60,489 bases of DNA from a virus (IMGVR_UViG_3300020200_000001:1-60489); one strand, 5' to 3'. Numbered from the stretch's first letter, positions 1 to 60,489 are shown. Made by a program: numbers and translations. Notes: generated by a model from the letters alone, not told the origin.

Positions 1-127
1 GAGCCGTTGTCCACCGGCCGTGTTTGTTGCAGTTGGGACGAAGTCGCTGATATCCTCTTGTGAGGAGAATCGCACATACATCGGATCCTGCGTGTTCGCA
101 GAACCAATCACGGTCTCTGTCCCAAAA
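1..127. repeat. Terminal direct repeat, copy 1 (circular assembly overlap)
   Basis: Identical to 60363-60489; a CDS reads in frame through the junction. Confidence 0.97.
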
Positions 128-969
128 CAAACGAGATGTCGGTCAGGGGTGGAGACCAGTGCGTACTTGCTGGCAGTGGGTGCCCCTGCCACGGCCGATG
201 CGCGGGTGTTCGTGCCAAGGCTCGGTTCCCAAATGAAAGTCCCGCCATCCACCAACTGGCAGATGACGTTTTCACCGTAGCTGTCAAACTGCCACACGCG
301 GGAGAAGAGCGCACGGCCTTGCGTCCCGAGGTCAGGTCGGGGCGTACCCCAAGTGCTCTCGCCCCAGGTGCCTGTGCCCCAGCCGTAGTCAAAGTAATTG
401 ACATCAGAGCCCACGTTAATTTGAAACTCGGCAGTAGCAGACCCTTGCGCAACAACGGTAGAACTTGCACTTGTTGAACATTTAATTTCAAACGTACCGG
501 CGTTGATGATTGCTTGAATCTCAAACTCTCCCGTGAGGAATGCGTTTGCAATTCCACCAGGGTTGCCAGTTACGTTACTCAAGGTCACAAAATCTCCAAC
601 AATGGCGTTGTTGGCTGTGGCATTGACACGGACGGTCGTCGACCCGGATGTCGTGGTAAATGTGACGGGAGTTATAGTTGCTCGAATAGGTGTTACATCA
701 AACCACTGCGAGTTTGTGAAGACATACAGCTTGCGGTTTGTCCCGACAATTGCATAAGGAACGCCAGACAAATCATTCCATGTAAAGACCTCTGTGATTT
801 GCCCAACAAGGTAAGTTTCAGTTTCGTTGAACCAGGTCCATCCCCCGGTTTTTTCCGGCAGGCCATATTGAAACCGCACAAAGTCGCAATCAATCCAGCC
901 ACCTTCCGCGCCGTATTCGGTGTTCTGCTTGTCAATACCGGGTTTTAGAAAAAGGCGTTGTAAGGGCAT
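1..969 (-). CDS. Tail tubular B / P22 gp10-like tail protein, N-terminal part (continues at 60362..59472; ~619 aa in total)
   Basis: ATG at 969 (MPLQRLFLKPGIDKQNTEYGAEGGWIDCDFVRF..., YGWGTGTWG), open to base 1 and in frame with ORF 59472..60473 across the circular junction; missing from the ORF track. Confidence 0.8.
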   Translation of the reverse strand, partial: MPLQRLFLKPGIDKQNTEYGAEGGWIDCDFVRFQYGLPEKTGGWTWFNETETYLVGQITEVFTWNDLSGVPYAIVGTNRKLYVFTNSQWFDVTPIRATITPVTFTTTSGSTTVRVNATANNAIVGDFVTLSNVTGNPGGIANAFLTGEFEIQAIINAGTFEIKCSTSASSTVVAQGSATAEFQINVGSDVNYFDYGWGTGTWGESTWGTPRPDLGTQGRALFSRVWQFDSYGENVICQLVDGGTFIWEPSLGTNTRASAVAGAPTASKYALVSTPDRHLVCFGTETVIGSANTQDPMYVRFSSQEDISDFVPTATNTAGGQRL

Positions 970-990
970 TTCTTCCTCACTGGAACATGG

Positions 991-1467
991 TCAGCTTAAG
1001 TACAGATTGCGTTCGTCTTTGCGACGCTTTACTAAGCCAGGCAATTCTTTTCCGGCTGCCTTGGTCCACATCATGAAGGCTTCGGCAGCTTCTTCGTAAT
1101 CCCCACGGTTATGCTTCATCCGGATGGAAGACCGCTGGAGGTTCCCCAAACCAACGTTAAAAGCGAAAGAGACGAGTGCACCAAACCGGCCAGGAGTAAG
1201 GCCGTTAGGACACAGTCGTAGTACGCCTGCCTCAAATCGCCCGAGATCCTCAGTAAGAATTCGGTCCACTTCGTCCACGGAGAGGGTGCGGTCCCAGCCG
1301 TCGGGAATTGGTAAATTTTTGCGTTCCTCAAGTTTCACTCCTATGTGTCTTGGGTCAATCACATGGCCTACGGCCGTCGTCCAAAGTAGCGCCGGACACC
1401 TGTAGGGCCTAAATCGCACCCCCTCGTGGTGCTTAATCATGTGGATGACCCGATCTTCTACTTTCAT
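991..1467 (-). CDS. Endolysin, GH24 phage lysozyme
   Basis: HHEG..RPYRCPA..WT...GH, ALVSFAFNVG, LPGLVKRRKDER motifs. Confidence 0.93.
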   Translation of the reverse strand: MKVEDRVIHMIKHHEGVRFRPYRCPALLWTTAVGHVIDPRHIGVKLEERKNLPIPDGWDRTLSVDEVDRILTEDLGRFEAGVLRLCPNGLTPGRFGALVSFAFNVGLGNLQRSSIRMKHNRGDYEEAAEAFMMWTKAAGKELPGLVKRRKDERNLYLS

Positions 1468-1946
1468 TTTTTAAACGACTGACTTCCAAACCAAAACGCG
1501 ATCACGGATGAAAATATGATGGCCGAGTCCTCATCCCACAGAATCTGCATGGCCTGGTCAAACGGCACCCCGGTCTTCCATGCGTAGAAGAATCCAAAGA
1601 TGTTGACGAACAGAAGCATGGCGAACATACCGTAGGTAATGACTGGCCGGACACTAGCCCGCATATTGATTACCCACTGAGATGCTCCCTTGCCAATCTC
1701 GATGTCGTGGGCATACAGGGCTTGCCGCTCTTGAACCGCTGTCTGCATTGCAACCTGGTCGGTTCGGATCTCTTCAACCCGAGCCTGGGCCGCGTAGCCG
1801 CGCTCAAGCATCTGCAGTTCGCGTTCGGTCTGCATTCTGGCTAAGGCCAGCTCATGGGTCTTATCTGATTTGTCCTGAAAAAAATCTAGGATCTTTGGCA
1901 GACCCCCCATTAAGAAAGAAATCAGGGTTGAAAGTAATGTAATCAT
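1464..1946 (-). CDS. Holin-like membrane protein (3TM type)
   Basis: Start MITLLSTLISFLMGG; RASVRPVITY, hydrophobic helices, IAFWFGS; adjacent to lysozyme. Confidence 0.75.
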   Translation of the reverse strand: MITLLSTLISFLMGGLPKILDFFQDKSDKTHELALARMQTERELQMLERGYAAQARVEEIRTDQVAMQTAVQERQALYAHDIEIGKGASQWVINMRASVRPVITYGMFAMLLFVNIFGFFYAWKTGVPFDQAMQILWDEDSAIIFSSVIAFWFGSQSFKK

Positions 1947-1959
1947 GGTTTCCTCGTGT

Positions 1960-2925
1960 TTAGGGCCTGTATTGAATGAAGGTATAAGTCGGGTACGTTC
2001 CGCCGTACCCGTCGACCAAAATCCCAAACCCAAAGGTATACTCGTTGTTGGAGAAGAAGCCATTAGGGCCAGTCATGCTTACGTTCACCGAAACACTGCC
2101 ACCATTTCCGATGGAGAAGTTGGTGGGGCTGATAGTCGTAGAACCTCCAGTAGGCCTCTGGATCTCCTGCACGTACACGCTTCCTGTACCGGTTCCTGGT
2201 ATTTGAGCCACGGTAAAGCTGCTGTACGACGTTACCCCAGCGAATTGACGGGGGATCGTGGCAGAACCTGAACTCGGATTAACTGATACCTGCAAAACAC
2301 CCGGGGTCGTGATGGTGTTACTGAATCCGCTATACGAGCTGTTGCCGTAAGCGTTAGTCGCATAAACTCGGAAGTTGTAGCTTGTGCTCGACTGCAGTCC
2401 AGACACGTAAATGCTGCCGGATCCCGAGGTATTCACCGTGCCGGTGTAGCCGCCAGGGCTCGACACAGCGGTATAGCTCGTAATTGTTGAGCCTCCGTTG
2501 TATGCTGGAGCCGTGTAGGACACGTCCGCAGCCGAGGAACCACTCAAGGAAGCAAAACCGATGGTTGGCGCATCGGGGACCCCGAACGTGCGAATCTGGT
2601 TACTGGACGCACTTGGCGGGCTGTTGCCAAGCGCATTGGTCGCGTACACCGAGAACGTGTAGTACTGGCCAGACGTGAGGCCGCTAATGCTGATTGTGCC
2701 GCCGCCGGACTGGTAGACCGTAGCGGTCTGGCCGCCCGGGCTTGATACGCCCGTGTAGCTAGTGATCGGCGAGCCGCCGTCACTTAGCGGAGGGCCGAAC
2801 GTAACCGAAGCCGTCGTAGCGCCTGTTGCCGTTGCTGTGCCAATAATTGGCGCAGTAGCTAATCCAACGCCTGCGAGGCCATACCCCCGAGCGCCTGCGT
2901 TAGAAAAAGTACTGAGCAGCGGCAT
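1960..2925 (-). CDS. Fibronectin type III repeat virion/tail protein
   Basis: Two FN3-like repeats (P..DGGSPITSYT...GL..G..Y.F.V.ATNA.G). Confidence 0.85.
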   Translation of the reverse strand: MPLLSTFSNAGARGYGLAGVGLATAPIIGTATATGATTASVTFGPPLSDGGSPITSYTGVSSPGGQTATVYQSGGGTISISGLTSGQYYTFSVYATNALGNSPPSASSNQIRTFGVPDAPTIGFASLSGSSAADVSYTAPAYNGGSTITSYTAVSSPGGYTGTVNTSGSGSIYVSGLQSSTSYNFRVYATNAYGNSSYSGFSNTITTPGVLQVSVNPSSGSATIPRQFAGVTSYSSFTVAQIPGTGTGSVYVQEIQRPTGGSTTISPTNFSIGNGGSVSVNVSMTGPNGFFSNNEYTFGFGILVDGYGGTYPTYTFIQYRP

Positions 2926-3923
2926 TATGCAAACCTCGTCTGAGCCTCCAGCACCACAAAGGAGCCGGATCCTGTCTTAATGATTGTGGCAATGTAAGAG
3001 TCAATACTGCTTGCATTACCAGTCGTCGGAGCCGAGCCACCCTGCCATTTCGGCGTTATTGCGTTGCCGTCAATCGTGAACCCGGTCTGGCGATACCCAG
3101 TACCCCCGTTCGTGTTCAAAAAAGCGACGGTGACTGCTTCGCCCACATCCATGATGCTGTTGAGGGTGGTAGACCCATTGCCGCGCACATCTAGCGTCCA
3201 GTTCCCAGTGGCGCTGCCCTGGTAGTACAGAACGGATGCAGTAAGGACATCAAGGGTAACCAGGCTAGATGCTGCATTGACGGAGATCGCAATCTTCTCT
3301 TGGGTCGAGAGCAGCGTCTTGTTTGATAGGTCCTGGAACGCAGTAGTAAAGACGTTGCCGACCGCCTGGTACTCAACATCTGTCGCGCCACTGTTGACGA
3401 CAAGCGCCTTATTGGCATTGCCAGCATATGCGGGAAGAATGTTTGAGCGTGCTCCCGCGAAAGATGTCGCGCCAGTGCCGCCACTGGTAGCCTGCAGGGC
3501 CGTGGTCAGTGTCAAGCTAGACATGTGGTTGAGAGCCTCAACCACGTTGGTCGCATTGTTGTAGACGTACATTGAACGCCCAGCGGGGACAACAACCCCC
3601 GTTCCTGTAGCATTTCGCACCTCGACCTGATCGGCCAAGGCGTTATTGATCAGGTAGTTCTTCTGAATTGCAGGGACTGTTAGGGTGCGAGAGCCCCCTG
3701 AGCTACCGGTCAGCGTCAGACGTAAATTACGTGCAGCCTGGGTAGTATTCGTATTGGTGAGAGTGAGTACAACATCAGCGCCGGAGAAGAGGACGTCGAA
3801 ATTCCCGACAATCGCTTCTTCAAGAGCAACTCCTAAGTTGACGTTTGTGATCTCACCCCAGGTGCCTGAGTTTTCCCCTGTCTCCATCAACTGGATTTTT
3901 AGGGAACTATAACTTGATGGCAT
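2925..3923 (-). CDS. Tail fibre-related virion protein
   Basis: MPSSYS.L....TGENSGTWG N-terminus; C-terminal KWQGGSAPT..SIDSY motif; tail operon context. Confidence 0.7.
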   Translation of the reverse strand: MPSSYSSLKIQLMETGENSGTWGEITNVNLGVALEEAIVGNFDVLFSGADVVLTLTNTNTTQAARNLRLTLTGSSGGSRTLTVPAIQKNYLINNALADQVEVRNATGTGVVVPAGRSMYVYNNATNVVEALNHMSSLTLTTALQATSGGTGATSFAGARSNILPAYAGNANKALVVNSGATDVEYQAVGNVFTTAFQDLSNKTLLSTQEKIAISVNAASSLVTLDVLTASVLYYQGSATGNWTLDVRGNGSTTLNSIMDVGEAVTVAFLNTNGGTGYRQTGFTIDGNAITPKWQGGSAPTTGNASSIDSYIATIIKTGSGSFVVLEAQTRFA

Positions 3924-3941
3924 GTTCTGCTCCTTTGGCTC

Positions 3942-4895
3942 TTAGTGGATCACTTCATTCCAATTGTCGTCCTGTGTGTCGTCCACCACTGTCCAAGTGG
4001 TAGCGGGTTTGACGGGCGCGGTCCACGTTGTCGATTGAGCCGCGTTGACCTGGACCCACACCTCAGATTGAGCGTCGTCAACGACATACCAATCAGGCGT
4101 TTGTGGGTCAGGAATTACTCCCCATACTAACACACTAGTTACATTTATGATAGCTTGTTGCGACGCCAAAATGACGGTTGCTTTACCCGCAGCGTTGAGT
4201 GTTCCAACGCTCGCTACCATCGGGAGTTCCGCGACCAGGGTAGTTGCGTTTGCCTTGGTCGAGACACTATTGAGGTACGAAACAATCTCCTGCGCCGTCA
4301 CCGTGGTGTTGGCGTCTCCAGTCACCAGAAGACTCTGAATCGCTCCGAGAATCTGCTGGGAGGTCACATAGACTTTCGTCTGCGTGTAAATCTCAACGGC
4401 AGCCTGAAGCGCCTGGATTTCTTCTCCGGTAATGGTGGTCGTGGCCTTGGCCTGGATAGCCACAGAATTGACCAGCGCCTCAAACTCGGAACCGGTCAGG
4501 ACCACGTTAGCTTTAGCGTCTACCTCCAGGCTGCCCGTGATAGCACTTAGCACCTGAGAGAAGACGTAAACCGCAATGCCTGTCTTAAGGGTCCCCTGCT
4601 CGGCGGTCAAGAACTGCGAGTCAAGCTGGACGAAGCCTTTACCTGCAATGGCCACATTGGCCAGGTAGGCCTGCATATCCGTGCCGGTAAGGTAGTAGGC
4701 CGAGTCCGTGGTGAAGGTGCCAGTGAAGGCCTCCAACTGGTCCTGGGCAATAAGAATGACGTTGCCAATGCCGATCACCGACGGGGTGGTCAGCCCCATG
4801 GTCATCTGAATGCCGTTAATTTCTGCCAGCGCAGGAATACCCGTCTTCGGTATCGAAGCAAACGGGACCCTAGCAAATGGCGCAAAACCAAACAT
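3942..4895 (-). CDS. Putative virion structural protein with beta-strand repeats
   Basis: MFGFAPFA..PFAS start, repeated A.VxLTG segments, C-terminal W..V/IDD repeats. Confidence 0.65.
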   Translation of the reverse strand: MFGFAPFARVPFASIPKTGIPALAEINGIQMTMGLTTPSVIGIGNVILIAQDQLEAFTGTFTTDSAYYLTGTDMQAYLANVAIAGKGFVQLDSQFLTAEQGTLKTGIAVYVFSQVLSAITGSLEVDAKANVVLTGSEFEALVNSVAIQAKATTTITGEEIQALQAAVEIYTQTKVYVTSQQILGAIQSLLVTGDANTTVTAQEIVSYLNSVSTKANATTLVAELPMVASVGTLNAAGKATVILASQQAIINVTSVLVWGVIPDPQTPDWYVVDDAQSEVWVQVNAAQSTTWTAPVKPATTWTVVDDTQDDNWNEVIH

Positions 4896-4898
4896 TAT

Positions 4899-5597
4899 TT
4901 AGGCCTCGCCATCGCTGCCAACATCTCTAGCATGTGCAACTCCTGTGCCGACTTCCGGGAAAAGGCACGTGTGAATGAACGTCTCCACCTCCGCAGGGTC
5001 AAGGCCAAGCGCCGCCATGACCCGAGGCGTGTGCGGGTTCTTTTTCTGATTTTGGCAGTACCAGTCCTGTCGTTGTGTGTATTCCCCAATTCGCTCACGG
5101 CCTACCTCCTTTAGGTAGTAATCCAGGTTCTCTGTCACTAATTTTAAAACTGTGGCAAGCTCTTGGGAATCCTGAATATTACCTGCAGCTACCATTGAGC
5201 GACTAAATATGTTTCTGGCCCATTCGGGCAGCTCGCGCTCTTTGCTCCAGGTATACCCTGATACACGATCACGGAACCAGCCCAGCATTGCGTGAGTTGG
5301 ATCGGTCGGGCTAAAGTCGTGAAAAGCTCCGGTGACCTTGCGCGGCCCTGCAATGATGTCAAACCCGAAGATCGGGGACGGGTCATCCAAATGTGGCATG
5401 ACCGTCAGGTGCAGCATGTACAGGCCCTTGGTGTCGCGCGCATCTACAATGTCCAGATGAGCGCGGCGAAATGAGCTGCTGCGGAATACGTAATTAGGCC
5501 AGGAAAAACGGTGGCCCTCGTCATAGGCCTCGTACTGGCGTAGACGCGATAAGAGGTTGTCGTGGGCCTCTTCAAGCTGCTCGAAAATCGTGGGCAT
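4899..5597 (-). CDS. pcyX: Ferredoxin-dependent bilin reductase, PcyX/PcyA-like
   Basis: RRAHLD, LYMLH, PIFGFDIIAG, FHDFSP, RELPEWA.IFS, YCQNQKKNPHT motifs; heme oxygenase nearby. Confidence 0.85.
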   Translation of the reverse strand: MPTIFEQLEEAHDNLLSRLRQYEAYDEGHRFSWPNYVFRSSSFRRAHLDIVDARDTKGLYMLHLTVMPHLDDPSPIFGFDIIAGPRKVTGAFHDFSPTDPTHAMLGWFRDRVSGYTWSKERELPEWARNIFSRSMVAAGNIQDSQELATVLKLVTENLDYYLKEVGRERIGEYTQRQDWYCQNQKKNPHTPRVMAALGLDPAEVETFIHTCLFPEVGTGVAHARDVGSDGEA

Positions 5598-5623
5598 TGG
5601 GGCTCTCCATACAAGAATCCCGC

Positions 5624-6169
5624 CTACTTAAAAGGAGGGCCCACAGTCCAGCATACCGCCGAATATCGGACGCCCGAGGTCACAGGAGTCACACGATGAA
5701 GTACGGTGGATGGAAAAACGATGATAGACCCCCGAGACTTAGGAGGTTTTTTTTCGAGTTCCTTGAACTCCAGATCGCCCCCTTCGTACTCCGAGGCGTC
5801 GTTGAGGAGAATTGAGCAGCTCACCTTGCGTTGAAGATTGTTCTCATCTGGCGTTTGAACGTCAGGATGCCAGTTATAGTGACCACCTGCTTCGTACTTT
5901 GCCATTTGAACACGCTGCGGAAAACTGATGTCAAGATTCCACCCAGCTAGCCTATTTGCCATGTGTGAAAAGTGAAAAGCAACTGCAGCGATGGGAGAAG
6001 TGAACTCTTCCCACAACACTTTTGTTACCCTTAATTCTTCATTAAGTAGACCATCCCCTTCGCGAATTCGACCATCAATGGCCTTTTCCCAGTCCAGTCG
6101 ACTCAGTGCGTAATCACAGAAAGACTGGTCAAGAACCCCGTCCCAAGCCCAATAGACGTCTTTGAACAC
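5624..6169 (-). CDS. 2OG-Fe(II) oxygenase (prolyl-hydroxylase/PKHD-like)
   Basis: YNWHPD (HxD), RKVSCSILLN, YEGGDL, FPS..HRVTPVTSG.RYS. Confidence 0.92.
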   Translation of the reverse strand: MFKDVYWAWDGVLDQSFCDYALSRLDWEKAIDGRIREGDGLLNEELRVTKVLWEEFTSPIAAVAFHFSHMANRLAGWNLDISFPQRVQMAKYEAGGHYNWHPDVQTPDENNLQRKVSCSILLNDASEYEGGDLEFKELEKKPPKSRGSIIVFPSTVLHRVTPVTSGVRYSAVCWTVGPPFK

Positions 6170-6170
6170 T

Positions 6171-6707
6171 TCATTCTCCTGTATTCAGCGAATAAGCTGC
6201 CGATATTTCATCAAACAGCCGAAGTGCGTAGTCTAAAACAAGGTTAGCCTCAGAGGCAAGGTCATCCGACAATTTTGCCCGCACTTTTTCAATCAACCCG
6301 GCTCGATCTTCAAACTCATACATGCGACCAGATCCAGGAACCACTTTTTTAAGGATTTGGCCCCCATACATGTCAGCAAAATGGCGCGCATAGATGTGCG
6401 CCCATAGCCGTGTTTCGGGGACTGTATAGACGTAAAAAATGTAGTCCCTGGTGGACTGATGAACTTGGGCATTTCTTTCTAGTTCATCAGCATCCTGTTC
6501 AATTAAGTCAGCACGACGAATAGCCTCAATGCCCTCAAGCATTTTCAATTCATCTGCCCGTTTCTCCAGAGCAAGATAGCACATTGCCTGGTTAAACAGG
6601 TATTCGGCGTAAGCTTTCGGAGGGATCTTCCCGGAAAGTAACAAGACCACAAAAGGATGTTTTTCGGCCTTATCGTGCCGAGCTTTTATGTGGTCTCGTA
6701 AAGCCAT
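6171..6707 (-). CDS. hemO: Heme oxygenase (biliverdin-producing, HemO/Ho1-like)
   Basis: LRD..K..H..AE proximal His helix; HIYARHFADMYGGQIL distal helix; Y.F motif. Confidence 0.88.
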   Translation of the reverse strand: MALRDHIKARHDKAEKHPFVVLLLSGKIPPKAYAEYLFNQAMCYLALEKRADELKMLEGIEAIRRADLIEQDADELERNAQVHQSTRDYIFYVYTVPETRLWAHIYARHFADMYGGQILKKVVPGSGRMYEFEDRAGLIEKVRAKLSDDLASEANLVLDYALRLFDEISAAYSLNTGE

Positions 6708-7351
6708 TACATGGGGTCTTTCATGTCAATGTTAAAGCTAACCATGATTCTATTCTCATTAGACTGATTTGCTTCCGTCATGTGGGGAAGCCAGGCTGGA
6801 AAGATGACCATTTGTCCTGATTCAACCACATGTGTGTATATCGTAGGCACAGTTGGGAAGTCGTTGTAGTGGCGGATGTACATGGTTTTAGCCACCGCTG
6901 ACGGGTCTTTAAAAATAAGATTTCCACCATTTTCAGGCACATGAGCATAAAAAACCCCACTCAACATCGAATTGGAGTGCACATGTTCTGGCACGTATGT
7001 ACCGGGTGGATAAAGCGTAATCCAACTATTCATAAACGTCATGACACTGTCCCCAGTGTTGACGCTAGAAATCATGGTTTGTGCAAAAACTTTTAGAAAA
7101 GTCGAGACTTCCTGCCATTCCGGCTTATCCAGAATTGCCTCCGTAGAAAAGGATGTCACGCCATAGCGTTGAAAATCCTCTTTTAAAGCAGAAACTTTCC
7201 CATAATTCCATCCTTCGGAGACAAGTTTTGCACTAGGGACGGTGTCCCTAAAGTGCAGAACTAAATCGCAGATTTTTTGTCGTATCTGGAGATTGTCGCT
7301 ATGACCTACCAATAACGGCGTCTGAAAAATATTTTTTACAAAATGGCTCAT
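6707..7351 (-). CDS. 2OG-Fe(II) oxygenase (TIGR02466-like)
   Basis: HVHSNS.LSGVFY, GNLIFKDP, IFPAWLPH, NRI.VSFN; ATGA overlap with upstream gene. Confidence 0.9.
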   Translation of the reverse strand: MSHFVKNIFQTPLLVGHSDNLQIRQKICDLVLHFRDTVPSAKLVSEGWNYGKVSALKEDFQRYGVTSFSTEAILDKPEWQEVSTFLKVFAQTMISSVNTGDSVMTFMNSWITLYPPGTYVPEHVHSNSMLSGVFYAHVPENGGNLIFKDPSAVAKTMYIRHYNDFPTVPTIYTHVVESGQMVIFPAWLPHMTEANQSNENRIMVSFNIDMKDPM

Positions 7352-7797
7352 TCCTTGGCTGGCTCGTCGGGCCACTCCACATCATCCGCTTTAGCTACAT
7401 TCGGATAGGACGTCGGTAGATCCCTCAAAGCCTGTCGATAGGCTGCCCATTCTGCTTTTTTAGGCTCTGACAACGGGCTATCTGCCGCCTGAGTCCAGTC
7501 GCATGCTGCAAGCAAATGGCTTCGACGAGAACGGATAAATTTATCAACCAGTTCATCTTGGGTAAATTCACGAACGCTGGCTCGATTACGCACGATGCCG
7601 CCATCGTCCATGTAGTAGTCCGGAGAGTGGATAGTGACGCCGTTTTCTGCCTCGGGGGCACGCTGAAACCGGGCGTAGCCATGCTTTTTGAGGGTCGCAT
7701 CATCCAGCGCAGACACCTCCAACACCTGCTTCAGGTTATCCCCGGTCAAGGGGTGGTCTACAGGATTCCCGCTGCTGTCAAGTTTGATGTATAGCAT
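7348..7797 (-). CDS. Tail fibre assembly chaperone
   Basis: IRSRRSHLL..CDWTQ..D.P...WA.YRQALRDLP...WP motif, directly after the fibre gene. Confidence 0.88.
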   Translation of the reverse strand: MLYIKLDSSGNPVDHPLTGDNLKQVLEVSALDDATLKKHGYARFQRAPEAENGVTIHSPDYYMDDGGIVRNRASVREFTQDELVDKFIRSRRSHLLAACDWTQAADSPLSEPKKAEWAAYRQALRDLPTSYPNVAKADDVEWPDEPAKE

Positions 7798-7809
7798 TTC
7801 TTCTCCTTA

Positions 7810-10800
7810 TCAGGCCGGTCCAGATGGTGTGACATCGGCCACATTGGTATTCGGGTAAGCACGCCCACTGCCCCACATGATGCGAACCGCACCACTTCCG
7901 CCGTTACCCGAGGCGCTAGGCCATGAAGTTCCGGGGCCCCCGCCGCCTCCGCCGTAATCCCCGCCTTGGATGTTGCTGGAAGACTGGCCGCTACCACTGA
8001 ACGGATTTTCTCCATACATACCGTTTGACCCGCCATGCGCTCCGGATCCCCCATTGCCCCAACCCGCATTATTGTTGTAGCTAGTAAAGGGGTTGTAGAA
8101 CGCGTTGCCAGGAGAAGGCCACCCCGTCGGGCCATACAAGTTTACGCCTCCGCCAGCACCAGTGCCGTAAGTGGAGCTGTAGTAACTGCCGCCATATGCG
8201 CCCTGGACAGTCCCGTTCCAGCTTTCCTGGCCGTTACCACCTCGTCCAATATAGCCCCCAGCACCGCCACCACCTTGGTAGTTAGGGGCGTTACCCCCGG
8301 CACCACCCCCGGTGCCGACGTAGCCCCCGCCGTAGCTATTCGCATTTGGGCCGCTCGTGGAAATACCGGATGCGTTTCCGCCACCATACCCTGATACAGT
8401 GCCCAGGCTGATGAAATAGGAGTTGCCGCCCAACAGCGTAGGACTTGCGCTAGAGGTTGTGGACTGGCCGCCTGCGCCGACCACAACGGTGTATGTCTGG
8501 CCAGGCACCACAGTGATATTGTTCTTCCAGCCCAGGCCACCACCACTACCGGCTGGGTTAGCCCAGTTGTCCTGGCCTGCACCGCCGCCGCCTATGCACA
8601 CGACCGAGACCGAAGTTACGGCGGCCGGGGCTGTCCAGCTATATGTTCCTGCGCTGGTGTACTGGTTCTGGCCCTGAATCGTGCCGAGATAAGGAGTCCA
8701 AGTAAATACCCGGCTATTGGAGTAAACGCCGTTAGTAGCAGTTACCGTAAAGTTGAATGTTGAGAGGTATCCAATCGGACCTGCAGGGGCGGTTCCGGAG
8801 AGCACCCCCGCTGAAGACAGCGTCAGCCAAGCCGGAATCGCGCCTGCACTGACGGTGTGGACCACAACCCCAGACAACGCAGTCGCTTGTGTGGCAGTGG
8901 AAGTAAAGGCTGCGGACGGTGTAACTGTATCAGGCAGTACGCCTGCACCAAAGATTGGATAAGCCCCGTTAACAACTAGCGTCAATGCCTCGGTAATGTT
9001 CCCGGTGTTACTCGACCCATCAGCTCGAATGTTAAAACCGGAATAAGAACCTGCAGCAGTGCTAGAGCCGACCGTGAGGACCCCGGTTGAACTGTTGATT
9101 GAAACACCAGAAGGAATGCTTCCAGTCAACGACCAAGATGCCGGTGGCAACAACGTGTTGGAGAAAATGGCATAGTTATAGGTGATGGCTGTGCCTGTCT
9201 GAGCAAAAATGCTGTCGGGCCCAACAATGTCGTTGAGAGCCAATGCTTGAAAGGCCAGGGTAGAACCTGCACTGGTCAAAACTTTACCGGTCTCACCGAC
9301 TGAGGTCGGAATCGCCTGCGGTACGCGTGTATCAACATACGTCTTGACTGCGGCCTCTGTGGGCACAGCGACGTTGGTTGGATTCGCTCCGCCAAGCGTC
9401 ACGTCAGACGAAAACTCATTGATAGTTTCGCCAAGCTGTGCGCCAATCGAACCAAGTCGCAGAGAAGTCAAACCGGCTAGGTTGAACGCATTGGCATTTA
9501 GCGTTGCAGTACCTGTTGCCTGATCAACCCGGAAATATTCGCCCACACGGAAATTACCGTCTTGGTCGGTCGACACGTAGTAGACGCGGCCGGGCAGGTC
9601 CTCGTTAACCTCGTTGCCTTGTGCAGGAGGCTGTGTCGGAGTGTTGGGGTAGTTCGTGGTTGCAATGCCGCCAGTACCAATGCTCAAAAAGTCATGGCCG
9701 GTAAGTCGGATCTGCGAGTAGTTATTCCGCAACGTGACCACTGCTCCTGGAGCAGACGGCGTCAACTTCTCCTGGGCAAGCGCCAACGACATCACACTAG
9801 ACGAGTCGACATAGGTTCCACTGACAGACTGGATGACATACGCCGCAGAGTCCCCCGTAACCTGAAGACTTGCTCCGGGCTGTGGCGCATCATTAAATCC
9901 ATTTGCAACCAGTAAATAGCCCATCTGGTTCGACACGCCACTACCGGTTAAGGTAAGAGTGTACGTACCATCCGTGATGTCCTCGCCGTTTTGGAAGTCA
10001 GCAACAGACGTTTGGTTGTAATAGATCTTCGCAGCAGACGCTTGAAGGTTTGTTACCGTACCAGTGGCCCCAGAAGTTACGCCGGTGACTGTGGTACCTG
10101 CAGCAAACCCTTGGGTAATCGGATCTGTAGTAACTGTAAGCTGCTTACCGTAAAGTGCTCCAACATGGGGAATTTCTGAGGCCAAGAATCCAAAAGAAGC
10201 CGATCCCCAAGTACCATAAGAGTTATTACCGTTGAGTGCCCGGATAACACCGCCACCTGAAGTGGCATAGCCGAAGTAGGCGTAGTAAGTAAAGCAGGAA
10301 ACAATTTCCCCGCGACCACCGTCTTTTACCCAAAAGCCAATGCCGTTATCAGCGATGATGGTGTAGCCGTGAAACAGCATCGACTTGTAGCCGCTTGCCT
10401 GTGTCGACCCGTCAACAAACGCACCAATCAACCCCGAACCAATTGCCGAGCACTCTAAGATGTAAGGGGATTTTGTGGTGACTGTAGAAGCCGGGTTGAG
10501 CGCGGCCACAACGCCTTTTGGCGTGGAAGTTCGGATATCTCCAGGAGTACCGCCAGGCACCCAGCCAGTCATACCTGTAAACGTCATCTTGTTCAGGATG
10601 GACGCGTTGGACATCAGGAACATCGTTGCCTGGTTGTTTGGCGTAATGCCATCGGCTGCCAGGCCTGCGGCGGGCTGCACGATCACAGTACGTTGGTTGT
10701 CGCCAACGATCGCCACCGTGGGCGGAATCACGATGGGCAGAGCGGCCTCTAGGTACGTACCGGTCTTGACGAAAATCGTCGCAGGCTGACCGGCAGGAAC

Positions 10801-12099
10801 GGCAGCCACCGCCGCCTGAATGCTCGCAAACGGCAGCGCCAGGGTTGTGCCCGGGTAGGTGTCATCACCGTCCGGCGACACGTAGAAGATGTTCGTCGAA
10901 CCGCTGGCGTTTAGCCACGCAATGCCTGCGCCAGTCGGATCGACCGACAGCGAGTAGCCTTCCTGGCCGGGAGCGATGACGGGGAGAACGTCGTCGCCGC
11001 CCTGTGCAAAGAACACCCACTTGCCTGCATCAAACTCAACGCTGAAGTTGGTGCCGGAGGTGAAGTCCTCAGTCGCGATGTAGGACGAACCGACCTGACG
11101 AACGATGTCGTTGACCAGGTACGGGGTGTTCTGTGCCCACACGCCGCGCCAGCGGATGCCTCCGTTGAAGATCTCCCACTTGCCTGCGGCCAAGTCTGTA
11201 GCAAAGGTGCCAGAAGTGTTGGTCTGCAAGCAGGAATAGGTGTTCCCGCCGTAGACGACAATGTCGTAAGGCAGGTACAGAGTAGCAGTCGTCCACTCCC
11301 CGCGCTGGCGCAGGCCAGAAACGAAGATCGACCACTTGCCTGCGGCCAAGTCGGTTGAGAACACGCCGGAGGTGTTCTGGATCTGGCAGGCGTATGTGTT
11401 GGCACCGTACTGGACCAGGTCATTGACGTAGTACAGCGTGCCAGTCTGCCAGGCCCCACGGTTCTCAAATGCGGAGATCCAGGGAGTCCAGTAGTTGGTA
11501 TCGGTCGGAGGATTGCCGGTCGTGTTGGCGGTACAGATGTACAGATTCGCGCCGTATGCGACCACGTCGTTCGGGGCATACGCCGTCGCGTTGTTGTACA
11601 CGCCCTCAGGAGCAATACCGGTGACGAAAGGGTCCCAATAGACAGTGTTTGTCGGGTCGTTGCCTACAGTCGTCTGCTTGGCGATATAGGCATTGCCGCC
11701 GTACTTGACGACGTCGTTGGCCTGGTACGAGGTGACGGGGTTGTAATTGCCTTCCCACTGGATCGCCTCAACAAACTGCGACCAGAAAGCAGGGAATAAA
11801 TCAGGCCGCTTGTTGATGTTGTCCTGCAGCGCCACGTACACCGTCGAGCCGTATGCGACGGCGTCGCCGATGTAATACTGGGTGGCATTCGTCCACTCGC
11901 CAACGAAGTTGATGCCCTCAACCATCAGCGCCCAGTACGCCGTGTCGGTCGGCTCATTGCCGATCGTCTTGACGACGTTGATGTAGACGTAGACGTTACC
12001 GCCGTAGCGGACAACGTCGTTCAGTTCATACTCAGTGAGCGGGTTGTAGTTGCCAGCCCAGTAGAACCGTAATTTTCCAAGATCGACGACTGTAGTCAT
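7810..12099 (-). CDS. Long tail fibre / receptor-binding protein (1429 aa)
   Basis: N-terminal G.W/Y...T.Y..ND.V.YG repeats, pectin-lyase-like segment, Ig-like (He_PIG) repeats, Gly-rich C-terminus. Confidence 0.85.
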   Translation of the reverse strand: MTTVVDLGKLRFYWAGNYNPLTEYELNDVVRYGGNVYVYINVVKTIGNEPTDTAYWALMVEGINFVGEWTNATQYYIGDAVAYGSTVYVALQDNINKRPDLFPAFWSQFVEAIQWEGNYNPVTSYQANDVVKYGGNAYIAKQTTVGNDPTNTVYWDPFVTGIAPEGVYNNATAYAPNDVVAYGANLYICTANTTGNPPTDTNYWTPWISAFENRGAWQTGTLYYVNDLVQYGANTYACQIQNTSGVFSTDLAAGKWSIFVSGLRQRGEWTTATLYLPYDIVVYGGNTYSCLQTNTSGTFATDLAAGKWEIFNGGIRWRGVWAQNTPYLVNDIVRQVGSSYIATEDFTSGTNFSVEFDAGKWVFFAQGGDDVLPVIAPGQEGYSLSVDPTGAGIAWLNASGSTNIFYVSPDGDDTYPGTTLALPFASIQAAVAAVPAGQPATIFVKTGTYLEAALPIVIPPTVAIVGDNQRTVIVQPAAGLAADGITPNNQATMFLMSNASILNKMTFTGMTGWVPGGTPGDIRTSTPKGVVAALNPASTVTTKSPYILECSAIGSGLIGAFVDGSTQASGYKSMLFHGYTIIADNGIGFWVKDGGRGEIVSCFTYYAYFGYATSGGGVIRALNGNNSYGTWGSASFGFLASEIPHVGALYGKQLTVTTDPITQGFAAGTTVTGVTSGATGTVTNLQASAAKIYYNQTSVADFQNGEDITDGTYTLTLTGSGVSNQMGYLLVANGFNDAPQPGASLQVTGDSAAYVIQSVSGTYVDSSSVMSLALAQEKLTPSAPGAVVTLRNNYSQIRLTGHDFLSIGTGGIATTNYPNTPTQPPAQGNEVNEDLPGRVYYVSTDQDGNFRVGEYFRVDQATGTATLNANAFNLAGLTSLRLGSIGAQLGETINEFSSDVTLGGANPTNVAVPTEAAVKTYVDTRVPQAIPTSVGETGKVLTSAGSTLAFQALALNDIVGPDSIFAQTGTAITYNYAIFSNTLLPPASWSLTGSIPSGVSINSSTGVLTVGSSTAAGSYSGFNIRADGSSNTGNITEALTLVVNGAYPIFGAGVLPDTVTPSAAFTSTATQATALSGVVVHTVSAGAIPAWLTLSSAGVLSGTAPAGPIGYLSTFNFTVTATNGVYSNSRVFTWTPYLGTIQGQNQYTSAGTYSWTAPAAVTSVSVVCIGGGGAGQDNWANPAGSGGGLGWKNNITVVPGQTYTVVVGAGGQSTTSSASPTLLGGNSYFISLGTVSGYGGGNASGISTSGPNANSYGGGYVGTGGGAGGNAPNYQGGGGAGGYIGRGGNGQESWNGTVQGAYGGSYYSSTYGTGAGGGVNLYGPTGWPSPGNAFYNPFTSYNNNAGWGNGGSGAHGGSNGMYGENPFSGSGQSSSNIQGGDYGGGGGGPGTSWPSASGNGGSGAVRIMWGSGRAYPNTNVADVTPSGPA

Positions 12100-12329
12100 A
12101 TGAACACCATCTCCAGGTGACCCTTATCGCCCCACCGGAACTGATAAGTGTCGGTTGACCAAATCCAGTTTACGTATTCATTTGGGCCAATGATGTAGCC
12201 CGGCTGCGGCAAGTGGACCGTCGAACCATCGTTGATGATGTCTACGTTCAAATCTCCTGTTGCCTGGATCAGCTTGAACCCGTAAAAGGTCTTATTTGCT
12301 AAATCCGTCCCTGTGTGAAAACCAGCCAT
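12096..12329 (-). CDS. Small tail-region hypothetical protein
   Basis: Translationally coupled within the tail operon. Confidence 0.65.
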   Translation of the reverse strand: MAGFHTGTDLANKTFYGFKLIQATGDLNVDIINDGSTVHLPQPGYIIGPNEYVNWIWSTDTYQFRWGDKGHLEMVFI

Positions 12330-12643
12330 TAGACGCTCTCCAATACAGAAACAAGGATGTCAAACCCATTGTTGACTGCCGTAGAGGCCATGAGCTGGTC
12401 ACCAGCTTCAAGAACAATCTTGTTGCCTCGCATCAACTCTTCCGTGCGACCTGGGCCGACTCGGAATTGTTGAAGAATCCTAGTGTCATTGGAACTCCTT
12501 CTGTGCCAAACGTCAATCGGGAGTTCCGAGCCATAAATATTCGCCGCACTTAGTCCAATAACCACGGTTCCGCTGGCGGCCGTGTGGATAGTGGTGGCAG
12601 ACATGCCTAGATTGCGGGTTGCGGTACTTTTAAAAGATGCCAT
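12329..12643 (-). CDS. Small virion structural protein
   Basis: KIVLEAGDQL...DILVSVLE motif; similar to 58961..59299. Confidence 0.7.
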   Translation of the reverse strand: MASFKSTATRNLGMSATTIHTAASGTVVIGLSAANIYGSELPIDVWHRRSSNDTRILQQFRVGPGRTEELMRGNKIVLEAGDQLMASTAVNNGFDILVSVLESV

Positions 12644-12646
12644 GGC

Positions 12647-13024
12647 TTACCCCAATGCAATCGCAAAAACAATTGCAGACCCAGCCGGGTCATAGACCAG
12701 CGAGCCGTCTGCATTGTTGTAGACCGCCCGTTCAGCAGGAAGGGTACAAAACACCTCTTTCGTGCCTGCCCCAAAGTTGACGATCAAGTTGTTATTTGAG
12801 CTTGTTAGAATCAGATCGCGAGAGATCGCCCCGGAACTGTAGGTCCCTACGCCAACCTCCCATTGACCGAGCTGATCGTTGGTGATGGTGTAGTAAGTGA
12901 CGTTGCCCTCGCCGATCGCAGCCGCAAAAGTCGTATACCCTGTATACGCTCCCGTGACTGTAAAGTTCCCCGTACCAGCAGAAGCACTGGTTTCGCGGAC
13001 TCGATCTGAGAGGACTAAGGGCAT
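12647..13024 (-). CDS. Tail structural protein
   Basis: LVLSDRVRETS...WEVGVGTY...GTKEVFCTLPA motif typical of aquatic phage tail proteins. Confidence 0.72.
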   Translation of the reverse strand: MPLVLSDRVRETSASAGTGNFTVTGAYTGYTTFAAAIGEGNVTYYTITNDQLGQWEVGVGTYSSGAISRDLILTSSNNNLIVNFGAGTKEVFCTLPAERAVYNNADGSLVYDPAGSAIVFAIALG

Positions 13025-13026
13025 TT

Positions 13027-13458
13027 TTACACCAATCGAATAACAGCGGTGGCAGGACCAGGAGGCGGGAAGATGACAGTAAAGTCACCGTCAGTGGCCG
13101 TCTTGTCCGACCCGAAATCGAACACCGCAACGCCCTTGTTGCCTTCCGTGCTGTTGTAGATCATGCAGCCACGGGCCGTCAAAGTGACGTTCGGGAAGGT
13201 CAGGTCGTTGAAATCCAAAAATGCAGTAGTGCCAGAAAGCGCCACACCCAAACTAGTCAACTGACCGCCGCCTGCCGGGTAGTTCGTACCTACCGAGGAC
13301 ACCTCATCGGAGGTCGTGTACACAGTGGTGGACGCGTCAATCGTCGCGGCCGAGGTGTACAGCGCCAGAAAAAAGGTGTCCCCAGGGACATCAAAATCAT
13401 GCACGCCTTCAAAAAGCTGCTGTTTGAAACTAGAGCAAATTGCTTGTGTAATTGCCAT
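13027..13458 (-). CDS. Tail structural protein
   Basis: MAITQAICSSFK..L..G.HDF, ALYTS.A, ARG..IYN, DFGSDK. Confidence 0.75.
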   Translation of the reverse strand: MAITQAICSSFKQQLFEGVHDFDVPGDTFFLALYTSAATIDASTTVYTTSDEVSSVGTNYPAGGGQLTSLGVALSGTTAFLDFNDLTFPNVTLTARGCMIYNSTEGNKGVAVFDFGSDKTATDGDFTVIFPPPGPATAVIRLV

Positions 13459-13459
13459 T

Positions 13460-13744
13460 TTAATTCTCCAAGAGTTTCACCAGATCGGCGTGTCCAAATG
13501 ATTTTAACTTAGCTGACAAAGTTGTTCTATCAGAAACGATAGCTTGTCGCATGTAGTGGATCAAAAGGACGCGAATCTGTTCTTTGAATGCCTGAGCCTG
13601 GTCACGGATCACAGGGTGGACGTTCTCGCCGACGTACATAATCTTTTCAAGCGCCTCATCGGCAAGCTCCTCCGGCGTCCGGCCACGGTTATTTGTGGTT
13701 CGGACAGAGACACTGTTAAGTGCGGTCGAGAATTGGATATCCAT
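13460..13744 (-). CDS. Conserved phage hypothetical protein
   Basis: TTNNRG.TPEE..., IRDQA.AFK; operon-packed. Confidence 0.7.
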   Translation of the reverse strand: MDIQFSTALNSVSVRTTNNRGRTPEELADEALEKIMYVGENVHPVIRDQAQAFKEQIRVLLIHYMRQAIVSDRTTLSAKLKSFGHADLVKLLEN

Positions 13745-14407
13745 TTAAGGCCCCGGACTAGGTGATTTAATCGGCAGACGGGCCATGCCGTCCCTGTATT
13801 CGTCGCGACGACGACGACCCTGTTGCTCGATGCCCAGACCTTGAATCGCCTGCTTGTAGCTGTTCTCAAAATAAGCCAGCATGTCTGTCGGCCCTTTGGT
13901 GTAGCTGTAGGCCTGGATCAGGCAAGCGTACAAAAGAGCTTCAGGGGCATAGGTGCTAATCCAGGTGTTTTGGACAGCCTGTGAAATCTGTGGAGGCCTA
14001 CGGATATACCCTAACTCGACCACATAGTTGGCATTTGGAGTAGGCGCAATGTAGAAACTGTCCTGGTCCCAGATCGAGTAGTACTTGGGGATCCCAACAT
14101 CATTCCCGTCTGGCCAGTACTCCTTCATGAAGGATGTATCGCGGAAATCCAAAAAGATCTGATCATTAGTCACCGGCACCGTAATCATCATGTACCGATG
14201 CGTAAGCATGTCCGAAGGCGCAGTCAGAAACTTGTTGTTGTTGGTCATCGTTCCAGAGACCTCCAACTTGAACACATCTAGGTCAATGTCGCGGAGAATG
14301 CGATTCTCCGCCATCGTAATGAACGTGTTGATCACCGAGTCAGAGAACACATTGGACCCGACTTCGGTGTAGTTACGGATGTTGGTGACAAGTTCGTTGT
14401 AGGTCAT
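13745..14407 (-). CDS. Head-tail adaptor / tail tubular A-like protein
   Basis: MTYNEL...I..Y.E, AENRI.R, G.PKYY, APTP, LLYACL. Confidence 0.75.
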   Translation of the reverse strand: MTYNELVTNIRNYTEVGSNVFSDSVINTFITMAENRILRDIDLDVFKLEVSGTMTNNNKFLTAPSDMLTHRYMMITVPVTNDQIFLDFRDTSFMKEYWPDGNDVGIPKYYSIWDQDSFYIAPTPNANYVVELGYIRRPPQISQAVQNTWISTYAPEALLYACLIQAYSYTKGPTDMLAYFENSYKQAIQGLGIEQQGRRRRDEYRDGMARLPIKSPSPGP

Positions 14408-14775
14408 GTGATCATCACCGTCAATGTCCCAAGGCTCATGCGGCCTATCAAGGAAGGCTGCTGAGGCTCAGGCTTCATGTTCGTAGGGCTCGATACCGAT
14501 CCATTCAGCGTGTTGGATCCCCCAATGCTTTGGAACGCGGAATCTGCGGGAGCCCCGATATAAACCGACACAGGTTCAACTCGGTCAGGTCGAGGCTGCA
14601 AAAGAGCGATCGCATCGCCGTTGTATTTCAAAGGCTCAAGCTGAGGCTCTTTTGGCTCGTAGTCATCAGGGCACACTTTAAAACCGCGCCAATTCGTCCG
14701 CAGGACGTTATACGGATACCGCTGACCGCAGTAATCGCATAAGCCAAAGGAGAATTTGCCGGTCGCGTATGCCAT
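14404..14775 (-). CDS. Cys-motif virion-region protein
   Basis: MAYATGK..GLCDYCG.RY...VCP..EPK.PQL. Confidence 0.7.
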   Translation of the reverse strand: MAYATGKFSFGLCDYCGQRYPYNVLRTNWRGFKVCPDDYEPKEPQLEPLKYNGDAIALLQPRPDRVEPVSVYIGAPADSAFQSIGGSNTLNGSVSSPTNMKPEPQQPSLIGRMSLGTLTVMIT

Positions 14776-14776
14776 G

Positions 14777-15442
14777 TCAGTACTCCAACTGAGGCACAAA
14801 CGACACGCTTGCAATGTCGCGATCTTCCTGGGCGGCTCGCGTGAAGTCTTCCTCGTAAATCTGCTTGAGAACGCCTGTGCGCTCGGGGGCATATTTAAGG
14901 GACAGTTGATACGCGAGACCAGACGCCAAGCAAGGCAAGAACCGGAAATTCACGTCTGACGTGTTGGTGTACCCGCCTGCATCTTGGATGCGTCGAATAC
15001 GGTAGTAGACAAACCCGTAGTTCTGGTTAGCGGCCGGATAAAAAAAGACCTTTGGGACGTTTGTTCGCTGCACATAGTACTGTGCAGGACGAGCTTGGGT
15101 CGTCTTATCCGGGACGTTTAGGTATTCCTCGCGGCTAATTCGATCGATAGTGATGTCAGTGGAAGGGGACTGTGAATAGTCTCGAATCACCGCTGACAGC
15201 ACGTTAACCGTGTCCGCCGCTAAAGAAATCTCGTTTGTCCCAGGGGTAAGCGGGTAAATCGCCTGCTCAATTGTCCAAAGGTTTAGGCCGCGATTGGCCC
15301 AATCCAAGAACAAAAGATTGAGCGACCGACGCGCAGAAGTAAGCTGATAACCATTAGTCATCCGCATACCACAACGCTCAAACGCCTCTTCGATTAGGTC
15401 ATCGATCGAGAGGTTGAAGTCGGTCGTCCCAGAGGTGGCCAT
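14777..15442 (-). CDS. Head-tail adaptor (P22 gp4-like)
   Basis: MATSGT..F.L.I..IEEAFERCG, ARRSLN, WANRGLNLW. Confidence 0.75.
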   Translation of the reverse strand: MATSGTTDFNLSIDDLIEEAFERCGMRMTNGYQLTSARRSLNLLFLDWANRGLNLWTIEQAIYPLTPGTNEISLAADTVNVLSAVIRDYSQSPSTDITIDRISREEYLNVPDKTTQARPAQYYVQRTNVPKVFFYPAANQNYGFVYYRIRRIQDAGGYTNTSDVNFRFLPCLASGLAYQLSLKYAPERTGVLKQIYEEDFTRAAQEDRDIASVSFVPQLEY

Positions 15443-15636
15443 TAGTCACACATCCCGCCTGCACGCATTTTCTTGACGCCCTTCATGGCCATCATCTTGT
15501 GCGCATTGACTGCCCCGCCCTTTCTCATCATCACGGGACCTGTCTTTTTGCTGGTCTTAGAGACCATACGATTTTTTGGGCCGCTCATTACGCAGCCGCC
15601 GCCTTTGGTGGCGCAACCCATGCCTTTTCCAGCCAT
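15442..15636 (-). CDS. Small basic protein with xxGG motifs
   Basis: K/M-rich; ATKGG, MRKGG, MRAGG. Confidence 0.7.
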   Translation of the reverse strand: MAGKGMGCATKGGGCVMSGPKNRMVSKTSKKTGPVMMRKGGAVNAHKMMAMKGVKKMRAGGMCD

Positions 15637-15638
15637 GA

Positions 15639-15977
15639 TTACTTTCCTTTCTTGGCGACTTTGTCGCCCTTCTTTATTGCCATCATCCCGCCGGTAAGGG
15701 CAGGTCCCATTTTCTTCATGGCGCGACCCTTCGCGTCTGAAGTTACGCGCTTCAAGGCGCGTCCTGCATTGTCAAGCAAGACCATTTTTGCCATGCCCCC
15801 GCTCGCCATTTTTTTCGTCTTTTTCATGGTGCTCTCCTTAGCTGTTTTGGCTGATTCTACGAACGCTTCTTTCGTGGGCGACCCCTTCGAGCCGGGCTTG
15901 CGCATTCTTTCTCCTGAGCCTTCGGCGATTCTTTTCCTCTTGGCCCAGATGTTGGCGTAGAGTCCTGGCTTTGACAT
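15639..15977 (-). CDS. Small basic protein
   Basis: GLYANI.AKRKRI..GSGE.MRKPG; MASGG. Confidence 0.72.
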   Translation of the reverse strand: MSKPGLYANIWAKRKRIAEGSGERMRKPGSKGSPTKEAFVESAKTAKESTMKKTKKMASGGMAKMVLLDNAGRALKRVTSDAKGRAMKKMGPALTGGMMAIKKGDKVAKKGK

Positions 15978-15992
15978 GTGATCTCCTTTTTT

Positions 15993-16238
15993 TCAGCTTC
16001 GCTGGGTGATTTGGTCGAGCTTTGCTTCGAGTCTGTTGAATCTATTGTCGACGTGTTCGACAATTTTCTCCAGATCTGCACGAACTTCTGCACGAGTGAT
16101 GTGATCACGGGCAACCTCCTCTCTTGTTTTGTTAAGAAGAATGCTGAGACGAGTCACCTCAGCGAACTTCTCTTTTAGTACGAACCCCATAATTCCCACC
16201 AATCCCGTAAGGATGATGTTCCAGATCAGCATCTCCAT
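15993..16238 (-). CDS. Small membrane-anchored coiled-coil protein
   Basis: N-terminal hydrophobic helix, ILLNKTREE. Confidence 0.7.
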   Translation of the reverse strand: MEMLIWNIILTGLVGIMGFVLKEKFAEVTRLSILLNKTREEVARDHITRAEVRADLEKIVEHVDNRFNRLEAKLDQITQRS

Positions 16239-16241
16239 GGC

Positions 16242-16538
16242 TCAACACTTCCATCTTTTTCTCGCCTGGCGAAGGCGACTATTCGGATCTTTAGCGGCCT
16301 CCGGAAACATCTTCATTTGCCCCGCCGAACGCGCGCAATAACTTTTGCGGCGTTTGGCACGTGAGACGGAATACGGCTTCTGCTCCGTCACGGCAGTCAT
16401 TAGTTTGCTTCCAGGGTTCGCACGACGATAGGCTGCCACGCCTTTTTTTGTCATGCCCGCTCCTGTCTTAGTGGCGCGAAAATTTCCGCTCTCCACTGAG
16501 GTTTTGATGCCCATTCCTGATCGTTTAGCTGTCGCCAT
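16242..16538 (-). CDS. Basic phage protein (DUF6321-like)
   Basis: KRRKSYCARS.G...KDPNSRL..AR.RWKC. Confidence 0.7.
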   Translation of the reverse strand: MATAKRSGMGIKTSVESGNFRATKTGAGMTKKGVAAYRRANPGSKLMTAVTEQKPYSVSRAKRRKSYCARSAGQMKMFPEAAKDPNSRLRQARKRWKC

Positions 16539-16574
16539 CGCGAAATCCAGTCTAGTGATAGGACATGAGGTACA

Positions 16575-16877
16575 TTACGTGGCAGCCCCGCCCTCGAAAA
16601 GGACCGTGACACTAGTGATAGTCGCCCCAAACTTCAGGAATAAGCCGTCCTTAAACAGGATGCCCTGATCCGGAATCACAAAGTTCTGGGAGTCAGCAAC
16701 GGAAGTTGATGACAATGTCATCAACTTTGGGTCAGTGTCAGCATTGCCATCGTAAAACTCAAGCGCAGACGGGGCTCCCGCGCCGTGCGTGAAATACACA
16801 CCACACACGCGATTACGACCGTTGATAGCCTGCCCTGTAGCCGCCTTATAGACGGTTGAGATATTACTCGCGCCCAT
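16575..16877 (-). CDS. Small structural protein
   Basis: IP..GILFKDG motif; downstream of capsid. Confidence 0.68.
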   Translation of the reverse strand: MGASNISTVYKAATGQAINGRNRVCGVYFTHGAGAPSALEFYDGNADTDPKLMTLSSTSVADSQNFVIPDQGILFKDGLFLKFGATITSVTVLFEGGAAT

Positions 16878-16889
16878 AGTACACCTCCA

Positions 16890-17117
16890 TTAAGCAGGGG
16901 TGACGGTAGTAGCGTTAGAGCCTTTCCACGCGGAAGCTGCGGTAGCGCCCGTTGCGGTGTAGATCACGCCCGTGGCGAGGTCTACAACAGTCTTGCCGAC
17001 AAACTTGTCTGTGGTGTTGGCTGGATCGGCAATAGCGCCGAGAGCGGCGGCCGTTGCGACCGGGAAAACGAATCCGTTGTTAGAAGCAACTGGACCCGAA
17101 AAAGTAGTGCGTGCCAT
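16890..17117 (-). CDS. Small structural protein
   Basis: MARTTFSGPV.S.NGF start; follows the structured leader. Confidence 0.72.
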   Translation of the reverse strand: MARTTFSGPVASNNGFVFPVATAAALGAIADPANTTDKFVGKTVVDLATGVIYTATGATAASAWKGSNATTVTPA

Positions 17118-17124
17118 TTCTGGT

Positions 17125-17200
17125 TCCTCACATGCGAGTTATGGCGTTTCTGTCTGCATGTCGTCAGCCGGGACTGTCAGAAACACCGGGGACCCCGGTA
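17125..17200 (-). ncRNA. Structured RNA downstream of capsid gene (candidate Mu-gpT-DE motif)
   Basis: 10-bp stem GGUGUUUCUG/CAGAAACGCC; loop ACAUGC complementary to downstream GCAUGU next to SD GAGGA; immediately downstream of a gpT-like capsid gene. Confidence 0.6.
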
Positions 17201-17224
17201 TATATCAAATATACACCCATTCTC

Positions 17225-17256
17225 AAAAAAGAAAAAGGGGGCCGAAGCCCCCTTTT
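17225..17256 (-). terminator. Rho-independent terminator after major capsid gene
   Basis: GGGGGC-TTCG-GCCCCC followed by U-tract. Confidence 0.88.
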
Positions 17257-17259
17257 CCA

Positions 17260-18168
17260 TTAGGCCGCGCCAGGGCAGCCAAAGATGCCGCGTGGGTCGC
17301 TAAAGCCGAAGCTGTAACGCTCACGAGCCTTGTAACGCACGTTGCCAGTGTCGAAGTCGCCTTCAAAGCCGGTCTTCATGCTTACACGCTCAAACATCTT
17401 CATGCCGTTGGGCGCATCAGTCTTGATGAACCACGCATCCGGATCAGTCAGGTAATGGTTCACAGAGTAGCCCTGCGGAACCATGCCCATGTTCTTGATC
17501 GCGTTAATGTCGTTGTCTGCAGTACCAACACGCAAAGTAGACTTCAGGATGCGGTCAGCCGTGAACTGCAGCTCTTTCGGGATGATGAGCTTTAAGCCCT
17601 GAACAGCGATCTTCAGGCCACGTTCGTCGGTGAACGCTGCGATGTCGATCAGGGCCTGCTCTAAAGAAGTCTCTGACAGGTCCGCAGGGACTGCCAGTTC
17701 GTTCTTCAGGTTAGGACCAGACAGGGTCGGGTGGTTGTCTGCGCAGAGGGCCACACCGTCGCCACCAACAGAGGTCGTGAAAGCGCCGTTCAGAACGGAC
17801 GCAGCACGGATCTGCTTGGTGTTGGCCATGGAACGAGCCAGGGCCTTGGTGTAGCGAGCCGCCAGAGACGCGTACAGGTTGTCCTCGACTGCCTCTTCGG
17901 TCAGCGAGAAAGCCAGTGCGATAGTCTCGTGGGTATAACGTGCGGTGTAGACCTCTTGTGCTTGGTCGTATGCAACGCCAGCACCTTCAGTCTTCACAGG
18001 CGCAGTGTCAAAACCCGACAGCATCACCTCTTCTTCAAATGCACGATCAGACGACTCGATGTCGTAAATCTGGGCGTGCTCCTGCTCGTAGCCTTTGTAC
18101 TCAATGCCGAAAAGAGCATTGAGACCAGGCTCAAGTTCTTTTACTAGTTGGGCGCGTGAAATTGCCAT
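17260..18168 (-). CDS. Major capsid protein (HK97 fold, Mu gpT-like)
   Basis: MAISRAQLVKELEPGLNALFG, EEAVEDNLY, GNVRYKARERYSFG. Confidence 0.9.
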   Translation of the reverse strand: MAISRAQLVKELEPGLNALFGIEYKGYEQEHAQIYDIESSDRAFEEEVMLSGFDTAPVKTEGAGVAYDQAQEVYTARYTHETIALAFSLTEEAVEDNLYASLAARYTKALARSMANTKQIRAASVLNGAFTTSVGGDGVALCADNHPTLSGPNLKNELAVPADLSETSLEQALIDIAAFTDERGLKIAVQGLKLIIPKELQFTADRILKSTLRVGTADNDINAIKNMGMVPQGYSVNHYLTDPDAWFIKTDAPNGMKMFERVSMKTGFEGDFDTGNVRYKARERYSFGFSDPRGIFGCPGAA

Positions 18169-18180
18169 GTTTAGCTCCTA

Positions 18181-18771
18181 TCAGGGTGCAGGTGCTGTAT
18201 TGGCAACGCCGGTGCTGCCATACATATGTGCGTTGATCTTAACCACCACGTCAACATACGCTTCACCCAAAGAATTTCCAGGTTGATCGTATGAACCAAC
18301 TAACTTCAGAACGAGGCCTGCAGTGTTGGCGATCGCGGAGGCATCCAATTGGGTGCCAGAAACACCCGTGGTGGTGCTACCAGTAGCGTAGGCGATAGGT
18401 GCGTTTTGGCCCATTTGGGTCAGCGTCACGGTATCGTCAGCTTGGATAACAAACAACTGGCTGGGATCGTCAATTACTTCGGCGCAAATTTTGCCGGAAG
18501 TAATGTTGACAGAGCCCGGATAGAAGTTCTTCCAAGTGGGTTTGCCGGTGGTGGGGTCGGTGTAGTTACAGCCGTTAAACACGCCGACTGCAACAGTGTG
18601 CAGGGCAGCGTCAAACTTGACGATGTAACCGCTAGATAGAGTGACTAGGTCACCCTGAAAAATTGCTCCAGCCTGGTTGTCAGCAATGTAGTAACCGTAC
18701 TGTTTTTGTGCACCAGTAGCGGAGAGATTGCCGAGCGGACGCAGACCAAAGGCTTTATTGACGTTTGCCAT
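18181..18771 (-). CDS. Putative capsid decoration/cement protein
   Basis: MAN...FGLRP, IFQGDLV, GVF.GC.YTDP; upstream of MCP. Confidence 0.7.
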   Translation of the reverse strand: MANVNKAFGLRPLGNLSATGAQKQYGYYIADNQAGAIFQGDLVTLSSGYIVKFDAALHTVAVGVFNGCNYTDPTTGKPTWKNFYPGSVNITSGKICAEVIDDPSQLFVIQADDTVTLTQMGQNAPIAYATGSTTTGVSGTQLDASAIANTAGLVLKLVGSYDQPGNSLGEAYVDVVVKINAHMYGSTGVANTAPAP

Positions 18772-18789
18772 TTTGTCTTTCCTTAAAAA

Positions 18790-19272
18790 TTATTCGGAAC
18801 CCTTGGGGCTTCCGAACGAGGTACGGGACCGTCGCTCTGGGCGTTGAATCCGCATCGAATCATGCGAGTTGGATTTCATCAGCTCATTGTCAACGGACTG
18901 TTGAATTTCCTGGGAACGCGAGTTGTAGTACGCATTGCGCTCCTCAACCGTCTCTTCGGGGATACGAGCCAAGAGCAGACCTCCCACGCTGATCACACCA
19001 GCATGTCGGCCGTCTTCCATCGTAGGCGAAGCGAAGTCGGGATGTTCATCCGAACGAACCAGTTCGTAGCCCTCGCGCAAGCGCGCTGCCACGTTGATTC
19101 GATCTTCAATACCACCCGCCTCGGCGCGGATCCAGCGATGCTTGAATCCCGGAGGAGCAGGAGGCGCATCAAGTCGGGAAGGCGGAGCCCAAGAGCGACG
19201 GCGCGCAGATCCCTCGCGGGTTTCAGAAGCACGAGAACTGCGGTTCAGTTTTGGCACATTCATTTCGCTCAT
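18790..19272 (-). CDS. Conserved head-module protein
   Basis: W.PPS.LDAPPAPPGFKHRWIR, LREGYELVR, GGLLLARIPEE. Confidence 0.75.
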   Translation of the reverse strand: MSEMNVPKLNRSSRASETREGSARRRSWAPPSRLDAPPAPPGFKHRWIRAEAGGIEDRINVAARLREGYELVRSDEHPDFASPTMEDGRHAGVISVGGLLLARIPEETVEERNAYYNSRSQEIQQSVDNELMKSNSHDSMRIQRPERRSRTSFGSPKGSE

Positions 19273-19276
19273 TTTT

Positions 19277-20236
19277 TCACTCCTTCACGTACTTGGCGTA
19301 TTCCTCAAGCGGAACACCCAGTTTTTTGGCAATCGCAACTTGACTCGGTGACAACCGGACAGTGCGGCGTGCATTATTTGCTCCCGTAGAACGGGCTGCA
19401 GGCGCTACCGTTTGCACGGGGCGGGTAGTCCTGTTATTTTGTTGCGCGGGATTTTGTTCGGCGAACTTATGTGGGAACGCGTCACGCATCCTGCGGTCTA
19501 GTTCATCATAATACTCGTTTGACTGCGGGTCAAACCCCTCCGTCGCAATTAACTGCATGTGAATGCCCCGAACAGCGGCAGTCATGGCGACATCGCGGCC
19601 AAACCATTCGTTTCGTTCAGCCCAGTCCTCGGCCTTAGGGTCCGGTTCTTCCTGGACTTGGCGAGGCTGAGACTGGGGTTGAGCATAGGCCTGCTGCTGA
19701 ACTACTTGCGCAAAGTGAGATTGCGGCTGTGCAGCAGAAAGTTGAGCCTGGCGGGCGGCCGACTGTTCGGCAACCTGTCTTTGGTCATACAAAATGTCGG
19801 TCAGACGTTGCTGGGCCTCTGTCTCAGTATCAAAATCACCCTCTTCTCGAGCCTTTTTAATGATCTGCTTTAGAGCGATGACCTGGGTCTCAATCCGGGT
19901 CTTGGCCTCATCCAAACGGCTGGCATCAAAGCGTGTAGCCTGATGTTCCAGCTCCTGGGCGCGTTTTTGGACCTGCTGGGCATACTCAATCGCTGCCTGT
20001 TCACGGCGCTGGGTCTCTCGCAGACGAGCAGTCAGCTTGTCAATGCGCTTTTTGACCTTGTCGCTGTACTCTTCTAGCTCGTCATCTGCTTGAGGCTTCG
20101 CAGATTGAGTAAGGGTTTCTACTGATGGGGGTTGTTCCTTGTCCAGAACCTCAGCGTTTCCGCCATCTGCATCAAGGGCCACTGTGGCGGGTTTTTCGTC
20201 CTCACCGATACTAAATTCAAGCTGGTCGCCTGCCAT
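19277..20236 (-). CDS. Scaffolding protein
   Basis: Acidic N-terminus, coiled coil, DPKAEDWA..NEWFG, C-terminal AIAKKLGVPLEEYAK. Confidence 0.78.
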   Translation of the reverse strand: MAGDQLEFSIGEDEKPATVALDADGGNAEVLDKEQPPSVETLTQSAKPQADDELEEYSDKVKKRIDKLTARLRETQRREQAAIEYAQQVQKRAQELEHQATRFDASRLDEAKTRIETQVIALKQIIKKAREEGDFDTETEAQQRLTDILYDQRQVAEQSAARQAQLSAAQPQSHFAQVVQQQAYAQPQSQPRQVQEEPDPKAEDWAERNEWFGRDVAMTAAVRGIHMQLIATEGFDPQSNEYYDELDRRMRDAFPHKFAEQNPAQQNNRTTRPVQTVAPAARSTGANNARRTVRLSPSQVAIAKKLGVPLEEYAKYVKE

Positions 20237-20247
20237 ACTCTTCTCCT

Positions 20248-20733
20248 TTACATGTGCAAAATATCAGAAGGATCGTTGATCCGGCCAATAATTTCGTCGT
20301 CGTTCAAGATTCGGATTTCCCCGCCGTCAATATTGATACGGGATCCCGCATACCGCCCAAAAATGATCCAGTCCCCTTCCTGGCACCAGGGTCCGTTCGG
20401 GAATTTGGACTCATCTTTATAGGCTAAGTCGCCTACACGAAGGACATAGCCAACCGTAGTAGCAAGCTGCGTCTTTCTCTGGGTTTCTTCGGCGAGCACG
20501 ATTCCCCCTTTGGTCTTTTCAGGACCACGATAGGGGAGAATGGCAATCCGCCAGCCCACAGGGATTGGAATTCGATCACGCACTGCGCCAGGCAACTGGT
20601 CAGGATCGAAATTCCCATCGGCGTCATAGGCATCGTCGAGGTTTGAATCCCGAAGTGCTTTTGCATCGGTCTCCTCCTTCCACTTCTGCTCTAGGGCCGT
20701 CAGGGCCTTTTCTTCAACAACTTCATCAGTCAT
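20248..20733 (-). CDS. groES: GroES-like co-chaperonin
   Basis: P.GWRI..., KTKGGIVL, GDWIIFGRYAG, RILNDDEI. Confidence 0.9.
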   Translation of the reverse strand: MTDEVVEEKALTALEQKWKEETDAKALRDSNLDDAYDADGNFDPDQLPGAVRDRIPIPVGWRIAILPYRGPEKTKGGIVLAEETQRKTQLATTVGYVLRVGDLAYKDESKFPNGPWCQEGDWIIFGRYAGSRINIDGGEIRILNDDEIIGRINDPSDILHM

Positions 20734-20750
20734 GCTGGATCTCCTTTGGG

Positions 20751-20948
20751 TTAAAGAACGTCATCGTCTGGGGTCCGTTTCTTCAAAAGCTCTTTCACGG
20801 ACGTCTCGACCAGCTTTAATCCCTCAAGGCGACCCATCATAAAACGATAGCGTTCCATGTTTGCAATCGTGCCATTGAGCACAATCGCTTCGGAGTCAGC
20901 GATCAGCTTTCTAATTTCTTTTAAAACCGCATCTGCAAATTCAAGCAT
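20751..20948 (-). CDS. Small head-module protein
   Basis: ..YRFMMGRLEGL motif; sits between portal and GroES. Confidence 0.7.
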   Translation of the reverse strand: MLEFADAVLKEIRKLIADSEAIVLNGTIANMERYRFMMGRLEGLKLVETSVKELLKKRTPDDDVL

Positions 20949-21004
20949 GGTCGTATTCCCATGAAAAGCAGACAGTGTTTAGGCCACTGTCTGAAAGCCT
21001 TTGG

Positions 21005-21292
21005 TCAGTATATCTTGACCGGATTATTACCGTCTTTCTTTTTAACAACCATCACCGGACCTTGGACGCCCTTATATTTTTTAATCATCTCCCCGCCCTT
21101 ATATTTTTTAACAGGCTGATTGCGGGATTTACCGGCAGTGGTCAAAGCAATTGCAACCGCTTGTTTAACAGCGGCTTTCTTGCTCTTTGGCTTACTGGTG
21201 CCGATCGCGCCTTTCTTCTCGTATGTGCCCACCAGCTCACCGATATTGGAGCTAATGATCTTCTGGCTCGAACCCTTTTTCAATGGCATCAC
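21005..21292 (-). CDS. Small basic protein
   Basis: MPLKKGSSQK.ISSNI.EL, KQAVAIAL; KYKGG. Confidence 0.72.
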   Translation of the reverse strand: MMPLKKGSSQKIISSNIGELVGTYEKKGAIGTSKPKSKKAAVKQAVAIALTTAGKSRNQPVKKYKGGEMIKKYKGVQGPVMVVKKKDGNNPVKIY

Positions 21293-23691
21293 TGTCTCCT
21301 TGCGTTGATCTGTTGGATTTGATTGCTACGTTCTTGCTGCTGGGCCATCATGTTGGCGCGCTCACGAGCAACATCAGCTCGAAGCTGTGCAATGTTTTCT
21401 TGTGACTGGATACGCGCCTGGTTGGCCTGTGCGTTCTGCTGAATCTTGGCGTTATCCAACTGCAGGCGCTGCTGCGCGATTTGGTTGTCGGCTTGATCGG
21501 CCTGCGCACGCTGTTGGATCTCGGCCTCCTTGAGCGCAATAATGGGATCAGGACCCCCGCCGCCTGCCAACTGATTCTGCATGTTACGAACCTGCTGCAT
21601 GCCCTCTGCCACCTTGAGAGCAATCATGCCTTCGCGCTGGATTGCTGAGACCATGCGGTCAGGATCATTGCCATACTGTTGAAACAGTTCGGCTTCGGTA
21701 TCCTCCTCAGCCTTCAGGCGCACATGCTCAAGAATGTGCTTTTGCAGGGACAAGACAGCCTGCGGCATTGTCTGCAGGATTGGCGACATGCCCATCGACA
21801 GGTGGGAGAAGATATGCGCGTCATGCTGTTGGCCAGCAAACGCCTTCAATTCCATCATGTCAAGCAAGTCAGCATTCTCTTGTGCAGGGTCCTTCGGGAT
21901 GTTGGTGTGCTGAGGACGCAGAATGCCGTCGATGTCACGCACGTTCATGGCTGCATACACGCGGTAGTAGGCCTCATACATGTTGTGCATCTGCGGGGCG
22001 CTCTGTGCAACCTGCAACTGGGTCTGCGCCAGCATGATGCGCTGGGCAGTGGAGAAAATATTGGGGTCCGCGACCGGCAGCACTGCCACCATGTCGTCAA
22101 AGTCCTTGCGTTTGATGCAACGGCTTGCGCCAGGCACGTCGTAGGGGTACTCGTCAGGCAAATACTCACCAAACCCGGCAGCCAACATCTCAAATTCAAG
22201 TTTTTGTGCGTAGTGCAGACGCTTGTGTATGGCGGACATCACCATAGAGCCACGTTCGAGCAGTGCAATTGTCGTTCCAACGGCTGCCTGCTGATTTCCG
22301 TCGCCAACTTGCATGTCGGCGATGCTTGCTAGGCGTCTTCCTGCGTCTACGCAGAATCCCAACAGCGCAAATAGCGTTTGACTGGGCTCTTTGTACGGCA
22401 ATGGCAACAAAGACGACGTGAGTTCTGAGCCCCCGGCATCCATGTCGCGCCATTCGCCCGGTTGTAGCGGCTTGTCGTCATCAGAAATGCGTGCGCCCTT
22501 GGCTTTAAAACCTGCAGGGAGGTTTGCAAGCGTTCCGGCGTCCAAAAGCTGGCGCAAGGAGCTGGTTGCGGACTTGGAAAGGCCGCCGATGAGGTGCACA
22601 AAGCCCAAACCGTAAGCGCCAGGGCCTTCCACGAGCACGTAATGGACAAAATACTCGATTCGGATCTTGAGTTCATCGCTCTCCTTCCAATTTCGACGGA
22701 TTCCGACCAGTCTTCCCGTGCTTTCCTCGACCGTAACAATGTAAGGACACTTAATTCCGGTAAGTTCGTTGTCTTCGTCCTTGTCTTCAAAGCCTTCAAG
22801 GTCTAAATCGACATGAAATTCGAGCAAAAAGATCTCGTCTGTGTGCGTAGTGGGCGATTGACCAGTGATTCGGTCAATTTTTGCCTGAATATCGCTGGGT
22901 TGATCCGGTGTTGGCTCGGGTTCAATGGCGTAATCTAGGTATTCACCTGCCCGAACACGCTTGCGATAGTCGTTTTCGTACATCGGGATGCGATGAGTGA
23001 TGCGAGGACACTCGCTCATTACGCTAGACCCGTTGTATGGGATGTACAAATCGTCTGCCAAGACCAGTTTTGCGACCATACGGCCGATTTGGGCATCGTA
23101 ATAGGTCTTCTTGAACACCGAACCACCGTAGCCAAGGAAGAAAAGCGCCTGGTCCATCTCAGGCGTGTACTCCTTCATCACGGTTGTGATCTGGTAGTTC
23201 ATGAAATCCTGCACGCGAGAGGCTTGCATGGACTTCTCAATGGTCTCCTTGCCCAAGATCTGGGTCCTGACCGGTCCGCCAGCGGGCATCAGCTCCTTAA
23301 ATGCCTGTGCCTGGAACTGCACCACAGCCTCAGTAAGCATTGGATGCACAGCACCAGAGGCCCCACGGAAGGGCTGAGTACGCTCTTCTAGCCTAAACCC
23401 AAGCAGGTCCAAGCCCTTGGAGTACATCGTCTCCCATTCAGCACGCGAGGCCTTATCTGACTCGAACAAATCAAGCAGGTCCAATGCCACACGATTGCGT
23501 ACGTCGGGGTCTACGACATCGGCCAGGTTGGCATAGAAGTCAACTTCCTTGTCTTCCTCTTCTCCGATCTCAACGGTGGCACTGCCATCGTTCTCTAAAA
23601 CGACTTCAATCTCCGGCATATCCGGCGCGTCGATCTCAACCTTGAGATCAGACTCAGATGGCATTTCGTTTAGTGCTCTGTCAATGGGCAT
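21289..23691 (-). CDS. Portal protein
   Basis: FY.NLA, PF.GAS...HP.L.EA, QLLDAGTL.NLP.GFK, AIHKRLH; C-terminal Gln-rich barrel. Confidence 0.88.
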   Translation of the reverse strand: MPIDRALNEMPSESDLKVEIDAPDMPEIEVVLENDGSATVEIGEEEDKEVDFYANLADVVDPDVRNRVALDLLDLFESDKASRAEWETMYSKGLDLLGFRLEERTQPFRGASGAVHPMLTEAVVQFQAQAFKELMPAGGPVRTQILGKETIEKSMQASRVQDFMNYQITTVMKEYTPEMDQALFFLGYGGSVFKKTYYDAQIGRMVAKLVLADDLYIPYNGSSVMSECPRITHRIPMYENDYRKRVRAGEYLDYAIEPEPTPDQPSDIQAKIDRITGQSPTTHTDEIFLLEFHVDLDLEGFEDKDEDNELTGIKCPYIVTVEESTGRLVGIRRNWKESDELKIRIEYFVHYVLVEGPGAYGLGFVHLIGGLSKSATSSLRQLLDAGTLANLPAGFKAKGARISDDDKPLQPGEWRDMDAGGSELTSSLLPLPYKEPSQTLFALLGFCVDAGRRLASIADMQVGDGNQQAAVGTTIALLERGSMVMSAIHKRLHYAQKLEFEMLAAGFGEYLPDEYPYDVPGASRCIKRKDFDDMVAVLPVADPNIFSTAQRIMLAQTQLQVAQSAPQMHNMYEAYYRVYAAMNVRDIDGILRPQHTNIPKDPAQENADLLDMMELKAFAGQQHDAHIFSHLSMGMSPILQTMPQAVLSLQKHILEHVRLKAEEDTEAELFQQYGNDPDRMVSAIQREGMIALKVAEGMQQVRNMQNQLAGGGGPDPIIALKEAEIQQRAQADQADNQIAQQRLQLDNAKIQQNAQANQARIQSQENIAQLRADVARERANMMAQQQERSNQIQQINARRQ

Positions 23692-23709
23692 GGTTATCGC
23701 CTTTATACA

Positions 23710-26118
23710 TTAGAAAATGCTCCTTGCGCCAAAACCAGCTCTTTCCGACCAGTCTATCCTGACAGCTTCTTCTAGTTCTTCACCGGTCTTGGTTTTTATA
23801 TAACGCTCGGGCTGGATCTTATCAATAGGCAAGTCTTTCAAAAACTGCACAATTATTTCTTGGTCCGCAGGGTCAGGGACTCCGTTGAAGTTGCCTTTAA
23901 TCTGTTTTACAAAAAGTGTGCCGTCGTCATTCTTTCTGGCTTCGACTGTCACTCGCGGGAGGTTATCCGGCCCACGCAGTGAGAATATTTGAGCCCGTCC
24001 AGACTCCAAGGCTTCCTTTCCGCCTTCTCCGTAGTTGCCCTTTTTGGCATAGCCACCTATAGAGTGGTGCATCGCCGCGCCTTCTAATTGCACAGCTTGA
24101 GGGGTAAGCAGCCTTACCCACTTATCTTGGCCCATGGGTCTAAAGGTCTCCGTTCCAACGTCAAAACTTTCTTTAGGCACAGATTTATTGCCTTCAACTT
24201 TTTTTATGACCTCATCCCAATCACGCTGCAGCTTCGTGTTTTTTGTTCCTTGGACCACGGCCTCTGCAAAACTCATGTTGCCCAACTTGTCAGGGTTTAA
24301 CGTGGCAAGGCTTTTGGCAAGGTTTTTAGGGTCTAAAAAGTCTAAAGAAGGAGAAGCGGGTATGTCATAAAATACTTCTCCCTCACGAGCGGCCCTGATT
24401 AAAGTCTCATCCGCCATTTCTTCAGGTTGCAAATACATGCGGCTGTTTGGATCCTTAGCAGCCTCAGGAAATTGTTCGCCCAATAGTCTTCGTGCAAGGT
24501 TTTTTTGGTACTCTGGCGAGTAGTTCTTAAGCATTGACTCCGTATCTATACGTTGTAAAATTGGCACAGTGATTTGCTCTAGATCCACGCCTTCTTTTGC
24601 AATTTTGTCCAACATGTCCTGAGTTGCTTTATCTCGGATCTTTGCAGCCAGGTCATACTGATCTCGACTGGGAACCGCAACAAACTGCTCAATTCCAGAC
24701 CTGGTGTCATACATTGTTTCAAAATCTTCCAATGCCCTGGGATTACCTTCGCGAGCGGCCTGCAACATGTAGTCCCTGAAGTTTTTCGCATCAGTCCCAA
24801 ACGCGGGCAGTCGGCCCTCCAACAGAGCGTCCCGCAATGGATCACTCCCTGTTCCGTAGGTCGTAGTCAAATACTTACGGCCCTTGTCGTTAATGAACTG
24901 GTTTAGAGTCTTAATCTGCCCGACGGTCAGGTCCTGTGCCTCACGGCCAACTTGCTCTTCTACACGCTGTAGAAAATTATCTATTCCAGAGCCGGTGCCT
25001 GCCTTTGGAAATATTCCGCCCTTTGGCTTCAGCACTCCGCCTAAGCCACCGCCCGTCCAGTTCATCACAAATTCTTCTGGGTTTTCTTTTAGCTGCTTTG
25101 CAATGTTTTCCAAGGAGCGTTTAGCATGCGCTTTAGGGTCAGTAATGCCTTGAACAATATTGCCTGCTACAGTGGTGGCTGCCTGCGGAATCATTCCCAT
25201 CATGGCAGGTGCTGTAGCCTTAAATGCCTCAAACGCCTCTCTTGACGCAGAGGGTTGCGCTCGCTCTTGTGGCGTCATTGGCGTTCCCACCGTCATCTGT
25301 TGCGCAACCTCACCCTCCTTCGGAGATCCGGTGGCACGTTTGATGAACTTCAGGACCTCACCACCACGGGCAAATTCCCCCGCGTCCCCAGCAGCGCCGC
25401 CATCAGCATCTGCGGCAGCAGTAGCCGCTGCTGCAGCCGCTGCTGCATCGGCGTCGGCCGTTACAGACGCGTCCTGCGCCGCGATCGACGCGTCATTGGA
25501 GACTGTCGAGACGTTGCCGTCCTGGTCAGACACCGTTGCGATGCCTGTTTCGCTGACAGGAGCCGCATTGGACAGAGCAGAGGCCACGTTGGCCATGGCA
25601 TTCAACTGGCTGTCCGCAATCGCATTGCCTATCACACTGGCAGCAATCGCCCCCGGAGCAAAGCCAAGCTGACCATAGCCCATCAGGCCCAGGGCAATAC
25701 TCTGCGCCGTGTTGCTCACGCCCTGGCCCGTTGTCGGTGATCCGGCAGGCGCAGTGCTGTCGCCACCGCTTGAGGACTCCTGGTCCTTAGCCGGTTCAAT
25801 CGTCGCAGGCACGCTGCCCAGCGGCCGCGCCTTGAGTGCACCGGTTTCATCGATGTAGTACTGGTAGGCGTTCGGGTTGATCGCGCCCAACTGCAACGGG
25901 TCCAAGCGCAAAGGCTCAAGGCCCGGGGTTCCGCCACTGGCCAAATGAACAGGGGCAGCCATTCGGCCGGATGCTGCCCCGTTAGCTTTTTTTAAGATGC
26001 TCTCTAGCATGTGAGCAGATTGTTTCCGACGACGGACCTCACCGCCCTCCTCCGGAGATCCGGTGGCACGTTTGATGAAAGTAGCAGTGGACCGAGGATC
26101 ACGCTTCATGGGGCCCAT
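23710..26118 (-). CDS. Large putative internal virion protein with C-terminal PcfJ-like domain
   Basis: EG.AM.H.IGGY, IFSLR...P.VTVE, QIKG..N; duplicated FIKRATGSP motif. Confidence 0.65.
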   Translation of the reverse strand: MGPMKRDPRSTATFIKRATGSPEEGGEVRRRKQSAHMLESILKKANGAASGRMAAPVHLASGGTPGLEPLRLDPLQLGAINPNAYQYYIDETGALKARPLGSVPATIEPAKDQESSSGGDSTAPAGSPTTGQGVSNTAQSIALGLMGYGQLGFAPGAIAASVIGNAIADSQLNAMANVASALSNAAPVSETGIATVSDQDGNVSTVSNDASIAAQDASVTADADAAAAAAAATAAADADGGAAGDAGEFARGGEVLKFIKRATGSPKEGEVAQQMTVGTPMTPQERAQPSASREAFEAFKATAPAMMGMIPQAATTVAGNIVQGITDPKAHAKRSLENIAKQLKENPEEFVMNWTGGGLGGVLKPKGGIFPKAGTGSGIDNFLQRVEEQVGREAQDLTVGQIKTLNQFINDKGRKYLTTTYGTGSDPLRDALLEGRLPAFGTDAKNFRDYMLQAAREGNPRALEDFETMYDTRSGIEQFVAVPSRDQYDLAAKIRDKATQDMLDKIAKEGVDLEQITVPILQRIDTESMLKNYSPEYQKNLARRLLGEQFPEAAKDPNSRMYLQPEEMADETLIRAAREGEVFYDIPASPSLDFLDPKNLAKSLATLNPDKLGNMSFAEAVVQGTKNTKLQRDWDEVIKKVEGNKSVPKESFDVGTETFRPMGQDKWVRLLTPQAVQLEGAAMHHSIGGYAKKGNYGEGGKEALESGRAQIFSLRGPDNLPRVTVEARKNDDGTLFVKQIKGNFNGVPDPADQEIIVQFLKDLPIDKIQPERYIKTKTGEELEEAVRIDWSERAGFGARSIF

Positions 26119-27698
26119 TGACCACCGTCCTCGTTATAGGGCCCTCCTGGATCCACCACGCTATCGACTACTGCAGGAGTTGGTGTCCCACGTGTAATGC
26201 CCGGTAAAGTGCGAGGCGCGGTCGTCGAGATAGGCAAATTCTTGGAGCGGATGTACTCGGCTGCCTTTTCCATCTGCGACTTAGCCAGTTCCGGATACGG
26301 TCCGGTGTAATTAATCGCCGAGGTGTAGAAGGTCCGTTCAAAGTCCGCAGGATTGAGCGCACCGGACTTCAGTGAATTGATCCAGTAGTTGTAGCCAGCC
26401 GGATCAATCTTGGCTGCATCTTCGGCCGTAGGCGCAGAAAATGCGCCGACCGTGATGCTATTATCCCATGTCCGACCTTCTTTACGGCCAGACGTGTTGT
26501 AGTGGTTCTTGGCAAACTGCACATAGTCCGTGTTTGGATCGGCAGCAATTGCCTTAGAGAAAGCATTCGACACGTCCGGATTACGCATGTAGTAGTCCTG
26601 TGCCTGCAACGACGGAATAAGAACCTCGATCCGCGCTTTGTTCGCCTGTGCCGCGTTCCAGTTTGTGCCGTAGTTGGCGTACCGCTGGTTGAGGCCTTCC
26701 ATCTCTTTTGCGGTCGCATTCGGATTGAAGTACGCCTTGTACATCTCACCCATACTGGTCGGATGGAATGCCGCCAGATCACTGCCCATGCCAGTGCGTC
26801 CAATATTGCCGTAGGCTTCCTTGACGCGCATTTCATACGCCATCGGATCAAACTTCTCCTTGAGCTGGTCTGGCGTGAGCTGACCTGTATCAAGCTGGCG
26901 CTGGAAGTTATAGGCCATCTCCGTGTTCATCGGAAGACCTGTGCGCTGGAATGCCTGTTGAAGGGCCACGTCGCCTGCAACAAGATTTCGCGCATGCTGC
27001 TGTGACGCCGACAAGCCAGGTGTGACATCCACCAACATACGTGGGCGCGACGTGACGATCGGAGCCTGAAAGCTCGCGCCTTGGCCAGTGCCACCAGTAA
27101 GCATAGTCGCAGGGCCAAACAGATCCTTCTTCACGCCATCAACCGTGGTCGTCTGATATGCAGGCTCGGCTCTGAACCTCGACTCCAATGTCTGACCCCC
27201 GAGCGCGGACGTGATGTCTGTTGGGCTCATACCATACTGCTGTGAGGCAGATGTGATTGCTGCAGGATTGCGGTGGATATTTGCAGTGACAAGGTCAGAG
27301 ATGTTCTTGTTGTACTGTGCAGTGCCAATGCCACCAGGTGCAGTAGCGTTCGTCATCCCAGGGGACATAAGCGGTGAAGCAGGCGGACCCAGATCGAACA
27401 GGCCTCCAACAGGACGTCCTTGAACGCTTCCGCCATTAGCAAAACGCTGGAGCATCTTCCGAGCTTGATTCATCGGCGGACGTGTGTGTCGGAAGTCTCC
27501 AACCTCACCACCATACGCATACGTCATCGGCATCGAATGCGCATCTTGAAAGCCATCAATCTCTTGATTGGTTGCGGTGTAGGGGGTGAGATGCATCGAC
27601 TCAACGTCTCCCCCATTAGCGTAGGGCACCACAGGGAAAGTTGGATCAGAGATCTCGATCAACTCAAAATTTTCCTCTGACGGATTGCTTTGGTCCAT
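26106..27698 (-). CDS. Putative internal virion protein
   Basis: YANGG/YAYGG/FANGG motifs; YY.RNPDV...HY..SGRKEGR and DPAGYNYW motifs. Confidence 0.6.
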   Translation of the reverse strand: MDQSNPSEENFELIEISDPTFPVVPYANGGDVESMHLTPYTATNQEIDGFQDAHSMPMTYAYGGEVGDFRHTRPPMNQARKMLQRFANGGSVQGRPVGGLFDLGPPASPLMSPGMTNATAPGGIGTAQYNKNISDLVTANIHRNPAAITSASQQYGMSPTDITSALGGQTLESRFRAEPAYQTTTVDGVKKDLFGPATMLTGGTGQGASFQAPIVTSRPRMLVDVTPGLSASQQHARNLVAGDVALQQAFQRTGLPMNTEMAYNFQRQLDTGQLTPDQLKEKFDPMAYEMRVKEAYGNIGRTGMGSDLAAFHPTSMGEMYKAYFNPNATAKEMEGLNQRYANYGTNWNAAQANKARIEVLIPSLQAQDYYMRNPDVSNAFSKAIAADPNTDYVQFAKNHYNTSGRKEGRTWDNSITVGAFSAPTAEDAAKIDPAGYNYWINSLKSGALNPADFERTFYTSAINYTGPYPELAKSQMEKAAEYIRSKNLPISTTAPRTLPGITRGTPTPAVVDSVVDPGGPYNEDGGQWAP

Positions 27699-27734
27699 AG
27701 ATGGCCCCCTAAAAAGTTCTTGACATTTTATTCT

Positions 27735-29201
27735 TCAATAATACTCCGGCACAAGAGATTCCTCTTTTGGTTCGTCAAGGTAGTCCGATTCAAGGTTGAT
27801 GAAATTCCCCGCTCGAAATCTCATTAACGCCTGGGTAGTGGTATCGACCAGGTCGTCGTTGTCGCCATTGGGAAAAGCTGCACATTCCTCGATCAACTCC
27901 TCAGCCCAGTCCGTGTCAGGTGCCCAAACCATCCCTGACTCCAAAATTGGCGCAACCGAGTTGGCTCGCGAGATCTTGTCCTGCCCCGCCCGGCGGCCAC
28001 CAGGCGAGTACATTGTCACTGGGATCCCAACACGTCGTAGCTCCTGTTGCAAAGTGATTCCAGTGGCCTTGGCCTCGATTAACACATTATCGGGTTTCCA
28101 CTCATCGTATTCGTCCTTGGCTACTCGTTTTAGCTCCGGAAAGTCCCATCGACCCTTTCGGACCCCCAACAAGATAATGTTGGGCCCTGAGTCTTGGTTC
28201 GGGTAGAACACGCCCCAGGTCGTGATCGCAGAGTAGTCAGCCGTCTCCTTCTTTGAGTACGCCGTGTCATAACTCTGAATGACGTAATTCACCGACGGTG
28301 GCTCGTCATGGGGCCACACCTGCCACCATTCCCGCTTCAAAATCGCACCCTCGTCGTTGGTCGGCTGCTGCTGGTACATCGCGTTCCACCTCTGTGCCGA
28401 CAAAGAAGCTTTTACGCCTAAGAGTTCCTCAAGCTTCCAAAACTCCGGCCACAAAGCCTTGCCAGACGGCAGGATCGCAGGGAATTCAATGACCTCCCAC
28501 TGGTCCGCCTTGTGACTGGCTTGGGCTTTGAGTAAACGCGCCGTAAGGTCCTTGGTTCCCCAACGGGTCATCACGATCACAATCGCTCCGCCCGGCTGCA
28601 GTCGAGACCGTGGGCCAGAGGTGTACCATTCCCAGCAGTTTTCCAAGGCCAGATCTGAGGTCGCATCCTGCTCCGAGTGCGGGTCGTCAATGATCAGAAG
28701 ATTCGCACCGCGACCGGTCATCGCGCCGCCCACGCCAACAGCAAAGTATTCCCCGCCATGGTCCGTGTCCCACCGGCCAGCGGCCTTGCTGTCCTGTTTG
28801 AGCATCACATCTGGGTATAGCTCCTTGTAACTGTCCATGGACATCAGATCACGGACCTTGCGGCCAAAGCGCACCGCAAGCTCGCCCGTGTGCGTCGATT
28901 CAATGATCTTGGTGTCCGGACGACGGCCCATGATGAAGGCCGGGAGCAGGTAGGAGGCAAATTCAGACTTCGTGTGCCGGGGCGGCATGTTGATGATCAG
29001 ACGCTTCAAGGACCCCGATGCAATGCGGTCGAACGCGTTTGCCATCTTGGTGTGATGGTCCCCCAGGATCGCAGAGGGCCAAACGTACCTCACGAAGTCG
29101 ATGAATTTCTCGCGAGCACGCTCTTGCGCGTCAAGCTGGAGCATTCGCAGCTCAAGTTTCGCTCGCTGTTCTTCAATGTCTGGAGGCGTGTCTGTATGCA
29201 T
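27735..29201 (-). CDS. terL: Terminase large subunit
   Basis: INMPPRHTKS Walker A, LIIDDP Walker B, VMTRW, DTAY, AFPNG..DDLVD. Confidence 0.95.
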   Translation of the reverse strand: MHTDTPPDIEEQRAKLELRMLQLDAQERAREKFIDFVRYVWPSAILGDHHTKMANAFDRIASGSLKRLIINMPPRHTKSEFASYLLPAFIMGRRPDTKIIESTHTGELAVRFGRKVRDLMSMDSYKELYPDVMLKQDSKAAGRWDTDHGGEYFAVGVGGAMTGRGANLLIIDDPHSEQDATSDLALENCWEWYTSGPRSRLQPGGAIVIVMTRWGTKDLTARLLKAQASHKADQWEVIEFPAILPSGKALWPEFWKLEELLGVKASLSAQRWNAMYQQQPTNDEGAILKREWWQVWPHDEPPSVNYVIQSYDTAYSKKETADYSAITTWGVFYPNQDSGPNIILLGVRKGRWDFPELKRVAKDEYDEWKPDNVLIEAKATGITLQQELRRVGIPVTMYSPGGRRAGQDKISRANSVAPILESGMVWAPDTDWAEELIEECAAFPNGDNDDLVDTTTQALMRFRAGNFINLESDYLDEPKEESLVPEYY

Positions 29202-29282
29202 ATACAGGTCTGTTTCGTTTTGAATTGCAAAAAATTTTTGGCCAAGTGCATTTTGCACAGAAAGGGGTACTTTTGGCAAGAA

Positions 29283-29298
29283 AGTTTCACGTGAAACA
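29283..29298. promoter_or_regulatory. parS-like palindrome
   Basis: AGTTTCACGTGAAACA, 15/16 match to the universal parS TGTTTCACGTGAAACA. Confidence 0.75.
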
Positions 29299-29499
29299 GG
29301 AGTACCCCAAAAAGGGGCCTAAAACTGTTTAGGTGGTAATTGTTTGTGCGAAATCGGGCCAAGGCCTTTGCGCATTTTGCGCGGGCCGCGAATCGCGCGG
29401 CCCGGTTCGCGGTCCGCGTCGTGCGCCAAAATGCGCGCCGGGACTCGCCCCCGGCCCCCGGCCCAGGCACCCGGGCGGCCACGGCCACGGCCTGCAGCT

Positions 29500-29545
29500 C
29501 ACGGCCCAGGGACCACGGCCCAGGGACCACGGCCCAGGGCTCACG
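29500..29545. repeat. Tandem 14-bp repeat x3 (CACGGCCCAGGGAC) in GC-rich non-coding DNA
   Basis: Directly visible; degenerate copy at 29571-29584. Confidence 0.85.
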
Positions 29546-29713
29546 ATACGGCGGCCACGCCCTGGCGCAGCACGGCCCGGGGACCCCGGGCCAGGTTTCC
29601 GATAGGCCAGGGACCGGCCACCAGGCGGCCGACGTAATGGCCAGCAGGCCAGGCGCTGCAGGGCCTGGCGCATGCGATACGGGGGCAGGCATTACGCCCA
29701 GGTGACCAGGCGC

Positions 29714-29741
29714 AAAAAAACCGGGCACGCGGGCCCGGTTT
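29714..29741 (-). terminator. Rho-independent terminator ending the island
   Basis: CCGGGC/GCCCGG stem plus T7. Confidence 0.8.
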
Positions 29742-29771
29742 CGGTGTGATGCGGCGTAATGCCGCGAGGGT

Positions 29772-30179
29772 TCAGGCCAGGCCCAGCTCGGCCCTGGTGA
29801 CGTCGCGCAGCCAGCGCGGGCCGAACCGGTTCCGGACCTGGCGCAGCAGGTGCCCGGCGGGCTCGCTCGCGTCGGTCCCGGCCAGCCAGGCGGCGGCCAG
29901 CTCGGCGCGCCAGGCGCGGCCGTGCCTGGTGGCGAATGCGGCCACGGCGGCGAGCTGCTCGGCAGTCGGCCCGGCCATGCGGGCCAGGATCACGTCGGCA
30001 GTGTCGCGGGCGTCCTGGCGATCGTCGGTGTGATACTCGCTCACCAGGCGGCCGGATGCGTCCCAGGCCTGGACGCGATACTCGGACCAGTCCCGATCGA
30101 ACCCGATCCGGACGCGGCCCACGTCCTGGACGGCCACCACCTGCACCAGGCGGCCCACTACAGCGGCGGGGCGGCTCAT
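29772..30179 (-). CDS. Island hypothetical protein
   Basis: Start MSRPAAVV, overlapping the upstream stop; EYRV..., YHTDDRQDA, L..VRN.FGP.WL. Confidence 0.7.
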   Translation of the reverse strand: MSRPAAVVGRLVQVVAVQDVGRVRIGFDRDWSEYRVQAWDASGRLVSEYHTDDRQDARDTADVILARMAGPTAEQLAAVAAFATRHGRAWRAELAAAWLAGTDASEPAGHLLRQVRNRFGPRWLRDVTRAELGLA

Positions 30180-30622
30180 GCTACACCCCCGGCCAGCTCG
30201 GCCAGCTCGGCGGGATCGCCCAGGGTCCAGGGGGCGGCCTGATAACCTGGCAGCAGGTGATCCGGTACGTCGCGCAGGACCCCGGCGGCCCGCTCGCGGG
30301 CGGCCTTGATCACGGCGCGCAGCACGTGCCAGGCGTCGGATTTTTCCCAGCTCGCCCAGTCGCTGGCCTGGTAGTCCAGGCAGGCGCAGGCCTTGACGAT
30401 GTTGACGGGGCGCAGCTCGCCCAGGGCGGCCACCTGGTAGCCCCCGAATGCGGGGCATTCGTCCTGATAACGGCCCTGGTATCGCTCGGCGAATGCGCGC
30501 CGATTCGCAGCGGCCAGCAGCTCGGCGGCCACGGGGGCAGCAAACGGCAGCGGCACGGCGTGCAGCTCGGCCCAGGTGATCAGGGTGTTGACGTGGTAGT
30601 CGGTGACGATTAAGCAGCTCAT
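30176..30622 (-). CDS. Island hypothetical protein
   Basis: N....RY, KACACLDYQA..W..S.A; has its own promoter and AGAAAG leader. Confidence 0.75.
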   Translation of the reverse strand: MSCLIVTDYHVNTLITWAELHAVPLPFAAPVAAELLAAANRRAFAERYQGRYQDECPAFGGYQVAALGELRPVNIVKACACLDYQASDWASWEKSDAWHVLRAVIKAARERAAGVLRDVPDHLLPGYQAAPWTLGDPAELAELAGGVA

Positions 30623-30667
30623 AAGGTCTCACTTTCTTTCTGTATACGTGCGACGGTGCACGGTGAC

Positions 30668-30697
30668 ATTTTCGCCCGAAATTCGCGGCGTAGTCAA
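30668..30697 (-). promoter_or_regulatory. Sigma70-like promoter TTGACT-N18-GAAAAT
   Basis: Shares core CCGCGAATTTCGGGCGAAAAT with 31811-31840. Confidence 0.6.
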
Positions 30698-30703
30698 TCG
30701 GGC

Positions 30704-30731
30704 AAAAAAAACGGGGCCACGCGGGCCCCGT
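30704..30731 (-). terminator. Rho-independent terminator
   Basis: ACGGGGCC/GGCCCCGT stem plus T-tract after the DUF932 gene. Confidence 0.8.
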
Positions 30732-30754
30732 CCAGGTGCAGCAGCTCGGCCAGG

Positions 30755-31762
30755 TCAAGCGGCCAGCAGCTCGGCGGCGCGCGCCTTGAGTGCGGCCCCG
30801 GATCCAAACCAGGCGGACTCCATCCGGGTATTATTTGAGCGGCCCCGCTCATGATCCACTAGCTCGGTGACGGCGTTAAGCATGGCCCAGCGAGTACCGG
30901 CCACGCCCGGCAGGTCGGACCCGATCGCCCGGCCGTCGAACAGCTCGCGGATCCGGCGGAATGCTTTCGACTCGCGGACGTCCAGGTCGGCACGGTGCCA
31001 GGGTTTCAGCAGCTCGGCCAGGAAATCGTCGGCCTGCTCGGTCGACATCGGCACGGCGGCGAGCTGGCGGGATTGCACCAGAAAATTTTCCCAGGCATTC
31101 GCGACGATCCCAAGCTGCAGGCGGACGGCCTCACGCTCAAATTTTTCCGAATGCAGCACGCGCACGGCGCTGGCCAGGTAGCCCCGCGACGTCTCGGCCT
31201 CGCCCTTGATCACGCGGCCCTGGGAATATCCGCCCACGGCGGCGGTGATGGTGTTATTGCATACCACGCGAATGGCGGTGAATTTCGCCACGGTGGCCAT
31301 GGTCCCGTCGTACGACGTGCCCAGCAGCAGGTAAGGCTTTACCAGGTCCCGATCCACCACGGGGGCAGCATCGCCCACGCTGGCCAGGGCCCAGACGCGT
31401 TTCCCGTCCGATAACGCGCCCGCCGTTTCAAGCTGGAATCCGCCCAGGTCCACCAGCTCGCGAAAAAATTCCATCACTTCGCCCGGCTGGACCACGTGGT
31501 ACCCGTCCGAAACCACGGCCAGGGGCGCGCCGGTGTCGGACCGGCTCAGAACCTTACGATTCGGCCAGGTTTGCAGCTCGGTGGTGGCGGGGGTGTAATA
31601 CTTAACCGGGGACTCAATCACTGTGTAGCCTAGCCCGGCCTCGCGGGTCCAGGTTTCAATACTTGCGCCAGGTGTAAGGGCCTGGCCCAGACCGTGCCAG
31701 GGTGTCGCGCCGGTGTAGGCCATTGCAGCGGTGCCGGTGGTGATATCAATCATGTGCGCCAT
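30755..31762 (-). CDS. DUF932 / LGT_TIGR03299 phage-plasmid protein
   Basis: MAH....MAY.G.TPWHGLG, ETAGAL..G..VW.LA, T.IRVVC.NT, GT.W...NAVTE..DH. Confidence 0.88.
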   Translation of the reverse strand: MAHMIDITTGTAAMAYTGATPWHGLGQALTPGASIETWTREAGLGYTVIESPVKYYTPATTELQTWPNRKVLSRSDTGAPLAVVSDGYHVVQPGEVMEFFRELVDLGGFQLETAGALSDGKRVWALASVGDAAPVVDRDLVKPYLLLGTSYDGTMATVAKFTAIRVVCNNTITAAVGGYSQGRVIKGEAETSRGYLASAVRVLHSEKFEREAVRLQLGIVANAWENFLVQSRQLAAVPMSTEQADDFLAELLKPWHRADLDVRESKAFRRIRELFDGRAIGSDLPGVAGTRWAMLNAVTELVDHERGRSNNTRMESAWFGSGAALKARAAELLAA

Positions 31763-31810
31763 TTTGCTTTCTCACTTTCTCAGGTATACGTGCGGGATTG
31801 CACGGTTTGA

Positions 31811-31840
31811 ATTTTCGCCCGAAATTCGCGGGGGTGTCAA
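31811..31840 (-). promoter_or_regulatory. Sigma70-like promoter TTGACA-N18-GAAAAT
   Basis: Perfect -35; core repeated at 30668-30697. Confidence 0.65.
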
Positions 31841-31852
31841 GCCTCCGCAAAA

Positions 31853-32368
31853 TCAGGGGGCGGGCACCAGCTCGGCGGACCTGGCCACGCGGGCGGGCAT
31901 GCGCCAGGTGGCCCCGAATCCGTCCAGCACGCGCCAGCCACGGCGGCCCAGGGACTCGGCCAGGGTGTACTCGCGGCCGTCGCGCATGCGCAGGCGGGCA
32001 CCAGGGACCAGGGCAGGCCTGGCGGATTTTTTCGCATGATATTCGCGGACCCGCTCGCGCCATTGTGCGGCCCAGCCCTCGCGCTCGGCGTGCGGGGCGT
32101 CCAGGTAAGCCAGGGGGCAGTCGACGGCGCAGGGCCCGACGGTTTCGTCCAGGTCTTTATACCCCCAGCCCGCGCCCCGGGAACCCTGCAGCAGGTCCAG
32201 GCCGATCCAGTGCAGGCCGGTGGCCCGCTCGCGGATCAAATACCAGTGATGAGAACCCGATGCGCAGGTGCGCACCAGCTCGAATTTTTCACCGAATCGC
32301 TCGGGGCGGCGCAGGTGCTGCACCAGGGATTCACGCGTCGGCGTAGTGTAGGGAAAAGTCCAGCCCAT
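31853..32368 (-). CDS. DUF6927-like protein
   Basis: MGWT, WGYKD.DE..GP...DCP...L, A..WR.RV. Confidence 0.7.
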   Translation of the reverse strand: MGWTFPYTTPTRESLVQHLRRPERFGEKFELVRTCASGSHHWYLIRERATGLHWIGLDLLQGSRGAGWGYKDLDETVGPCAVDCPLAYLDAPHAEREGWAAQWRERVREYHAKKSARPALVPGARLRMRDGREYTLAESLGRRGWRVLDGFGATWRMPARVARSAELVPAP

Positions 32369-32371
32369 AAT

Positions 32372-32626
32372 TTAGCCCTCCCGCCCAGCGCGCAAATAGT
32401 CCAGCTCGAATTCCAGGACATCGGCAGCGGCGGGCCAGAGTAAGCCCGAAAACGGGCCCGCGCCCTCGTAAGGCGGTTTTTTAATTTCGGCGATTACCAG
32501 GGGCAGCAGGCGATGCACTGCCGCGTCCCAGCTCGCGCCCTGCAGGAATGCGTCGCGCGCCTGGTGCCGGGCGGCCTCGGTGGCCTGATCACTGATCACG
32601 GCCTGGGCGATTTCTGACGGTTTCAT
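32372..32626 (-). CDS. Island hypothetical protein
   Basis: AGAAAGTGAG leader and promoter upstream. Confidence 0.65.
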   Translation of the reverse strand: MKPSEIAQAVISDQATEAARHQARDAFLQGASWDAAVHRLLPLVIAEIKKPPYEGAGPFSGLLWPAAADVLEFELDYLRAGREG

Positions 32627-32675
32627 GGTTTGCTCACTTTCTGACTGTATGCGCGGGGACGTCCCCCGCGCTGCT

Positions 32676-32705
32676 AGTGTATCGCAAAAAATCTCGGGCG
32701 CGCAA
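32676..32705 (-). promoter_or_regulatory. Sigma70-like promoter TTGCGC-N18-TACACT
   Basis: 33-bp sequence 32675-32707 is identical to 33459-33491. Confidence 0.75.
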
Positions 32706-32707
32706 GC

Positions 32708-33403
32708 TCAAAAAATTTCGCGGCCAATATCGCCCGCCACGTGGTGGCGCAGCAGGGACCCAGGGGGCAGCGAACGAGCGAATGCGCGCAGGGTTTCGGC
32801 GTCATTCGGCGCACCGGTTTTTTTCGTCCTGTGCCACTGAATCGCTGTTTTACCCCCGGCCGCATAGCATCCGCCGGACCCGGTGCCGACGCGTTTCGCG
32901 CTGGCCCCGTGCGCGACGAAAACGATCACATAATCCCGCTCGCCACGTGCGCACAATGGGCGGCCACCGCCGCAGCTCGCGCAGGTGACGTGCTCGACGG
33001 TTTCGGCCGGGCAGCGAACGAACCGGACGCCCTGGATTTTTTTCGGCCAGGTGTCGGCGGTGTCGGCCGGTGCAGCGTATACGGCCGGGCGGCCCAGCTC
33101 GACGGTGCGCACGGCCTCGCGGACATCGTCGCAGCTCGCATTGATCACGGTCTCGCGTTTTTTCGGGATCGGCAGGGCCTCGGCCGGGAAATGCGAATAA
33201 GTCCAGGCCTGGCCATTACGGGGCACGGCCTCGCGCAGGGCGTCCAAATAAGCGACGTCCACCTGGTGCGTGCCGGTCTCACTTTTCGGATGCAGGGCGC
33301 AAGTTTTCGGGCAGGTCCCGAACGTCTCATGTACGCCCGCGCGGTACGTGACGGCGATGGGGCCGGTTTTGCTATTGCTCGACGTGGTGACGGTTTTCAG
33401 CAT
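32708..33403 (-). CDS. Cys-rich phage protein (gp88/DUF7227-like)
   Basis: S.N.KTGPI, TCP.TC, WTYSH, INASC, CPA..TC.SC...LC, R..VAGD. Confidence 0.65.
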   Translation of the reverse strand: MLKTVTTSSNSKTGPIAVTYRAGVHETFGTCPKTCALHPKSETGTHQVDVAYLDALREAVPRNGQAWTYSHFPAEALPIPKKRETVINASCDDVREAVRTVELGRPAVYAAPADTADTWPKKIQGVRFVRCPAETVEHVTCASCGGGRPLCARGERDYVIVFVAHGASAKRVGTGSGGCYAAGGKTAIQWHRTKKTGAPNDAETLRAFARSLPPGSLLRHHVAGDIGREIF

Positions 33404-33459
33404 AATCTTTCTCGCTTTCTCACTGTATGGCCGACGGGGAAATCCCGACCGGTCCGCGT

Positions 33460-33489
33460 AGTGTATCGCAAAAAATCTCGGGCGCGCAA
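33460..33489 (-). promoter_or_regulatory. Sigma70-like promoter TTGCGC-N18-TACACT
   Basis: Exact duplicate of 32676-32705. Confidence 0.75.
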
Positions 33490-33500
33490 GCCCCCGCGAA

Positions 33501-33653
33501 TCACCCGCCAAAAAATCGGCCGATCAGGGCCATGCGTAGCAGGCGCAGCAGGTCCCCGGCCGTGGACGGGGCGCGCTTTGGTTTCGGGGGCACGTACACA
33601 ACCCCCCGCTGGATTTTCTGGCGCATCGTGCGCCGGTTTTGCCTGTAATGCAT
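33501..33653 (-). CDS. Small basic hypothetical protein
   Basis: ATG after AGAAAGTGAG leader; Arg-rich. Confidence 0.5.
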   Translation of the reverse strand: MHYRQNRRTMRQKIQRGVVYVPPKPKRAPSTAGDLLRLLRMALIGRFFGG

Positions 33654-33684
33654 TGGTTCCCTTAATTTCTCACTTTCTGATTTT

Positions 33685-34104
33685 TCACTCGACCAGGCGG
33701 TGGCGCAGCATATGCCACCGTACGCGAGCAAGCGGCCAGCGGTCCACCGGGGGCGTGTCAATCCCCAGGTGGTGCAGGTCCATCACTTGCGCGCCACGGT
33801 ATAGCAGCAGCTCGGCCTTCAATGCCGACGTGGTCCCGGGCGGATGATACTGCACTAAGACGAACGTCGGCGCACCCAGGTCCGCATGCTTCGCATGAAA
33901 TGCGACTTGGTGCGGGCTCAGATTTATTTTTCGCCCGCGTTTCACCACCTTCAGCTCGATCGTGGCGAAATGCCCGGACCCCTTAAATGCCACCAGACAG
34001 TCAGGTATTCCCAGATTCACCCTCGACTCGATCCGCGTGATGTGGCAGTCCGCCAGGTTCTCCCGAATCCGCCGATACAGTCCCGCCTCTGGTTTCACTG
34101 CCAT
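33685..34104 (-). CDS. VRR-NUC / PD-(D/E)XK endonuclease (resolvase-like)
   Basis: RIE...G.PD, IELK, LSPHQ..FH. Confidence 0.85.
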   Translation of the reverse strand: MAVKPEAGLYRRIRENLADCHITRIESRVNLGIPDCLVAFKGSGHFATIELKVVKRGRKINLSPHQVAFHAKHADLGAPTFVLVQYHPPGTTSALKAELLLYRGAQVMDLHHLGIDTPPVDRWPLARVRWHMLRHRLVE

Positions 34105-34717
34105 TTTTTAATGCCTCTTCTGCGTTGAATTCTGGATCGTGCTCGATCGTGCGCACGGCGTCCGCCGGGTCCAGGTCAATAATCGCCGTCGGTGGCGGCC
34201 CGCCGTACAGCTTTTTGATTTCCTCCAGCTTGCGCATAACCTCTTCTTTCGACATCGAATCGATCGTACCGAATCGAACCTCTTTTCGCTCGACGTAGAT
34301 CGTGCCCAGTGCCTGGCCTCGCCGGTACTCAGCCTGCACGGCCGCACCATATGCCCCGGCCTGCAGCGCAGCGTCGCGAATTTTTTGCAGGTCTTTCATA
34401 TGCCGCTCGAACGTCGTCCCGTACTTCGCATTCAGCTCGGCGCGATAAGACTGAATCGCAGCGACCACGTGCGGCGATATTTCCGCATTCGTCAGCTTCC
34501 AAGCCTTCGTTTTCGCAGACTTCTCTGGATACCCAGCGCGGATCGCGGCCTCCTTCATCGTGATCTCGCCATCACCTGATACCAGCTCCTGCACAAACTT
34601 CCATTCGCGCCCGGTCAGTGTCCGCTGCCGCTTCAACGGCGCGACCTTCGTCGTCAGGCGCTGCTGCAGCTTATTGCCCAGGATCGGGGGCGTATTGAAA
34701 ACGTCTTTCTTGCTCAT
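34001..34717 (-). CDS. terS: Terminase small subunit
   Basis: LT.RE..FV, EAAIRAGY..KSA HTH, RD.A...GAY.AAVQAE..RG. Confidence 0.82.
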   Translation of the reverse strand: MSKKDVFNTPPILGNKLQQRLTTKVAPLKRQRTLTGREWKFVQELVSGDGEITMKEAAIRAGYPEKSAKTKAWKLTNAEISPHVVAAIQSYRAELNAKYGTTFERHMKDLQKIRDAALQAGAYGAAVQAEYRRGQALGTIYVERKEVRFGTIDSMSKEEVMRKLEEIKKLYGGPPPTAIIDLDPADAVRTIEHDPEFNAEEALKNGSETRGGTVSADSGEPGGLPHHADRVEGESGNT

Positions 34718-34971
34718 GCAACTCTCCGGCAGATCCATTCGCCCTCGGTCCGCTGGCGCACGCTAAACTTCTTTGCCTGGTCTCGGCGATAGAACGACTT
34801 CAGGGCGTCCCTGGCGGCCATAGCATCCCGATGCGTGACCAGGACAAAGTAGTCACCCAGCACCATGTACTTAAACGGGTACTTCGCTCGACCGCTCAGA
34901 GCGTTGCGCCGCACCGCATGCTCCCGGGGCTCGATCCCGGCCGTCTTCACCTCTTCGTCTCTCAACGGCAT
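34714..34971 (-). CDS. Small putative DNA-binding protein
   Basis: KYPF..M.LGDYF...KFSVR....W..R motif. Confidence 0.65.
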   Translation of the reverse strand: MPLRDEEVKTAGIEPREHAVRRNALSGRAKYPFKYMVLGDYFVLVTHRDAMAARDALKSFYRRDQAKKFSVRQRTEGEWICRRVA

Positions 34972-34981
34972 CTTGCCCTCC

Positions 34982-35443
34982 AAAGTACCCAGATCAGTGT
35001 ACCTCAATAAAGTACCCATGTAAACACCTGGCCATCATCAATTTCGCGTTTCTATATAAGGGTACTTCCTGCGAAAAAAAAAATTTAAAAAAAAAATTTG
35101 AGCCGCGCGCGCACCCCGTAAATTCCTTACACCTCACGCTTATACAACAAGTACCGTGATCCGTGAACCCTTGTCCTGTCTACGTTCTTACGGCATTACG
35201 CTTATTACGGTACTTTTCACACAAAAAAACTGAAATCACTTTTTTTACAGGAAATACCTCTATATAACCACCCCGCCGACGTAATGAACCCGTTTTCTTA
35301 GGTACTTTTATTACGTCCACGAAACCCCCTAAAAGTACCCCGTTCCGGCCGTAATTCACCTCGTTTCGCGGACCACGAATTTTTGGCCAGATTTGGAGTG
35401 TGGTATAATATAGGTACTTCGGTCATTTTGATCGGGGTACTTT
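34982..35443. other. Repeat-structured AT-rich non-coding locus (candidate origin/control region)
   Basis: About 9 AAGTACC/GGTACTT boxes, imperfect inverted repeat 35053-35080 / 35240-35266, A-tracts, ATTACG repeats. Confidence 0.55.
35401..35409 (+). promoter_or_regulatory. Extended -10 promoter TGGTATAAT
   Basis: TGn-TATAAT about 60 bp upstream of 35469. Confidence 0.7.
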
Positions 35444-35468
35444 GTTCTTTAACATACAGGAGAAAGCA

Positions 35469-35720
35469 ATGAAAAAGACCAATCGCGTCTGGATCGAACT
35501 CGAACTACCTTCGCGTGACGAACCCCAGCTCGGGCATGGCCGGGCCGCTGCAGCCAGTCAGATGCTGCGAAAACTTGGGGTAGACACAGGTAAGCATTAC
35601 AGCCCTGTCTGGTTTGACGAGAAAAAGTGGCGTTATGCCTTTGTCCTAGATTCCGCAGGCAGCTTTGTCTGGGCCTCGGACCATGGTCACTGGTTCAATC
35701 TAGACTACCTGGCCAAGTAA
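35469..35720 (+). CDS. Hypothetical protein
   Basis: CATACAGGAGAAAGCA leader before ATG; own promoter and terminator. Confidence 0.75.
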   Translation: MKKTNRVWIELELPSRDEPQLGHGRAAAASQMLRKLGVDTGKHYSPVWFDEKKWRYAFVLDSAGSFVWASDHGHWFNLDYLAK

Positions 35721-35732
35721 GGCCAATTCCGC

Positions 35733-35765
35733 AGGGGGACCCCACCAGGGTCCCCCTTAATTTTT
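35733..35765 (+). terminator. Rho-independent terminator
   Basis: AGGGGGACCC/GGGTCCCCCT stem followed by T-rich tail. Confidence 0.7.
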
Positions 35766-35790
35766 GGCAAGATTCCTGTAAAGTCCTACT

Positions 35791-36243
35791 ATGCTCCCCG
35801 AACCTGCCGACCCATCCAAAGTAGTACAGACTGCACTCGGGGGCATCCGGGAGGCCATCAAGGCCGGGCGGGAGATTCATGAGACCGCCAAAGAGGTCAA
35901 CGCGTTCCTGGATGAAGAGGCTCGGGCGAAAGTGGCCTGGCGCAAGAAACAGCAAGAAGTCCAGCGGCGCGGGGACATGATGTATATCGACGCCATCAAC
36001 GAGTACAGGATTCTGGCCGGTATCAAAGCTCAGAAAGATCAGGCGTTTAAACAAATAGAGAAAGAGTTTGGGCGTAAGGCAATACAAGAAGTCAACGATT
36101 TAGAGGTAAGACTGCGGCGGGAACGCAAAGAGTTACAAAAGGAATATGACTCAGAGCGCAAGGCTTCTAGGAATACGTGGTTGATAATTATTTTGATTTC
36201 AGCCTTGGTTTACGGAATCCTTAAAACAACAAAGGTTTGGTGA
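35791..36243 (+). CDS. Coiled-coil protein with C-terminal transmembrane helix
   Basis: WLIIILISALVYGIL C-terminus. Confidence 0.7.
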   Translation: MLPEPADPSKVVQTALGGIREAIKAGREIHETAKEVNAFLDEEARAKVAWRKKQQEVQRRGDMMYIDAINEYRILAGIKAQKDQAFKQIEKEFGRKAIQEVNDLEVRLRRERKELQKEYDSERKASRNTWLIIILISALVYGILKTTKVW

Positions 36244-36279
36244 TGGCAGGAAAAGAAATGATTTACAGCACGGTGACGT

Positions 36280-36308
36280 AAAAAAGGGCCACGTGGCCCT
36301 TTTCTTTT
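36280..36308. terminator. Bidirectional terminator between convergent genes
   Basis: AAAAAAGGGCCACGTGGCCCTTTTCTTTT. Confidence 0.78.
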
Positions 36309-36690
36309 ACCGCTGCTCCCGCAGCATTACCAATGCTTCAGCGATGGCCGCCTGGGCCCCGTCGATTAGCTCCGTGGCCATGATGGTGGCGTCCGACTGA
36401 TCGACATCCATGCCGGTGCTGGATAAGCGCAGCATTGCAGCGATGCGTCGCAATCTTACCAGCGCCAGCTCGATCGCCTGCTGCTCCATGGGCACTGGCT
36501 CATGTGCAAACAGCAGGCCTGCCTGCTCGGCGTTTTCTTTGCGGACCCACCGATACTTGTACCCAGGACCTGGCTCGGGTGCCGGGGGCATTGGGACTGC
36601 GGTTTTCTGAACCCTGGTCCGTAGTGCTTTCTTCCCTGGCGGCCGACCTCGGCGCTTGGGGGCTTCAACTGCTTTCTTTGCTCGTGCCAT
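36307..36690 (-). CDS. AT-hook-containing hypothetical protein
   Basis: KRRGRPPGKK; PGYKYRWVR. Confidence 0.65.
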   Translation of the reverse strand: MARAKKAVEAPKRRGRPPGKKALRTRVQKTAVPMPPAPEPGPGYKYRWVRKENAEQAGLLFAHEPVPMEQQAIELALVRLRRIAAMLRLSSTGMDVDQSDATIMATELIDGAQAAIAEALVMLREQR

Positions 36691-37171
36691 TTTTTGGCTC
36701 CTTTGGTTTAATGGGAATCATCTTCCCGGTTCTCTGCTCAAGCTCCACAAGCGCGACGGCGCGTTTCATGTCTTGCACGGTGATGACGTCCATCTGCGCG
36801 TCGTGCAGCTCCAGCAGTTCGTTGAGTGCCGTGATCTCTGGGCCTCGGCACAAGAATCGTTTCGTCGCGGCCCCGCGACTACACACTTCGTAGAGCGCCT
36901 CGCGCCCTGCGTCCATGTACTGTTTGAATTGCGTCCCGAAACCCATGCGCAAGAGGGCGTGGACGATATTGTTCATAGCGATCAGCTTGTCCATGTCCTC
37001 TTTGTCCGCTTGGCCTTTGGTCAGGCGGTTCATAGCCATGTGGTTTCTGATCTTCAGGTTGATCAAGTAGTCGTCGTGCTTGGCCACGGGCATGAGGCTC
37101 TCCAGCACGTAGCCCAGGGGATTTTGCAGAACAGGTTTTGGGCGATACTTGCTGCGCTTGCGCATCAGCAA
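36665..37171 (-). CDS. Conserved phage hypothetical protein
   Basis: MRKRSKYRPK...NP, ELHDAQ. Confidence 0.72.
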   Translation of the reverse strand: MLMRKRSKYRPKPVLQNPLGYVLESLMPVAKHDDYLINLKIRNHMAMNRLTKGQADKEDMDKLIAMNNIVHALLRMGFGTQFKQYMDAGREALYEVCSRGAATKRFLCRGPEITALNELLELHDAQMDVITVQDMKRAVALVELEQRTGKMIPIKPKEPKNGTSKESS

Positions 37172-37374
37172 CCTCTCTCGGAAGTTTGGATAAGTATCTT
37201 TACGGGCTCGGATTGTGTGGGCAACGCGCCACCTGCTGCGTATTGCAGTGCCGCCTTTCGGGTGCGAAAGGTCAGGACCTTGTAGGACTCAAACCAGTGC
37301 ATGTCGACGCGCCCGACCAGGCGTCCGTTTTTCGCGCGCAGGGCCCAGCATTGCAGACGATTTTTTTGGGTCAT
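37165..37374 (-). CDS. Hypothetical protein
   Basis: Coupled start/stop; FRTRK.A motif. Confidence 0.6.
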   Translation of the reverse strand: MTQKNRLQCWALRAKNGRLVGRVDMHWFESYKVLTFRTRKAALQYAAGGALPTQSEPVKILIQTSERGC

Positions 37375-37778
37375 ACGTCATTCACCATGTGCCGTGATTC
37401 GAGAGGCCTGTCCCATGCATCGACTGCAGGTGCCAGGTGTTGCGTGTTCCGTGATTTGCGCTGCCTGAACTTAAAGAAGTTCTCAAGCTCAGGCTCGTTC
37501 TTGGCCAACTCACGGGCATACAAGGCGCGGTAGTTGTTGTTCAGCTTAAACCCGTCCGCGTCGCGTGCATCCAGGAAGACTTCGTAGCGCAGCGTCTCGT
37601 AAAGGCCACCGATGCCGTAGTGGTGCACACCGGCTCGGCGCACGGCCAGCGCCAGCTCCCGCAGCCGTCGGTACACCCATGGATTCTCGGCGTGGAATGT
37701 CGCAAACATCGCGGCAATGCGATCGTCGGGCTCGTTGTCCATCTCGGGCATGCGCTTTTCGTAGGCGTCGTTGCTCAT
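37371..37778 (-). CDS. Conserved phage hypothetical protein
   Basis: FHAENP.VY, E.LRY, FKLNNNY.A.YAR. Confidence 0.75.
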   Translation of the reverse strand: MSNDAYEKRMPEMDNEPDDRIAAMFATFHAENPWVYRRLRELALAVRRAGVHHYGIGGLYETLRYEVFLDARDADGFKLNNNYRALYARELAKNEPELENFFKFRQRKSRNTQHLAPAVDAWDRPLESRHMVNDV

Positions 37779-38050
37779 TTAACCTCCTCCATGTAGTTGA
37801 AGATGATCTCGTCGACCTTGTTGTGATCGGTCAGCTTCATCTTATTCTCCAGCCACGGTGCGGGCCTGCCACGCATATCAAGAATGTCCCAGGACCCGCA
37901 GCCGCCCTCGGCGGGGTAGCAGCGGTCCGGGGGCCCTGACACGTAGGCCGGGAGATATGCTTCGTAATTGATGACGCCGATGATGCAGGGGATGCCGCAC
38001 ACGCGAGCTTCGATTTTGGCGATGTAGCTTTGTGTGGGATTCGTGTTCAT
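37775..38050 (-). CDS. Conserved phage hypothetical protein
   Basis: RVCGIPC.I, ILD.RGRPA.WLE.K. Confidence 0.72.
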   Translation of the reverse strand: MNTNPTQSYIAKIEARVCGIPCIIGVINYEAYLPAYVSGPPDRCYPAEGGCGSWDILDMRGRPAPWLENKMKLTDHNKVDEIIFNYMEEVK

Positions 38051-38226
38051 GCCATCACCTTCAGTGCGTTCTCATCAAGCGTGTCCTTGCTGTATACGCT
38101 AATGCAGACCTCGCCCTTGTCTGTCTTGATGGTAATTTCACGCCAGAAGTAGTCGCCGCTACTGCTCTCGTGTGTCTCACCCATCTCAATGCGCACTACG
38201 TCGCGCACGTCTAAATTGATGTCCAT
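38047..38226 (-). CDS. Small hypothetical protein
   Basis: AGAAAGGAGAAAGCA leader. Confidence 0.65.
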   Translation of the reverse strand: MDINLDVRDVVRIEMGETHESSSGDYFWREITIKTDKGEVCISVYSKDTLDENALKVMA

Positions 38227-38239
38227 TGCTTTCTCCTTT

Positions 38240-38398
38240 CTAAAATGGTGCAGGTTCGATCTTACTCCAGTCAATACCAGGCTTGGCAAGTCGTGAACGC
38301 TTGATCTTCACCGTGATGTACTGATATTCGTCGCCAGGCTTGTCCCACACCCAGCGAATCACATGCCCCAATTCATCTAAAATCCCGTATTTAACCAT
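38240..38398 (-). CDS. Small hypothetical protein
   Basis: AGAAAGGAGAAAGCA leader; TACACT -10 upstream. Confidence 0.65.
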   Translation of the reverse strand: MVKYGILDELGHVIRWVWDKPGDEYQYITVKIKRSRLAKPGIDWSKIEPAPF

Positions 38399-38447
38399 TG
38401 CTTTCTCCTTTCTTGCGATACAGTGTATCGTAAATCTACCACAAATT

Positions 38448-38714
38448 CTACTGCATTTTCTTCCTAATTTTCGGGTCACTACCCACCAGCATCGAGGTCA
38501 GGTAATTGATGACCACGGGCAGGGGCACCGCTTCAGAAAAGGTGATCTCCTGTAAGTCCCCCAGGTCACGCTTCGCGTCAGAGATGACGGGACCGAACAG
38601 CTCATACTCCACCCCGTCGATCTTCATCAGCACAATCTGCATCATCGGGACCTTGTCACGATCCATTACATGCTTTATCAGCTTCACGAGCTTTTCTTTC
38701 TGCGATGAGTTCAT
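38448..38714 (-). CDS. Hypothetical protein
   Basis: Start MNSSQKEK after GGAG. Confidence 0.55.
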   Translation of the reverse strand: MNSSQKEKLVKLIKHVMDRDKVPMMQIVLMKIDGVEYELFGPVISDAKRDLGDLQEITFSEAVPLPVVINYLTSMLVGSDPKIRKKMQ

Positions 38715-39003
38715 CAGAGCACTCCTGGTCCATCGTAAGAATAAACAACAGTGAACACACGGCGTGTGCAAGGTGCGGCAGTCCACTTTCTCGATCGTCT
38801 GGTTCGCCCTGTAGGTAGGCGCTGAGATGGCGCAGTGCAGCGGCCGGGTATCGCTCCTCGGCACGTTTCACCTGTCGCCAGTTGTCTGGGCCGTATTTGT
38901 CAGCTCCGTACGTCAGGACGCGCACAACATCATCCAGGCCGCGAAAGGGCAGGAGGTCATAGCGCATCTTGCCCTGGTCGTATTTTTTGCCTTCCATGGT
39001 CAT
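38656..39003 (-). CDS. dATP/dGTP diphosphohydrolase-like (DUF5664)
   Basis: KYD.GK.R.DLLP, VLTYGA.KYG..NW, A.RH...GE..D.ESGLPHLAHA. Confidence 0.85.
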   Translation of the reverse strand: MTMEGKKYDQGKMRYDLLPFRGLDDVVRVLTYGADKYGPDNWRQVKRAEERYPAAALRHLSAYLQGEPDDRESGLPHLAHAVCSLLFILTMDQECSDELIAERKAREADKACNGS

Positions 39004-39260
39004 ACCGGAATGAAGGCAGGCTGTTGCGGCAGGAACAAGTAGCCCCCAATCCCCACCAGGTAATCCTCGTGCATCGTTGGGCACGTGGCCCACTGCCGTG
39101 TGTTTGCGGCGGGGTCCGCGCTAACGGGTTCGGGAGGCACGATCGGTGGTTCGATGTCATGGATAAGGCCACAGTGCGGGCACAACACCCGCGTGTTAAT
39201 TGCTTCGCCCAGGTAGATAGGCTTTGGGGTGGGCTCAGTCATTTCTGTCTCCTTTGTCAA
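39000..39260 (-). CDS. Small Cys-motif protein
   Basis: CPHCG, CP. Confidence 0.55.
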   Translation of the reverse strand: MTKETEMTEPTPKPIYLGEAINTRVLCPHCGLIHDIEPPIVPPEPVSADPAANTRQWATCPTMHEDYLVGIGGYLFLPQQPAFIPV

Positions 39261-39308
39261 CAGGAATAAATGGGTTTTAGATGGACTTATCTTTATCGTA
39301 CAACAGGA

Positions 39309-39518
39309 TCACCTTACATCAGCCGACCACTTCTTATTTTGCTCACCTACCCACAGGCCCAGGCAGGCTATCTCTAATTCTTCTGATGGAGGATTTGTCT
39401 TCAAGGCCTGCTGCGTGCCGTCCTCCTGGCCACTTGAGTACCCAACTTGATACGCAAGCGTAGTCAAGCATGTGCACAGTACCGCGCCAGACAGGATCAG
39501 CTTCAGTCGGTCTTTCAT
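39309..39518 (-). CDS. Small membrane protein
   Basis: N-terminal hydrophobic helix, AL..NPPSE.LE..C.GLW. Confidence 0.6.
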   Translation of the reverse strand: MKDRLKLILSGAVLCTCLTTLAYQVGYSSGQEDGTQQALKTNPPSEELEIACLGLWVGEQNKKWSADVR

Positions 39519-39757
39519 GGCCGTCGTTGACAGGCGAAGGCCTGATGACCGACACGAAAGTTGGAAGAGAATCGACAGTCGTCGACGATTCTCTTCTCCG
39601 TTAGGTTTTCACCGAGACTGAGCCCGATGAGTAGGAACAGTAGTGGCCAGAACGCGCGCGCCCACACGGTCTTTAATCGTGTTTTGAGCTTGTCCCAGTC
39701 GACGTTTGGAAAAAGCGGGGGAGGCCCCTGCTCAACTTGCTTTTCTTCCAACTTCAT
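39515..39757 (-). CDS. Small membrane protein
   Basis: TM helix, DCR...FRV...AF.C. Confidence 0.62.
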   Translation of the reverse strand: MKLEEKQVEQGPPPLFPNVDWDKLKTRLKTVWARAFWPLLFLLIGLSLGENLTEKRIVDDCRFSSNFRVGHQAFACQRRP

Positions 39758-39945
39758 TCTCCTTTCTGGGCCTTGTAAACCGATAACTCCTTACGAACCT
39801 GTTCCAGCTCTTCATGGGTCTTTGCCCATAGCAGCTTCCACTGGGTGAGCTGTTCAATCCGATCAGCAGCATGCAACATTAGCTCACGCACCTCGGGTTC
39901 CTGGGCGATAAGTGCCAACGTGCGCATGCGCTCAACGTAGGTCAC
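39754..39945 (-). CDS. Small coiled-coil protein
   Basis: AADRIEQL; ATGA-coupled. Confidence 0.6.
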   Translation of the reverse strand: MTYVERMRTLALIAQEPEVRELMLHAADRIEQLTQWKLLWAKTHEELEQVRKELSVYKAQKGE

Positions 39946-40180
39946 GGATCGCTCCCATAAAATTGTTCAACCGATGACGCCAGGTTGGTTTCACCTTTGT
40001 TTCCTTGATCACGCGCAGGTAGTCCTGACCATCATAAGCCCGTCCCGTTTTTTCTAACAGTAGGGCCTGCAACGCACGGACCTCCTCCATTGCAGCGTCC
40101 CGCTGGCGCATGTAGCGCGCAGCCAGGCATTGCCAGTGCTCCAGGTTGGCCTCCAACCCGGCCTTGCTCAGATCTTTCAT
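39932..40180 (-). CDS. Hypothetical protein
   Basis: Coupled within the small-gene array. Confidence 0.58.
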   Translation of the reverse strand: MKDLSKAGLEANLEHWQCLAARYMRQRDAAMEEVRALQALLLEKTGRAYDGQDYLRVIKETKVKPTWRHRLNNFMGAIRDLR

Positions 40181-40395
40181 TGCATCTCCTCAAGGATTTC
40201 GTCCTCCAGGTTGATGATGTCAGACTCCGTTAGAGAATGGAGGATGTTTGGTCTGCGGGATCCAACGCTGCCGTCGCTCAGTGGGGCGAACACAGCGGTG
40301 ATATCGATCTGCTGCGGCAAGTCCCCTTCAGGAGGCAGGATGCGGTATTCGACGTCAACGTCGAGCGTAATATTGGTTTTATGCACGTGGGGCAT
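40177..40395 (-). CDS. Hypothetical protein
   Basis: Start MPHVHK; acidic C-terminus. Confidence 0.58.
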   Translation of the reverse strand: MPHVHKTNITLDVDVEYRILPPEGDLPQQIDITAVFAPLSDGSVGSRRPNILHSLTESDIINLEDEILEEMQ

Positions 40396-40633
40396 GACGT
40401 GGCCTCGCTGCTTGCTGCTGTTCCCAGAGCTTCTTCTTGAACTCACGTTCAATCAGATCCATTGCGGCTTGTCCGATCGTGGTCTCATACAGGTTTGCTA
40501 ACTCACGCAACATGGCGTAATGCTCAGAGCGAATCGTCAGCGTGGTCCAGGGGGTCAGGCGGCGAGAAGGGGACTTCGGGGTCTTCTTCCCCGGCGGCGT
40601 CGGCTTTCGTCGTTTGCCATAGATAGCGGGCAT
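40379..40633 (-). CDS. Basic putative DNA-binding protein (RHH-like)
   Basis: AGAAAGGAG leader; TLTIR.EHYAMLRELA pattern. Confidence 0.6.
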   Translation of the reverse strand: MPAIYGKRRKPTPPGKKTPKSPSRRLTPWTTLTIRSEHYAMLRELANLYETTIGQAAMDLIEREFKKKLWEQQQAARPRHAPRA

Positions 40634-40700
40634 CTCGTTCTCCTTTCTAAAAGACATCTCAACTGTATCTGAAAAATACCTACTGCACAACCCCCAGACG

Positions 40701-40727
40701 AAAAAAAGCCCGGAGGGGTCTCCGGGC
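40701..40727 (-). terminator. Terminator after polA
   Basis: GCCCGGAG/CTCCGGGC stem plus T7. Confidence 0.78.
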
Positions 40728-40789
40728 AAATTGGCCTCTGCAAAGTTACTTCATCACCACTTTAAACCTAAAGTCGGCGCTTTGTAAAC

Positions 40790-42658
40790 CTATTGCGCTT
40801 CGCCCCAACTTGGTCCGATCTCAACGTCCACACGGCTAGGTACTTCCAAACGAACTGCCTTTGCCATGGTGTCTGCAGCTTCACGGGCCTCATCCTTATT
40901 GCGCACACTCAGTGCCACCTCATCGTGTACTTGTAGCAGTAGGCGAAACCCTGCTTTGTGCAGCGCGATCATCCCTGCCTTGGTCTGATCGGCAGCCGAT
41001 CCCTGGATCAGTCGGTTCAGGCCTTTGTAAGTCATCGCACGCTTGATCCGTGGTCCGTATTTCAGGATCGCTTCTTCGCGAGGCAGGGCCTTGTTAACGC
41101 CCCATTCAGTAGGCTCCCACAGCGGGAAGCGACACTTACGCCCTAAGAGGGTACGAATCGATCCGCCCGATGCGGGGTGGTCGATGCGGCGCATCACAGC
41201 GTCCACTGTGCCGCGCAGGAAGGACACCTTGGAGTGGAAGGTTGCGATCAGCTCGCTGGCCTCGTCCAGGGGCAAATCCAGGCTGTTAGCGAGCTTTTGC
41301 TTGCCCATACCATACATGAGCCCCAGACCGATCGTTTTGGCCGCCTTGCGCTTGATTCCGGCCATGTCAGCGACCATCTGGTGGAAGTCCGTGTCGGGGT
41401 CTTCCCTATACGCCATGGCCATCTTTTCTGCGCCAGGCAGGTCCAGCAGCGTGGCGTAGTGCACCAGCAGCCGGGGCTCTTGGGAGCTGAAGTCGTTGGC
41501 CGCCCACAGATCACCCTCTTCTGGCAGAAACAGCGAGCGCACCAAGGGTCCGATGATCTCATGGCGCGCAGGCACCTGCTGTAGGTTCGGGTTGGCCATG
41601 GACAGGCGTCCGGTGACCGTGCCGCCCTCGTCTGAGCGTAGTTGGTTGACGTGCGGATGGATGCGGCCGTCGTGTTTGGAGAAGTCTAGGTAGGGCTGCA
41701 GGAATGTGCCGTGGGTCTTGTTCAGCTCACGGGCTTCCACGATCATCTTGGCCACAGGGTGATCGCAGCCGTCAAGGAACGTCTTCGTAAAGCTCGGCAG
41801 GCCGGTGTTGGTCTTCGGGTAAATGACCTTCAGCGCGTCGAACGCGGTCGCGATACTGGCCGCTGCCCAGATATCCACAGTTCGTCCGCAAGTTTTCTTC
41901 AAATCTGCCAACAGCTTCTCTTCACGTGAGCGGTAGTCGTTGATCACCCGCTGCGCTTTATCGCGATCGAACCTTATGCCTCGCTTCGTAAGAGCGACGA
42001 GGATAGGAAGTAGGTCGGTCTCAAGAGTGAAAATCGACTCGACCTCCTCATTGCGTAGGACGATCTTGAAGTGCTTCCAAAGTTTGAGGGTAAGCGCAGC
42101 ATCTTGTTCTGCGTATGTTCCAACGTACATAGCAGGAAGCTTCCAAAGCTCCTTCTTAGGGTGGACGCCGAAGTCGCCCGCTGCTTCTTTAAGGCCCTGC
42201 TCTGACTTAACCTCTTTAAGGTAATCGAAGCCGAGCGTATTGAGGCTGTACGAAAAGCGGTTCTCGTCGATGAGCGGGGCGGCAAGCATAGTGTCAATGA
42301 TGCGACCTGAGATGGTGAATCCACTGGCCAGAAGCCACCCGGAGTCATAGGCGGCGTTATGCATGATTTTGTCGGCCGGGGTTGCAAGGACTTTTCTAAT
42401 CCAGCGTTCAACCACGCCGCGATCAAGGTTGCCACCGCCACCATGAGCGACAGGGAAGTAGCCGCTCCAACCGTCCACGGCGACAGCATATCCCACGATA
42501 TAGCCGTCATTGCGAGGCCAACCAGGGCCCATGTTTTCCATATGAGGATCACAGGTTTCAAGGTCAACTGCGATCTCCTTTGCGTCGGATAGATCTGGGA
42601 AGTGGCTTGGCGGTACCCACTCAGTCTGGGCGGGGAAAAGAGGTAGATTACGTTTCAC
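40790..42658 (-). CDS. polA: DNA polymerase family A (3'-5' exo plus pol; Leu762 variant)
   Basis: DLET, HNAAYD, TGRLS..NPNLQQ.P, DFSSQEPR, KTIGLGLMYG, IQGSAAD, QVHDE. Confidence 0.96.
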   Translation of the reverse strand: MKRNLPLFPAQTEWVPPSHFPDLSDAKEIAVDLETCDPHMENMGPGWPRNDGYIVGYAVAVDGWSGYFPVAHGGGGNLDRGVVERWIRKVLATPADKIMHNAAYDSGWLLASGFTISGRIIDTMLAAPLIDENRFSYSLNTLGFDYLKEVKSEQGLKEAAGDFGVHPKKELWKLPAMYVGTYAEQDAALTLKLWKHFKIVLRNEEVESIFTLETDLLPILVALTKRGIRFDRDKAQRVINDYRSREEKLLADLKKTCGRTVDIWAAASIATAFDALKVIYPKTNTGLPSFTKTFLDGCDHPVAKMIVEARELNKTHGTFLQPYLDFSKHDGRIHPHVNQLRSDEGGTVTGRLSMANPNLQQVPARHEIIGPLVRSLFLPEEGDLWAANDFSSQEPRLLVHYATLLDLPGAEKMAMAYREDPDTDFHQMVADMAGIKRKAAKTIGLGLMYGMGKQKLANSLDLPLDEASELIATFHSKVSFLRGTVDAVMRRIDHPASGGSIRTLLGRKCRFPLWEPTEWGVNKALPREEAILKYGPRIKRAMTYKGLNRLIQGSAADQTKAGMIALHKAGFRLLLQVHDEVALSVRNKDEAREAADTMAKAVRLEVPSRVDVEIGPSWGEAQ

Positions 42659-44154
42659 AGTCGAAATCCCTTGTATTCATTCTTGGGTAAAACGACATGC
42701 AGTGACTGCCGAGCGCGAGTGATCCCCACGTAGAGCAGCCGATGGATGTCGTCGGCATTGCGTTCATATTCCGCAGCAAACTTGGTCGATAGGTCCGTGA
42801 GCAGTAAGACGTTGTCCGCCTCCCCTCCCTTAGCTCCATGGATAGTGGAAAGCTTGATAAAGACCCTTCCGGACAGTTTTGTGCCGCGTCGCAGTAACGC
42901 AATGATGTAGTCGCGCTTGTCTTCGCCAATCTTTGTCAGCACCTCGTGCCAGATCGAATCGGTCAGCAGGCCATGGCGTTCTTTAAGGATGTCAAGCGTG
43001 AAGGGCCCCTCTTCTTCGACCCCTTTCAACATCTTGTGGCCACGTGCCACAAATTCTGTTCCAATGTACTTATAGATCTGTTGCACCACGGAGAAAGGAA
43101 GCTCTTTACCTTTGCGCAAGGCCTCCCAGCCCAGGACCGCAGTAAGTACAGTCTCAGGAATACTTCGATGTCCGTGACGCTCAAACAGAAGGCCCTGGCT
43201 CTTGATCCAAGAGTGCATGTCGTTGAGCATGTAGTTGGTCGCCGCCATGATGAGCCATTCCCCACTACTGATGTCGACGTGCTCGAAGTCGTTGTAGAAC
43301 TTTACGTCCCCCTCGAACTCGCGTGGATGCCAGGTCTTTTCCTGCCGTGTTTTTATCCGGTGCACTACGCTATTCGCTAGAGCGTGGACTTTTGCAGGGA
43401 CGCGGTAGGACTGCTCCAGGATGATGACGTCGCCGGGAAAGTTCAGAAAATTGTTCACATCAGCGCCTGCCCAGTTGTAAACCGCCTGGTCGTCATCACC
43501 CGCTAAAAAAGCCCGCTGCGATCGCTGCGCCAGCTCGGCCACCATCTTCCACTGCAGCCGGGACAGGTCCTGCGCTTCGTCGATGATCAGCACCTCAAGC
43601 GAGGGCAACCGATCCGGCTCTTCAGTGATCCGCTCAAGCAGGTCGGTGAAGTCTAGTAAATCACGAGCCTGCTTGTACTGACGGTAGGCGCGCTCGACGT
43701 ACTCGAAGTGAAACCACTCGATGTTCATCTTGCTACGGTTGTAATGCGCACGTAGATCCTCGCCTCGAATCCTGGCGATGTTGATTTCGTTCAGGATTGG
43801 GTGGTCTGCCTTCACCATGAAATCTTCCTCGCCGCTTTCGATTGACAGGTCCAGGCCTGCCTCTCGGGCGAACTCTCGGAAGTTTTCTGGTTTCATCATG
43901 TCCTTGGTGGCCACTCCAAGGCAACGATAGGCCAGGCTATGCAGCGTACGAAACCACGGGAAGTCCGTGGCCTCGTTGAGTTGTGGGAACTTGGCGATCG
44001 CCCGATCCTTCGCCTCGGTCGCGGCCTTTCTGGTGAAAGCAAAGTAGCCCATTCTTGCTGGAGAAACCCCTTGCTCAAGCTCCGTCTCCACCATGTTCAG
44101 GAGGAACGTGGTCTTGCCAGAGCCAGGAGGGCCAAATACTTTTTTAACGCTCAT
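42655..44154 (-). CDS. SF1 UvrD/Rep-like helicase
   Basis: GPPGSGKTT, FTRKAA, IIDEAQD, GDDDQA, STIHGAKGGE, YVGITRAR. Confidence 0.93.
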   Translation of the reverse strand: MSVKKVFGPPGSGKTTFLLNMVETELEQGVSPARMGYFAFTRKAATEAKDRAIAKFPQLNEATDFPWFRTLHSLAYRCLGVATKDMMKPENFREFAREAGLDLSIESGEEDFMVKADHPILNEINIARIRGEDLRAHYNRSKMNIEWFHFEYVERAYRQYKQARDLLDFTDLLERITEEPDRLPSLEVLIIDEAQDLSRLQWKMVAELAQRSQRAFLAGDDDQAVYNWAGADVNNFLNFPGDVIILEQSYRVPAKVHALANSVVHRIKTRQEKTWHPREFEGDVKFYNDFEHVDISSGEWLIMAATNYMLNDMHSWIKSQGLLFERHGHRSIPETVLTAVLGWEALRKGKELPFSVVQQIYKYIGTEFVARGHKMLKGVEEEGPFTLDILKERHGLLTDSIWHEVLTKIGEDKRDYIIALLRRGTKLSGRVFIKLSTIHGAKGGEADNVLLLTDLSTKFAAEYERNADDIHRLLYVGITRARQSLHVVLPKNEYKGFRL

Positions 44155-44398
44155 ACATACCTTCCCAAAGATCATTAGGCCAAACAATGACTGGGGTGCA
44201 GGGACCTAGATAGGCCCCCTCAAGATTAAACTCGATGTACTCTCGGGCCTCCTCCAAGGTCATCCCATCGCGCTTCATGAGAATTTCTCGAATCTTCTCG
44301 CCGTCGTACACCAGCACGTCATTCAGACTTCCGTCCTGGCCCCGCACTATTGCTGGTCCGATGACCGCGTCTGCGTAACCGTCATACTTAATCATCAA
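44144..44398 (-). CDS. Conserved small phage protein
   Basis: DGY.DA.IG, VYD, EEAREYIEFN..GAY.G..TP. Confidence 0.75.
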   Translation of the reverse strand: MMIKYDGYADAVIGPAIVRGQDGSLNDVLVYDGEKIREILMKRDGMTLEEAREYIEFNLEGAYLGPCTPVIVWPNDLWEGMYER

Positions 44399-45924
44399 AA
44401 TGGACTCCTTTTCTGCATCTCAGGCGTGTCGAACGGCGCATCCTGACCAGCGAAGCAGGGCACTCTCCAGACCCTTGTGGTGCGGCCCTTTAAGAACAGG
44501 CTGTGAGGTTCACCGCCAAGGTCTCGAAGTCGCTGTGCCATCTTTGGTGCGGACAGGCCACCAAAGTTGTTGCGCTTAAGGTGTGCTTCGAGGTCCTTGA
44601 TCCGGAAATAGACCTTGCTTTCCTCTTCATGCGTCCATGGTCGGCCCATAAGAATTTCGTCGCGGTCCATCGCCTGCTGCAAGTGTGTGCAGAACTCCTC
44701 CACCAGGTCAGTGAAGCGACCGGTGATGCTGGTGTCCTCAGACGCCTCTTGAATCTGCTCAAGCTCAACCATCTCACGCAGTAGCGTGTTCAGGAGCTGT
44801 TCCCAGTCTTGTTTGCGCAGCGTAGGTGGCAGGAGATTCAGCTTCTCCATGCACGCTTTTTGGAAGAAGGCCTGATTGAAGAGGTGATCAGTGTCTAGCT
44901 CAATGCGTTTGGCATTAACGTCGAGGAACCATAGCGGCGGCTCACTGTTATACTTGGACAGTGCTCCAAGCTGCGGGGAGTCTGGACCATCGCCACCAAT
45001 TCCAAACTTGCGCGTGCGGCACAGGCCGGAGTTGCAAAATGAATTGATCGGCGCGTCCTTGCACTTGTACTTGTACTCTTTCTTGGCGAGCTGCTTAATG
45101 ATGACCTGCAGCTCGTTGATCCCCAATGGCGGCCCGAAGTACTTCTGGTTGTACTCCATCAGCTTGTCTTCCCATCCCACGACGGTCTGTCGCTTGAGGT
45201 AAATGCCGATGTTGAACAATCCGTTGTTCCTGGTCCCTTCTGGGAAGCCTTGGGCGCATAGCGTCTGTAGGCATGGTGGTCCGTCTTTAACGGGGTGTTC
45301 AGGCTCTTTAGGCTCTTCAGGAAACGTCAATGGCAGGTCTTGCACATTCGCGTCGTAGAGCTGATAAAACTCTTCGATTGTGGCGCTTGTGCCGTCGTCC
45401 TTGATCGCATAGCGCAGCGTCTCGTCCCCACCAAAATACGGCAGGTTCAAGAAGTTGCCGGTGTCTCCTCGGTCGACCAAGATCTCCGATTGTTTTGGGA
45501 AGATCTCACGTCCTGCTTCACCTAGCAGGCTTGCTGAAGCCTTAAGATAGCGTTGCATCTCGGCCGCAGCAATGGGCTCCTTGACGAATAAAAATACATG
45601 CGCGCCGCCAGACTTACTACGACATACAATCAAAGGCAGCTTGAGCTTTTTCAGCTTGGCTACGAGTCCCGCATGATCGAGCGGGTATTGGTCGATGTCG
45701 ATGCATCCCCAGATGCATGTGTTGTCAGCGCGGATTGGAATGATGCCCAAGCTGGGCTCCACCCCTTCAAGGTGTTTATGCCATAGGTCGTCTGTAGGAG
45801 GCTTGCGAACGACGACGGCCTTCCCAGCCTGTTTGCCGCTGTCCTTTGCCTTCTCTATTTTGTAGGTTCCATAGGCGATGTCGAGCCCTGAGAAGATCGC
45901 CTTGAACCTGGTTATATCCATCAT
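44395..45924 (-). CDS. AEP-family primase with PriCT-like region
   Basis: HL.G...LGI, CIDID, RSKSGGAH.F, EIFPKQ, NLPY, GPPCL, RNN.LF. Confidence 0.85.
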   Translation of the reverse strand: MMDITRFKAIFSGLDIAYGTYKIEKAKDSGKQAGKAVVVRKPPTDDLWHKHLEGVEPSLGIIPIRADNTCIWGCIDIDQYPLDHAGLVAKLKKLKLPLIVCRSKSGGAHVFLFVKEPIAAAEMQRYLKASASLLGEAGREIFPKQSEILVDRGDTGNFLNLPYFGGDETLRYAIKDDGTSATIEEFYQLYDANVQDLPLTFPEEPKEPEHPVKDGPPCLQTLCAQGFPEGTRNNGLFNIGIYLKRQTVVGWEDKLMEYNQKYFGPPLGINELQVIIKQLAKKEYKYKCKDAPINSFCNSGLCRTRKFGIGGDGPDSPQLGALSKYNSEPPLWFLDVNAKRIELDTDHLFNQAFFQKACMEKLNLLPPTLRKQDWEQLLNTLLREMVELEQIQEASEDTSITGRFTDLVEEFCTHLQQAMDRDEILMGRPWTHEEESKVYFRIKDLEAHLKRNNFGGLSAPKMAQRLRDLGGEPHSLFLKGRTTRVWRVPCFAGQDAPFDTPEMQKRSPF

Positions 45925-45941
45925 TCTCGCTTTCTCGGTCG

Positions 45942-45970
45942 AAAAAGCGGGGGGCACAAGGCCCCCCGCT
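45942..45970 (-). terminator. Terminator after SSB-like gene
   Basis: AGCGGGGGGC/GCCCCCCGCT stem plus T-tract. Confidence 0.75.
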
Positions 45971-45974
45971 AAGA

Positions 45975-46748
45975 TCAGAACGGTTGTGCGCCACCTGTTT
46001 CGGTAGCATCACCCTCATGCTTCACCTGCACCTTGCCGGAGTTGATTTGCTCTGCGAAGGCTTTGGCTGCTGAATAGACGTTCGGATCTTCGACTGACCC
46101 CACTCGCTCGATCTCCCAACCGAACCATTTGCCCTTGTCGTTGGACTCACCAACGGTCGTAAGGCGATAGATCTGGCTGTAGATAGCTGGAGTGAAGAGT
46201 CCGTTCTTGCCTTGCAGCTTCACGGACATCATCATGCTGTTCCACTTGCGACTCTTTTTGAGCTGGGTGGACTTCATGACGATCAGCGCAGGACTGGGTA
46301 TGCCCTGCTCATCGACCACCATCACATAGTGATTTGCGGTGTTTTCGATGTAGTTGCCGTTGTCCAGGTAATCTTTGTTATCACCTGGTTCACGGTGTGT
46401 GCGGCTAAGAATATCGCTTGTGCTCGGATAGATCCCAATCGGCGCACCCGAACCGCTGCCACGCGGTGCCCACTCAATGTACTGCCGTACGTAGGCTGAC
46501 GGGACGACCAAAATGCCCTTCTTGCCGTCGAAGAGCTGGCCTGTAACACTGTTGTAGATCATGCCGGGCATCGCGCCATCAACCTCACCGACTTCTGGCG
46601 AAGTGTTGGTCAGAAGGCGTAGAAACGGAAGCGCAAAGTCATCCTGTCCCATGCCGTCAAAACCAGCCTGTGCGTCTTCCTCAAAATGAGAAACCAGCGC
46701 AAGTGCGTTAGCCGATTGTTCTTTTACTGCAACTTGAGTCTTGCTCAT
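45975..46748 (-). CDS. Putative single-stranded DNA-binding protein
   Basis: LPFL..L...SP, MKSTQLKKSRKWNS, NDKG.W; acidic tail ending PF; replication operon. Confidence 0.65.
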   Translation of the reverse strand: MSKTQVAVKEQSANALALVSHFEEDAQAGFDGMGQDDFALPFLRLLTNTSPEVGEVDGAMPGMIYNSVTGQLFDGKKGILVVPSAYVRQYIEWAPRGSGSGAPIGIYPSTSDILSRTHREPGDNKDYLDNGNYIENTANHYVMVVDEQGIPSPALIVMKSTQLKKSRKWNSMMMSVKLQGKNGLFTPAIYSQIYRLTTVGESNDKGKWFGWEIERVGSVEDPNVYSAAKAFAEQINSGKVQVKHEGDATETGGAQPF

Positions 46749-46768
46749 GATTCGTGTTCCTTTTTTCG

Positions 46769-47323
46769 TTAAACGGATTTGATGATTGCCTTCTGGCCGA
46801 TGTACACGCCAAAAAGCTCTGAGTCGAGTTCGTTGCCTCGCTCGACCTGCTCCTTCACCCATGCCTTAAGGGTCATGGGCTCTATCTTCTCCGCCTGGTC
46901 GACCGGGTAGCCTTGCTGGCGGAGGAGATCCAGTAGACGAACGCAAAGTTCGTCTTCGCCTCGGCCAAATCGTACCGAGACTGTGTTCTTAATAATGTCG
47001 TCAAAGCCGTGGTCCCTGAGCCATTGGTAGGCCTCAGCGCGGCGTGCTTCGGGAATAGAGGCGCTGTAGAAGGGCTTGACATCAATGCTGCTGCCATCCT
47101 CCATGATGAACTTCTTCATCCCCATGCCAGTCAAGGCCTCGGGGATTGCCTCTTCAGTGAGCTTGCGGAATTGCTCCTTCAAGCTTTTAAGCAGTGTTTC
47201 CTGCTCTTCAATGTCTTTTTCCAGTCCTTTGGCCCTCTTGGCGAGAGCCGCAACACCGGTGATCTGGTCATCCTGCACCTGCAGGGCACCAGCATCTTGC
47301 TCAAACAAATTCGTCAAACTCAT
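46769..47323 (-). CDS. Replication-module coiled-coil protein
   Basis: WLRDHG..DIIKN, P.TLKAWVKE. Confidence 0.72.
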   Translation of the reverse strand: MSLTNLFEQDAGALQVQDDQITGVAALAKRAKGLEKDIEEQETLLKSLKEQFRKLTEEAIPEALTGMGMKKFIMEDGSSIDVKPFYSASIPEARRAEAYQWLRDHGFDDIIKNTVSVRFGRGEDELCVRLLDLLRQQGYPVDQAEKIEPMTLKAWVKEQVERGNELDSELFGVYIGQKAIIKSV

Positions 47324-47648
47324 CACTTTCTCCTTTCTTAGGAAACAGATCCACTTGGATCGGTATATAGCGACGCTCAAGCTTGTCCCATTTGAGACAC
47401 TTGAAGCGACCGTGGTTCTTCGCTGCGGCTACGGCACTGATGATCCCTATCGCCGTCGGGTCTCCAATGAAGAGCAAAAAATCCTCATCACTGAATTTCT
47501 CCAGCTTTCGCTGAATGCGACGTACCGTTGGAACAACAGAAAATGCTATCTGCGCGTTGGGCGGCAGAATTGTCTCAATGTCACCGTAGTCCATTGCCGG
47601 GGAAATATTGTGGTTTCCTGTCTCGGAAACAACATAGACCTTAGGCAC
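47301..47648 (-). CDS. Conserved phage hypothetical protein
   Basis: GTG start after AGAAAGGAG; D.LL..GDP, LKWD...RY. Confidence 0.72.
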   Translation of the reverse strand: MPKVYVVSETGNHNISPAMDYGDIETILPPNAQIAFSVVPTVRRIQRKLEKFSDEDFLLFIGDPTAIGIISAVAAAKNHGRFKCLKWDKLERRYIPIQVDLFPKKGESDEFDEFV

Positions 47649-47679
47649 CTTAATTTCTCCTTTCTAAAAGCGAGCGACT

Positions 47680-47709
47680 AGTGTACACTCATTCCTACGG
47701 GGATTGCAA
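47680..47709 (-). promoter_or_regulatory. Promoter TTGCAA-N18-TACACT for the replication operon
   Basis: In the divergent intergenic region; same -10 and spacer length as the island promoters. Confidence 0.65.
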
Positions 47710-47730
47710 CCCCCGCCAGAAAGAGAGAGC

Positions 47731-49185
47731 ATGGAAGAGACTTTTTTAGCTAACTACCCGTTTAAGAACAAGCCGTTCCTGCATCAGCAGGCATACCTTT
47801 CCCGCTTTTGGAACCGTTCTGTGGCAGCACTTTTTGCTGACATGGGAACGGGCAAGAGCTTTATGGTCATCAACAACCTGGCCATGCTGTACGACCATGG
47901 AATGATCGATGGGGCGCTGATCATCGCACCAAAGGGTGTGTATCGCAACTGGCTTGACACCGAGATCCCTAAGCATTTACCCGCACACATCGTCTATCGG
48001 ATGGCCATCTGGAGCCCCACGCCCCGCAAGGCGGAGAAGGCAGCGATGGACGAACTGTTCACGGTCACGGAGGATCTGAAGATCCTCATTATGAACGTCG
48101 AGGCCCTGTCCACCGAGAAGGGGGTCAAGTTTGCTCAACGGTTTTTGCTTTGCCACACGGCCTTCATGGCCGTCGACGAAAGCACCACCATCAAGACCCC
48201 CACCGCGTCGCGTGCCAAAAATTCCGTGAAAGTTGGCAAGTACGCAAAGTACCGACGCATCATGACCGGCTCGCCTGTGACCAAGAGTCCGCTGGATCTG
48301 TACCAGCAATGCGCATTTCTGTCGGACGAGTGCCTGAACATCAGCAGCTACTACGCTTTCCAGGCGCGTTATGCCGTGACGGTGGAGCGCACCTTGTCAA
48401 CCCACAGCTTCAAGCAAATCGTGGGCTATCGACGCCTAGACGAGCTAAAAGAGAAGATGGATCGGTTTGCCTTCCGTGTGACCAAGGAGGAATGCCTAGA
48501 TCTACCAGACAAGATGTTCACAAAGCGTGAGGTTGACCTGACGGACGAGCAGGTCAAGGCCTACATGGAGATGAAGTCCCTGGCGTTGTCCTCTTTCAAA
48601 GAGGGGATTGTTTCGACGGTAAACGCCCTGACCCAGATTATGAGGCTGCACCAGATCGTCTGTGGCCACGTCAAGCTTGACAGCGGAGAGATACTAGAGC
48701 TGCCGAACAATCGGATCAAGGAACTCCTCAGCATCATTGAGGAATCGGACGGCAAGATGATCATCTGGGCCAACTACCGGCATGACATCGAGGCCATCAA
48801 GCTGGCCCTGGCCAAGGAGTATGGGATGAATTTAGTCGCCACGTACTACGGCGACACGGAGTCTGAAGAGCGCCAGCGCATTGTCAACTCCTTCCAGGAT
48901 CCTGACAGTGAACTGCGATTCTTTGTGGGCAACCCAAGTACTGGCGGCTACGGCTTAACGCTGACTCAGGCGTCGATCGTCGTGTACTACAGCAACAGCT
49001 TTGACCTGGAAAAGCGCCTGCAGTCGGAAGATCGTGCTCACCGCATTGGCCAGACTAAAAACGTGCTTTATATCGACCTGATTGCCCCTAAGACGGTGGA
49101 CGAAAAGATTGTCAAGGCATTGAGAAGCAAGATTGACATCGCCACCCAGGTGATGGGAGAGGAATTGAAAGCATGGTTGATTTGA
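47731..49185 (+). CDS. SNF2-family helicase
   Basis: DMGTGKS, VDES, MTGSP, GGYGLTL, QSEDRAHRIGQ. Confidence 0.93.
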   Translation: MEETFLANYPFKNKPFLHQQAYLSRFWNRSVAALFADMGTGKSFMVINNLAMLYDHGMIDGALIIAPKGVYRNWLDTEIPKHLPAHIVYRMAIWSPTPRKAEKAAMDELFTVTEDLKILIMNVEALSTEKGVKFAQRFLLCHTAFMAVDESTTIKTPTASRAKNSVKVGKYAKYRRIMTGSPVTKSPLDLYQQCAFLSDECLNISSYYAFQARYAVTVERTLSTHSFKQIVGYRRLDELKEKMDRFAFRVTKEECLDLPDKMFTKREVDLTDEQVKAYMEMKSLALSSFKEGIVSTVNALTQIMRLHQIVCGHVKLDSGEILELPNNRIKELLSIIEESDGKMIIWANYRHDIEAIKLALAKEYGMNLVATYYGDTESEERQRIVNSFQDPDSELRFFVGNPSTGGYGLTLTQASIVVYYSNSFDLEKRLQSEDRAHRIGQTKNVLYIDLIAPKTVDEKIVKALRSKIDIATQVMGEELKAWLI

Positions 49186-49877
49186 TCCCGATTCGTAAGC
49201 TCTATCGGTACGAGGAGCTGACGCGAGAAGATGGCCAGGGCGGCCGCAAGTACGTCTATGGCGACCAGCGGCTGCCGAGCGTAACTACGATCCTGTCTGG
49301 CACAAAGGACAAGAAGGGCCTTGATGCGTGGGCCGAGAGGGTTGGTCAAGCGAACGCGGAGCGGATCAAGTCCGAAGCTGCTGCCGTTGGCACGCACATG
49401 CACGCGGTGATCGAGCGGATGATCGCGTACCGCGACCTACCCCGCCCCACCAACTGGCTCATGCTCAAGGGCTATGAGATGGGGTATCGGCTCATCAACA
49501 CGTACTTCCAGAACATGCAGGAGATCTGGGGATCTGAGGTGGCCCTCTACTATCCGGAGAAATACGCCGGTACCACTGACCTGGTCTGCGTCTATCGAAA
49601 CAAGCCCTGCATCATGGACTTCAAACAAAGTGTGAAGCCCAAAAAACGCGAGTGGATCGACGACTACTTCCACCAGCTTGGAGCGTATGCCCTGGCGCAT
49701 GACATCGTCCACGGTACCGACATTGATTATGGCGTGATCCTGATGGCCAATCAGGACGGAACGACCGTGGAATACTCCACGGCCGGTTCCGAGTTCAAGC
49801 GGTACAAGGACGAATGGATGAAGCGGGTCGAGCAGTATCTCAACGCTTTTGCAACTGGGCCTGCCGCTCTTCCATGA
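49173..49877 (+). CDS. PD-(D/E)XK exonuclease
   Basis: LPSVTTIL, GT.MH, SE..L, YAGTTD, DFKQ, QL.AY. Confidence 0.9.
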   Translation: MVDLIPIRKLYRYEELTREDGQGGRKYVYGDQRLPSVTTILSGTKDKKGLDAWAERVGQANAERIKSEAAAVGTHMHAVIERMIAYRDLPRPTNWLMLKGYEMGYRLINTYFQNMQEIWGSEVALYYPEKYAGTTDLVCVYRNKPCIMDFKQSVKPKKREWIDDYFHQLGAYALAHDIVHGTDIDYGVILMANQDGTTVEYSTAGSEFKRYKDEWMKRVEQYLNAFATGPAALP

Positions 49878-49901
49878 GCTTCAGCCAGGACCGCCCTCAG
49901 G

Positions 49902-52900
49902 CTAGCCGCCAGCGACCATTGAACCGAGGCTATCCATTGGGAACAACTGCTCAAACATCATCCGGCTCGACTTGTTGGCCGCACCAGGAGATCCTTGATC
50001 AGCAGGTCCTGCGGGAGGCTTGGGACTACTTTGTGCTGGAGGTGATGTCACGCCAGGAACCCCTCGGGTTGCAGGAGCTGGAGGCAGCCGGTTAAGCATC
50101 TGGCTAGACTCCGATCGGAAAGGAATGCGGGGCTGCCCGGGTTGGGGGGCAGCAGGTGCGGGTAGGGTTATCCCAAAGTCTGACGCACGAAACTCCGGTT
50201 TTCCGAAGTCGTAATAGTTTGTTGGAGGAGGACGCCGTGGATACTGAGACTCGTCGTAAGACGCGTAATTAAGGCCCGCAGAAACCAAGTAGCCATGCAG
50301 CGCACGCGCCATCTGAAACTTCTCTCCCTCATTTCGGCCTCGTTTGAGCAAGTCAGCCATGAGTTGAGGATCTTGTGCAGCCTTCTCAATCAGGTTGCGG
50401 ATCATCAACGTGGGCATCTTGTCGAAGATTTCCCGAGTGAATTTAGATCCTGCCTGGGCCACGATCAGACTGCCCGCGCCACTTGGCCCAACAAGGCCGC
50501 CACCGACCCTAGAACCTACGACCCGAAGAGCAAGCTCGGTCACTGCATCGGCGTTTTTGATGATGTCTTCTGGCAGCATCTGGCCGTTGGCAATGACTGT
50601 CTCGATCTTTGCCATGGGCTCCAAAATGCGACGCATGTTTTTCGCCTCTGATATCGACATGACGTTCTGTTGACGCATGAGCTGATATAGAGAAGGCTGA
50701 CCATAAGCGATTGGCTCAAACAATGCGCGTTGGTATGCAGCAGGGCTAAACGCGGAATTCCCGCCAGCCTGCGTGAACGCATAATCAAATACCGCTGACT
50801 TCAGGCCGTTTTGTGCCGAAACCCCGCCTTTAGAAGCCAGTTGAACGAGATTGGAAAAGTTCCGAACAGGATTGCGGCTACGCAGTGCCTCAACGATGGC
50901 ATCCTTTGCGTTTTCACCTGCAGTAAGTTTGGCAAAAGCTTCCTGGTCTTTTGCGTTCCTCATCAAAACGCTGTTTTCATCCAGAACTGCCCTGAAAGCG
51001 TTTTCTGCTCGGGCTGCATCTTGTAGATCGGGAGTGATTTGGAGACGATCTAAAGCTTCCCTGTGGTCACGCACAAACTTCTCAAGCTGGCGCGGGTTAA
51101 CTCGTTGAGTCATTGGGTCGATGGTTTGTGCCGCAGCCAACCGGAAGATGCGAGTCTGTGCGTCAACGATTGAGGTGACGTTCTGTTTGGCTGCATCAGC
51201 AAACGGCTTTAAAGCCTGGGCCTGACGGCTGTTTGCGCCAAACTGCCTGACCACAGAGTCATACTGACGACCCATCAGGCCCACAGCCTCTTCAATATCC
51301 TGCATGCGCTTCCACGCAAGATCGTTGTTCGCGCCAAAGGCGCGCTGTACAACGATCTCTGGTGAGTAGCGAGCCACACCGCGTGTTCCAGCCTGCCCCA
51401 GTTCCCCCGCAAAGCTACGAGTGAAATGGTCATTCAGCGCACGAGAGAAGTTACGAGCGGTGTCGTAATTAGGCATGCGCATGCTATCTAGGTCTCGTAG
51501 AACTCCATCCGCCAGCTTCGCGTAAAAGCCAGCGTTTGCAACCTCCCCACGACTTGACGCGTTGCGTGCAAAGTCCAGCAAGTCACTGCGAATGTTGATC
51601 AGGTCCTCGACGTCAGTACGAGCGAACACCGATTCACGTCTCTGGGTCCGTGGTCCGGCAGGCCTGGTCGTGTATTGAGCAGGCACAACCCCTGTGTCTA
51701 AAAACTCCTGCGTACGGCGACCGGCAGCAAACTGCGCGATAGTGTCAGGAGTCACGCCCAGCCGACCCATGATAGAGCGTACATCCTCAGGCAAGGAGTT
51801 AAACCGCTCTGGGGACATGCTTGTTGCAATTTCCAAGGCCGAGCGCCCGGTGTTCTCTGGAATCACATTACGAGGCACCAGCGTCTCTGTTCCTTGAACC
51901 GTGCGCCGTTTTAGCGTGTCTCTATAGGCATTCAACCAGAGCTGCTTCTCAAACATCCGAGCGTCTCGTAGAGATTCCTCAGTTTTGTCGAGAATGATGC
52001 GACCAATCTCAGCCCTGCTGGCCGGGCTGTCGGTAGTAATATTCCTTGCACGTGCGGCAGCGTCTGCTTCAGCGGCTATCTGGCGAGCCGCCAACATATC
52101 CGAAAAGTTTTGAGACTCGATCTTAGCCGCCGCATTCAAGGCCTCCTGACTCCCTACGGCCCTCAGATTGGCAACAAGAACCTCGTACACCTGGAAGGTT
52201 TCACGGCCCTGCGCTCTGACTGCATTTCTAAAACCAGGACTACTGTGACCCAATGTGGTCTCTAGTACTGTGAGAGTGGGTGAGCCGGTTTTTTGAGCGG
52301 CGGTTGGCTTGGCTCCTGCAGGGAGGTTTGACTCAAGCCTTTGAATCAGTCTCGGAATGTCTTCGCCTGTTTCCTCTAAGATGGTGCGCAAGCGATCGGC
52401 TGCCCGCTGTTGCTGGGCATTTTCGCCCATGACTTTAGACGTGACATTGCGCAAGGCATCTTTTGCAGTACCAAGGCTCGTGACCACCATGCGGCCGGGG
52501 GTGAAAAATCCGCCTACGGTCTCGGCCACAAACCGCGTGGCAGGGGAGTTAGGGGCATACTCCACAGAAGCACCACCAAGGGCCCCCGCTGTGGTTGCAC
52601 CCAGCGTTTCACCCACAGCAAATGACTTAGGGTGTGTAAAAGCAGTCTCTCGAGCCCGGTTCATGAACTGCGCGACACGGCCGCCTGTTTGAACCGGAAC
52701 CATCCACGCAAAAGGCATCGCACCCAGGCCTTGCCCTGTCGTGATAGCACCTTCACGATAAGGCACAAGATCAGGCGAGCTTACTCCGGGGAAAAGCTTG
52801 TCGATGTCCTTTGACAAAAGCCACGCTGTCCCGATTCCAACGGCGGTGCCTATCGCAGGCATAAATGGAGCTGCTGGGCCGGTGAATGGCGCAATAGCTA

Positions 52901-53231
52901 TACCGCCACGCAGTCCTATGGCTGCACCCCCGCTGATTGATAGGCCCTGCCCAGTGCCGATGCTAAGGCCATACAGCATTTCACGCCGAAGGTCTTCCCC
53001 ACTGGGCTTGATAGGAGCACCTGTGACCATGCCAGGGGGAGCCGATCCCCCACTGGAAGGGGCATCGTACATTGAGGGCCCTGTGAAGTCGGCTTTAAGC
53101 CTTTCCCACCAGCTTAGATCTCCTGCTCCCACTCGGTCTTGCGGACCGCGTGGGCTGGTAATGAAGATAGGCTCATTTGGGTTTTGCGCGGGCTGAGGCG
53201 ACGTCCCCTGGGGACGGGTTTCTTCGCTCAT
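49902..53231 (-). CDS. Large internal virion / DNA ejection protein
   Basis: About 1109 aa, helical, Gly/Ala-rich hydrophobic segments; last gene of the virion operon. Confidence 0.65.
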   Translation of the reverse strand: MSEETRPQGTSPQPAQNPNEPIFITSPRGPQDRVGAGDLSWWERLKADFTGPSMYDAPSSGGSAPPGMVTGAPIKPSGEDLRREMLYGLSIGTGQGLSISGGAAIGLRGGIAIAPFTGPAAPFMPAIGTAVGIGTAWLLSKDIDKLFPGVSSPDLVPYREGAITTGQGLGAMPFAWMVPVQTGGRVAQFMNRARETAFTHPKSFAVGETLGATTAGALGGASVEYAPNSPATRFVAETVGGFFTPGRMVVTSLGTAKDALRNVTSKVMGENAQQQRAADRLRTILEETGEDIPRLIQRLESNLPAGAKPTAAQKTGSPTLTVLETTLGHSSPGFRNAVRAQGRETFQVYEVLVANLRAVGSQEALNAAAKIESQNFSDMLAARQIAAEADAAARARNITTDSPASRAEIGRIILDKTEESLRDARMFEKQLWLNAYRDTLKRRTVQGTETLVPRNVIPENTGRSALEIATSMSPERFNSLPEDVRSIMGRLGVTPDTIAQFAAGRRTQEFLDTGVVPAQYTTRPAGPRTQRRESVFARTDVEDLINIRSDLLDFARNASSRGEVANAGFYAKLADGVLRDLDSMRMPNYDTARNFSRALNDHFTRSFAGELGQAGTRGVARYSPEIVVQRAFGANNDLAWKRMQDIEEAVGLMGRQYDSVVRQFGANSRQAQALKPFADAAKQNVTSIVDAQTRIFRLAAAQTIDPMTQRVNPRQLEKFVRDHREALDRLQITPDLQDAARAENAFRAVLDENSVLMRNAKDQEAFAKLTAGENAKDAIVEALRSRNPVRNFSNLVQLASKGGVSAQNGLKSAVFDYAFTQAGGNSAFSPAAYQRALFEPIAYGQPSLYQLMRQQNVMSISEAKNMRRILEPMAKIETVIANGQMLPEDIIKNADAVTELALRVVGSRVGGGLVGPSGAGSLIVAQAGSKFTREIFDKMPTLMIRNLIEKAAQDPQLMADLLKRGRNEGEKFQMARALHGYLVSAGLNYASYDESQYPRRPPPTNYYDFGKPEFRASDFGITLPAPAAPQPGQPRIPFRSESSQMLNRLPPAPATRGVPGVTSPPAQSSPKPPAGPADQGSPGAANKSSRMMFEQLFPMDSLGSMVAGG

Positions 53232-55492
53232 CTCCGACCTCCTTGTTGTGTTGCCTGGGGCTGTGGAACAACCGCCCAACGATCGCGGAAAATAATGATG
53301 GTGCCTGGAGCAAGTACCTTCAAGCGTGGATCGGTATCACTGTAGATCACGGGAGGAGCCCCTAATGTCATACGAAGCGCATGAATGTCCTGCACTGCAC
53401 TTCTTGCATTGTTTTGCTTCTCAGCACTTAATTCAGTGTTGACGGCAGCCGACAACGCTTCTTTCTGCATTCTGCGCAGGGTGTCCTCTAAAACAAAGAT
53501 CCGGCTCTTAAGGGCATCTGGGTTGTCCCACAGCTTGGGGTCAATTGAAATTTCTTTTGCAATCCTCTTTTGTTCCCCTTCCGCATAATGAGGATTAACG
53601 GCAAGAGCCTTCCCAAACTCACGTCCTGTCTGCTGAATAAACTCTCTCGCTTTGGACATCAGTTCGCTACCGATTGCACCGCCAATGCCTGGAGTGGCGT
53701 ACGCAAAGCCTCCTATGGCAGATATGGGGCCTGTTCCAAGATTGGCTGCTGTAAACAGCGTCGGAGTTCCGCTACCAGGACGTTGGTAATACGTAACGCT
53801 GTCCGGATTTGTTGCGAACAGGTTGTAAGGTCGAAAAAACGATTGCTGTGGGATATTGACCGTCCCGTCTGGTTTAACTGACCACCCAGGTGGCAGTTTA
53901 TTTTTCTGCTCCGGGGAAAGCAGTGCGACAATGGGACCAGACGGCGCAGGGGTAGTGGCTGCCGCTCCGGAAGCACTAGGTGTTGTTGAGGAAGAGACGT
54001 TCGGAGTAGTTGCGGTGCCTGCTCCAGAATCGCCCGACACAGTGGGAAGCGTAGTTGGGGCTCCAGAAGCACTCGAAGTAGTTGTGGCCGCTGTTCCTGA
54101 GGCCCTATTGTCAGAAGGACGACTGGGAGCGGCGTTTGTCCGCCCCTGGTCTGCATTAAGTTTTATGCGATCTGCAATGGCTTGCTTAACCGCAGCAGGA
54201 AGCTCATTTTGAAGGAGTTGGAAAGTTCGATTACCTCGGCTATCAGTGAACTCGTAGGGACGCTTTTGCGTGTAGTTCGTCACTGCGACCTCAAATAAAC
54301 GGTCCTGATCCGGGGTCAGTGTTCCTTTGCCATAGCCAGGCGCTAGTTCGGTAAAGAACTGCAACGTACGACCCTCGACTCCACTACCGAACGGCGTGGT
54401 GGGCGACGCTCCTGCAATCTTTTGCCACGTTGCCCACTGAGCATCGGTAAGCTTGAGATTCTGTTCCCGAATTTTTGCTTGTTCCGCTTCTGTAGCTTGC
54501 AATGCGGCAAGTTTGATACTCTGGTCGGCCTTAGCTTGCTCCGCGATCCGTGCACCAAGCTTTCCTGGGAGCGGGGATACCGCACGCGAAAGACGAGAGA
54601 TTGCGCTGCCGCGAAGTGGACGCCCCTGTTCATCGACGTTGGCAGCATAGTTAAACGCAGCCTGGCCGAAGTCCATCAAGGCCTGACCTTGAGCCACGTT
54701 TTTGTCAATTCCAAGAATTTGTAGGTACAACGGGACACGCTTTTGTGTCCCTGCCGCTAGATCCGGGACACTCAAGGGCTGCCTCAGTAGATAGTCGGCG
54801 ACTTTCTGGCGAGCGAGCGCGATTGTATCGGCGGGCCAGTTACCAGTTGCAGCGGCAGGAGAGTCTGCGGGGGTCACTCCTGCCTCAGTAGACCCCGTCT
54901 GAAAATGTTGAACTAAGCCGCCCTTGTACATGTTCACGGGCGCAGGACCACCTGCACCAGCCATCAACGATTCAATGCCACCAGCAGGCATGCCTGCTGG
55001 CGTGGTTTCGGGTATCGGTGGCATGTCCATGCCTGGCCCCGCAGCCGGAGGCATAGGAGGCATACCGGGGGGCATTCCACCTGGCATAGCAGGTGGCATC
55101 ATGCCCGGCGGGGGCTGGACCATGCCAGCGGCCGGTAGTGCACCGATCCCTTTTTGAGCCTCGGCTGCGAGCACGGGTTGCAGGAGCGCCAGAACCTCTG
55201 TCGGGGTGCTCGCTGCAGCGTTGTAGCCCACGAGGTCGGCAAGTTCCTCGACGCGAGCGTCGATCGATCGCATGTCACCACGCAGGTTATTCATGAGAAT
55301 CTCGGGCGTCTTAGGAGTGCGCTCAGTCATCTTTGCGGTGTCGTAGTCACCAGACTCGTCTTCGCCCTCCAGTGCGGAAAGCTCTTCCTCGTCGAGCATG
55401 TCGGCGAAGCCTTGCATAATCCCTACGTTCTCGGGATCGATGTCCTTGTTCTTTTTCTTGAACATCGGACGGTCTAGGACCTTTGATTTCAT
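53228..55492 (-). CDS. Internal virion protein
   Basis: VLDRPMF start, LMN.LRGD..S..AR..ELA..VG, Pro/Met-rich linker, MYKGGLV. Confidence 0.65.
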   Translation of the reverse strand: MKSKVLDRPMFKKKNKDIDPENVGIMQGFADMLDEEELSALEGEDESGDYDTAKMTERTPKTPEILMNNLRGDMRSIDARVEELADLVGYNAAASTPTEVLALLQPVLAAEAQKGIGALPAAGMVQPPPGMMPPAMPGGMPPGMPPMPPAAGPGMDMPPIPETTPAGMPAGGIESLMAGAGGPAPVNMYKGGLVQHFQTGSTEAGVTPADSPAAATGNWPADTIALARQKVADYLLRQPLSVPDLAAGTQKRVPLYLQILGIDKNVAQGQALMDFGQAAFNYAANVDEQGRPLRGSAISRLSRAVSPLPGKLGARIAEQAKADQSIKLAALQATEAEQAKIREQNLKLTDAQWATWQKIAGASPTTPFGSGVEGRTLQFFTELAPGYGKGTLTPDQDRLFEVAVTNYTQKRPYEFTDSRGNRTFQLLQNELPAAVKQAIADRIKLNADQGRTNAAPSRPSDNRASGTAATTTSSASGAPTTLPTVSGDSGAGTATTPNVSSSTTPSASGAAATTPAPSGPIVALLSPEQKNKLPPGWSVKPDGTVNIPQQSFFRPYNLFATNPDSVTYYQRPGSGTPTLFTAANLGTGPISAIGGFAYATPGIGGAIGSELMSKAREFIQQTGREFGKALAVNPHYAEGEQKRIAKEISIDPKLWDNPDALKSRIFVLEDTLRRMQKEALSAAVNTELSAEKQNNARSAVQDIHALRMTLGAPPVIYSDTDPRLKVLAPGTIIIFRDRWAVVPQPQATQQGGRR

Positions 55493-55502
55493 AGTCTTTT
55501 CC

Positions 55503-56732
55503 TTATCCAAACAGCTTGTTCACGCCTGCGGCTGTCGTGGCCGCACCGACTGCCGTACCGATAACCTGTTGCAGGGGGCTTGCGCTCGGAGCAGATTGCG
55601 ACGTAAGTGCCATCTGAGTGGACGGCGCTCCTTTATAGATATCAGACACAAAGCCCAACTGCTGATACGGGGCCATGGTCCGTTGTAGGTTGGTCATGCG
55701 CATTGCATCAAGCTGTGCCTGAGCATTCTGTTGCTCCTGCGTGCCGAGCTGCGACAGCAAAGCAACATCGCCTGCGTTGAGCTGAGAGTACAACTGTCCC
55801 AAAGCGGCCTGTTGCACGCCCATCGAGCCGATGCCCTGGCCAAGTTGACCAAGAAGTTGACCACGTTGAACATCGATTCCGGCCTGTTGCCCTGCCAAAC
55901 CACCAATACCTTGCGCAAGTTGACCACGTAGTGCTGCACCAGCTTGTTGTAGCTGTGTTCCAGTGGTGGCCTGCTGCCCAAACTGAGCGCCGATATTGGC
56001 CATCTGGTTTGCTGCGGCAAGGCCCCGCTGCTGCTGTGCTTCAAACCCCTGCATGGCCGCTTGCTGTGCCTGCTGGTAATTCTGTGCGTAGTCCTGGGCG
56101 ATCTGGCGAGCCATGACATCGCTCAGATTGCGCTGGAGTTCTGCCTGCTGAACGCCTTCGCGCATACCGCCAAATGCACCTGCCTTGACGGCCTGTGCTG
56201 CGGCCCCTTGCTGTTGGATCGCGTTTTGACGCTGCAGTTCACGCATGGTGTTTTGCGTGACGGCCTCTTGATAGGGGTTCATGTAGCCACGAACCATGTT
56301 CGGGTCGTAGCCGCCAGTGGCTCCGGCTGCACGGCCTGCAGCACCCGAGAGGTAGCCTTGGGCAGTCGTATAGTCAGGCCGCATTGCACCACCAGCCGCC
56401 TGCATCGCCCCTTCCATTCCAAGTTGAGCCTGGGAGAACTGTGGCGACACGTCGATACCTGCGATGCCCCGAGCTGCCGCTTGAGCCATGTTTTGGCCTT
56501 GCGTCAGACCAGTAGAACCGGCTTGAATATAAGGCTCGTAGGCTCCAATCCCCTGCTTGGCCAAGTTGGCTGCTTGGAGTGAAGATCGAGAAAGTCCGGC
56601 TGCCTCATAGGCAGGCAGGGTAAGCGGTTGTTGCGAATAAAGGCGTTGGGCCTCCTTGAGGAGACCCAGTTTATACGCCTCGATTTCCGGCGCTTCGCGG
56701 ACTATCTGCCCGGTATAGGAAATATCTGCCAT
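55503..56732 (-). CDS. Gln/Ala-rich DNA transfer / pilot-like protein
   Basis: YMNPY, GAFGG.R, QQ..QAQLDA, PYQQLGF.SDI. Confidence 0.7.
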   Translation of the reverse strand: MADISYTGQIVREAPEIEAYKLGLLKEAQRLYSQQPLTLPAYEAAGLSRSSLQAANLAKQGIGAYEPYIQAGSTGLTQGQNMAQAAARGIAGIDVSPQFSQAQLGMEGAMQAAGGAMRPDYTTAQGYLSGAAGRAAGATGGYDPNMVRGYMNPYQEAVTQNTMRELQRQNAIQQQGAAAQAVKAGAFGGMREGVQQAELQRNLSDVMARQIAQDYAQNYQQAQQAAMQGFEAQQQRGLAAANQMANIGAQFGQQATTGTQLQQAGAALRGQLAQGIGGLAGQQAGIDVQRGQLLGQLGQGIGSMGVQQAALGQLYSQLNAGDVALLSQLGTQEQQNAQAQLDAMRMTNLQRTMAPYQQLGFVSDIYKGAPSTQMALTSQSAPSASPLQQVIGTAVGAATTAAGVNKLFG

Positions 56733-56734
56733 GG

Positions 56735-58870
56735 TTATGCTTTCCTCTCAAGCGCCTTCATTAAGGCATACATTTTCTTCGCTCCAGCGCGCCGTGATCC
56801 GTTGCCCGCGTTTCGTACTGCTTTGGCGGTGAACACAAATTCACCGTCTGAAAGCATCGCGGGGATGGAGTCCGATGTCCCGGTCCCAGGACCGTTAATA
56901 GGACCAGTCTTGCGCGGGAAGTGTGAGGGCTGGCCCCCGTGCGCGTAGCGGTCTAGCGATGCAATGCCCCCAGCCGCCGCCTTAAATGGCGGTTGATACA
57001 TGTAGTCATAGGGGTTCAACGCGTATGAACTACGAGTGCCACCATACTGCAGCCCGTATGTTTGGGGATTACTCTTTAGCAGGTCAATTCCGGTAGGCCC
57101 AGAAAAACCCGGAGGAGGCTCAGGCTGCTCTTTTTTTAACCCACCAGTTAAAGCCATCGTCCCCAGTCCGGCTAGAGCCAAAGGACCATAGGTGCTGACA
57201 ATGCCCGGCAGCGCAGCCTTATAAGCCTGAGAAAGAACGGAACCGGCAGGGGCGTTGATGATCTGTGCTTGGGTGACGCCAGGGAATTGTTTTTGCACTG
57301 CACTAATTGCTTCACCCACCCCGCGCTCTTGGATTTGTGAAGGAGAGATATTTCTGTAGGCAGCCTTGGCAGCGTCCGTGAAGTTGCCCTTTGACAAAGA
57401 CTCCATAAACCCTGGGGGAGCAGCGGTTGTAGCCGCTGCTGTGTTCGCAACATTGCTTGCAGCAAAAGAAGAAGGCAGGGACTCGATGCCTACCTGTTGC
57501 ACAGTCGGCGCCACCCCAGGGATTTTGATGCCCTCTCCAGAATAGCCTTGGAGGTTGATGCCTCCCTCGGGGCGTAGGAACGTAGCGTTTGCCGGAGGAG
57601 GTAGTGTTGTCGGTGACGGGACTACTGCCGGAGGAGCCGCTGCGGTATTCACTGCGGGGGCCGCTGCGGTATTCACTGCGGCAGGGATAATCTTGTTCGG
57701 CACGGGTACTGAAGTGACTGGATCGCTAGCAGCATTTACTGCATCTGCCGGAGTCAGTGGGCGAGAGACCACGACGGGCTGTTCAACAGCAAAAGTTTGA
57801 GCCGGGCCTTGACCAGTGGCCGCATCTACAGAAGGCACGGTAGAAGGAGGGGAGCCACTACCAGTAACCATCGTGCCCCTATTTTCTATAGGTGGCAAAC
57901 CCTTTGACGCTGCCGCGCCGCCCTCATACCCCTCAGGCAGAGCGTTAAATATCGAGCTACCAAATCCCGCTGTAATGCCTGCAATCGCGCCTGTCTTAAG
58001 GGCGCTGCCCAAACTTTGGCCACTAGCAAGGCCAACAAGCGTGCTGGCCGCAAAGGTGTTCACGCCCACTGCCAACGAGCCTGTCAAGCCCGTGATCGAG
58101 CCCGCCGTACCGGCAAAGTTTAAACCAGCGGGGCCGAGGAAATACACGGCTGCGGCAGTCAAAACGATCTTGCCAATCGTGCTGCTGGCAATACTCTTGA
58201 CCGCACTGCCAATAGCTTTACCTATGCTTTTAATCGCGTTGCCAATGCCTTTGAAGAGCTTGCCTAAGAAAAACTCAGGCAGGCCTGTTTGTGGATTAAT
58301 CGTGCCAGAGCCACCGCGACGACGCAGCATGCGCGCTTCGCCTGGTGTAATGTGCGCCAGCATGGTGTCGCCCCTGCGGCCCATCTGAGAAAGGCCCAGC
58401 GCAATAGGATTCAGACTCGCAATACCGCCATTGGCCATGCGAATTGGTTCTTGAGGCGTGGACATTGAAAGCTGGTCCAACGCGATATTTAACGCGGCAA
58501 AAAAAGCCGGATCAAACTCTTCTGGGAGCAACTCTTCAGGGACTTCGTCTTCTTCAATCAGACGACGGCGGATCTCCGCATACTGTCCTGGATTGCCCAT
58601 GATGACGTCGACCATTTGGCCCAACGCATCAATAACTTCTGCAGGCACCTTGAGGCCTGCAAGACGAGACTTGAACTCAGCAACAAGTTCGGGATTGACC
58701 GCAGCAATGCTGCTTAACATATCGTTGCCGAACTCTACCGGATTGGTTTTTGCATAGGATTCAATAACCGGGCTGAACAACTCCGGATTGATTGTTTCCG
58801 TATCGGCCGAGTTTTGGCCGGTGGGAGCTTGTTGGAGTCCCATAATCCCCTGTTGCATCGCGTCAGCCAT
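56735..58870 (-). CDS. Internal virion protein
   Basis: MANGGIASL, GR.GDTMLAHI...GGSGTINP.TGLPEF, TM-like stretch, GPGTGTSDSIPAMLSDGEFV. Confidence 0.7.
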   Translation of the reverse strand: MADAMQQGIMGLQQAPTGQNSADTETINPELFSPVIESYAKTNPVEFGNDMLSSIAAVNPELVAEFKSRLAGLKVPAEVIDALGQMVDVIMGNPGQYAEIRRRLIEEDEVPEELLPEEFDPAFFAALNIALDQLSMSTPQEPIRMANGGIASLNPIALGLSQMGRRGDTMLAHITPGEARMLRRRGGSGTINPQTGLPEFFLGKLFKGIGNAIKSIGKAIGSAVKSIASSTIGKIVLTAAAVYFLGPAGLNFAGTAGSITGLTGSLAVGVNTFAASTLVGLASGQSLGSALKTGAIAGITAGFGSSIFNALPEGYEGGAAASKGLPPIENRGTMVTGSGSPPSTVPSVDAATGQGPAQTFAVEQPVVVSRPLTPADAVNAASDPVTSVPVPNKIIPAAVNTAAAPAVNTAAAPPAVVPSPTTLPPPANATFLRPEGGINLQGYSGEGIKIPGVAPTVQQVGIESLPSSFAASNVANTAAATTAAPPGFMESLSKGNFTDAAKAAYRNISPSQIQERGVGEAISAVQKQFPGVTQAQIINAPAGSVLSQAYKAALPGIVSTYGPLALAGLGTMALTGGLKKEQPEPPPGFSGPTGIDLLKSNPQTYGLQYGGTRSSYALNPYDYMYQPPFKAAAGGIASLDRYAHGGQPSHFPRKTGPINGPGTGTSDSIPAMLSDGEFVFTAKAVRNAGNGSRRAGAKKMYALMKALERKA

Positions 58871-58878
58871 GTGCTTTA

Positions 58879-58933
58879 CCTTTCCATTGTCTGCCAAAGG
58901 CCAACACGGGCCGCGCGTCGGGAAAGGACGCGA
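58879..58933 (-). promoter_or_regulatory. Structured 5' leader with anti-SD loop
   Basis: Hairpin CGCGUC/GACGCG with loop region CCUUUCC complementary to downstream SD GGAAAGG. Confidence 0.5.
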
Positions 58934-58960
58934 ATATGACAGGTATTATCCAATAGACCA

Positions 58961-59299
58961 TCATGTTCTGTCCACAATCAGGCCAGAAACGACGACCGAA
59001 ACTCCACTGCCAGAAGACTCGACCCGAAGGATGTCCAAGCCTTCCAAAATAAGGGGCCCTGTGGGCTTTGTTCCAATAACGTCATAAAACTCATTAGATG
59101 CCAGGCTATAGGCATTGACTAAATACTGAGTTCCAGACCCACCTGGGGAAAACGATACCCTAAGTGTCGAGGCAGCTCCCCCGGTATTGCAGAACCAGAT
59201 GGAACGAACAATCATCACCGAGGCCTCAGCCACCTGAAATAGCGGAGTCGGCGTGGCCGCCGTTAAATCGCTGCGATATCGCTTATAAAGATTCGCCAT
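58961..59299 (-). CDS. Small virion structural protein
   Basis: MAN.YK, PLILE..D.L; similar to 12329..12643. Confidence 0.7.
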   Translation of the reverse strand: MANLYKRYRSDLTAATPTPLFQVAEASVMIVRSIWFCNTGGAASTLRVSFSPGGSGTQYLVNAYSLASNEFYDVIGTKPTGPLILEGLDILRVESSGSGVSVVVSGLIVDRT

Positions 59300-59475
59300 C
59301 AATTGCCAAAGAACCAGGCCTGGGCCTGATCTTTGTCCTCCGTTACGGTTGGCGTGTACGTTTGATTAAGCTGAAAAATAATCTGCTCAAGCGAACGGAC
59401 AAGCTGGTTAAACTGCTCGGGGTTGTACTCCCGAGATGCCACGGTCGGCAAACGTACGCTGGTGATCTTGCTCAT
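59299..59475 (-). CDS. Small tail-region protein (58 aa, not in ORF track)
   Basis: MSKITSVRLP...EYNPEQFNQLVRSLEQII.QLN...WFFGN; coupled at both ends. Confidence 0.75.
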   Translation of the reverse strand: MSKITSVRLPTVASREYNPEQFNQLVRSLEQIIFQLNQTYTPTVTEDKDQAQAWFFGN

Positions 59476-60362
59476 CGTAGGCCATCCGGTTGAACATCAA
59501 CTCGCCAAGTACCAAAGCGCCACCGTGAGTTAAGGGTGTCACTTGTGATCTGCATCGACATCTGTCGACCGCGTGCTCTAGTGTCCACCTTTTGGGTAGA
59601 AGGTGTAATGATGTAGGGATCCAGTGAACTGTTAGTGGCCGTGGCCTGCGGATATAGGCGCAGGAATAGTTCGACCTCAACATCCCCGACTTGATTTTTA
59701 AAGTCTGGAATAAATCGCTTCATGAACATCACCTGATCGCCGTCGCCAATATCAAAGTACCCTGCTTTTAGGAAGGCAACAATCGGGTCATTGACCGCAT
59801 TAAATCCACTCTCTTGGTTGTACACCAGCGACCTACCGGCGGTTAACCCGTAAATAGTAGAAATTGTTGAAGCAGTTGAAGCAGGAAAATACTGGCAGCC
59901 AAGAGGTTTTGTGTACGTGCCCACGTCAATCCATGCCGTACGGGGCATTGAGCCAATGTGCCAGGTGTTTTCCAAGTAGTTGTAAGTCACAAAGCGATCG
60001 ATGTAGTTTTCTCCAGCGGAGCAATACCACCAGGTCACTTCGTTGAACTGAGAATTCACGCCAACGTGAAACTTCTGAGCCTGCACAAGGTTGATGTTGC
60101 GGAATACGTATTCCTGGACACTGCAAGGCACCTTTTTTACCGTACCGTCGAACACGTAGAACGCTTCAACACCCATCCAAAAAGACAAGCCGTTGACGTC
60201 AACCGCTGCATGAGGGCCTACGCAGCCGCAATTTGCACCGAGTTGCTGAAAGCCAAACGTATAGGGCGGTCCAATGAACTGCATGCCATGGAGAGCCGTG
60301 TCGGTGAAGATGAGGATCTGACCGCGTGAGCGGATTGCCGACACGATTCTGCTGCCGTCATT
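59472..60362 (-). CDS. Tail tubular B / gp10-like protein, C-terminal part (joins 969..1)
   Basis: F.EVTWWY, YNYLENTW..G...RTAW, RFIPDF, DTRARGRQ, WR.G..R.D.QPDG.R. Confidence 0.8.
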   Translation of the reverse strand, partial: NDGSRIVSAIRSRGQILIFTDTALHGMQFIGPPYTFGFQQLGANCGCVGPHAAVDVNGLSFWMGVEAFYVFDGTVKKVPCSVQEYVFRNINLVQAQKFHVGVNSQFNEVTWWYCSAGENYIDRFVTYNYLENTWHIGSMPRTAWIDVGTYTKPLGCQYFPASTASTISTIYGLTAGRSLVYNQESGFNAVNDPIVAFLKAGYFDIGDGDQVMFMKRFIPDFKNQVGDVEVELFLRLYPQATATNSSLDPYIITPSTQKVDTRARGRQMSMQITSDTLNSRWRFGTWRVDVQPDGLR

Positions 60363-60489
60363 GAGCCGTTGTCCACCGGCCGTGTTTGTTGCAGTTGGGA
60401 CGAAGTCGCTGATATCCTCTTGTGAGGAGAATCGCACATACATCGGATCCTGCGTGTTCGCAGAACCAATCACGGTCTCTGTCCCAAAA
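60363..60489. repeat. Terminal direct repeat, copy 2 (circular assembly overlap)
   Basis: Identical to 1-127. Confidence 0.97.

What the first reader, a model, noticed from the sequence alone, without database searches (positions are those of the whole stretch)
29175..33816. GC-rich island between terL and terS is almost purged of GAAG/CTTC and other asymmetric tetramers
Seen: reading 29175-33816 by hand I found a single GAAG/CTTC (31477-31480), against roughly 10 in the 1.5 kb terL gene; the motif resumes at 33817. CAAC/GTTG, GGAG/CTCC and AGAG/CTCT are also down to a few copies. Lys is often AAA despite the high GC, and RBSs read AGAAAGTGAG rather than AGAAAGGAG. Palindromes (GGCC, CCGG, GATC, GCGC) are abundant, so this is not ordinary type II site avoidance. 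Known: first-injected regions of T5 and T7 and plasmid leading regions carry anti-defence genes. Inference: this is the first-ejected, unprotected segment, evading asymmetric-site systems (type I/IIG/III R-M, BREX) until its own genes act.
Basis: partly seen in the sequence, partly recalled or inferred. Interest (0 to 1): 0.8.

Follow-up and report, generated by a model that had tools for sequence, protein, structure and literature searches.

The report
Word-purged GC-rich island in lake phage
A 4.5-kb block of genes between the two packaging genes of an uncultured lake phage has been rewritten by silent changes so that a dozen short DNA words are almost absent on both strands, most likely to hide it from sequence-reading host defences.

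Summary
In 29175-33816, GAAG/CTTC occurs once against about 10 per kb elsewhere. CAAC, GGAG and AGAG occur 3, 5 and 1 times.

Synonymous-codon shuffles that keep proteins and codon usage expect 18.8 GAAG/CTTC and 23.9 GGAG/CTCC. Control genes of the same genome show nothing comparable. GC-rich bacterial homologues carry 8-17 GAAG/CTTC per kb.

The depletion holds in both orientations, in a non-coding spacer and in the ribosome-binding sites, and it runs against the capsid gene's codon preferences.

The module (DUF7227, DUF932, small ORFs) is syntenic in 80 of 80 related contigs. The purged words differ between lineages.

Best reading: selection against short asymmetric DNA words in a self-promoted module, to evade sequence-specific host nucleases. 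I could not show that it is ejected first, because the genome assembles as a circle and only contigs were available. No island protein matches a known anti-defence family.

Verdict: a new, extreme variant of the known sub-genomic motif avoidance.

The parts
29326..33816 (.). Word-purged, GC-rich island. The right edge is uncertain by about 200 bp.
   Evidence: It is the only word-poor segment of the genome. Motif gaps are and GC.
29330..29771 (.). GC-rich (0.72) spacer upstream of terL with short tandem repeats (14-bp unit about 3 copies; cores GGCCGTG and CCTGG). It is apparently non-coding. It may be a packaging-recognition or other protein-binding array (inference).
   Evidence: Fifteen purged words occur 4 times against 33.7 expected. 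Relatives share no consistent reading frame.
29772..30179 (-). g7, 135 aa, function unknown (PHROG 7884).
   Evidence: Homologues lie in most of the 80 related loci.
30176..30622 (-). g6, 148 aa, no family.
   Evidence: It has 19 unnamed relatives.
30668..30697 (-). Sigma-70-like promoter TTGACT-18-GAAAAT before g6, followed by a hairpin and the GAAAGTGAG ribosome-binding site.
   Evidence: (repeat D4).
30709..30733 (-). Terminator-like hairpin with a T-run after g5.
30755..31762 (-). g5, 335 aa, DUF932 / TIGR03299 phage-plasmid-like protein. It carries the island's only GAAG/CTTC, at 31477-31480.
   Evidence: Pfam E 1.2e-54, NCBIfam E 9.4e-87, motif position.
31811..31840 (-). Sigma-70-like promoter TTGACA-18-GAAAAT before g5.
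   Evidence: 10 of 12 matches.
31853..32368 (-). g4, 171 aa, weak DUF6927 likeness.
   Evidence: Pfam E 2.2e-4, below the cut-off. The Atlas gives a lead only, score 0.88.
32372..32626 (-). g3, 84 aa, no family.
32675..32707 (-). Copy 1 of an exact 33-nt repeat (promoter-like TTGCGC...TACACT, read by eye) before g3.
   Evidence: repeat D8. Logan contigs break here.
32708..33403 (-). g2, 231 aa, DUF7227, 8 Cys.
   Evidence: Pfam E 1.6e-33..
33459..33491 (-). Copy 2 of the exact 33-nt repeat, before g2.
   Evidence: repeat D8.
33501..33653 (-). g1, tentative 50-aa basic ORF (pI 12).
   Evidence: Weak homologues were found in only 4 loci.
33685..34104 (-). Nuclease/helicase-like ORF (PHROG 2165). 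Its last ~130 bp already carry the island's style.
34001..34738 (-). Small terminase subunit, the flank with ordinary word content.
   Evidence: PHROG 51 E 1.6e-10.
27735..29201 (-). Large terminase subunit, the flank with ordinary word content (10 GAAG/CTTC).
   Evidence: PHROG 38 E 1.5e-111. Count.

Best explanation
The island is a conserved, self-promoted gene module: DUF7227, DUF932 and a changing set of small ORFs. It lies between terS and terL and ends in a repeat array just upstream of terL.

Its DNA has been under long-lasting selection at the level of the double strand against a set of short, asymmetric words. These are mostly mixed purine/pyrimidine words such as GAGG, GGAG, AGAG, CAGA, GAAG and AGAC, plus CAAC and TAGA in this genome.

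The purge was achieved in four ways:
- by synonymous codon choice (AAA not AAG; CTG, GCC);
- by codon-pair choice (GCA instead of GCC before TTC; GAA only before A or T);
- by changing the ribosome-binding site (GGAG to GTGAG);
- by gathering the remaining A/T into long tracts.

The result is DNA with an unusually small vocabulary on both strands.

The most likely agent is the varied repertoire of host nucleases that read asymmetric words or half-sites (type I, III, IIG/IIS restriction, BREX-like systems). The module must survive and be expressed from host-type promoters before the rest of the genome is safe.

Shown: the purge, its independence from composition and from translation, its strand symmetry, and its variation between lineages. 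Inferred: the agent, early expression, first entry, and any counter-defence function of the proteins.
For: 1. Depletion beyond protein and codon usage. GAAG/CTTC is 1 vs 18.8 (z -5.6) and GGAG/CTCC 2 vs 23.9 (z -5.9). Four control gene sets are normal.

2. Codon-pair rules. None of 31 Phe codons and none of 30 TCC/TCG codons follow a C. Of 16 GCA codons, 9 precede a T. GAA is followed by A or T in 17 of 18 cases.

3. Both orientations are depleted. This holds in the window and in 61 pooled islands: CCTC 0.08 and GAGG 0.24; CTCC 0.14 and GGAG 0.24; flanks 0.66-0.98 for these four words.

4. Non-coding spacers are purged. The window's spacer has 4 hits vs 33.7 expected. Across 25 relatives, 16.3 kb of spacer gives O/E 0.06-0.23 for nine of the ten words tested; CAAC is 0.38.

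5. Ribosome-binding sites read GAAAGTGAG in the island and AGAAAGGAG elsewhere.

6. It is not the translational optimum. The capsid gene uses AAG 80%, AAC 92% and GCC 18%. The island uses AAA 77%, AAT 65% and GCC 67%.

7. It is not a matter of GC. DUF932 homologues in 64-70% GC bacteria carry 8-17 GAAG/CTTC per kb. L051 has no GAAG/CTTC in its DUF932 gene at GC 0.51. L026 and L033 are GC-rich without a GAAG purge.

8. Lineages differ in what they purge. CCTC is purged in 46 of 68 islands, AGAG in 41, CTCC in 36, CAGA in 26, CTTC in 21 and AGAC in 21. Sister clades differ. Flanks have 0.5-1.3 purged words against 5.2 in islands.

9. The vocabulary is compressed. There are 1030 distinct 6-mers against 1239 +/- 14 in synonymous shuffles (z -14.9). 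Controls give z -2.4 to -3.4.

10. Host-type promoters and terminators lie inside the island.

11. There is a published precedent that selection by a type I system concentrates on the first-injected DNA, with the motif AGAG N6 GTG (PMC12455610; abstract and discussion read).
Against: - No termini could be mapped, and the assembly is circular. First entry is therefore untested. If packaging is headful, the model weakens (the point is made in PMC12455610).
- The island lies mid-map, between the replication and structural modules, not at an obvious early end.
- None of the 8 island proteins tested matches a known anti-restriction or defence family. The DUF932 model finds no solved fold.
- Known restriction and BREX sites are mostly 5-7 bp (recalled), so a near-total purge of 4-mers needs an extra idea, such as purging of half-sites, which was not tested.
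- GATC, GGCC and CCWGG are enriched, which would be costly if hosts cut them.
- The preference for A/T tracts and for AAA is general to the module, even in part in the low-GC outgroup. It is not explained by any named system.
- The relatives are not independent samples.
- The host is unknown.
Confidence: 0.5

Rival explanations
1. Expression optimisation. The island's bias reflects selection for fast, robust translation and stable mRNA of highly expressed early genes. That would include avoiding Shine-Dalgarno-like and anti-Shine-Dalgarno-like words. It would not reflect DNA-level evasion.
For: Codon bias is very strong: CTG 82%, GCC 67%, GC3 0.81. The words most often purged across the family (GGAG, GAGG, AGGA and their complements) are pieces of AGGAGG/CCTCCT. 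Plasmid leading regions are reported to be GC-richer and better codon-adapted (bioRxiv 2025.04.03.647016; abstract and section 12 read). Promoters, 5' hairpins and terminators suggest strong expression.
Against: Lys, Asn, Ala and Pro choices run opposite to the capsid gene's. Rare codons are used to avoid a word (GCA before TTC). Both orientations and non-coding spacers are purged. The ribosome-binding sites themselves lose GGAG. CAAC, TAGA and AACT are unrelated to Shine-Dalgarno pairing. Purged sets differ between lineages.
Confidence: 0.12
2. Foreign origin or a neutral local process. The island keeps the oligonucleotide signature of a GC-rich donor, or was driven GC-rich by biased gene conversion at a recombination hot spot near the packaging site.
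For: There is a sharp GC step, and the island has its own promoters and terminators, like a moron. Gene content downstream of DUF932 varies. The closest cellular DUF932 homologues are in GC-rich Betaproteobacteria. Contig ends cluster just downstream of DUF932: 36 of 61 lie within 2 kb, against 5 of 63 upstream.
Against: The core genes are syntenic in 80 of 80 loci, including a distant clade with ordinary GC of 0.54. GC-rich bacterial homologues have normal word counts. Lys and Asn moved towards A/T while everything else moved towards G/C. Codon-pair avoidance is not produced by a simple GC drive. GC and the GAAG purge occur apart.
Confidence: 0.1
3. A phage-intrinsic DNA function. The word content serves the phage's own machinery. 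It might give the last-packaged or TerS-bound DNA a particular stiffness or bend (A/T tracts in GC-rich DNA), or shield the segment from a phage-encoded nuclease or RNase that reads short words.
For: The island abuts a repeat array found in 26 of 26 spacers, next to terL. The A/T-tract pattern is general to the module: 61-63 of 68 islands. A nuclease-like ORF sits at the island's upstream edge. T4 RegB, recalled from the literature, cuts GGAG in early mRNAs.
Against: A structural role does not predict different purged words in sister lineages. The other 56 kb of the genome are full of the same words, so a self-nuclease would destroy them. RNA-level cutting does not explain the antisense and non-coding depletion.
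Confidence: 0.1

Closest known systems
Early-injected region of Autographiviridae (T7 with Ocr; Murciavirus versus the type I system Mme2I, PMC12455610)
   Same: Selection against restriction motifs is concentrated on one sub-genomic segment, while the rest of the genome keeps them. The segment has host-type promoters. The published motif contains AGAG, one of the words purged here.
   Different: In those phages one bipartite motif is missing from a segment known to enter first. Here a dozen 4-mers are nearly absent and the whole vocabulary is compressed. By the same metric, T7 shows only its genome-wide GATC purge. First entry and an Ocr-like protein are not shown here.
First-step-transfer region of phage T5
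   Same: It is a block of a few kilobases of pre-early genes, transcribed towards the entering end, that must act before the rest enters (annotation). Gaining a restriction site there makes T5 sensitive (as cited in PMC12455610).
   Different: The T5 block lies in a 10-kb terminal repeat. Here contig depth is flat. The first 4.4 kb of T5 shows one purged word (AGAG, 4 vs 32.5) against eight or more here.
Leading regions of conjugative plasmids (PMC11541004, search listing only; bioRxiv 2025.04.03.647016, also listed as PMC13478746)
   Same: The first-entering DNA is GC-richer, has special promoters and is enriched in counter-defence genes. DUF932 is a phage/plasmid family.
   Different: That study found only weak depletion of palindromes and concluded that restriction targets are not systematically depleted. 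Here the depletion is extreme and concerns asymmetric words. Entry here would be as double-stranded DNA.
Morons (self-transcribed, compositionally odd inserts in phage late regions; recalled)
   Same: Own promoter and terminator, a GC step, and a position among late genes.
   Different: The core genes are not sporadic. They are syntenic in all 80 relatives, and their composition changed in place.
Genome-wide restriction-site avoidance (for example GATC in T7)
   Same: Short words are removed by silent changes (one search shows GATC at 0-2 per 4.4 kb throughout T7).
   Different: Here the purge is local (7% of the genome), covers many words at once, concerns asymmetric words, and spares or enriches palindromes.

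Membership tests
First-entering, motif-depleted counter-defence region (T7 early region, T5 FST, plasmid leading region) | Physically enters the cell first | not testable with these tools
   All 24 runs are kept as contigs and show no molecule ends. The assembly is circular with a 127-bp overlap.
First-entering, motif-depleted counter-defence region (T7 early region, T5 FST, plasmid leading region) | Local depletion of defence-target-like motifs relative to the rest of the genome | tested here: met
   Which defence systems read these words is not known.
First-entering, motif-depleted counter-defence region (T7 early region, T5 FST, plasmid leading region) | Transcribed early by host RNA polymerase | tested here: inconclusive
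   Two sigma-70-like sites (9-10 of 12 matches) and a repeated promoter-like element were found. These are consensus matches only, with no RNA data.
First-entering, motif-depleted counter-defence region (T7 early region, T5 FST, plasmid leading region) | Encodes recognisable anti-restriction or anti-defence proteins | tested here: inconclusive
   Pfam, PHROGs, NCBIfam and PADLOC return only families of unknown function: DUF932, DUF7227 and a weak DUF6927. No anti-defence library was on hand.
Long terminal repeat carrying pre-early genes (T5 type) | Double read depth over the repeat in a collapsed assembly | tested here: not met
   Contig depths across and beside the island are 11.3-12.3, 32-42 and 84-97 in three runs. 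Contig depth is a coarse measure.
Moron / recently acquired island | Sporadic presence among close relatives | tested here: not met
   The order terS - nuclease - DUF7227 - DUF932 is found in 80 of 80 loci wherever the contig reaches.
Moron / recently acquired island | Own promoter and terminator, and composition unlike the flanks | tested here: met
Translationally optimised gene set | Codon choices agree with the most highly expressed gene of the same phage | tested here: not met
   Capsid gene: AAG 80%, AAC 92%, GCC 18%, CCC 9%. Island: AAA 77%, AAT 65%, GCC 67%, CCC 41%. The capsid gene was identified by a PHROG match only.
DUF932 / TIGR03299 (g5) | Full-length match above the curated cut-off | tested here: met
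   Pfam 186 bits against a cut-off of 23. NCBIfam 291 bits against 110.7.
DUF7227 (g2) | Match above the curated cut-off | tested here: met
   116.6 bits against a cut-off of 27, covering profile positions 90-218 of 223 in the best stretch.

The most novel reading that the evidence does not exclude
The module is 'stealth DNA'. It is a phage segment recoded by evolution to carry as few distinct words as possible on both strands. Silent codon, codon-pair and ribosome-binding-site changes did this, and leftover A/T is parked in tracts. The segment then presents almost no half-site to the shifting type I, type III and BREX specificities of its host population. Each phage lineage's purged set would be a readable record of the defence specificities it meets.
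Probability: 0.3. Interest if true: 0.9.

Novelty: new variant of a known kind. Interest (0 to 1): 0.74.

Why it matters
If the reading holds, this is the clearest natural case so far that host defences shape a phage genome on a sub-genomic scale. Here that shaping goes well beyond the loss of one site: several kilobases are recoded.

It would give three practical handles:
- A sequence-only way to find the vulnerable, early-acting segment of uncultured phages, by looking for local compression of the vocabulary.
- A shortlist of proteins (DUF932, DUF7227 and the small ORFs) to test for counter-defence activity.
- Lineage-specific purged word sets that can be matched to methylation motifs of lake bacteria, to link uncultured phages to hosts and to their restriction specificities.

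Even if the agent turns out to be something else, the signal itself needs an explanation. It reaches z about -15 for word diversity, and it is conserved in degree but variable in target among more than 60 relatives.

Tried and rejected
- GC content alone: rejected. GC-rich bacterial DUF932 loci have normal word counts.
- Amino-acid composition and codon usage: rejected by synonymous shuffles.
- Recent horizontal import: rejected for the core genes by synteny.
- Collapsed long terminal repeat: not supported, because contig depth is flat.
- Phage-encoded methyltransferase protecting the palindromes: no match to PF00145, PF01555 or PF02086 in the genome. Other families were not searched.
- Known RNA families in 28800-36500: one match below threshold at 36282-36310, nothing in the island.
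- The 30-nt promoter-like repeat has no exact copy in the viral collection.
- Function of DUF932: the model has mean pLDDT 73.6. Foldseek against the PDB gave nothing at E <= 0.001. VIA-align gave a best Z of 5.7, within noise. The sequence search of solved structures found nothing meaningful for g5 or g2.
- The Atlas returned only DUF7227/GP88 and DUF6927 leads.
- g6 has 19 unnamed relatives.
- PADLOC gave no hit for any of the 10 proteins tested.
- Termini: the runs are Logan contigs and listed no places where molecules begin or end. The contigs break only at the 33-nt repeats and near 30.1-30.4, 35.9 and 37.6 kb.
- No RNA holder was listed among the 24 runs.
- Contig ends of relatives cluster downstream of DUF932. 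This can equally come from assembly breaks in GC-rich, repeat-rich or variable DNA.
- Literature: searches for this phage group, DUF932, and motif depletion in early or leading regions found no description of this island or of local 4-mer purging. The six-term search found nothing. Supplementary files were not opened. Table S2 of PMC10611076 (ORF annotation of DSL-LC04) might name some of these ORFs.
- Chi-like reading of the CCTGGTG repeats: considered, but not pursued after arrays were seen in both orientations.
- I considered a penalised model to infer the minimal set of avoided words, and did not run it.

Full report
**What the window is.** The 60,489 bases are a whole phage genome. It comes from lake-water metagenomes and was assembled as a circle with a 127-bp end overlap. 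Nearly all genes lie on the minus strand. Reading that strand, the order is:
- replication genes at 47.6-35 kb (primase, helicases, DNA polymerase);
- terS (34738-34001) and a nuclease-like ORF;
- the island;
- terL (29201-27735), two large unnamed ORFs, portal, capsid, and tail fibre.

The only named relative is the metagenome-assembled Phage DSL-LC04. It has the same terL-island-terS layout and a weaker form of the same signature. Its paper gives no biology for this region (passages read).

**The observation.**
- GAAG/CTTC occurs once, at 31477, against 9.97 per kb elsewhere. CAAC, GGAG and AGAG occur 3, 5 and 1 times, and TAGA never.
- The two longest GAAG-free stretches of the genome are the two halves of the island.
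- terL has 10 GAAG/CTTC.
- Palindromes are kept or enriched: GGCC 24 per kb, GCGC 17 per kb, CCWGG 8-21 per kb. All 4-bp palindromes except CTAG have O/E of 0.59 or more.
- Lys is AAA in 27 of 35 codons.
- The ribosome-binding word is GAAAGTGAG in the island, 4 times, and AGAAAGGAG elsewhere, 6 times.
- A scan with 400-bp windows finds a single word-poor segment in the genome, 29350-33900.

**More than composition.**
- Shuffling synonymous codons keeps proteins and codon usage. With that null, sense CTTC is 0 vs 11.9 expected, GGAG 2 vs 16.8, CTCC 0 vs 10.5, CCTC 0 vs 9.9 and GAGA 4 vs 14.7. None of 2000 shuffles went as low.
- Counted on both strands, GAAG/CTTC is 1 vs 18.8 and GGAG/CTCC 2 vs 23.9. 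Four control gene sets of similar size give 27 vs 31.9, 50 vs 55.5, 77 vs 76.0 and 27 vs 32.3 for GAAG/CTTC.
- The rules can be seen at codon junctions. No Phe, TCC or TCG codon follows a C (0 of 61). The rare GCA, GGA and CGA codons sit before T-starting codons. GAA is used before A or T, and GAG before C or G.
- DUF932 homologues in 64-70% GC Betaproteobacteria carry 8-17 GAAG/CTTC per kb and almost no A-runs. High GC is therefore not the cause.
- The capsid gene, the best proxy on hand for the translational optimum, prefers AAG (80%) and AAC (92%) and avoids GCC and CCC. That is the opposite of the island.

**A property of the DNA, not of the message.**
- Both orientations of the main words are depleted in the window.
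- The same holds in 61 pooled related islands, about 200 kb. CCTC is 0.08, GAGG 0.24, CTCT 0.15 and AGAG 0.24; these words are at 0.68-0.98 in the flanks, and all listed words at 0.45-1.53.
- The 442-bp GC-rich spacer between the last island gene and terL has 4 hits of 15 purged words against 33.7 expected. It shows no consistent reading frame in relatives.
- Spacers of 25 relatives are purged as well. O/E is 0.06-0.23 for nine of the ten words tested, and 0.38 for CAAC.
- The loss of GGAG from the ribosome-binding sites points the same way.

**A wider pattern.**
- A/T bases are either single or gathered in tracts. Runs of exactly two are at half the expected number. Runs of five or more are 2- to 20-fold enriched. 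Neither the flank nor GC-rich bacterial DNA shows this.
- The coding DNA of the island uses 1030 distinct strand-symmetric 6-mers, against 1239 +/- 14 in synonymous shuffles (z -14.9). Controls give z -2.4 to -3.4.

**Relatives.**
- The DUF932 protein has 254 relatives in the viral collection, and 80 loci were fetched.
- All 80 show the order terS - nuclease - DUF7227 - DUF932, then a changing set of g3, g4, g6 and g7, a 0.5-1 kb GC-rich spacer, and terL, wherever the contig reaches.
- Word-poor segments occur in 70 of the 80 loci, always in this region.
- A distant clade (terL 64-72% identical) has the same genes at ordinary GC (0.54) without the strong purge. The signature therefore arose in place in a core module.
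- In 66 distinct DUF932 genes the same words fall below the synonymous-shuffle expectation in 91-98% of sequences. These sequences are related, so they are not independent.
- The targets differ between lineages. The window's clade purges GAAG, AGAG, GGAG, CAAC and TAGA. Others purge CAGA and AGAC to zero, or CCTC to zero (0 vs 38), or ACGT and GTAC. L026 and L033 are GC-rich with GAAG at expectation. L051 has no GAAG in its DUF932 gene at GC 0.51.
- Islands carry 5.2 purged words on average. Flanks of the same length carry 0.5-1.3, mostly CTAG and stop-related words.
- The A/T-tract pattern and the AAA preference are general: 61-63 of 68 islands.

**What the island encodes.** It holds seven ORFs in at least four transcription units.
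- There are two sigma-70-like promoters (TTGACA/TTGACT-18-GAAAAT).
- An exact 33-nt promoter-like repeat occurs twice.
- There are 5' hairpins and T-run terminators.
- The proteins are DUF7227, DUF932/TIGR03299, a weak DUF6927-like protein, and four without a family. None matches a defence model.
- The DUF932 model finds no solved fold.
- A preprint reports mutations in a DUF932 gene of an integrated plasmid selected after phage exposure (passages read). This is a lead only.

**How it most likely works.** Five findings together are what selection by DNA-reading nucleases with varied, asymmetric specificities would produce:
- strand symmetry;
- extension into non-coding DNA;
- the cost accepted in codon choice and in ribosome binding;
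- sparing of palindromes;
- turnover of targets between lineages.

Recent work shows that a type I system (AGAG N6 GTG) restricts Autographiviridae only when its motif lies in the first-injected DNA. That work argues that selection concentrates there (PMC12455610). Plasmid leading regions are GC-richer and codon-adapted, but only weakly motif-depleted.

A purge of 4-mers would make sense if the words are half-sites shared by many shuffled specificities. This is my inference and was not tested.

The spacer carries tandem and inverted arrays with cores CCTGGTG and GGCCGTG in 26 of 26 loci. That would fit a terminase-binding site. If packaging starts there and runs towards terL, the island would be packaged last and ejected first. 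Its genes would point towards the entering end, as the pre-early genes of T5 do. None of this could be tested, because only contigs were available.

By the same metric, T7 shows only its genome-wide GATC purge, and the first 4.4 kb of T5 shows one purged word. This island is therefore far more extreme than the textbook cases.

**Verdict.** The evasion reading is the best supported (about 0.5). First ejection and counter-defence function remain inferences. The general A/T-tract habit is unexplained.

Noticed in passing
window 29330-29771; spacers of L005-L069 (coordinates): Every one of 26 spacers upstream of terL holds tandem or inverted arrays of short units with cores CCTGGTG/CACCAGG and GGCCGTG, up to 11 copies of a 15-bp unit. 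They look like protein-binding iterons, perhaps the terminase recognition site.
   Followed up: partly
window 32675-32707 and 33459-33491: An exact 33-nt repeat lies before g3 and g2. It is promoter-like by eye. The short-read contigs of three runs break at both copies.
   Followed up: partly
window 30509-30529 and 30758-30778: An identical 21-nt stretch encodes the same peptide (AAELLAA) in two unrelated island genes, g6 and the end of g5. This could be small-scale copying or convergent word reuse.
   Followed up: no
L095 (phage T5) 1-4400: The first 4.4 kb of the T5 first-step-transfer region has AGAG/CTCT 4 times against 32.5 expected from base composition. It is the only purged 4-mer there.
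   Followed up: no
IMG/VR loci L002-L081: Contig ends cluster just downstream of DUF932: 36 of 61 ends lie within 2 kb, against 5 of 63 upstream. This is either assembly breakage in variable, GC-rich DNA or a hint of a physical end.
   Followed up: partly
window 23710-27698: Two large ORFs (802 and 530 aa) between terL and portal have no Pfam, PHROG, NCBIfam or PADLOC match. The DSL-LC04 record calls the counterpart PcfJ-like.
   Followed up: no
L019 1873-2562: DUF7227 is split into two ORFs (68 and 151 aa) in this relative. It may be a frameshift or an assembly error.
   Followed up: no
window 32800-33170, 32020-32050, 32470-32480: Runs of 6-7 A lie inside the coding sequence of g2, g3 and g4 (Lys-Lys and Glu-Lys contexts). 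Such runs are prone to slippage, and their meaning here is unknown.
   Followed up: no
window 45975-46862: This ORF matches Pfam Pam3_Gp34 (E 9.4e-65), a family named after a cyanophage protein.
   Followed up: no
window 35074-35099: A 13-bp A/T unit is repeated twice in the low-GC gap upstream of the terS operon, beside a promoter-like site at 35024.
   Followed up: no
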